Virus record (IMG/VR): IMGVR_UViG_3300037311_000345
Location: 1-31,770 of that record
DNA length: 31,770 bases
Direction: 5' to 3' (one strand)
DNA from: a virus
Taxonomy: Duplodnaviria; Caudoviricetes
Shown: positions 1 to 31,770 of the stretch, piece by piece
Layout of the letters: each line of letters begins with the position of its first letter
Numbering within the stretch: the first letter of the stretch is position 1
The notes under the pieces: generated by a model
Told to the model about the DNA's origin: nothing
Seen by the model: the letters and a program-made list of their open reading frames with translations, nothing else
Databases searched by the model: none
Program-made: the position numbers and the translations under genes

Positions 1-1538
1 TTGGGGGACTGTATGAGATAACAAAGACACCAGGACAACCCGATAAACATACTCTCTACTTCAAAGGACTGTATGGGGATGTGTTTAGCCAAATGACACG
101 AAATGATGCACAGCTACAAAGAGAAGATGCTTTTGCAGGATTTTGGGATCGTATAGAGACAGAAATGAGTAAAGTAAAATATTCAGTTCTAAGAGAATTG
201 TTGAGTATAACAACAACCTTGAACTCAACAGTAGGAATCGTAACCCTACTTCTCTTAACAATACTCGTAGGCTATGGAATGCTAACACTGAATGGTAGTA
301 TCAATATGCATACAGTATTGACACCCATTATGCTAGTAGGGTTTTTATTTACCAACATCAACTGTGGGAACTTCACTTCCAAGAAAAGAGGAGAGGCACC
401 TTGGCTACTCCTAGCCAATGGTATAAACCAGAAGACACAGAGCATTGACCAACCACAAGGTGGTGGTAGCTCTGGAGGTGGAGGGGCAAGTCCTTTAGTA
501 CCCCCAACAGGAATGTTTTTTCTGCATCCAGATCATCTCGGTTCTATAAACATGATAACAGATGGCTTTGGAAATGTAATTACCGGTGGGAATAATGGTG
601 GGAAAAGTTCTATAAACTACAAGCCGTATGGGGAAATAAACAGAACCGACTCCAGTGGTCCCGACATTACCAAATTCAAATACACTGGTCAAGAAGAAGA
701 CAAAGAGAGTGGGCTCCTCTACTACAAAGCACGATACTATGACCCTGCATTGGGAAGGTTCTTGCAGGCGGACAGTATCGTAATGCCCGAAAGTTTGTAT
801 GGCATGAACCGCTATATGTATGTGGATGGTAATCCTGTGAAGTGGAAAGACCCTTCAGGAAATACGAAGAGAGAAAATTTTGCTTGGGCGGCAATGGCTT
901 ATTTAACTCATTCGCAAACTAATTTTGGAGCATTACCTGAACATGCGGCGATAGCAGGCTGGATGGTTGGGCATAATTTGAAGAAAAGTCGCCAGAGCAA
1001 AGTGAGGAATAATTACTTCCAAAGTAGATTAGATCAAGCTAACGTAACTAGTCAAAAAGCACAAAAGAAAGGACTTGATAATTATTGGAAAATGGCAGCA
1101 ATTGGAGCTAGCTTAAATGGACAGGAGGGAGCAACATCAGGCTTTATTTTAGGAACATTAATGGATAGAAAAAAATACCATCGTAGAATGGAAAGAATGA
1201 ATGCAAATGTTGAAGCTGCAATTAAAGTCATTGCTTTCGCTACTGGATTAGCCCAATTGGGAACTGCAGGATTATATAAAGAAGGTGTAACGATTGGTAA
1301 AAGAAGATATTTTTTACCAGAAATAGGAGCAGGATTAACATCAGGAACGGCAGGCTTTGCAACTGATTTTTTAATTACAGAGTTATTTGATAAGCCAGTT
1401 GAGCAGTATTACGAAACAAAAGAAGTTTCTAAATATACGATTATGAGTTGTGGAATATCTATGCTTGGTCATATAGATAAAAATCCAGATTCTAATCAAT
1501 TTGCAGATGGTGCTTGTTTGTTAGGTGCCAATTTATGA
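1..1538 (+). CDS. Rhs/YD-repeat polymorphic toxin, 3' part (5' end outside window); C-terminal domain starts after DPSG at ~861
   Basis: The frame of ORF 81..1538 is open back to position 3 (GGLYEITKTPGQPDKHTLYFKG, homologous to NGLYEINQKLGSPETHTLYIRG in the second Rhs). It has the Rhs-associated core motifs HPDHLGS, YKPYGE, FKYTGQEEDKESGLLYYKARYYDPALGRFLQAD and [18 protein letters not shown]. Confidence 0.93.
   Translation, partial: GGLYEITKTPGQPDKHTLYFKGLYGDVFSQMTRNDAQLQREDAFAGFWDRIETEMSKVKYSVLRELLSITTTLNSTVGIVTLLLLTILVGYGMLTLNGSINMHTVLTPIMLVGFLFTNINCGNFTSKKRGEAPWLLLANGINQKTQSIDQPQGGGSSGGGGASPLVPPTGMFFLHPDHLGSINMITDGFGNVITGGNNGGKSSINYKPYGEINRTDSSGPDITKFKYTGQEEDKESGLLYYKARYYDPALGRFLQADSIVMPESLYGMNRYMYVDGNPVKWKDPSGNTKRENFAWAAMAYLTHSQTNFGALPEHAAIAGWMVGHNLKKSRQSKVRNNYFQSRLDQANVTSQKAQKKGLDNYWKMAAIGASLNGQEGATSGFILGTLMDRKKYHRRMERMNANVEAAIKVIAFATGLAQLGTAGLYKEGVTIGKRRYFLPEIGAGLTSGTAGFATDFLITELFDKPVEQYYETKEVSKYTIMSCGISMLGHIDKNPDSNQFADGACLLGANL
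312..860 (+). repeat. Rhs core homology block, near-identical to ~4225-4774; shorter copies at 7634-7753, 11663-11771 and 13397-13568
   Basis: Direct DNA and protein comparison, from TVLTP.MLVGFLFTNINCG through DPSG. Confidence 0.92.
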
Positions 1539-2116
1539 AGATAATTTTAGTTTTATTTTTTTTTATGGGAAATTGTAATTTAGTTTTTTATAAACAAAAA
1601 AGTCATAAGGTATTGACCAATAAATATTGCATCACCGAGATAGGTTACTCGTATAAGTATCTTCATAAAACTCCTTTTAATAAAATTAAGACTACAGAAT
1701 ACTCATTGGATCAAGAAAATAAAACTAAATTATTAAAAATTATTGACTTACCTTATCAAAATTGTAAAGAAAAACATAGGGAAGTAGAAATTTTATTTAT
1801 AGATTCAGTTCACATTCCTGGCTATTCTTTTGGATTAGGTTTTATTAGTGCAGCATTATTTGTTCTCACTTATACTTTATTTCCTTTAATTTATACAGAT
1901 GAAATCCAGCTAGAATTAAAATTGTTAAATTCAAAAGATGTTAAATATCATAAAGTGAGAACTTCTAAATTTTATATTTATTCTACAACTGGTTTATTAT
2001 TACCTCTTTATCCTTTCTACCAATTGGAAAAATCTAGAGAACTTATCATAAAAGACTTAGTATACAGCCAATTAAATGACTTGGAAAGTGAAATGGATAA
2101 GGTGGAAGCAAAATGA
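1535..2116 (+). CDS. Putative immunity/partner lipoprotein of first Rhs (193 aa)
   Basis: ATGA overlap with the Rhs stop; signal peptide with lipobox MKIILVLFFFMGNC; AT-rich; immunity position. Confidence 0.7.
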   Translation: MKIILVLFFFMGNCNLVFYKQKSHKVLTNKYCITEIGYSYKYLHKTPFNKIKTTEYSLDQENKTKLLKIIDLPYQNCKEKHREVEILFIDSVHIPGYSFGLGFISAALFVLTYTLFPLIYTDEIQLELKLLNSKDVKYHKVRTSKFYIYSTTGLLLPLYPFYQLEKSRELIIKDLVYSQLNDLESEMDKVEAK

Positions 2117-2149
2117 GATATCAATTTTGAAGAAAAAAACTAAAACCCA

Positions 2150-2344
2150 ATGACTCCAATCCAAACTAACCACCCAACCCAACGCGTGAAGGATACAAAA
2201 GGCGACTTGCGAAAGCAAGTCGGTCTGAGTCTTGAAAAGATGAAGACGATACCCTTTTGTAGCCTGACCTTTCTTTACTTACCCGTAAAGATAGTATCTA
2301 ATGTAGAGAGTAGTAAAGAAAGGACACGCCCAGAAGAAGGCTCC
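2150..2344 (+). ncRNA. Structured repeat copy 1 (C-rich leader + Flavo-1-like multi-stem element)
   Basis: GCGTG/CACGC closing stem; TACAAAAGG/CCTTTTGTA; CGACTTGC-GAAA-GCAAGTCG; CCTTTCTTTACT/AGTAAAGAAAGG; ends ACACGCCC..GGCTCC. The Flavo-1 resemblance is from recall of the motif, not a search. Confidence 0.7.
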
Positions 2345-5300
2345 GAATATACAGACTATGAGAGTGGAGCGTATTTTAGCTCAACCACTAAGATAGTAAA
2401 GAATCCGGAGGGAGGAGAGATACGAGCTACAGAGTCTGTGGACGCACTGGGAAGAAGTGTGAGAAAAGAAAGCCCAGGGATAGAGAATGCAAAGATAGTA
2501 GAGACCACAGAATACAATGCAAAAGGGCAAGTAGTAAAGAAATCGAATCCGTATTTAGAAGGGAAAGAGAGTCCGGTGTATACTGTAAGCGAGTATGATG
2601 AGGTAGATGGAAATGTAACCAAGATTACCTATCCTGATGGAAGTTATGCGATTCCCACAGTAACAGGATTCAATGAGAAAGTAGAAGTGTATTCTGCGAG
2701 TGGAGAATTACTCACCACGAATGAGACTATCAAGAATGATAAGGGACTGGTATTAGAGAGAAGATTCAATGGAAAGAGTATACAGTATTTTTATGATGTG
2801 ACTGGGAAAGTAACTAAGATACGAGATGCAGAGAATGGAGAAACAGTCACTAGTTATGATAAGGCAGGAAGAAAGATTTCACACACAGACTCTAACTCTG
2901 GCACAACCCTTTACAATTATGATAGTAGTGGGAATATAAAGAGTCAGAAGGATGCGAGAAACATCACAACAAGTTTTGTGTATGATGAGTTAAATAGACC
3001 TACCTCCATACGTTTTAGTAACTCAGAGAAAGAGATACTGATGCAATACGATAGTGGGGAGTATGCCAAAGGTAGACTAACCAGAGTTACAGATGAGGCA
3101 GGAGTATTGGAATACAAGTATGATGTAAAGGGGAATCTAGTTTTGGAAAGGAGACAAATAGATGATAAGACAGTATTTTTAAAGAAAGAATATGATTTAT
3201 TAAATCGTTTGAATTCTATGACGTATCCTGATGGAACAAAATTGTATTATCACTATGCAAGTACGGGTCATTTGTATGAAGTAAAGATGGATACAGCCGA
3301 TAGACAGAGTTTAGGGCATAGTGTAGTAAAGTATAACGCAATAAAATACGAAGGCGATAGTATCAAAATAGATAAGTATACAGGGAATGGAGTTAGAACC
3401 GAGTTTGTATATGATAGAATAAGAAAACACCCAACGAATATGAACTATTACACCAAGAATAATCATTTAGAAAAGCAGATTGAACTCAAGTATGATGCAA
3501 AAGGGAATGTGATTACTTTAAATGATTTATTAAATTCTAATAGAAGTCAAACTTTTGAGTATGATAACCAAAATAGATTATTAAAAGCAAAAGGAAAGTA
3601 TGGAGAGGAAAACTACCAATATACAGATAATGGAAATTTAGTTAAGAAGAATCAATTTACATTATTTTATGAAGATAGTAAACATAGACATGCAGTAACC
3701 AAAGCTTTTTCTCAAAATACAGGTAATATTCATTATGCCTATGATGAAACAGGAAATATGATAAACCGAAATGGAGATGAATTTAAGTATACAGCACAGG
3801 GAAGATTAAAGGAAATTCATTTGAATAGTTCGGATGCAAAGATATACTACACCTATGATGCCTCTGGTAAAAGAATTAAAAAGCACTTACCTAATTCTAA
3901 ACAGACAGTATATACTTTTTTTAATGGATTGTATGAGATAAACCAAAAACTAGGAAGCCCTGAGACTCACACACTTTACATTCGAGGTGTGGGAGATGAA
4001 CTAGTGGCACAATTAACAAGAAGGGACGCTACATTAAAGGGATCTCAGGATTTTGGGTTTTCGGGATTTTGGGAAGAATATAATCAAATGAAATATGCAA
4101 TCCAACAGGTAGCTTTGAGTATATACTCGAAGCTACAGTCAACGGAGGGAGTTCTAAGCTTACTCATTCTATGTTTATCAGTAGGTTATGTATTACTTAC
4201 TCTTAATAATAGCATTACATTCTCGACAGTATTGACTCCCGTAATGCTAGTTGGATTTTTATTTACCAACATCAATTGTGGGAACTTTACATCCAAGAAA
4301 AGAGGGGAAGCACCTTGGCTACTGCTGGTAAGTGGTATAAACCAGAAGACAGAGAGCATAGACCAACCCCAAGGTGGTGGTAGCTCTGGTGGTGGAGGGG
4401 CAAGTCCTTTAGTTCCCCCAACAGGAATGTTTTTTCTGCACCCTGATCATCTCGGTTCTATAAACATGATAACAGATGGTTTTGGAAATGTAATTACCGG
4501 TGGGAATAATGGTGGCAAGAGTTCTATAAACTACAAGCCGTATGGAGAGATCAACAGAACCGACTCATCAGGACCCGACATTACCAAATTCAAATACACT
4601 GGGCAAGAAGAAGACAAAGAGAGTGGGCTACTCTACTACAAAGCTCGATACTATGATCCTGCGATAGGTAGATTCTTGCAAGCTGACAGTGTAGTAATGC
4701 CCGAGAACTTGTATGGCATGAACCGATATATGTATGTGGATGGTAATCCGGTGAAGTATGTGGATCCAAGTGGGAATAGTTTTTTTAAGAATTTTGCAAC
4801 TGCTTTACTAGCACCATTTACACTTCCAACGATTGCGGCTACCGCTATAGGAGCAGCTGGTGCTGCGATTGGTGCAGGTCTTGTAGGAGCCGCTACTGCT
4901 TTAGGAACTGCTGGGATTGCAGCCGGTGCTGGTATAGGGGCAGGACTTGTAGGGGCATCTAGTGCTGTAGCTGGAATGGGATTATTTTCTGCGTTAGATC
5001 CTTATGGGTTTATAGGCTATACAACGGGTGGAATAGGAGGAATCATTAAAAAAGGACAGTGGGATGAAAGGGAAGCACGTTTAAGAAGTCATGAATATCG
5101 TGTAATAGGAATGAAATGGTCAGCAATTATTGGAATTAATTTATGGCTTGGTGCTGGAGGCCTTTCTCCTTTTGCTCAATCAAAATTAGGTACTACGCTA
5201 GCTTCATATATTAGTAAAGGATTTGGATTATCTGAGTCTGCTTCTATGACTGCTGTCACAATAGGAGGTAGTTTTGTAGGTACTTTTCTTGGAAGTTTAG

Positions 5301-5494
5301 CAAGTGAAAATAAGGGTAGTGGTTTATATGACGATACTTGGAATGGACCCTTTAAGGATGCAGGTATTGGTGGACATCATAAAAATAATTTAATGGATAA
5401 TGTCTTCGGTGGTCATGGAGAGAAACAAAGATTATTATATACGATTTTTTATTTTTCACTAATTGAAAAAATAATTAAAAGGGAAAAATTATGA
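2150..5494 (+). CDS. Rhs/YD-repeat protein, 5'-truncated; first ~65 codons come from the structured repeat; Gly/Ala-rich hydrophobic C-terminal domain from 4775
   Basis: Many YD repeats (YFYDVTGKV, TSYDKAGRK, YNYDSSGNI, YTYDASGKR); full Rhs core ending YVDPSG; the CT has a long AxGAAGAAIGAGLVG glycine-zipper-like stretch. Confidence 0.92.
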   Translation: MTPIQTNHPTQRVKDTKGDLRKQVGLSLEKMKTIPFCSLTFLYLPVKIVSNVESSKERTRPEEGSEYTDYESGAYFSSTTKIVKNPEGGEIRATESVDALGRSVRKESPGIENAKIVETTEYNAKGQVVKKSNPYLEGKESPVYTVSEYDEVDGNVTKITYPDGSYAIPTVTGFNEKVEVYSASGELLTTNETIKNDKGLVLERRFNGKSIQYFYDVTGKVTKIRDAENGETVTSYDKAGRKISHTDSNSGTTLYNYDSSGNIKSQKDARNITTSFVYDELNRPTSIRFSNSEKEILMQYDSGEYAKGRLTRVTDEAGVLEYKYDVKGNLVLERRQIDDKTVFLKKEYDLLNRLNSMTYPDGTKLYYHYASTGHLYEVKMDTADRQSLGHSVVKYNAIKYEGDSIKIDKYTGNGVRTEFVYDRIRKHPTNMNYYTKNNHLEKQIELKYDAKGNVITLNDLLNSNRSQTFEYDNQNRLLKAKGKYGEENYQYTDNGNLVKKNQFTLFYEDSKHRHAVTKAFSQNTGNIHYAYDETGNMINRNGDEFKYTAQGRLKEIHLNSSDAKIYYTYDASGKRIKKHLPNSKQTVYTFFNGLYEINQKLGSPETHTLYIRGVGDELVAQLTRRDATLKGSQDFGFSGFWEEYNQMKYAIQQVALSIYSKLQSTEGVLSLLILCLSVGYVLLTLNNSITFSTVLTPVMLVGFLFTNINCGNFTSKKRGEAPWLLLVSGINQKTESIDQPQGGGSSGGGGASPLVPPTGMFFLHPDHLGSINMITDGFGNVITGGNNGGKSSINYKPYGEINRTDSSGPDITKFKYTGQEEDKESGLLYYKARYYDPAIGRFLQADSVVMPENLYGMNRYMYVDGNPVKYVDPSGNSFFKNFATALLAPFTLPTIAATAIGAAGAAIGAGLVGAATALGTAGIAAGAGIGAGLVGASSAVAGMGLFSALDPYGFIGYTTGGIGGIIKKGQWDEREARLRSHEYRVIGMKWSAIIGINLWLGAGGLSPFAQSKLGTTLASYISKGFGLSESASMTAVTIGGSFVGTFLGSLASENKGSGLYDDTWNGPFKDAGIGGHHKNNLMDNVFGGHGEKQRLLYTIFYFSLIEKIIKREKL

Positions 5495-6153
5495 AAATGA
5501 GTGTTTTTATGATTTTGACTTGTATTCATTGTTTTTATACAGGTCATTTATTTGTTCATAAGGAGAATATTGAATTAAACTCAGTACAGTTAGTATCAAC
5601 TGAAAATCTTACTTTTAATATTGTAGAAACATATCATGAGTCAAATTCAATGAGTTGGTTTGCTGACTATTCTGAATACATTGTAAATGAATTAAGAAGC
5701 ACTGAAAAATTAGGTATAGTCTCAGAGGTAAATAAACTTCCTGATTTAAAAAATTTAAACAATTTTCATATACAAATTTTCATTAAAGAAGAAAAACAAG
5801 GTGTATCATTTACAACTTCTATTCAAAGATTACTAAAGATACTTTCTTTTTTATCTCTTGGAATTATTCATTCATGGAATGAATCTAACTTAGAAATTAA
5901 ATATCAAATTTTTAATAAGAAAGGTATATTAAAAGAATTTAGATACCCTATCAAAAGGACCGAGACAAATGGTTTCATTTTTTTTAATATTAATAGGTTT
6001 GTTCTTTTTGCAGATGCTAAAAGAGACGAAATTGATATAACTGAAGGTGGAGTTAAAAAAACAATTCATATAAATCAAAAGATGGGTAAGTTTTTGAGAT
6101 ATACAGCAAGAGATGTAATCAATCAAATGCAGAATGAAGGATTGATTAAATGA
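5491..6153 (+). CDS. Putative immunity/partner (lipo)protein of second Rhs
   Basis: ATGA overlap with the Rhs stop; short hydrophobic N-terminus ending in Cys (MILTCIHC). Confidence 0.7.
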   Translation: MKMSVFMILTCIHCFYTGHLFVHKENIELNSVQLVSTENLTFNIVETYHESNSMSWFADYSEYIVNELRSTEKLGIVSEVNKLPDLKNLNNFHIQIFIKEEKQGVSFTTSIQRLLKILSFLSLGIIHSWNESNLEIKYQIFNKKGILKEFRYPIKRTETNGFIFFNINRFVLFADAKRDEIDITEGGVKKTIHINQKMGKFLRYTARDVINQMQNEGLIK

Positions 6154-6275
6154 AAAAATCTGTCGATTGATTAAATTTTCTATAATGAAATATTACATAA
6201 AGAAGTTGAGTTCATTAATGCAAAACTACCTTAATCAAAAATACAATTACAATACGATAGTATTCCTCATAACTA

Positions 6276-6360
6276 GCGTGAAGGTATTCGAGCGACCCTT
6301 AGTAAGCGAAGAATGGGCTTTTGGTTGCCAGAGGCAAAACTATAAAAAAGGTAAAGGCAG
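6276..6360 (+). repeat. Partial structured repeat (variant shared with 9252-9332), no C-rich leader
   Basis: GCGTGAAGGTATTCGAGCGACCC...GAAGAATGGGCTTTTGGTTGCCAGAGGCAAAAC closely matches the copy at 9252. Confidence 0.8.
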
Positions 6361-6367
6361 GTGCAAA

Positions 6368-6613
6368 ATGAAAAAACTTACATTAATACTAATTTTTATT
6401 CTAATATACTGTGGTAGTGGACCAGCAGAAGATAGAGCTGAGAGAAATTGTAAAAATTCACAATTATCTACTTTAGCAATTATAAATAATGAAAACATAA
6501 GTATTAGGACTAAGCAGTATTGGATATTTTTAGCCAATATAAATTGTCAAAATCAAGAGCATGACTCTCTCATTAACCGATACTATCGTGGTTATGTATT
6601 AGATAAAGAATGA
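6368..6613 (+). CDS. Small orphan lipoprotein (81 aa), immunity-like
   Basis: In-frame ATG inside track ORF 6167..6613; MKKLTLILIFILIYC lipobox; two further Cys about 30 aa apart. Confidence 0.75.
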   Translation: MKKLTLILIFILIYCGSGPAEDRAERNCKNSQLSTLAIINNENISIRTKQYWIFLANINCQNQEHDSLINRYYRGYVLDKE

Positions 6614-6659
6614 CCCCTCCCCAAACTAACCTCCCAACCCTACGCGTGAAGGATACAAA
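6610..6659 (+). repeat. Structured repeat copy, leader plus first stem only (truncated)
   Basis: ATGACCCCTCCCCAAACTAACCTCCCAACCCTACGCGTGAAGGATACAAA; overlaps the upstream stop codon. Confidence 0.85.
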
Positions 6660-6845
6660 TTTGGGTTTTCAGGACATAGGATATACGAACGGAATCAAAG
6701 GCATAGAGCGAGGATAAATGTCTATAGCTGTGGTTATGTTCTACAACAAATTCTAAATGAGAGGAATCCCGACGGTAATTCGGAATTTGGATTTGGTTTT
6801 GGAGGAGCTTTAGTATGTAACGATAAATACGGATATAAAGAATGA
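6660..6845 (+). pseudogene. Start-less toxin-tip remnant (RNQRHRA family)
   Basis: Manual translation: FGFSGHRIYERNQRHRARINVYSCGYVLQQILNERNPDGNSEFGFGFGGALVCNDKYGYKE*; homologous to 10486..10776; the stop overlaps the next ATG. Confidence 0.8.
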
Positions 6846-7078
6846 AAAAGAAAATTTTTAAAATCATTATATGTTCCGTATTAATTTGTCAAATAATCAA
6901 ATGCAGTGATAATTCATTTAAAAAAGAAGCCGAAATGAAAACTCTTATTTGTTCTTATCTTTTGTTTGAAACTTTTAAAAATTCGAATCCCAGTTTTGGA
7001 TTAGGTTTTCAGGCAGGTTTGTATTGTATTGATAAATACGGTTATGAAAAAAGTGAATTTTATCCTTTTGTGCAATGA
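6842..7078 (+). CDS. Small partner lipoprotein, paralogue of 10773..11021
   Basis: Signal peptide ending IIKC; shares CSYLLF...KNSN and CIDKYGYE.SEFYPFVQ with 10773..11021. Confidence 0.8.
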   Translation: MKKKIFKIIICSVLICQIIKCSDNSFKKEAEMKTLICSYLLFETFKNSNPSFGLGFQAGLYCIDKYGYEKSEFYPFVQ

Positions 7079-7239
7079 GTGATGATGACAGAATGTATCA
7101 GAGAAATCAAAGGCATAGAGCATTGGTTAGGGGAATGGGGTGCTTGTATACAAGTGAAGGGTTAAACTTTGGTAGTCAATGAGGGCAAACTATTTTTTCA
7201 ATTCAATGTTCAATTGATTATGGAAATAATATTAGGTAA
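7075..7239 (+). pseudogene. Mini tip cassette (RNQRHRA family) with in-frame TGA at 7180
   Basis: Manual translation: MSDDDRMYQRNQRHRALVRGMGCLYTSEGLNFGSQ*GQTIFSIQCSIDYGNNIR*; 5' arm nearly identical to 11018-11073. Confidence 0.75.
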
Positions 7240-7245
7240 AAATGT

Positions 7246-7458
7246 ATGAAAATTATTTTTAATCTTATAATATTTTATTTATTATTTAATTGTGATAATG
7301 AAAAAGTTCGAAACAATATTTTAACTGAAGGTCGTAATTGTATCATATTAGTAGGTATAGTTTCAGAAAATAATAAACTAACGCAAAGACAACAAACTAT
7401 TCTGAATTCATCATGCTTAATTTCAACTAACAATAAATTAGAAAAAACAACCCAATGA
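7246..7458 (+). CDS. Small partner lipoprotein (70 aa)
   Basis: MKIIFNLIIFYLLFNC lipobox; internal Cys pair. Confidence 0.78.
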   Translation: MKIIFNLIIFYLLFNCDNEKVRNNILTEGRNCIILVGIVSENNKLTQRQQTILNSSCLISTNNKLEKTTQ

Positions 7459-7633
7459 CCCCTCCCCAAACTAATCACCCAACCCTACGCGTGAAGGATG
7501 TGGAGGGCACGTAGGGTCAGGTTTTCAACCTGACCGAAGCGTAAGCGTAGCCCGTAGCAGCCTGACGGCATACAGTCGTGAAAAGGTAGTATTGTATACA
7601 AATAGTATGCCGACACGCCCTAGATTAGGCTCC
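7455..7633 (+). ncRNA. Structured repeat, full copy with REP-like GTAGGGTCAGGTT-TTC-AACCTGACC hairpin
   Basis: Leader + GCGTGAAGGATG...GTAGCAGCCTGAC...ACACGCCC...GGCTCC; CGGCATAC/GTATGCCG stem; near-identical to 11484-11662. Confidence 0.72.
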
Positions 7634-8473
7634 GATCCTGTAATAGGTAGATTTCTACAGGCGGACAGTATCGTAATGCCCGAGAATCTGTATGGAATGA
7701 ACCGATATATGTATGTGGATGGTAATCTGGTGAAGTATACGGATCCGAGTGGTCATTACAATGCAAAGAACTTTATGCAAGATGCTGTAACTTATTTAAC
7801 TTTTCAAGCAATAGGGAATAGTAATTCATTAACTGAAAAATTCATGCTATATAAGGCAGGTGTAAAAGAAAGATATAATCATAGGAATGAAAAAGGAAGT
7901 AGCTTTTGGAGATCAGATGTAGGGGGATTTTTTAAAACATTCAGTCTTTTAAATTGGGTAGGTTATTCATATGCAGCCCTGAATTATACAGTTGGAAGAA
8001 TACTTGCACCTATAACTAAGAAAAATCCTCAAATAAAGAAAGTGAAAGGGGGTTACGTAGTAACCAACGGTCCTTTAGTTGCTTCTGGTATTTCTTTAGG
8101 GCAATTTGCTGTTATAAACGATGATAATGAAGCCACTATAAGGCATGAAGCCGCCCATATCGAGCAATATAATGAATGGGGAGAAAGTGTCTATCTAGGA
8201 AGAACAGCAAGTGGTCCTTTTAAAAATTTATTTGGAGGAAAGACTAACTGGGCAGAAAACAATGCAGATAATCGTGCTGGTACTTGGAGTTATAGTAGTG
8301 GAACTGTTGATAATTTGATAGATATTACTTCTGCGATAACAGTATTGGCAATATTTAAGAGAAATGCATCACCTCAAGGAGAACAAAGAAGTCAAGCACA
8401 GGCAATTGTTGATCAATCTTTTAGAGACTTAGGTTTAGCTTTATTTTTAGAAGGACTTGGCTATGTACCATAA
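7634..8473 (+). CDS. Orphan Rhs C-terminal cassette with HEXXH zinc-metallopeptidase-like domain (probably silent; track ORF 7592..8473 starts inside the repeat)
   Basis: Begins at [11 protein letters not shown]...YTDPSG; the CT contains GISLG...[12 protein letters not shown]...NWAENNAD. Confidence 0.82.
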
Positions 8474-8729
8474 AATTTCAATACTACTGTTACTTTTATT
8501 ACAATTAAACTGTGGACTCAATAGATACAGTGATTATGAAATATGTGAAAAAAGAGCTAAAGAAAAAGCTTTATTGAATGATTTATTATATTATGATCTT
8601 TTCTTTAAAAGGAATGTTGAAGTTACATCTGATGTTATAGGTCTTTATTTTGTATTTCAAACTATTACTGATTTATATTTAAAGTCTTGTAAGCAAGCTG
8701 CAGATGAAGGCAAACCATTACCTAACTGA
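8463..8729 (+). CDS. Partner lipoprotein (88 aa)
   Basis: ATG overlaps the toxin end (GGCTATGTACCATAA); LLLLLQLNC lipobox; Cys pair. Confidence 0.8.
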
Positions 8730-8740
8730 TTGCGACTCAA

Positions 8741-8968
8741 ATGAAAATTTTATTTGGAGGAAAGACTAACTGGGCAGAAAACAATGCAGATAATCGTGCT
8801 AGTACTTGGAGTTATGATGGAAGAAAAATAGTAAATGGATTAGTAAACTTTTCAGAAATAGTTTTATTTATAAGTATAGTTAGTAATACAAATAGACAAG
8901 ATATTGTAAAACCCTTTATTGAATATCAGATTGCTTTAATTCTACAGCGACAAGGCTATGTACCATAA
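8741..8968 (+). CDS. Alternative terminal tip for the metallopeptidase-like CT (second-level cassette)
   Basis: [21 protein letters not shown] is shared with 8226-8293 at DNA level; then a different ~45 aa; then the same GYVP end. Confidence 0.8.
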   Translation: MKILFGGKTNWAENNADNRASTWSYDGRKIVNGLVNFSEIVLFISIVSNTNRQDIVKPFIEYQIALILQRQGYVP

Positions 8969-9218
8969 AAAATTGTTATATATATTTATATCTTTTTTAA
9001 TATTTGCTAATTGCCAAAATCCATTTACTGTTGAGAAAGAGATTCAGAAGTGTAAAAATGAGAAAAAAATAAAAACCAATTTCTATTTGGGATTGATTTT
9101 GAATATACAACCCAAGAAAGAGATTTCAGAATTCGATTTTTTTGCAATTTATAGTATTTTAGATGGATTAGATGCTTCTGAAAATCAGTGTATCAGAGCT
9201 GCTAGGGATGGAAGATGA
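8958..9218 (+). CDS. Partner lipoprotein (86 aa)
   Basis: Same MYHK start overlap as 8463; FLIFANC lipobox; same Cys pattern as 8463..8729. Confidence 0.8.
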   Translation: MYHKKLLYIFISFLIFANCQNPFTVEKEIQKCKNEKKIKTNFYLGLILNIQPKKEISEFDFFAIYSILDGLDASENQCIRAARDGR

Positions 9219-9224
9219 TTTATA

Positions 9225-9394
9225 CTCCCCAAACTAACCACCCAACCCTACGCATGAAGGTATTCGAGCGACCCAAATAAGGGAAGAATGGGCTTTTGGT
9301 TGCCAGAGGCAAAACCAAAAGTTAGGAAAAGGCGTTAAGCGAAAGCTTAACGGTCTGAATCTTGAAAAGGAGAAGACGATACCCTCCTATCCTT
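9225..9394 (+). ncRNA. Structured repeat, extended variant lacking the 3' stem
   Basis: Leader CTCCCCAAACTAACCACCCAACCCTAC; GCTTTTGGT/ACCAAAAGT; CGTTAAGC-GAAA-GCTTAACG; GTCTGAATCTTGAAAAGGAGAAGAC. Confidence 0.7.
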
Positions 9395-9754
9395 CTAGGT
9401 AATTGTCTATTTGCTACTTCACTCTATGAATTTAGAGCGAGAGGAGGAGAAGAGAAAATGGATGAAGCAATGGAAGGAACAGGATTAGGAATAAATGTAG
9501 CTGATTCGTTTAATTTGTTAGAAGAAGGTTCACCTTTAGGGGGATTAGCTCATCCATGTGTAGGAATAGCAATGTTTATTATGGGTAGAATTGTTAAATC
9601 AGGTGGTCGAATTCATAATCGGAATCAAAATCATAGGGCAAAAGTGAATTTGTTAGGATGCATATATTTAATTACTAATTCTAGCTCAAACGTTCAATCC
9701 GTGTGGTTAGGTTCAGCTGCTTGTGCTTTAAATTTTGGATTCAAAAATGACTAA
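9395..9754 (+). CDS. Toxin-tip remnant (RNQNHRA family); possible start ATG 9458 with AGGAGG upstream
   Basis: KSGGRIHNRNQNHRAKV is homologous to KSGHRIYERNQRHRARI; terminal Cys pair. Confidence 0.65.
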   Translation, partial: LGNCLFATSLYEFRARGGEEKMDEAMEGTGLGINVADSFNLLEEGSPLGGLAHPCVGIAMFIMGRIVKSGGRIHNRNQNHRAKVNLLGCIYLITNSSSNVQSVWLGSAACALNFGFKND

Positions 9755-9956
9755 ATCAAACTTATTTGTGCTAATATTAATACTCTATACTCTTATAATG
9801 AATTGTTCAATAGTTAGTAAATCTGATGATGAGATAAATCGAAGAAAACTAATAGAAAGTAATTTACTAAGTACATTAATTGCTAGAACTCCACAAGAAG
9901 CAGCTTTAATTGGTGTACTTTGTGGTTTTCGATATATTGATAGTCAAAATGAATGA
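9747..9956 (+). CDS. Small partner lipoprotein
   Basis: Overlaps the tip stop; LILYTLIMNC lipobox. Confidence 0.75.
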   Translation: MTKSNLFVLILILYTLIMNCSIVSKSDDEINRRKLIESNLLSTLIARTPQEAALIGVLCGFRYIDSQNE

Positions 9957-10025
9957 AGAACAGTAAATTAAATCATATTACTACGAGTTTAGTTGCTCAT
10001 TATCAATGAATTGAATAGTAATTAT

Positions 10026-10247
10026 ATGAAAAGTTTTATTTATTTTTTTATCTGTTTATCAACATTAATAATTTGTAATAAAAGTAATAATAGCAAAGAG
10101 TTGAATAAAAGTATTCACTTTTTAAAGTTAAGTTACAACTTAACGAAAACAGAAAAGCCGAGTGACGAGTTTTTATTATATTCTCTTTTTTGTTTAGATA
10201 GAATGTCAAAAGAAATCGAAGAGAGTAAAGAATGGTATGAGAGATAG
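10026..10247 (+). CDS. Small orphan lipoprotein-like protein
   Basis: In-frame ATG in track ORF 9993..10247; MKSFIYFFICLSTLIIC. Confidence 0.68.
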   Translation: MKSFIYFFICLSTLIICNKSNNSKELNKSIHFLKLSYNLTKTEKPSDEFLLYSLFCLDRMSKEIEESKEWYER

Positions 10248-10260
10248 AAAAAGTTTACAA

Positions 10261-10447
10261 CTCCCCAAACTAATCACCCAACACAATGCGTGAAGGATGC
10301 AGAGGACAATCTGCGAAAGCAGATTGGTCTGAATTGTGAAGCAATGAAGACGGGACTCCGTAGCAGCCTGACCTTTCTTTACTTACCCGTAAAGATAGTA
10401 TCTATTGTAGAGAGTAGTAAAGAAAGGACACGCCCAAAGGAAGGCTC
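10261..10447 (+). ncRNA. Structured repeat, full copy (3' stem as in copy 1)
   Basis: CAATCTGC-GAAA-GCAGATTG; AGCCTGACCTTTCTTTACTTACCCGTAAAG...AGTAAAGAAAGGACACGCCC is nearly identical to 2261-2331. Confidence 0.72.
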
Positions 10448-10485
10448 TAAGTTTGGTTTTCAGGATTTCGGGATATTAGGTTTTT

Positions 10486-10776
10486 GTGGTAGTGGAGTAT
10501 AAATTATTTAGAATAGGAGTAGATGGTTTGATGAATGCTGACAAGACTAGGCAGTATCGTAATGCTTTTGCAATCTTTGTAAGTTTGCAAATTATGAAAT
10601 CAGGACATAGGATATACGAACGGAATCAAAGGCATAGGGCGAGGATAGAACAAGGAAGTTGTGCTTATCTATTATTCCAAGGTTTAAAAAGTTCTAATCT
10701 TGATAGTGATACAAGATCTGGAGCTTCGTTTGGAGGAGCTTTATTATGTAACGATAAATACGGATATAAAGGATGA
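10486..10776 (+). CDS. Toxin-tip remnant (RNQRHRA family), no convincing start
   Basis: KSGHRIYERNQRHRARIEQGSCAYLLFQ...LCNDKYGYKG; ATGA overlap with the next gene. Confidence 0.7.
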   Translation: MVVEYKLFRIGVDGLMNADKTRQYRNAFAIFVSLQIMKSGHRIYERNQRHRARIEQGSCAYLLFQGLKSSNLDSDTRSGASFGGALLCNDKYGYKG

Positions 10777-11021
10777 AAATGAAAATAATCAAATTTCTAT
10801 TAATTTCTTTTTTTATAGTTCAACAAAACTATTGTAGCGACATGGATGAGAAAAAAAAAGCCAGAGAAAATACTTTTGCTTGTTCATATCTTTTGTTTCA
10901 AATTCTAAAGAATTCAAACATTGATATTGATACAAGATCTGGAGCTTCGTTTAGAGGGGGTTTTTTATGCATAGATAAATACGGTTATGAAAGAAGCGAA
11001 TTTTATCCTTTTGTGCAATGA
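10773..11021 (+). CDS. Small partner lipoprotein, paralogue of 6842..7078
   Basis: Signal peptide ending QQNYC; shared C-terminus with 6842..7078. Confidence 0.8.
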   Translation: MKMKIIKFLLISFFIVQQNYCSDMDEKKKARENTFACSYLLFQILKNSNIDIDTRSGASFRGGFLCIDKYGYERSEFYPFVQ

Positions 11022-11185
11022 GTGATAGTGACAGAATGTATCAGAGAAATCAAAGGCATAGAGCATTGGTTAGTCTAGCGAATTGTGTAACTGTCACAGA
11101 TTTCATCAATACTGGAAATTCAAGAGCAGCTTCAATTAAAGCTCTTGGTTGTAGCCTAAATTTTTTTCAGGCAGTAAAGGATTAA
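11018..11185 (+). CDS. Mini tip cassette, 55 aa (below ORF-track cutoff)
   Basis: Manual translation: MSDSDRMYQRNQRHRALVSLANCVTVTDFINTGNSRAASIKALGCSLNFFQAVKD*; ATGA coupling to the upstream gene. Confidence 0.75.
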   Translation: MSDSDRMYQRNQRHRALVSLANCVTVTDFINTGNSRAASIKALGCSLNFFQAVKD

Positions 11186-11200
11186 GAGATACTAAGGCCA

Positions 11201-11422
11201 ATGATCAAAATTTACTTCAAATTTTGTATAATTAGCTTCTTAATTTTTATTTTTAATTGTCAAAAAGAAACTAGGATAAACAAAGCTAAAGAAGAATTAC
11301 TTTTGTGTTCTTTAATAATCGATACTATTTCTACTCAGTCAAGAGACTCGAGTATTGGAGTTGGCTATTGTGGTATTAGAGCTGGAGAACAGATTCAAAA
11401 AGCTAACGACTACTACTGGTAG
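11201..11422 (+). CDS. Small partner lipoprotein (73 aa)
   Basis: FLIFIFNC lipobox; internal Cys pair. Confidence 0.8.
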   Translation: MIKIYFKFCIISFLIFIFNCQKETRINKAKEELLLCSLIIDTISTQSRDSSIGVGYCGIRAGEQIQKANDYYW

Positions 11423-11483
11423 AAGAGCTAAAAGTTTGAATGTCTTAAATATGACAAATTATCACTTATAAAGAACCTAACCA

Positions 11484-11662
11484 ATGACCCCACCCCAAAC
11501 TAACCTCTCAACCCTATGCGTCAAGTATGTGGAGGGCACGTAGGGTCAGGTTTTCAACCTGACCGAAGCGTAAGCGTAGCCCGTAGCAGCCTGACGGCAT
11601 ACAGTCGTGAAGAAGTAGTATTGTATACAAATAGTATGCCGACACGCCCTAGATTAGGCTCC
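11484..11662 (+). ncRNA. Structured repeat, full copy, near-identical to 7455-7633
   Basis: Direct sequence comparison. Confidence 0.72.
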
Positions 11663-12458
11663 GATCCTGTATTGGGAAGATTCTTACAAGCGGACAGTAT
11701 CGTAATGCCTGAGAATGAATCACTATATGTATGTGGATGGAAATCCGGTGAAGTATACGGATCCAAGTGGGAATCGATTATCAACATCACAAGGTTGGAT
11801 GTTACTAGGTTATTTAGCCGGACCTCAAGTAGGATTAAAACCAGAGGATGGTTTAAAATGGGGTTATACAATAGGAAGGAGAATGACTATTAATGAAAAA
11901 AAAGAGAAAAAAATATCTCAAGAAAGAAATATGTTATCTCCGTTAAGTGGTCTAGTAAAACCACAGTACGATGTTTATCGTCCAGTATTTACAAAAGATA
12001 TAAAAAAAGGATTAAATAATGAAATAAAATGGGGATTATTGGGTTTCATGTTAAATGGAGAAGAAGGTGCTACTTGGGGTTTTATTTATGGAACATCTCA
12101 AAATAATCGAAAATTACAAAGCAGAAAACGCAATAATGCTAAAAATATTGAGATAGGGATTCATATTGCTTTAGTATTTACTGGTGCATATATAGGATCA
12201 TCAATCGGTGGTCGTTTGGCAGAAAAAATAGCAAATGGATTTATAGGGGGAATAATCGGAGGTGCAATAGATGAATTGCTTTCAGATCCTATTGAAACTA
12301 TTTCAGCACAGTTAGCAGGTTATGATGAAGAAAAGTATAAAGAACAACAAATTAGAGAGAGAATTTGTTTAGCATCATTTGTTAATCATGTAAGTTCGAA
12401 AAAAGACACAGTCAATGATTTTTGGTGTGTGTATGATGGATTTACACCTAAATTATGA
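11663..12458 (+). pseudogene. Orphan Rhs C-terminal cassette; 11-nt deletion frameshifts the core arm at ~11716; CT frame intact (ORF 11715..12458)
   Basis: GAGAAT-GAATCAC here versus GAGAAT[CTGTATGGAAT]GAACCG at 7682; then [16 protein letters not shown] and a hydrophobic CT related to the first Rhs CT. Confidence 0.82.
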
Positions 12459-13282
12459 TAATGAAATTATTAGTTTTACTTTTGTTATATTTTTCAACTT
12501 TTAATATTTCTTCTAAAGAAGTAACTATATCAAAAAGTTATTCTTTGGGTCTAGGTATAACTAGTATAGAATCAAATATTAACCTACAAAGTTTATATTA
12601 TAACAATCAAAGTATATATAAATTTAATACTTTTTATACGATTGATCTGTCATACAAACTAAAAGAAAGTAATCTAAGTGATTATAATTATTCTCTATAT
12701 TTAGGAATAAAGTATTTTCAACCTGTTAATGATAAGTATAGTGAGATTCGAAATTTTACTTTAATAGAACCATATTATTTTGAAAGAAAAGTGGGAAGCA
12801 GAAAGGAAGTCTACTTCTTGTTTCATTTGACTGAATTGTTTAAAAACTATAACAAAAATTTAGTATTCAGTTTAGGAATGAGTATTGGACAATCTGAGTC
12901 AATTTCAATTGCCTATAAAAGAGTTTTTTTAGATTCTTTTCTACTAAATTCTCAACAATTAAATTCAGTGAGTTACCTTGGAGTTCCTATAACTGTTCCA
13001 GAAAGTGTCTCTTTGTTTTTTAAACCAAGAGTCTATTATTCATATAATTTAGGTGCAAGTTATAAAGTAAGTGATTTTAGATTTGGTATAGATATTATTT
13101 TAGGAAACTATATTGAAAAGCAAAAAGCAGATATCAATATAAATACTAGCTATTTGCATTATAGTAAAAATCAACCTTATACTATCTATGAATTATTTCT
13201 AAGAGAAAGAATTATTTTAAATGCTTTAGAATATGATGAAAAATTTAGAGGGATTCGTCTATACTTAACCTATGAATTCTAA
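12455..13282 (+). CDS. Partner protein, signal peptide, possible outer-membrane beta-barrel
   Basis: ATGA overlap; N-terminal hydrophobic signal without lipobox Cys; alternating aromatic strands and terminal IRLYLTYEF (C-terminal Phe). Confidence 0.6.
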   Translation: MIMKLLVLLLLYFSTFNISSKEVTISKSYSLGLGITSIESNINLQSLYYNNQSIYKFNTFYTIDLSYKLKESNLSDYNYSLYLGIKYFQPVNDKYSEIRNFTLIEPYYFERKVGSRKEVYFLFHLTELFKNYNKNLVFSLGMSIGQSESISIAYKRVFLDSFLLNSQQLNSVSYLGVPITVPESVSLFFKPRVYYSYNLGASYKVSDFRFGIDIILGNYIEKQKADININTSYLHYSKNQPYTIYELFLRERIILNALEYDEKFRGIRLYLTYEF

Positions 13283-13574
13283 TCATATCTTACAAAGAGA
13301 AGACTCAGCTATGAATTTACAAGATGAATTCAATCGAATCAAGTATGCAATCCAACAGGTAGCCTTAAGTATATACTCGAAGCTACAATCAACCGAGGGA
13401 ATCGTAACCCTACTCCTGACTACAATACTCGTAGGCTATGGTATGCTAACACTGAATGGTAGTATCAATATGCATACAGTATTGACACCCATTATGCTAG
13501 TTGGGTTTTTATTTACCAACATCAACTGTGGGAACTTCACTTCCAAGAAAAGAGGGGCACCTTGGCTTTTATAG
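13272..13574 (+). pseudogene. Rhs internal fragment (hydrophobic hairpin + NINC segment), mosaic of the two Rhs alleles
   Basis: KYAIQQVALSIYSKLQSTEG matches the second Rhs; IVTLLL.TILVGYGMLTLNGSINMHTVLTPIML matches the first. Confidence 0.85.
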
Positions 13575-13613
13575 TATTCATGGTGGAATTCAAAATTGTC
13601 ATATGAAAAGTTT

Positions 13614-14330
13614 ATGAAATATTATTTGATAGTGATTTTAATATATAACTGCTCAGTAAAACATAATGAAATAGTTTCAAAACAAGTTTCAAAAATTCAT
13701 AATTTAAAAATTGAACTAGTAGCTGAAGATGAGATTCTCTTTGAAAAAATAACTGTAAAAAGTTCAAAAAAAATACCAATCAAATCTTATGAAGAAAAAT
13801 TAGTTTCAGGAAATCCCCTTCCTTTATTATTTATGATAGAGGAACAAAGTGATTTAGATATATATCAACCTGATTCAGTTGATTATTTCTATAATGTTTC
13901 ATCGAATAAGGTAATTTCTTTAAATAAAAACATTGAAGAGAATTATTTAGTTATAGAATATATTAACGATAAGTTTTTTCATTTCGATATAAATTTATAT
14001 GAGACTAAAAATTTCAAAGTATTCTTTGGATTTTCAAGTGACAATAAAGATAACTTAAACACAAAACCTTTTGAAATTATTGAGAATAATGATTCTTGTA
14101 TTGTAAAATTCAGAGATGATATATCTCTCAAAACAGGTAATTATGGATTTTGTCCTAAGCTCAACTTAAGAGACAATGTTGTAACTATAAAACTGATTTT
14201 TTCAAAAAAAGAACAAATAAATTTATCTACTAGACTAATAAAATATTTTTATCCTGGAATATTTTTTTTGGGACCATTTACTAAAGGTGGAGCATATTAC
14301 AAAAGAAATTTTATTCCAAACAGCGTTTAA
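13614..14330 (+). CDS. Orphan lipoprotein (238 aa), immunity-like
   Basis: In-frame ATG in track ORF 13596..14330; MKYYLIVILIYNC lipobox; very AT-rich. Confidence 0.7.
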   Translation: MKYYLIVILIYNCSVKHNEIVSKQVSKIHNLKIELVAEDEILFEKITVKSSKKIPIKSYEEKLVSGNPLPLLFMIEEQSDLDIYQPDSVDYFYNVSSNKVISLNKNIEENYLVIEYINDKFFHFDINLYETKNFKVFFGFSSDNKDNLNTKPFEIIENNDSCIVKFRDDISLKTGNYGFCPKLNLRDNVVTIKLIFSKKEQINLSTRLIKYFYPGIFFLGPFTKGGAYYKRNFIPNSV

Positions 14331-14374
14331 AGTAGAGAGAAACAGAATTCAATCGAGTCGAAAAAGAGCAGTTA

Positions 14375-15754
14375 TTATGCCCTTACAATTTGCTTACTAA
14401 TTGAATAATTCACTGGTCTAACCTCAGAGTCAATTTGAGGTGTGCCATGAATTCCATCGTCTAATGGTGAACCTGATTTACCGATATCCACATACGATCC
14501 TGCAACCAATGAACTATATCCAAATCCCCCAGTCAGAACATTATTCAAGTCGATTTTAAAGCCTTGCATTGCGAATCCCTGTGTATCTCTCAAATCTCTA
14601 CTACCTAATAAATCAATATTACGTTCAAATCGATTTATCCAATTAGGTAAAACATTGGAAGCATAGACTCTCAAAAGCTCTGGTGCCACTATATTCATAT
14701 TGGTAATAGTAGAACCATCTGCAACATAGCAGGCTGGATGCTCTCGTTTGTAGCGAGTCTCTGTATAAAGGTTTCCTATTGAAATAGTTTCAACGTCTTG
14801 AAAACGATTACCAAAGCCGAGTTCGTAAAAAAAGTCAATTGCATTGCTAGCATTAACACGTAAGACTGCGATGATTCTAGAATTATTTTTATAGAAACCA
14901 TTTTCTGAAGTTGACCATGCAAAACTAGGGTTATAAAAATCTTCTGAAAGTTTTGAATTATCTAAATAAGAATGATCTCCTATTTGCAATTCTGAATTAG
15001 GAATAATTCTAGCTGTTAGTTTATAATCATATGATAAGAGTAAATATAAATGTTTATTTTGAATTTCGACAATAGATGCAATAGGGTTTCCATCTTCTCT
15101 AAAAATATTTGGTAGTAAGGAAAAATTTAAACTAATTGTATTTCTTAATTGTAAAAATTTACCTTTTACTTCATAAAGGTTCCATTTTGGTAAATACAAA
15201 ATATTATTGCTTGATAGGTATTGAATTTTACCTTTGATTAGTCCTTTAAAAGATTCTCCCATATTAATTTTATTAACTAAAGAATCATCTTTTACTTTCC
15301 TAAAATTTCTGATATCAGATAAAATGGTTGTAACACCAGCAGAGTTTACAATTTCAAAAAGAGGAATATCTCCCGAAATTAGGCTACCATTTCTAAAAAG
15401 AATTTCAAAAGAATTTTTCTGGTATTGTAAAATAGTCGAATCGGGTTGGATAACATCTTCGATTTCAAATTTATGCCTAAGAACAACTTTTGAAGTTTGA
15501 TTCAAAGGTACTGCTTGATTAGATAGCAAAGGTGTAGAAATTCTTAGCCCTTGCACATCATATGCAATCACAGGTTGAATGTTAATTGATTGACCTGCTC
15601 CATTTGTAATTTCACCTCCCGATACTATGCCATCTGTGAAAGTATCGATTCTCGATTTTAAAATTTCGTCTTCTTTAGACTCTTGTTCAAAATTCCAATC
15701 TTCTTGGAAAACTTTAGTTCCATTCGCAGGAAATACTAAACCCTTTAATAACAT
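14375..15754 (-). CDS. Tail fibre / tail-collar-type protein
   Basis: Last gene after the baseplate genes; C-terminus LPNWINRFERNID..SRDLRDTQ...EVRPVNYSI resembles the LPDLRG.F.RG.D...ETRP.N fibre/collar pattern. Confidence 0.65.
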   Translation of the reverse strand: MLLKGLVFPANGTKVFQEDWNFEQESKEDEILKSRIDTFTDGIVSGGEITNGAGQSINIQPVIAYDVQGLRISTPLLSNQAVPLNQTSKVVLRHKFEIEDVIQPDSTILQYQKNSFEILFRNGSLISGDIPLFEIVNSAGVTTILSDIRNFRKVKDDSLVNKINMGESFKGLIKGKIQYLSSNNILYLPKWNLYEVKGKFLQLRNTISLNFSLLPNIFREDGNPIASIVEIQNKHLYLLLSYDYKLTARIIPNSELQIGDHSYLDNSKLSEDFYNPSFAWSTSENGFYKNNSRIIAVLRVNASNAIDFFYELGFGNRFQDVETISIGNLYTETRYKREHPACYVADGSTITNMNIVAPELLRVYASNVLPNWINRFERNIDLLGSRDLRDTQGFAMQGFKIDLNNVLTGGFGYSSLVAGSYVDIGKSGSPLDDGIHGTPQIDSEVRPVNYSISKQIVRA

Positions 15755-15763
15755 AAAAACTCC

Positions 15764-16402
15764 TTAGTAGTAAACATACACTTGATTATTGCTTTGATTT
15801 TTAGATAGAATAACAGAGCCAATTTCACCGCCTGTTTTGAATATATTGAATTCATCTTGAAGCTCAGCATAAAACGGGAAATTGCCTCCAATATTTACAA
15901 GTTCTATATAGTTAGTAAGCTTCTCTCTCTGCTCTTCACTTAATTGGCGACTGATAAAAACAGTATAAGAGAAAATATTATAGGCTCTACTAACGATTCC
16001 CGTTCCTATGGCATCTCCAATTCTAAATCCCTGTCTATCTTGACCGTTCTCTATTTTTACAGAAAAAATTGGTAAACCTAAAATAGATTCTATGATTCTT
16101 GATTTTTGTAATCTAGAAAGACCTGATTTGGAAATAGAGCGTTGAAATAAAATTCTACTTTTATAATCCTCTTCTGATTCATTTTCTAAACGTAAAATAT
16201 TATAACGTTTACCCCAGTCATTTAAACTTTCCCCACTAGCTGAATTTAGATAAAGAGAATCTTTTACATAATTATAATTTTGAACTCTTGAATCAAAAAT
16301 TTTAGTTAAGGCTGTTAAAATAATATACCAATTAGAAGTAATTCCTAAATTACGAATACTTTTTCGTAAGTTTGACCAAATATAGGAAAGAAAAAAACTC
16401 AT
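15764..16402 (-). CDS. Baseplate wedge protein (P2 gpI / Mu gp48-like)
   Basis: Follows baseplate J; ASGESLNDWGKRYNILRLENESEEDYKSRI motif. Confidence 0.65.
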   Translation of the reverse strand: MSFFLSYIWSNLRKSIRNLGITSNWYIILTALTKIFDSRVQNYNYVKDSLYLNSASGESLNDWGKRYNILRLENESEEDYKSRILFQRSISKSGLSRLQKSRIIESILGLPIFSVKIENGQDRQGFRIGDAIGTGIVSRAYNIFSYTVFISRQLSEEQREKLTNYIELVNIGGNFPFYAELQDEFNIFKTGGEIGSVILSKNQSNNQVYVYY

Positions 16403-17535
16403 GGAATATATACCTGCCCACTCAAATTAAATACACCAGGCACAGCGATTACTGAATCAGGAATCGTAACATCTCCGATAGGCAAAATAGTAACTTTAAA
16501 AACTTTGGGGAGATTATAAAATAAGTAACGTAAATCAGATTCTTTAAAATCATCTCCTGTATTTAGAGTTCTGAAATAAGATTCAACTACTTCATTTAAC
16601 TGAGCTAAGGGTAGAATAGAATCTGAGTCTGCAAAATAAACGATCACATCTTTATTCACCTCTTGAATTTGTGCATTTTCACAAATCACAAAGGCTGACC
16701 CTCCAGGGTTTTTTTCCTCACCATTGAAATCATCTTGAATCAATTCTAAATTAGAATTAGAGATAGGAGTATAACCAGAGCCAATAAGTAGTAATTTCAC
16801 TGTGCCAGGTCTGTTTAAAGTTTTAGCAGAAATAAAAATAGCACGTTTAACAAAAACATATTTTTCCGCTTCCGATATATACCAATTTTTGGTAAACATA
16901 GAATTTTCAGCATTTTCAAAATTGAAAATTCTAGATCTCACATCAGTAATACTTTCTCTCTCCGAACCTGCGAGTAGAGGAGTATTATCTGGATTATAAC
17001 ATACATCGATACCATCGGGAGGCGATTCTATATTTACGATAGAATCAGAGGTTACATTTCCAAGCTCACCAAATTCTAAGCATTGCACATCTACTTCAAC
17101 AGTATAGAATCCTCTTGTATCTATTGGAGTAGAACTATCGATACTTACACTAAAAAGAGTTTGGTATTGAATCGGACTATCTCCCAGAGTAGATACGATT
17201 TGACCCACAGGAATATTCACCAAAGAACTAGGAGAGCTACTAGAACCAATTCTAATTCTATGTTTTGCGGAAACTGCTTCTTTCCATTCTAAACCATAAC
17301 GTTTAAGCCATTCTTGCAAACCGTCTTCATCTGAGGAATGAGGATGAATATTTTTAGATAACTTTAAAATTTTAGTATCAATAAACAAGAAGATGGAATT
17401 CCCTAAAGCTCTAACAATAGTTCCAATTTTAGATAATGGGTTTCTAAAATTATGCTTTTTAAAAATACCGCTAGACTTTATATCAATTTCAATCTGGCGA
17501 GTTATTTCTTCTTTTGAAGAATAAAGACTAGCCAT
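16399..17535 (-). CDS. Baseplate J / gp47-family protein
   Basis: VQCLEFGELGNV, GSERESITDVRSRI and RPGTVKL motifs; size and position fit. Confidence 0.85.
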   Translation of the reverse strand: MASLYSSKEEITRQIEIDIKSSGIFKKHNFRNPLSKIGTIVRALGNSIFLFIDTKILKLSKNIHPHSSDEDGLQEWLKRYGLEWKEAVSAKHRIRIGSSSSPSSLVNIPVGQIVSTLGDSPIQYQTLFSVSIDSSTPIDTRGFYTVEVDVQCLEFGELGNVTSDSIVNIESPPDGIDVCYNPDNTPLLAGSERESITDVRSRIFNFENAENSMFTKNWYISEAEKYVFVKRAIFISAKTLNRPGTVKLLLIGSGYTPISNSNLELIQDDFNGEEKNPGGSAFVICENAQIQEVNKDVIVYFADSDSILPLAQLNEVVESYFRTLNTGDDFKESDLRYLFYNLPKVFKVTILPIGDVTIPDSVIAVPGVFNLSGQVYIP

Positions 17536-18217
17536 TTACAAAATCCCAAAGCTCTTGATTTGTTTTTTTAGAATCAAACATCTTCTTTAAGGCAATTTTT
17601 TTCTCATCAACTTTTTGCAAAATAGCAGTTTTATGTAATGCGAATCCATCATGAACTTTTTTAATCTGCTCAGCAGAATGATTCACAAATGTTTTTACTT
17701 TGGTTTTAACATTATAACAACGAATAGGAGCTTGTATATTCATGTCCTTAATAGATTTAATATTAAACTGATCTTCTAATTCAGTATCATAAATATGCTC
17801 TTCCCCAAGTGCATTACTTTTGTAACCCGATAGTATTTCTTTAGAAGCTTTTCTAGACAACGAATCATACAAATAGTTGAAAACTTTTTCAGGATCTGAT
17901 TCTTTTATAAATTGAGTTTGATTTTTAGATTCCAACTCTTCTTTTGTCAAAGGAACAATTTTGCCATCTTCTAGCTTTTCATTTTCTTTGAGTTCCAAAT
18001 CGCATACTTTCACACGATGTGCTCTAAATTCCTCATCATTTAAAAAACGAATCTCATCATCTACTAGAACAGCTCTTTTGTTTTCTGGAACTTTGAGACC
18101 ATTCTCTGTTGTATCTTCTTTTGCGATAAAATCTACTAGATCAGGAACTCTATTCGGAGAATATACTGCCGTTCTCCAATACTCACCTGTCTTTTTATCA
18201 AAAATCAAATATCTCAT
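17528..18217 (-). CDS. Tail-fibre-assembly-like protein (DUF4376-like C-terminus)
   Basis: GYKSNALGEEHIYDTELEDQFNI...HSAEQIKKV pattern recalled from DUF4376 proteins. Confidence 0.55.
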   Translation of the reverse strand: MRYLIFDKKTGEYWRTAVYSPNRVPDLVDFIAKEDTTENGLKVPENKRAVLVDDEIRFLNDEEFRAHRVKVCDLELKENEKLEDGKIVPLTKEELESKNQTQFIKESDPEKVFNYLYDSLSRKASKEILSGYKSNALGEEHIYDTELEDQFNIKSIKDMNIQAPIRCYNVKTKVKTFVNHSAEQIKKVHDGFALHKTAILQKVDEKKIALKKMFDSKKTNQELWDFVNG

Positions 18218-18567
18218 AATAACCTCTTAATGACTTCCCCACTTTTTAGAGAGAAGGACGCTTGTATTTTAGAATCAACTAATTCTACTTCGATAGAATC
18301 TGAATCTATTTCGGGAATGCTTTGCAAAATGCTTTCAGCATCAACGAGTCTTCTATACTCATCTGTTGGATCATCCGAATTCATAGAATCTCTTTGGTTT
18401 GAGAAAAAATTCGGGAAGTCTATATCATCCGCTATTCTCATATCAAATGCTTCTATCACTTGAGTAAAAACTTCTTGCTTCATTTCAGACTCTAATTGCA
18501 AGTCATCCAGTTTAGGATCTATCTCTATATCAAAAACACTTCCGGTCAAAGAAACTTTCAAATCCAT
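18214..18567 (-). CDS. Baseplate protein (gp25/gpW-like, by position)
   Basis: Acidic 117 aa protein between spike and baseplate J. Confidence 0.45.
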   Translation of the reverse strand: MDLKVSLTGSVFDIEIDPKLDDLQLESEMKQEVFTQVIEAFDMRIADDIDFPNFFSNQRDSMNSDDPTDEYRRLVDAESILQSIPEIDSDSIEVELVDSKIQASFSLKSGEVIKRLL

Positions 18568-18614
18568 ACTCAGAATATCTTAAATTCTAAGTTTTAAAAT
18601 TATGCCTTTGTTTC

Positions 18615-18824
18615 TTATCGAATCTCACCATTCAAATTCACAATTCCTGCAGGTGCACCAGGCACTGTATTGGCTGTTTGACCATTGGAAATGACTGTTC
18701 CCGATTTTACAAATTTATCGATAGCATTGGCTAATTCATTCGCAACCTGAGAAGGTGTTTTATTTGGATTTTTGTTTTGTAAAATTGTAGTTAAATCAGA
18801 AATTAGAGTTGCTTTATCTAACAT
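18615..18824 (-). CDS. Small phage protein following the spike
   Basis: TAATG-type coupling to the spike gene; ANELANAIDKFVKSGTV helix. Confidence 0.6.
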   Translation of the reverse strand: MLDKATLISDLTTILQNKNPNKTPSQVANELANAIDKFVKSGTVISNGQTANTVPGAPAGIVNLNGEIR

Positions 18825-19405
18825 TAGCTACCTGCCTTGGGAGAATCAGAAGGACCAACTCCCGTTCCATGAAGATGAGTTTCCGCAGAGGTTGCAAGAG
18901 TATCTGTATTCCAACGAATATTTTTGGCAACATCCAATTTTCCTTCCATCTTACAATCATCAGTAAATCTTGATTTGCCTTTGAATATGAATTCATTATT
19001 TAAACTATCCATTTGCATTTCTAAACCTGTAGAATTTTTTATCAAAAAATAATTTGCTTCTTTTTCAATTTGAATATCGTTTATTTTAAACTTGAAATTC
19101 AAATCTGATAATTCTAACTCATTTAAATCACCAATTTTAAATTGAAAAGATTTAAACTCTTGTATGTTAATTGCTACAGGACGATTGAATATATTTTTAA
19201 TAAATAGAATATAACACTTAGTTCCTATTTTTGGAATTCCTTTGCTAAGCCATCTTACATTTTTAATTACATTCTCTGGGCTGTCATCCAATTGCACTTC
19301 CAAAGTTTTTTTTGATTCATTCACTTTTGTAATTTTAGCCTGCTCTGGAAAATAAAAATTCAACTGAGAAGTTACTATTTTTAAAATTGCTTCTTCAAAA
19401 GTCAT
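18824..19405 (-). CDS. Central baseplate spike (gpV/gp45-like)
   Basis: N-terminal OB-fold-like AKITKVN...PKIGTKC; beta-rich middle; C-terminal HxH apex motif (ETHLHGTG). Confidence 0.75.
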   Translation of the reverse strand: MTFEEAILKIVTSQLNFYFPEQAKITKVNESKKTLEVQLDDSPENVIKNVRWLSKGIPKIGTKCYILFIKNIFNRPVAINIQEFKSFQFKIGDLNELELSDLNFKFKINDIQIEKEANYFLIKNSTGLEMQMDSLNNEFIFKGKSRFTDDCKMEGKLDVAKNIRWNTDTLATSAETHLHGTGVGPSDSPKAGS

Positions 19406-20409
19406 TTTTTCTTACCTTTGGTTTTGGTTGGATTAGCAATTTGTTTTTTATACTTATCTGGTAATTCTTTGAAATTATTGATTTGAAATTCTACGATATC
19501 TAAATGAATCCTTTGTCTGTAACTAGCACCTGAAAAATTAAAATTCTTTTCTACCTTGGTTACAAAAGCCGCTTTGTTTCTATCGGGTTCTTTAGGATCT
19601 CTAAACCAAATAATTTCAGAATGTTTTACGGAAGGATGTCCAAAAGTCAAAAAATTTCCTTTGAGTCCAATCCCTGCAATTTCCTTAAAAATTTGCTCTG
19701 CTCTTTTCGTAATATCTTTGGACGGAATTCCATCTAGTTCAAAAACTTTTTCTTCCCCTCCTTTTTGACCAAACACACCTGTTGAATACGTACCTTGGCT
19801 TGGATCATAACTGAGTAGCTTAACCATTACGGGGCGATTCATTCTAAGACTAACCTCATCATCTATAATATTGAAACCTTTTTCAAATTTCAAAATATCT
19901 TCTTTTACAGAAAGCAGAGCTGGTTTTTGAATTTGCAATTTTCCAAACCTGAAAAAAGAATCTATACCTTGCGTTTGTAATTGTCTGAGAGCCCAAGCCT
20001 TAGAACGATTATAGGATTGTATATTTAGATTTGCACTTAAACCTTCTTGGATTTGAAAATCAGGATAAATCTCTGGTATACATTTTTGTAAACTACCTGA
20101 TAGGTTTCTTTTCATCGTTTGATTTTGTAGTTCATAAAGCTTATCTCTACAAATTATCTTTGTAGTTTCTTTAGATGAAATTTCAGTTATTACACCCGAA
20201 AATTCACTTACCAAACCGGTTTCTTTGTAGCCTGCTTTCCATTCTACTTTCATTCCTTTTTCTAATTTGGATTTAGAAAAACCATTCCATCTTGGAAATT
20301 GAACAATGAGTGTATCAGAATTGGTTTCTCTAGAACTAATCAGTTCTACAGATTCTACTTTGTAAAAAGTTTTATCTTCTAAAATGAATTCTTGTGATAG
20401 ATTAAACAT
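19402..20409 (-). CDS. Baseplate hub (late control D / Mu gp44-like)
   Basis: KAGY...EFSGVITEI and GNFLTFGHPSVKHS patterns; lies between LysM and spike genes. Confidence 0.7.
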   Translation of the reverse strand: MFNLSQEFILEDKTFYKVESVELISSRETNSDTLIVQFPRWNGFSKSKLEKGMKVEWKAGYKETGLVSEFSGVITEISSKETTKIICRDKLYELQNQTMKRNLSGSLQKCIPEIYPDFQIQEGLSANLNIQSYNRSKAWALRQLQTQGIDSFFRFGKLQIQKPALLSVKEDILKFEKGFNIIDDEVSLRMNRPVMVKLLSYDPSQGTYSTGVFGQKGGEEKVFELDGIPSKDITKRAEQIFKEIAGIGLKGNFLTFGHPSVKHSEIIWFRDPKEPDRNKAAFVTKVEKNFNFSGASYRQRIHLDIVEFQINNFKELPDKYKKQIANPTKTKGKKK

Positions 20410-20749
20410 TCTGAATCAAAGAAGGAATTAAAATTTCTTTGCCTATATTGTATTTTAATACAAGTTCATTATTCTTATATCTTAAAAACTCAGAATAACT
20501 TTCAGTGTTATAGTATTTTTTAGAAATCGATTCATAGGTATCGTTTTGAGATACTATATGAGTTTCATCTAATAAATTAATCTCTGGAATTTCTAAAGGA
20601 ATCCCTCCTTGTAAAATATTCTCAGTTAAATTTTGAATCTTCGAATAATTAGCATCTAGTATTATTTTGTAGCAAGTCCAGTCTCCGTAAAACTTAGCGG
20701 CTATTCTTTGCAGAGTATCATTCTCTTTGGTGACATATACTCCTATCAT
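20402..20749 (-). CDS. LysM-domain / tail protein X-like
   Basis: Two LysM-like units: YVTKENDTLQRIAAKFYGD and HIVSQNDTYESISKKYY. Confidence 0.8.
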   Translation of the reverse strand: MIGVYVTKENDTLQRIAAKFYGDWTCYKIILDANYSKIQNLTENILQGGIPLEIPEINLLDETHIVSQNDTYESISKKYYNTESYSEFLRYKNNELVLKYNIGKEILIPSLIQNV

Positions 20750-21240
20750 ACAATACCTACCACATCGCCTACACTAAAACTATCTTGTATATTTTCATCA
20801 TCAGGTTTTGTTAAATCAATTTCAGGATCATCCGAAAGTGCTTCTAACCGAACAGGTAATTCATGAAGCCTTTCCTCATTTGGAAAATCAATTCTAGTTA
20901 GAACCACATACTTGATTCCAAGCTTATTGATTTTAGAATTTGTTATTTTCAAAGCCTCAAATAGTCTCCAAACTTTTTTGATTTGAACCAACTCTCTTTG
21001 AGCCAGTAGTTTATTCATTCCTACATATTCAAACTCGATAGTAAGCTTGAAATCATCTACACCCGAAAATTCTTTTACTGAACCCGATCTACCAGGCACT
21101 TTAGTAACTGAAAAAAGTTTCTCTTGCGATAAAGTTACTTTAGTGCCACGAGGACATCTATATGTAGATATCACAACTGGATCTAAATCAGCAGTAGTGA
21201 ATGTTAGAATTGGTCCTCCAGGCATTAAATCTAAAATCAT
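20746..21240 (-). CDS. Tail tube initiator-like protein (gpU/DUF6046-like)
   Basis: Directly after the tape measure; TKVPGRSGSVKEF...DDFKLTI and ALSD motifs. Confidence 0.55.
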   Translation of the reverse strand: MILDLMPGGPILTFTTADLDPVVISTYRCPRGTKVTLSQEKLFSVTKVPGRSGSVKEFSGVDDFKLTIEFEYVGMNKLLAQRELVQIKKVWRLFEALKITNSKINKLGIKYVVLTRIDFPNEERLHELPVRLEALSDDPEIDLTKPDDENIQDSFSVGDVVGIV

Positions 21241-24200
21241 AACGCCTCCGCTTTTTGGATAATTAAATCTTCTAAAATCTGACCAATCCCTTTGAGTCCA
21301 TTTTGCAAACTAATGTTGATTCCTTCAATATTCAAATTTTGATTCGATTGATTTTGAATTGTCTTAGAAGTTGCATTCTCAGGAGAAATAGAATTCGATA
21401 ATTTTTGAATTTCTTTTTTAGGAACTGATAATATATTCTCAAGCGGTTGCTCTAGTAAATTTTTAGATTTATTAATTCCTGTGGAATAGGTTTTTACTAA
21501 ATTAGATCCTGCCTCTGTTGTTCTAGCTAAAGGTCCACGCTTAGCATCTGACCAGTTAAAAAAATCTTTAATAACTCCAGTAAATCTTTCTAGAGTTCCT
21601 ACTTGTTGCTGACCTCCCGTTTCCTTTCCAACTCCACTGGAATACGTATTGACTAAATTTCTACCTGCATTAAAACCCATTCCATTCAGTTTAGCAAAAA
21701 TCAAATTCATGTTTCTCATGAAAAAAACTTCTATATCTCTAAATCGCAAACCTTGCAATGCTTTTTGAAATTCAGCAGAAAAACTCTCTCCTAGTTTTTT
21801 TCCAGAATCAGATAAAACTTTTTCGAGTTTTGAAGTAAGCTCAGTCATAGACACAGGCACGCTCTCCACTGCGGACTTCATGCTCGTTTCCATTTTAGAA
21901 CCCACTTGGTTGAAACTTTTATCAGGTAATTTTATATTCGATAGATTGGGAAGCTGTGCATTCCCTCCATTAAAATTAGCACTATCATTTACACCTATAA
22001 TCCCTAAAGCAGAATTATTTTTAGGAACTGCATTTATTTTTTTACCTAAATTTTCTGTTGCAGAGGAAAGCTTATTTGTTTCTTCAACTGCCTTAGTTGC
22101 CTGATTCGATTTTAAAAATTCATCTTTACTTAGCTTTGCTTTTTTATCTAAATCTAAAATTCTCTTTTGTGCGGCTTCATACTCTGAACTACCTGCTTTT
22201 CCAAAATTACCTTTATCCACTTCTGACTTCAAGGAATCTCGTAGAGCGTTAGTATCTTTGAGCATTTTTTGATACTCAGATTCTTTTTGTATATTAGTTT
22301 CTAGAGAATTTTTATTAGCCTCTAATTTTTTAATTTCAGAATCATATTTAGAAACCTCAGAATCTAAACCAAACTTACTAGCCTTATCTCTCTTAGTGTA
22401 TAGATCATCCAACTGTTTATTTACATCTTTGAGTCCGGATTCAAATTGAATCGTAGCGTCTGAAGTGCCTGTAAATTTACGAAACCAATTATAGGCATCT
22501 TGAATCGATTGAGTCACCTTATCCCAGTTCTGTGCGAGTAGCAAAGCTCCATTAATCAACCAACCAATAGGACCAATCAGAGCTAGTACTACAGATACCA
22601 ACATCTGATGTTCATTGTATAGATTCATTACACTAGAACCTAAACTTTTTATCCAACCAGTCCACACTTCAAAATACTTTACAGCAAGAACCACAACTCC
22701 AATCAGAGCTACAACCCCAACCACCACAGCCCCAATGGGATTTGCGGATAATGCCGCATTAAACGCCCACTGAGCAAATGTCGCTTTGGTCATTACACCT
22801 GTCTTCACTGCATAAAGAGCAACCGACAAACTCATAGAAGTTCTTTCTATTCCAAGCACTGCAATATTTGCTGATCTAGCAATTGTCTCAGCTTTGGAAG
22901 CTGCAATTGAAATCCAATGCTGAACTGTATTTACTGCCAAAGCTCCTGAATTCAAAAACAACATACCAGTTTTATAAAGAATCGAAGCACCTAAACTTTG
23001 AGTTGTAGCAGTATAAATCATTGCAACTCCAGATAAAGAACTCATCAAACCAATCACTGCACCTAATACAGATGCCCCAATTAAAAAATAACCAAAAAAA
23101 TCTTTTATAATCGGGCTAGATTCTACTAGATTCAAAGTCCATCCTACAAAATCAGCAATCATAGAAACAGCATTTTTAAATGGTCCTTCAGCTAATGCTG
23201 AACCTAATGAACTTTTTAAGGCTTTCCAACCTGAATCTAACCTGTCCAACTGAGAACTATAAGAAGATAGGTTTTGGTTAGACATTTCTCTCATCGCACT
23301 AAAATCTAAACTATCTGCTGCACTTCCAAGCTCTTTAATATCATTTTCAAGTGCTTTAGTATGTGGTAATAAATTTAAAATAGCTTTTACACCTTCCTCA
23401 CCAAAAGCAGAAATCAGTTGAGGCATTTCTTTTTGAGTATCAATACTTGACCCATATTTATTTTTAATTTCTTCAAGAATTGCTGGCATACTTTTTAACT
23501 TATTATTTGCATCTACGGAAGATAAACCAAGCTTTTCTAATCCAGTTCCTATTTTTCCCAGAAAAGCTCTATAGGCAGTACCGGCTTCACCTGGATTCAT
23601 TGTATTTTGTAATGTTCCTAATACTGCTGTTTGTTCAGTTAATGTTATACCAATTGCTTGAGCACTTGAACCAAGAGAATTCATTGCTTGATTCATAGCT
23701 GAACCATCAGTTCTGTATTTTTTAACTGCTAGGGAAAGAGTATTTCCAACCATGTTACCAAAATCAAGATCAGACATTTTACTATAAGAACTTTTATATT
23801 GATTATAAGTCATCGCAAATAGTTTTGATAACTCAGCAAAATCTCCTTTAGTAGCTTTTGCAGTTATAGCAATTGACTCAGCAAATTTAGGTAGTGTAGC
23901 ACCATCTAAAGATGATATTCCAGATTTAATGTCATAAACACCCGTAAGAAAAGTCTCTTTGGAAATTCCCATTGTAGAAGCCATTTTTCCAACTTCAGAA
24001 GATATAGCTTCTACTTCAGATTTACTAACTCCTAATGAACGTATATTAGATTCTAACTTTCCTGCTTCTTTTGCAGAATCAGATAGATTATTTGCAAAAG
24101 AATAAAGTCCTGCAGAGGCACCTAAAGTGTCAATACCAGTTTTTAGCATAGACATACCTTTATCAAATCGCTTAGCAGCATTAGATGCATCATCCATTTT

Positions 24201-24302
24201 GTTTCGTAAATCTTTCCAATGGTCATGCATGGCAAGGATTTTGTTTTTAGCTAAATCAGTTAAAGAGACAACTACCCCTAATTGAAAGACACTACTTTCC
24301 AC
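21237..24302 (-). CDS. Phage tail tape measure protein
   Basis: 1021 aa, helical and Ala/Ser-rich; GEAGTAYRAFL and AALSANPIGAVV motifs; hydrophobic central part. Confidence 0.92.
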   Translation of the reverse strand: MESSVFQLGVVVSLTDLAKNKILAMHDHWKDLRNKMDDASNAAKRFDKGMSMLKTGIDTLGASAGLYSFANNLSDSAKEAGKLESNIRSLGVSKSEVEAISSEVGKMASTMGISKETFLTGVYDIKSGISSLDGATLPKFAESIAITAKATKGDFAELSKLFAMTYNQYKSSYSKMSDLDFGNMVGNTLSLAVKKYRTDGSAMNQAMNSLGSSAQAIGITLTEQTAVLGTLQNTMNPGEAGTAYRAFLGKIGTGLEKLGLSSVDANNKLKSMPAILEEIKNKYGSSIDTQKEMPQLISAFGEEGVKAILNLLPHTKALENDIKELGSAADSLDFSAMREMSNQNLSSYSSQLDRLDSGWKALKSSLGSALAEGPFKNAVSMIADFVGWTLNLVESSPIIKDFFGYFLIGASVLGAVIGLMSSLSGVAMIYTATTQSLGASILYKTGMLFLNSGALAVNTVQHWISIAASKAETIARSANIAVLGIERTSMSLSVALYAVKTGVMTKATFAQWAFNAALSANPIGAVVVGVVALIGVVVLAVKYFEVWTGWIKSLGSSVMNLYNEHQMLVSVVLALIGPIGWLINGALLLAQNWDKVTQSIQDAYNWFRKFTGTSDATIQFESGLKDVNKQLDDLYTKRDKASKFGLDSEVSKYDSEIKKLEANKNSLETNIQKESEYQKMLKDTNALRDSLKSEVDKGNFGKAGSSEYEAAQKRILDLDKKAKLSKDEFLKSNQATKAVEETNKLSSATENLGKKINAVPKNNSALGIIGVNDSANFNGGNAQLPNLSNIKLPDKSFNQVGSKMETSMKSAVESVPVSMTELTSKLEKVLSDSGKKLGESFSAEFQKALQGLRFRDIEVFFMRNMNLIFAKLNGMGFNAGRNLVNTYSSGVGKETGGQQQVGTLERFTGVIKDFFNWSDAKRGPLARTTEAGSNLVKTYSTGINKSKNLLEQPLENILSVPKKEIQKLSNSISPENATSKTIQNQSNQNLNIEGINISLQNGLKGIGQILEDLIIQKAEAL

Positions 24303-24537
24303 TGCAAAATCCTAAGTATGCAAATAAGATTATATAAATTAAACAAGCTAAAAGAAACTGAATCAAAAAAGCAATTGATTTACCAAACATACTTACCCTT
24401 GAGCTAAAAAACAAAATCGGTAAAAATAAAATTCCAATAATTGGAATTAAGTAGATACTTGGAATTTCGTGTTGCTCTTCTTTTTTGAATTCAAAATCTT
24501 TGGCTGTATCTCCTTGTTTAAACATTTTTTTCTTCAT
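24292..24537 (-). CDS. Small two-TM membrane protein
   Basis: ATG 24537 preceded by AAGGAG; two hydrophobic segments. Confidence 0.65.
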   Translation of the reverse strand: MKKKMFKQGDTAKDFEFKKEEQHEIPSIYLIPIIGILFLPILFFSSRVSMFGKSIAFLIQFLLACLIYIILFAYLGFCSGK

Positions 24538-24538
24538 T

Positions 24539-24748
24539 TCATTCTCCTTCAAATGCAATTACGATTGACCTAGCATTCCGAATCATAACACTTCGCTCAA
24601 TAAATTCTAGCATTGCTATCAAGCGAAGATACTCTTCAGACTCAGGCTCAGGGATAGGTCGCAGAGGAAAGTAATGAGCAGATAATGCCTCTACTACAAG
24701 TCCACTTCCTTTGCGAATTTCTTCCCTGTAAAGCTCTATAACTTTTTT
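24539..24748 (-). CDS. -1 frameshift extension of tail assembly chaperone (lambda GT-like)
   Basis: A AAA AAG heptamer at 24748-24742 just before the TAG; the -1 frame is open to TGA at 24541-24539 (VIELYREEIRKGSGLVVEALSAHYFP...IAFEGE*). Confidence 0.8.
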   Translation of the reverse strand, partial: KKVIELYREEIRKGSGLVVEALSAHYFPLRPIPEPESEEYLRLIAMLEFIERSVMIRNARSIVIAFEGE

Positions 24749-25146
24749 GCCTGAGCCTCCTTATTCACTAGACCAAGCTCCATAAGCTTTCTCACGGTAG
24801 AACTTACGATACCAATTTTACCCTCACTCACCCATTGGTTAACAACATCAATAGTTGGATAGAGCAAGCAATACGATAAAAGCTCTCTGTCTACTTCAAA
24901 ACCATCTCGATTAGAAGAGGCACTCTTATTTACAGCTTTCATATGTTCAACAGAAGGAAGCCTACATATCATATTATACTCCCCTAGGTCGACAATATGA
25001 ACACCTCCTTTTTCAGAAAAAATTTCTTTGAGAGTGTTTATCTCTTCTTTGAAAATTTCTAAAAATTCCTCATCCACATATTTATAACCAGAACCAAAAG
25101 CTTCTTTTACTTCCTTGATTGCATTTGCAATTTCTAAACCGTTCAT
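24736..25146 (-). CDS. Tail assembly chaperone
   Basis: Between tube and tape measure; ends AKKL on a slippery site. Confidence 0.8.
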   Translation of the reverse strand: MNGLEIANAIKEVKEAFGSGYKYVDEEFLEIFKEEINTLKEIFSEKGGVHIVDLGEYNMICRLPSVEHMKAVNKSASSNRDGFEVDRELLSYCLLYPTIDVVNQWVSEGKIGIVSSTVRKLMELGLVNKEAQAKKL

Positions 25147-25158
25147 AATTCCCCCTTA

Positions 25159-25608
25159 TTAAGCAAACGATAAAACAGGATAACTAATAATCCCAAAACC
25201 AAGAGGAGTCTCTTGTCTCTCCGAACCCTGCTTGAAAGAAAAATTACCAGATATAATTTTCAAAGCAGGAATCGTTAAGGTAAAAATTCCTGTTCCTGGC
25301 ACTGTAGCCTTAGCCACTGCAGGTGCCGCAGGCAATTTCAACACATCTCCCCCAAAAGCACTAGCCAAGGTAATGAGTCTTTTCATCTCTTCTAAGTCCA
25401 CAGTACTCTTAGCCTCTCTTTTATAACTCTTGATTGACCAAGAAACACCCTCTCCCCCTTTTCCAGTGTTGACTGCAAACTCCGATTTGAAGTCAAACTC
25501 AAAAGAAGAAAATTTAATCACCTGAGCTCCAAAAAAAGTAAGCTCAAAATTTTCCCAACTCAACGCCTCAGGGATCACATCCCCAGGCTGTAAAATTCCA
25601 TTTGGCAT
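25159..25608 (-). CDS. Tail tube protein
   Basis: 149 aa, beta-rich, directly after the sheath; SWENFEL motif. Confidence 0.75.
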   Translation of the reverse strand: MPNGILQPGDVIPEALSWENFELTFFGAQVIKFSSFEFDFKSEFAVNTGKGGEGVSWSIKSYKREAKSTVDLEEMKRLITLASAFGGDVLKLPAAPAVAKATVPGTGIFTLTIPALKIISGNFSFKQGSERQETPLGFGIISYPVLSFA

Positions 25609-25618
25609 TTAATCCCCC

Positions 25619-27088
25619 TTACACCCTTCCAAAACTGGTTTCCCAAGTAATGCCATTGATACGATTGGCAACAAACATAGTCAGCTTCGCTTTCAAAATC
25701 TTTGTTCTAGAAAAACTCTTATCGAAATCTAAAATGATTTTATGCGAATTGATTTCAGCGATTCCTGGCTGTTCCATTTCTTGCGAAATTTTTGCATCCA
25801 TTGTAGCCTTGACTAAATCAATTCCTCCATTCGCCGCTTTTACTTCTGTGTCCTGATTTAAAAAAGGCAAAGACTCTCGATACACGATACGATGCATCTT
25901 GTCCGCTCTTCTCCTTTCCGGAATATCTGCAAAATCAGAATCAGACTTAGACTTGATTCTATCTCTTGCAATATAGATTCCATCTTTGTCATCATACTCC
26001 TTGAGAACAGTAAGCCTCATATCATGAAGCAGATCCATGTAGTTGCGGTAGCCATCATTCCAATGTCTAATTTCAGCGAATGTTAGAGACTGCATATCTC
26101 TCACATAGCCTGCAGACACATTCACAGGAGCCACAGACAATTTTGCCGCAAGCATCGTGCCTGCATTTCTCCATTGACCTACCATGGTCTTCGCAAGTTC
26201 AAAACCACCTGCCGCTTCGATTCCCCCTGCAATATAACGACCCTCAGCTACAACAATCGAAACTCTATCTGAGTAGAAAGGATCCCACTCATCTTGTAGG
26301 CTTACAAAATAATCAGTAGAAGATTCTCCAACTCCTCTTTTTCTACCTTCTAAAATCGCAAAGACAGGAAGATGATGATTTTTTTCCATATCCACTAAAA
26401 TAGAATTCACACTCACAGCATTACTACGATTAGCCTCTCCAATTACATGCAGAAAATACATTCTGTATTCACGTTTCATTTTTTCGAGAGCATTCACTTT
26501 TGAACCATACGTTGCACCAGGTCCATTGATCGGAAATGTATATTCATCTCCCACTTGAAATGTATTCGCAGGTGTCCCTGAATCTACAAAAGTGGCAGTC
26601 ACTCCAACATCCAACGCAATAGGAGTATTGCTTGCAGGTGTCACAACAGGAGCGGAATAACTAATTCCCCCATCTAAAGATTTTCTAAACTCAGCAGTGC
26701 CATGAGCCCCCGCCTTAGTAAATCTCAGTTTCACAACTCTAGAACCAGTTGGTGTGCCAGCAGTATTTGGATTACTAGCTAAACCAGTTCCCTGCTTCGT
26801 AACAGTTCCAATAGATCCCGAACTATCATTTACAGGTCTTACGGCTAGCACTGGACTTGCCACCTGACCAATTTGATCATTCACCTCTTCAAAATGCTGA
26901 ACGAGTGAATCCACTAATTCCCCTCTGCCAAAAATATCTCTCGCCTGATTTCCAGAATATATCAAGTAAGCTTTTTCAGCGTCCCCAGACTCCGCAGAGC
27001 CAATTTTCAAATGCACTCTGTCAGGGATAATATCAGTCGATACCAATCCCCCCGATGCATGGGTAATATTTACATTACCAGTCCCCAT
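25619..27088 (-). CDS. Tail sheath protein (DUF2586-like); ATG 27088 preferred to track start 27097
   Basis: ~490 aa; IFGRGELVD, GIYIARDR...SDFADIPERRRADKMHR sheath C-terminal pattern. Confidence 0.85.
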   Translation of the reverse strand: MGTGNVNITHASGGLVSTDIIPDRVHLKIGSAESGDAEKAYLIYSGNQARDIFGRGELVDSLVQHFEEVNDQIGQVASPVLAVRPVNDSSGSIGTVTKQGTGLASNPNTAGTPTGSRVVKLRFTKAGAHGTAEFRKSLDGGISYSAPVVTPASNTPIALDVGVTATFVDSGTPANTFQVGDEYTFPINGPGATYGSKVNALEKMKREYRMYFLHVIGEANRSNAVSVNSILVDMEKNHHLPVFAILEGRKRGVGESSTDYFVSLQDEWDPFYSDRVSIVVAEGRYIAGGIEAAGGFELAKTMVGQWRNAGTMLAAKLSVAPVNVSAGYVRDMQSLTFAEIRHWNDGYRNYMDLLHDMRLTVLKEYDDKDGIYIARDRIKSKSDSDFADIPERRRADKMHRIVYRESLPFLNQDTEVKAANGGIDLVKATMDAKISQEMEQPGIAEINSHKIILDFDKSFSRTKILKAKLTMFVANRINGITWETSFGRV

Positions 27089-27115
27089 ACCTACCACCTA
27101 CTGTTTTAAATTTTA

Positions 27116-27463
27116 CTACTTTTTCTTAGAAGTCTTCAAACCGTCCGAAGCTGAGGAAACGAAGGAGGAAACCCCAACCTCAGACGACTGAATATCTTCA
27201 TTCTCAACTTTCCCTGTTAATGTAGTATTCATAGTTTCATCCCCTACAGGACTATCATTTACTACTTCAACTGTTTCTAGTTTCTCAAATAAAGCCAAAT
27301 CAACATTTACTCCACAAAAACGAGAGTAAGCAGACACCAAGTCATCAAGAGACTTTTCAGTCTCCGATTCTACACCCAAAAAATCACAAAACCCAACCAG
27401 CAAATGCTGACTAGCTCCGATAGTAGCAATAAACAGAGCTACAGTTAATTTTAACACTGCCAT
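27116..27463 (-). CDS. Phage hypothetical protein
   Basis: In operon with TAATG coupling. Confidence 0.6.
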   Translation of the reverse strand: MAVLKLTVALFIATIGASQHLLVGFCDFLGVESETEKSLDDLVSAYSRFCGVNVDLALFEKLETVEVVNDSPVGDETMNTTLTGKVENEDIQSSEVGVSSFVSSASDGLKTSKKK

Positions 27464-27651
27464 TACGCTACCCCTGTTGCACTCAAAATTGTTTTCTCTC
27501 TCACAGCCTTGTTTTTTGTGTTATCAAGTTTTTCGAAATTGATAGTAATAGTAAAAACTGGCACGATTGTTATATACGTATACGGCATTACGCTACCCCT
27601 GTTGCACTCAAAATTGTTTTCACTCTCACAGCCTTGTTGTTTGTGTTATCA
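27461..27651. repeat. Direct repeat, ~66 bp, offset 125 bp (27461-27526 and 27586-27651)
   Basis: CATTACGCTACCCCTGTTGCACTCAAAATTGTTTTC...GTGTTATCA occurs twice with 2 mismatches. Confidence 0.92.
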
Positions 27652-28010
27652 GGATTTCTCACCTTAATACTCACAATCCCAACCGGCTTTTCCAAAGAAA
27701 ATCTTGTTTGCTTCATCCAAGGATTCGCACCACCATTGATCTGAATCTCAAAAGGGGCAGGCTCGTCTTTCACAACTCCAATATTTTCCTCAGTCTCATC
27801 CCAGACAGCTTCAAGCCTAAGATACTCAAGCCCTTGGTAGCTAGACAAGTCCAAAGACTTTTCACCATCTGCATTTTTAATTCTAAAATCCTGACCATCA
27901 ATTCCATACGGACGGTTATATTCCAAACTCTCAGACACAATATCTTTAATTAGTATCTGATTATTATCTCCAATCTTAGAGATATTCGTAACCACTTTTA
28001 ATCTTTCCAT
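27588..28010 (-). CDS. Phage hypothetical protein
   Basis: ATG preceded by GAGGA; 140 aa; lies in the neck-sheath interval. Confidence 0.7.
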   Translation of the reverse strand: MERLKVVTNISKIGDNNQILIKDIVSESLEYNRPYGIDGQDFRIKNADGEKSLDLSSYQGLEYLRLEAVWDETEENIGVVKDEPAPFEIQINGGANPWMKQTRFSLEKPVGIVSIKVRNPDNTNNKAVRVKTILSATGVA

Positions 28011-28087
28011 AATTCCTCACTCTGAGTTACTATATAAATCGAATTCTATTATTTTTAAAACATACTCTTGTTTCGTGAGATTATGCA

Positions 28088-28192
28088 GGGCGAATTTTTG
28101 CATCGAGGCGATGCAAAAAACGGGCTTCTACGGACTTCGCAAGCTACGGTCAGGTTAAAACCTGACCCTACGGTCCTTCGCATCCCTTTCGC
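28088..28192 (-). ncRNA. Structured repeat, divergent copy inside the phage operon
   Basis: Minus strand GCGAAAGGGATG...GTAGGGTCAGGTTTTAACCTGACC...GTAGAAGCCCG-TTTTTTGCATCG/CGATGCAAAAA-TTCGCCC; same architecture as the copies in the Rhs locus. Confidence 0.72.
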
Positions 28193-28199
28193 TTTTGAT

Positions 28200-28805
28200 C
28201 TATTTGTATTCTACATCTACAGGATCTTCAATCTGTAATGTATATCCCGAAATGGTTTCTTCCTCTTCGATTGTATACAGTCCATCTCTCACAATAACAC
28301 CCAGTGTTATTTGATAAACAGACTTACTACTAACTGAACCCGTTTCGAGGGAACTATCACCCACATCGATTCTAAATTCAATTTCCTTAATTCCATCATA
28401 ATCGGGTTTGTAAGTTCTAGTTGTGTTTCTCGAAATATAAAGAAGAGCCTGATCTAAGATTCCCATTTTTTCAGGAGTAGAAAAAATATCAAAGCTAGGA
28501 TCCTTAATCCAAAAATGGATCTCATACGAATACTCTTGTTTAAAATGTTTCACAAAATAACGATTATACTTCGTCTTATCTCTAAACACAGGCTCTATTC
28601 GATTCTTCTCTTTAAACCTTGCATCTAAATTATTTTTCAACGACTTCAAAACAAGAACTGCACAAGGAAATTCTTCTATCAATTCCTGCTCAGCAGGATA
28701 CACTTCTAAGAACCTATCCTTGAAAGGAAAAAAATCTACTTTATCTTTTTCTAATTTGATAGAATCACAAAGCTCTCTAAAATAATCAATATGGGTTCGT
28801 CTCAT
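28200..28805 (-). CDS. Putative tail terminator / tail completion protein
   Basis: Position after the neck gene; FPCAVL motif. Confidence 0.45.
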   Translation of the reverse strand: MRRTHIDYFRELCDSIKLEKDKVDFFPFKDRFLEVYPAEQELIEEFPCAVLVLKSLKNNLDARFKEKNRIEPVFRDKTKYNRYFVKHFKQEYSYEIHFWIKDPSFDIFSTPEKMGILDQALLYISRNTTRTYKPDYDGIKEIEFRIDVGDSSLETGSVSSKSVYQITLGVIVRDGLYTIEEEETISGYTLQIEDPVDVEYK

Positions 28806-29308
28806 AAACTTTCCTTCATCGCCTTCATAACATTTTTAAATAAATCCTCTTTTGACTCTTCCACTGCAAATTTCAAATGAGGTCTAGCAGGCATCTTCTT
28901 AGATGGATTTCCGAGTTCCAAAGCTCTTGCCTGTGGATAATTAGAACCAACAGCATACACAGCATTTTCAATTTTTTGAGTCATAAAGGAATTTCTATAA
29001 TTACCAAGTAAAACTTTTTTGAGTGGTTTTGTATCATTCGTTCTTTTTCTAACTCTACTTCTAATTCCCGATATCAAAATCTTATTAGAACCCTTATTCA
29101 GCATTTTAAACGCTAGGTATTTAGGACTCAGAGGAGCCCAAGAACTTTTCCATTTCTGAGAAGCAATTCCTTCTACAACCCTAGAACGAATCTGCAACGC
29201 AGTTAATTGAATCGCCTTGTCTGCATTTTCTTTGAACTTATTCGGAGCTTCCTTTAGCCTCGAAAAAAAATCATCAAAGCCTTTAAGTTCAATTTTGGAT
29301 TCCGACAT
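28802..29308 (-). CDS. Virion morphogenesis / HK97 gp10-like neck protein
   Basis: WAPLSPKY and VGSNYPQARALELG...MPARPHL motifs. Confidence 0.78.
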   Translation of the reverse strand: MSESKIELKGFDDFFSRLKEAPNKFKENADKAIQLTALQIRSRVVEGIASQKWKSSWAPLSPKYLAFKMLNKGSNKILISGIRSRVRKRTNDTKPLKKVLLGNYRNSFMTQKIENAVYAVGSNYPQARALELGNPSKKMPARPHLKFAVEESKEDLFKNVMKAMKESL

Positions 29309-29657
29309 ACTTAAGCTCTACTTGGATTGTCTTAAAACCTTCTAACCTATCTCGAATATAAGGAGGCGATTCTATACTATACTCTATTTCTTCAAAAATA
29401 ATTTTATCTCCAATACTAAATTTAGTATCATCGAGCAATCGTATTATTACTAATTTGGACTCTGAGCTCACACCCGTTTCCGAATAATCAAATCTGGCTT
29501 TCTCTCTTTTGATAATACAATTTTTTAAAACAATTTCTTTGTAAGAAATTTTTGGTTTAGAATTTAGCTCAGACTTACAACGAATCAGTTTTTTTAGAAC
29601 TATCTCTTTATTGGCAAACTTCAAAAAATTTTTCTTTAATTTCTCAAAAGGAATCAT
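29289..29657 (-). CDS. Putative head closure (stopper) protein
   Basis: Position; IGDKIIFEEIEYSI pattern. Confidence 0.5.
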   Translation of the reverse strand: MIPFEKLKKNFLKFANKEIVLKKLIRCKSELNSKPKISYKEIVLKNCIIKREKARFDYSETGVSSESKLVIIRLLDDTKFSIGDKIIFEEIEYSIESPPYIRDRLEGFKTIQVELKYVGIQN

Positions 29658-30060
29658 GACTTATTACACTTTCTGGTAATTCAAAAATCAAATACGGATA
29701 AACAGAATTTTCCGCTAAGTCTAAAAGTGATTTCAAGATTTGTTTTTTTTCTTCCTCACTCACTTTAGCTACAGAGATTTTCATTCCTTCAATATCCAAG
29801 GAACTTTCCCCCACAGAATGTTTAGCCCATACAAAAGGCAAAATCTGAACCAGTGCAAGATAAAACTCTGCTTGCTTAAACTCAGGGCTATCTTGCACAT
29901 TAACCCATCGACTAAGCCTTTGATTGGCAGAATACAAAATAGAATTCAAAAACCTATCTAAAGCGGTAAGATCTACACCATCTTTTTCGGTGTCATCAAA
30001 ACCAAGGAGGCTAGAATCAAATCCAGCCTCTTTCAAATCCTTAGAACGATTCAGACTCAT
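29644..30060 (-). CDS. Putative head-tail adaptor protein
   Basis: Helical 138 aa protein shortly after the capsid gene. Confidence 0.5.
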   Translation of the reverse strand: MSLNRSKDLKEAGFDSSLLGFDDTEKDGVDLTALDRFLNSILYSANQRLSRWVNVQDSPEFKQAEFYLALVQILPFVWAKHSVGESSLDIEGMKISVAKVSEEEKKQILKSLLDLAENSVYPYLIFELPESVISHDSF

Positions 30061-30293
30061 TACTTTTTGGTGGTGGTCTCAGTAGTTTCAGTAGACTTAG
30101 TAGTCTCTTCACTCTTCGTAGTCTCTACTAAAATCAATTCTCCCGAATCAATCTTAGATAAAACAAAAGAGCTTTCTTCTACTTGAAAACTTTCCCCTTT
30201 CCCGAATTTCTTAGGAGCGATTTTTTTACCTGTAGATAGGTCGTAAAAACCAAGCTCCGCCTTATCCAAATTTTCTTTTAACTTAACTTGCAT
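30060..30293 (-). CDS. Small phage protein with Thr/Glu/Lys-rich tail
   Basis: GAGGGG RBS; directly after the capsid gene. Confidence 0.65.
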   Translation of the reverse strand: MQVKLKENLDKAELGFYDLSTGKKIAPKKFGKGESFQVEESSFVLSKIDSGELILVETTKSEETTKSTETTETTTKK

Positions 30294-30302
30294 ATTCCCC
30301 TC

Positions 30303-31349
30303 CTAGAAAGTTAATCCAATCGCAGAGTTAGACCAAATCTTGGAAAAACCTGTCACTCTGGAAATCACAGAATTATTCAACTGCTTGTCAATAAGCCTTG
30401 ACTCTTCTACCAGAGAAGATCCAGTCTCAATGAGTTGCTCAACACCAGCAAGCTTGTTAAAACCAACCAGTAAGTTACCCACAATATTCTTATTCACAAG
30501 AAGTGTGTTGCCAAGGGGAGTCACAAACTTTCCTGTACGTTTGTATTCTTCCCCAATCGTTCCATCCACAAATTGAGGAAGTTTCAAAATTCTAGAAATG
30601 GTTGCCTTGTTACCAATCAGAGTATCACACTCAAAATTAGCAAATGCCATATCCAAATCTACAAGATCGTTAAATACCAATTGCCCTACAGTTGCTGTGG
30701 GAATAAGCTGTGCAGGGTTTGCATTCCCGTCACCATTCACAAGCACATCGATACACTCAGCCACAATCTTAGATGCTAGATCTCTTCCCAAAACCTGAAA
30801 CATGATAGCAATCATATTGAGTTTAGTTCTACGAAGTGCCTCATAAGAACTTTCGATTCTAACCCCAATCTTACCAAGCTGAATTGCTTTCTCTTTTGTT
30901 TGGATTCTGATCCTAGGAAACTCAGCCCCTTCTGCAACTCTTCTATACTCTGACTTCACGAGAGTCTCGTCAATTGTGATCCCTCTGTAATCTGCCTGAT
31001 CTATATTTGTTGTAGTTGCTACTACATCATTTACAGTTGCTTCCATTTTTCCTTTGTTCATTCCTATTTCAATGTTCCTAGAAACAAACTCAGGAAAAAG
31101 AACCGAACTAGAACTAGTCTTGAAAAACTCAGCAAGACTTGCTACATTTTTCCCATTCGTTCTAATATCGTGAGCCAATAGCTGTCTTTCAAAAGCATCA
31201 AGCTTTTCCAAACCAGTGCCTTTATAATTTTCAGTCGGATCTTCTTTTTCCAAAACCTCAGAAAAACTTTTTTTGATAGTCTTTCCGTTTAACTCTTCTT
31301 TAGAGTCATACATACCCTTTTCAAGGTTTAATTTTTTAATCCCTGGCAT
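30303..31349 (-). CDS. Major capsid protein (HK97-fold type)
   Basis: 348 aa; LFPEFVSR, RVAEGAEFP and KIGVRIESSYEALRR motifs; strong GGAGGGGG RBS. Confidence 0.88.
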   Translation of the reverse strand: MPGIKKLNLEKGMYDSKEELNGKTIKKSFSEVLEKEDPTENYKGTGLEKLDAFERQLLAHDIRTNGKNVASLAEFFKTSSSSVLFPEFVSRNIEIGMNKGKMEATVNDVVATTTNIDQADYRGITIDETLVKSEYRRVAEGAEFPRIRIQTKEKAIQLGKIGVRIESSYEALRRTKLNMIAIMFQVLGRDLASKIVAECIDVLVNGDGNANPAQLIPTATVGQLVFNDLVDLDMAFANFECDTLIGNKATISRILKLPQFVDGTIGEEYKRTGKFVTPLGNTLLVNKNIVGNLLVGFNKLAGVEQLIETGSSLVEESRLIDKQLNNSVISRVTGFSKIWSNSAIGLTF

Positions 31350-31380
31350 TTCGCCCCCTCCCGTATACTAATTTAGGTTT

Positions 31381-31649
31381 TTATCCTAAAATAAAAAACA
31401 CCACTCTTTGAGTTGTAGTATTCACATTCACAACTAGATATTCTCTATCAGTTGTAGCTCCCACTTTCACACCGCCCGTTGCATTCGAGATAAGCCTTGC
31501 TCTCCCTAAACTAGGAGCAGTGCCAGTATAAGGCAACTCAACTGCACCCTCTAAAGACACAGAACAAAATCCCTTTTCAATGGAACGAACTACTCCAATA
31601 AAATTATCATTGTCCACTGTTACGCCAACAGTATCATTTGCCGTTAGCT
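31381..31649 (-). pseudogene. Capsid decoration/cement-like gene, 5' end lost at the IS-like end
   Basis: The frame continues upstream of track start 31617 (KLTANDTVGVTVDNDNFIG) into the inverted-repeat sequence with no RBS/ATG; lies directly before the capsid gene. Confidence 0.6.
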
Positions 31650-31770
31650 TAATGCTGTCAACTTAAGGAAAAAATTAAAGAAAAATGTTGAATCGTACGA
31701 AACTATTGATATGTTAAAAAAAGACAAAAAAAATATATAGCTTAACTTTAAAAAATCTTTACTCAAAAGA
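31650..31770. mobile_element. Probable IS4-family insertion sequence end (terminal IR 31650-31667)
   Basis: TAATGCTGTCAACTTAAG resembles the IS4 IR as recalled (TAATGCCGATCAGTTAAG); abrupt change to A-rich non-coding DNA; possible TTGAAT-16-TATGTT promoter pointing right. No transposase in the window. Confidence 0.6.

Follow-up and report, generated by a model that had tools for sequence, protein, structure and literature searches.

Likeness between Rhs toxin tips and their adjacent predicted lipoproteins in one toxin family of a Leptospiraceae-type array

It is a long-standing puzzle how a new toxin specificity and the immunity to it can arise, as they must do so jointly and without death of the host. 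The question is raised by a stretch of 31,770 nucleotides (IMG/VR record IMGVR_UViG_3300037311_000345, hereafter the window), for which a first-pass annotation had claimed that polymorphic toxin tips and the lipoproteins encoded directly downstream are homologous and co-vary pair by pair. This claim was partly confirmed: the likeness between tip and partner is real for one toxin family, and not for every pair.

Layout of the array

In the window, a Rhs toxin-immunity array whose host is of Leptospiraceae type adjoins a contractile-tailed phage structural module. The module lies on the minus strand (14375..31349), converges on the array and provides context only (capsid, sheath, tape measure, baseplate and tail fibre, from Pfam and PHROGs); all other features described here are on the plus strand. 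RHS/YD repeats and the Rhs-associated core ending in DPxG were found in window ORFs (PF05593 and TIGR03696), and the gene order in the window, like the 171 distinct pairs collected from relatives, shows the layout of a Rhs system, with a variable C-terminal domain, a tightly linked small downstream gene and orphan cassettes. An N-terminally truncated Rhs protein of 1114 residues (2150..5494; PF05593; TIGR03696, E = 6e-24) has the core, its C-terminal domain belongs to another family, and its full-length relatives have about 2300 to 2450 residues. The one relative scanned (L004) has SpvB, FG-GAP and RHS domains, and the window's own Rhs genes are without these N-terminal parts. We take the SpvB/FG-GAP Rhs shell to be TcB-TcC-like.

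Five orphan tips, beginning at 6660, 7075, 9395, 10486 and 11018, share the motif R-x-Y/H-x-R-N-Q-x-H-R, after which comes a Cys-bounded segment predicted to form a helical hairpin, and all five are truncated remnants followed by a predicted lipoprotein partner. Tip 1 (6660..6845) has no start codon, carries the conserved helix as R-I-Y-x-R-N-Q-x-H-R and has its Cys codons at 6729 and 6816; its partner (6842..7078, 78 residues) has hairpin Cys codons at 6950 and 7025, and its lipid anchor was assigned by eye from a signal and a Cys. Tip 2 (7075..7239; Cys codons 7141 and 7207) is interrupted by an in-frame TGA at 7180-7182 and precedes a partner of 70 residues (7246..7458). Tip 3 (9395..9754; Cys codons 9659 and 9722) is the longest remnant and contains one hydrophobic segment; in its partner (9747..9956) the first hairpin Cys is absent. 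Tip 4 (10486..10776; Cys codons 10660 and 10747) is paired with a partner of 82 residues (10773..11021; hairpin Cys codons 10881 and 10968), and tip 5 (11018..11185; Cys codons 11084 and 11150) with one of 73 residues (11201..11422).

Two further cassettes belong to a different, HExxH-type family. The first is an orphan Rhs core end (TIGR03696) with a C-terminal domain bearing the HExxH motif (7592..8473) and its predicted lipoprotein partner (8463..8729); the second is an orphan tip (8741..8968), which shares a 72-nt repeat with 8222-8293, and its predicted lipoprotein partner (8958..9218). From their sequences, two more small predicted lipoproteins are orphans, one at 6368..6613 with no tip of its own and one at 10026..10247. 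Lipoproteins resembling the former stand behind a different toxin family in two relatives (L054 and L068). Contigs of sequencing run X1, possibly the source sample, cover hairpin and partner of all five family pairs with 0 differing letters, which indicates that the array is not an obvious misassembly. A contig from a separate study spans 6712-6895, also with 0 differing letters.

Tip-partner likeness in the window and in relatives

Every peptide quoted in the first-pass annotation was found in its place. Scored against 2000 composition-preserving shuffles, the likeness was strongest for 10486/10773 (score 154, z 29.8), followed by 6660/6842 (score 84, z 14.4), 7075/7246 (z 5.5, p = 0.001) and 11018/11201 (z 3.4, p = 0.009). 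The cognate score exceeded those of all 75 unrelated small partners for tips 1 and 2; the match of tip 5 is weak, 3 of the 75 scoring as high. The same shuffles placed three pairs at chance level: 7634(7757)/8463 (z 0.2), 8741/8958 (z −0.5) and 9395/9747 (z −0.2, the partner ranking 11th of 11). Four of the seven pairs that had been proposed therefore hold. The likeness reported for 7634/8463 comes down to the alignment of FKRN, and the weaker matches suggested for 8741/8958 and 9395/9747 do not rise above chance. The further statement that tips resemble their own partners more than others is not strictly true, given that tip 6660 has a higher total score with partner 10773 than with its own partner 6842 (111 versus 84); its loop residues nevertheless track its own partner. 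No likeness was found in the large-partner window pairs 3/1535, 2150/5491 and 11715/12455.

In this one family of putative Rhs toxins, which come from uncultured Leptospira relatives, the variable end, comprising the last ~45 residues, is matched pair by pair by the adjacent small predicted lipoprotein. The family set comprises 11 pairs, five from the window and six from four other genomes, and in three of the 11 (L001c, L016c and L046c) a complete toxin domain follows the Rhs core in the same frame. Cognate scores exceeded swapped scores (permutation p = 1.5e-5 for local and 5e-6 for Cys-anchored alignment), and did so too when the four pairs with the strongest match were removed (p = 0.03 and 0.0008, respectively), although these p values overstate independence because the pairs are related. 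The excess was reproduced at homologous loci in relatives, with p = 0.0028 for the six non-window pairs alone and p = 0.083 (2 of 24 permutations) for the four outside pairs whose score was not what first drew attention to them. Eight of the 11 cognates outscored all 75 unrelated small partners, and the cognate ranked first among the 11 partners in 4 pairs by local and 6 by anchored score. No match was seen in two pairs, 9395/9747 and L001c; L001c retains its Rhs core, and its toxin domain is uninterrupted.

The spacing between the two Cys co-varies between tip and partner (rho 0.91, n = 10). Identity is highest 9 to 16 residues before the second Cys (0.39 in cognate versus 0.09 in non-cognate pairs), and amounts to 0.17 versus 0.08 before the first Cys and 0.35 versus 0.12 after the second. 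With a profile built on 12 further tips from outside, which are sequences without genomic context, the 11 family partners came out ahead of the 75 that are unrelated (p = 7e-4). Homology with pairwise co-variation, as first proposed, is thus supported and replicates outside the window, but is confined to a single family of C-terminal domains, in which two of the 11 pairs fail to show it. A viral contig scan gave no relatives, a family-specific metagenome scan gave no further pair, and 11 metagenome loci found through the core contained no extra self-matching pair.

Self-matching is not a general trait of Leptospiraceae Rhs pairs. After filtering for signal, spacing and 80% redundancy, 142 of the 171 pairs were kept, and z > 4 was reached by 3 of 68 small-partner pairs, two of which belong to the self-matching family, and by 0 of 74 large-partner pairs. 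Among the 12 toxin clusters with at least four members (166 pairs), none showed a cognate excess at p < 0.05, the best value being 0.06. Self-matching was also rejected for the HExxH type, where 15 HExxH-bearing pairs gave p values of 0.18 to 0.28, in line with the two window pairs above. Other Leptospiraceae families have similar Cys-bounded lipoproteins with no detected homology to their toxins, which shows that homology is not required for such pairing.

The reading of the terminal Cys-bounded segments as helical hairpins agrees with the predicted structures on both sides. Partner 10773 was modelled as a helix-loop-helix (AlphaFold2 mean pLDDT 71.5) and the L016c toxin domain as a helical hairpin with a body of low confidence; the two are not cognate. 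Hydrophobic 19-mers with a mean of 1.3 to 2.0 occur in 9 of 10 family sequences. Complex prediction for tip 10486 with partner 10773 gave a score of 0.01, which counts neither for nor against binding. Foldseek returned no match at E ≤ 0.001, VIA-align generic hairpin matches only (best Z 7.5) and ESM Atlas no usable match for toxin domain or partner; Pfam, NCBIfam and PHROGs assigned none of the scanned tips and partners to a family.

Variation, exchange and gene conversion

Variation is confined to hairpin and partner: in two family toxins that were compared, the body is 96% identical over 207 residues, the hairpin 40% and the partners 24%. The DNA of the conserved helix (6669..6716), repeated at 7081, 9599, 10600 and 11024, is a likely exchange site immediately 5' of the hairpin, as breakpoint alignment places the exchange breakpoints just 5' of the first Cys. 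For example, tips 5 and 2 share their DNA up to 11073 and 7130, respectively, and are unrelated beyond. Diversity-generating retroelements have a template and a variable repeat, mismatches that occur only where the template copy has an adenine and a reverse transcriptase nearby. Such an element was rejected here, where mismatches fall at A in 5-6 of 19, 9-16 of 46 and 7-9 of 26 cases, which is about the base frequency, and where no reverse transcriptase was present among the 45 ORFs scanned.

A tract of 25 nt in the loop of tip 4 (10707..10731) is identical to one in its partner (10928..10952), and is likely the product of gene conversion; a chance origin of the 8 identical codons has a post hoc probability of 6e-4. 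DNA copying can by itself create a match, as this tract shows. The partner could then be an immunity protein of the ordinary kind, derived from a duplicate of the toxin's terminal hairpin, and the likeness a by-product of short-range gene conversion that protection does not need. This reading, which we regard as unlikely, would also account for the mosaic seen in a four-way DNA comparison, where 8 contiguous sites group cognates and are flanked by 7 that group tips with tips, for the total of same codons (87 observed versus 73 expected), for the fact that tip 6660 also resembles the last part of 6368, the gene just upstream (z 5.4), and for the two pairs without a match. Local DNA copying, left out of the first-pass reading, explains part of the likeness.

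Several observations speak against this by-product reading. The longest identical tract is at most 11 nt in 10 of the 11 cognate pairs, and outside the 25-nt tract only 9 of the 19 identical residues of pair 10486 use the same codon. In the loop of pair L001o, tip and partner have the same residue at 15 of 16 positions while synonymous sites are saturated: 7 of 11.5 synonymous sites differ, against 1 of 36.5 non-synonymous ones. This pattern suggests that the match is under selection. The matched loop is, moreover, the part that varies most between pairs.

Candidate mechanism and related systems

Pseudo-homotypic pairing as the putative route of neutralisation fits the evidence best. We give about an even chance that the hairpin of this family, homologous to the downstream predicted lipoprotein and co-varying with it, belongs to a membrane-active toxin and is paired by the lipoprotein acting as an immunity decoy. 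The fuller proposal, in which immunity is a lipid-anchored hairpin copy read by a like-with-like code and gene conversion writes specificity and antidote in a single event, falls somewhat short of an even chance. The conserved, Gly-rich hydrophobic toxin body would damage membranes, with the hairpin serving as its tag for self-association and specificity, and a disulfide would link the two hairpin Cys on the far side of the cytoplasmic membrane. With no hydrophobic body of its own, the lipid-anchored copy may enter the toxin assembly and block it. Gene conversion from gene to neighbour would occasionally give rise, in a single step, to a new pair that matches, and selection would then maintain the match. 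Were the immunity protein a copy of the tag carried by the toxin itself, a single short conversion event would answer the puzzle set out above; the array bears traces of such an event. The family would then provide a natural set of orthogonal like-with-like helical hairpin pairs of ~40 residues, whose code is readable from the sequence.

The match could instead be a code for kin recognition or activation, with the lipoprotein as a surface tag or receptor read like-with-like by the Rhs tip and the cargo perhaps an adhesion or signalling module. The constant body with variation in the tag only, the lack of a recognisable toxic domain and BASS amyloid signalling, where matched motifs of adjacent genes activate effectors (10.1101/2020.01.06.895854), are consistent with this rather improbable reading. 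However, tips that have decayed next to partners that have not, and partners standing alone (6368, 10026 and, in L147, one next to a transposase), suit collected immunity, which is described for CDI and Rhs systems (PMC3150448), whereas hoarding a toxin's receptors would come at a price. Moreover, PT8, a Leptospiraceae polymorphic toxin that we do not equate with the self-matching family, is described as antimicrobial and membrane-permeabilising (10.1101/2021.10.19.465003). In a further reading, hairpin and lipoprotein bind not each other but the same third surface, which may be the toxin body or a target in the host envelope, and the lipoprotein protects by prior occupancy. This would explain likeness over the whole hairpin, including after the second Cys, with no symmetric contact, but is hardly probable, as toxins with different hairpins have almost the same body and a fixed target would select for cross-protection and conserved hairpins rather than hypervariable pairwise codes.

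In the literature searched, no polymorphic toxin system with partner-matching tips of this kind was found. For the proposed decoy pairing, the closest comparison is with the Wtf drivers, meiotic poison-antidote systems of fission yeast, in which the antidote is described as sharing the poison's sequence and neutralising it through homotypic co-assembly; Wtf4 is thus a precedent for neutralisation by matched sequence (10.1101/2020.02.05.935874). Wtf drivers are eukaryotic, make two products from one gene and remove the poison by vacuolar trafficking (10.1101/2020.02.05.935874), in contrast with the two separate ORFs that must stay matched here. We claim no homology to Wtf; if the proposal is true, the family would be a bacterial counterpart to its logic.

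EcnA and EcnB are paralogues. As in the present array, an adjacent small lipoprotein is the proposed antidote of a related membrane-active peptide in the entericidin pair; EcnA and EcnB, however, are both described as lipoproteins with no polymorphic array, and the antidote role has been questioned (PMC7296081; PMC5105897). Membership was rejected, as no small partner has a Pfam or NCBIfam match and the toxin side is a Rhs C-terminal domain. The inferred toxic step may be modelled on Tse5-CT, a pore-forming Rhs toxin whose Rhs-encapsulated C-terminal fragment is described as acting on membranes (PMC10684867); no sequence or fold link between it and the family toxin was found.

BASS also involve adjacent, often overlapping genes with a short homologous motif paired one-to-one, but the motifs described there are of the beta-amyloid type, belong to NLR and Bell proteins and serve to activate an effector (10.1101/2020.01.06.895854), whereas the motif here is predicted to be helical, Cys-bounded and carried by a Rhs tip and a lipoprotein. 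Both segments being modelled as helical, and with 0 NLR domains among the 45 ORFs scanned, BASS membership was rejected. The array is most readily placed beside Rhs and CDI arrays with orphan modules, described as having a Rhs core ending in DPxG, a variable C-terminal domain, a tightly coupled downstream gene, start-less orphan tips and exchange at a conserved DNA stretch (PMC3150448; PMC3482391). Lipoprotein immunity is termed exceptional in one of these accounts, with one family, Imm65 (PMC3482391). Unlike in those arrays as described, the exchanged unit here may be just the last hairpin and its partner, and the partner is homologous to the hairpin.

Tip-partner match in one Rhs family

The first-pass annotation held that every tip (the C-terminal end of an Rhs toxin) resembles the small predicted lipoprotein encoded just downstream of it, its partner. 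This match is real and replicated within one rare Rhs family, and is narrower than was claimed. The peptides originally quoted were located at their reported positions, and shuffle tests bore out four pairs, named here by their starts (10486/10773, z 29.8; 6660/6842, z 14.4; 7075/7246, z 5.5; 11018/11201, z 3.4), with no match for 7634/8463 (z 0.2), 8741/8958 (z −0.5) and 9395/9747 (z −0.2). Nor is the adjacent partner always the best one, since 6660 scores 111 with 10773 versus 84 with its own. These four pairs and 9395/9747, the five family pairs of the window, are spanned with zero differing letters by contigs of sequencing run X1, possibly from the source sample.

The five family tips have the motif R-x-Y/H-x-R-N-Q-x-H-R followed by two Cys, invariant in 22 aligned sequences. 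A tip profile search gave six additional pairs in four genomes (4/190 of the class, 4/114 of the taxonomic family), and one more member ends at a contig end, its tip absent. Searching 1.84 billion proteins returned 19 matches, of which 6 belonged to the gathered set, 12 were new tips that come without genomic context and 1 was a repeat protein matched spuriously.

Cognate scores exceeded swapped scores over the 11 pairs (p 1.5e-5 local, 5e-6 Cys-anchored) and after removal of the four strongest (p 0.03 and 0.0008, respectively), p values that, like those that follow for this family, overstate independence because the family pairs are related to one another. Repeated in the six pairs outside the window alone, the comparison held (p 0.0028), with p 0.083 (2/24 permutations) on leaving out the pairs of loci L046c and L016c, which were first noticed through their score. 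The cognate ranked top among the 11 partners for 4 pairs by local and 6 by anchored score. It outscored all 75 unrelated small partners in 8/11 pairs, was matched by 3 of them in one, and failed against them for 9395 and L001c. Cys-Cys spacing of tip and partner co-varies (rho 0.91, n=10, few length classes; 9747, with a single hairpin Cys, omitted). A profile of the 12 outside tips placed partners of the family ahead of unrelated partners (p 7e-4), so tips and partners are homologous at the family level.

Rhs C-terminal domains and downstream genes were also gathered from related loci, blind to likeness, giving 171 distinct pairs and 142 after signal, spacing and redundancy filters. Only 3/68 small-partner and 0/74 large-partner pairs reached z>4, and an enlarged set of 166 pairs showed cognate excess in 0/12 clusters of at least four members (best p 0.06). 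The expected self-matching across all such loci is not borne out by these counts: tip-partner likeness is no general rule for Rhs pairs, and one family carries the effect. Fifteen HExxH-bearing pairs, window 7634 and 8741 among them, gave p 0.18-0.28 in the cognate test. The motif lies in the C-terminal domain at 7757-8473, which we take to be a possible metallopeptidase and for which a Pfam search found nothing; motifs of this type occur in 14 core-bearing pairs of the gathered set. At locus L128 (G034:C1:798600-818500) and its relatives, seven toxin domains are nearly identical except, for the most part, over one short hydrophobic stretch in their interior; their lipoprotein partners vary in a Cys-bounded loop, and homology between domains and partners was undetectable. 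This group has a constant body and a variable tag, as in the self-matching family, but without self-matching.

Variable hairpin and proposed mechanism

The L001c and L016c toxin domains share 96% identity over 207 residues and 40% in the hairpin (the Cys-bounded, predicted helical segment), and their partners 24%. Tips 7075 and 11018 have common DNA until just before the first Cys and none beyond, and tips 6660 and 10486 have common DNA on both sides of the hairpin, differing within; the variable, exchanged unit is therefore hairpin plus partner. Cognates exceed non-cognates most at 9-16 residues ahead of the second Cys (identity 0.39 vs 0.09). AlphaFold2 predicted a long helix, loop and return helix at the L016c domain end (pLDDT 79-91, residues 191-250), with pLDDT below 50 over most of the body, and a helix-loop-helix for partner 10773. 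One or two hydrophobic 19-mers occur in 9/10 family sequences. Signal-plus-Cys patterns, read by eye, suggest lipidation of the partners and a disulfide between the two hairpin Cys; in 6842 and 10773 the lipobox is atypical.

We infer, with about even confidence, a mechanism in which the conserved hydrophobic body would act as a toxin on membranes and self-associate through the hairpin as its tag; the partner would be a lipid-anchored copy of that tag that joins and blocks toxin assembly.

Copying, probable selection and comparison with known systems

When the four related sequences 6660, 6842, 10486 and 10773 were compared, 8 contiguous informative sites grouped cognates and 7 flanking sites grouped tips with tips, with 2 crossed sites (runs p 0.002, sites not independent). 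Pair 10486 contains a 25-nt identical tract, at 10707 in the tip and 10928 in the partner, which points to gene conversion (8 identical codons would arise by chance with probability 6e-4, a post hoc estimate). DNA copying occurs, and the likeness could be its functionless by-product beside an ordinary immunity protein. We consider this rather unlikely: beyond the tract only 9/19 identical residues of pair 10486 use the same codon, other pairs have no identical tract >11 nt, and in the loop of pair L001o 7 of 11.5 synonymous sites differ, against 1 of 36.5 non-synonymous sites. The protein match outlives that of the DNA, an indication of selection for the match. A diversity-generating retroelement was rejected because the mismatches are not adenine-specific.

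The match could also serve as a kin-recognition code, as the first-pass annotation had proposed in part, or as an activation code, a reading that we regard as doubtful; that toxin hairpin and partner compete for a third surface is the least probable. The preferred mechanism, blocking by a tag copy, would by analogy operate like Wtf poison-antidote pairing, Wtf4 being described as neutralised homotypically (10.1101/2020.02.05.935874). The match is apparently new to the literature, as open-access sources, from which subscription journals are largely missing, gave no polymorphic toxin with an immunity protein homologous to its tip. Related papers cover orphan modules (PMC3150448), one lipoprotein immunity family, with Leptospira unmentioned in the text searched (PMC3482391), entericidin (PMC5105897, PMC7296081), BASS pairs (10.1101/2020.01.06.895854), and the Leptospiraceae toxin PT8, whose lysates permeabilised vesicles (10.1101/2021.10.19.465003). 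Further related sources are PMC13018210 and PMC10684867, the latter on the Rhs pore-forming toxin Tse5-CT.

The first helix of tip 6660 (6690-6750) resembles the C-terminus of the orphan lipoprotein 6368 just upstream (6560-6610), with z 5.4 and p 0.0015, uncorrected for about 120 comparisons; this likeness is either coincidental or due to copying of a patch out of the neighbouring gene.

Genomic setting of the array

The self-matching family lies within an Rhs toxin-immunity array that occupies the plus strand as far as about 14330; its cores lie at 3-1538, 2150-5494, 7592-8473 and 11715-12458. The 31,770 bases are a complete virus record, and a contractile-tailed phage structural module on the minus strand (capsid, sheath, tape measure, baseplate and tail fibre genes, 14375-31349) converges on the array. 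The closest cores (77-83% identity) are held by uncultured Leptospirales/Leptospiraceae genomes, the core being present in 84/114 genomes of the family; a full-length relative that was scanned carries SpvB, FG-GAP and RHS domains. The array may be either phage cargo or flanking host DNA; a related core occurs in 88 Leptospira plasmid records.

A repeat of roughly 46 nt follows partner genes at cassette junctions (2161, 6621, 7466, 9229, 10265, 11495). Depth in run X1 is about 200-320 over the junction stretches versus about 18 in unique parts, so the repeat is probably dispersed in the host; it may help to shuffle cassettes. At locus L147 (1266-1707, minus strand), a matched pair stands alone outside any Rhs array, with a transposase-like ORF on one side and an HtpX-like gene on the other (named by eye), which suggests mobilisation as an immunity cassette. 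The starting ATG of tips 7075 and 11018 overlaps the stop codon of the preceding partner (7016-7130, 10959-11073), and these tips may be expressed as short peptides. Ahead of their core the Rhs proteins have an insertion some 130 residues long (about 200-500, 4080-4420, and a fragment at 13272-13574). It comprises two hydrophobic helices and a Gly-rich linker as well as a Cys motif resembling a lipobox, and is possibly a membrane anchor or processing site.
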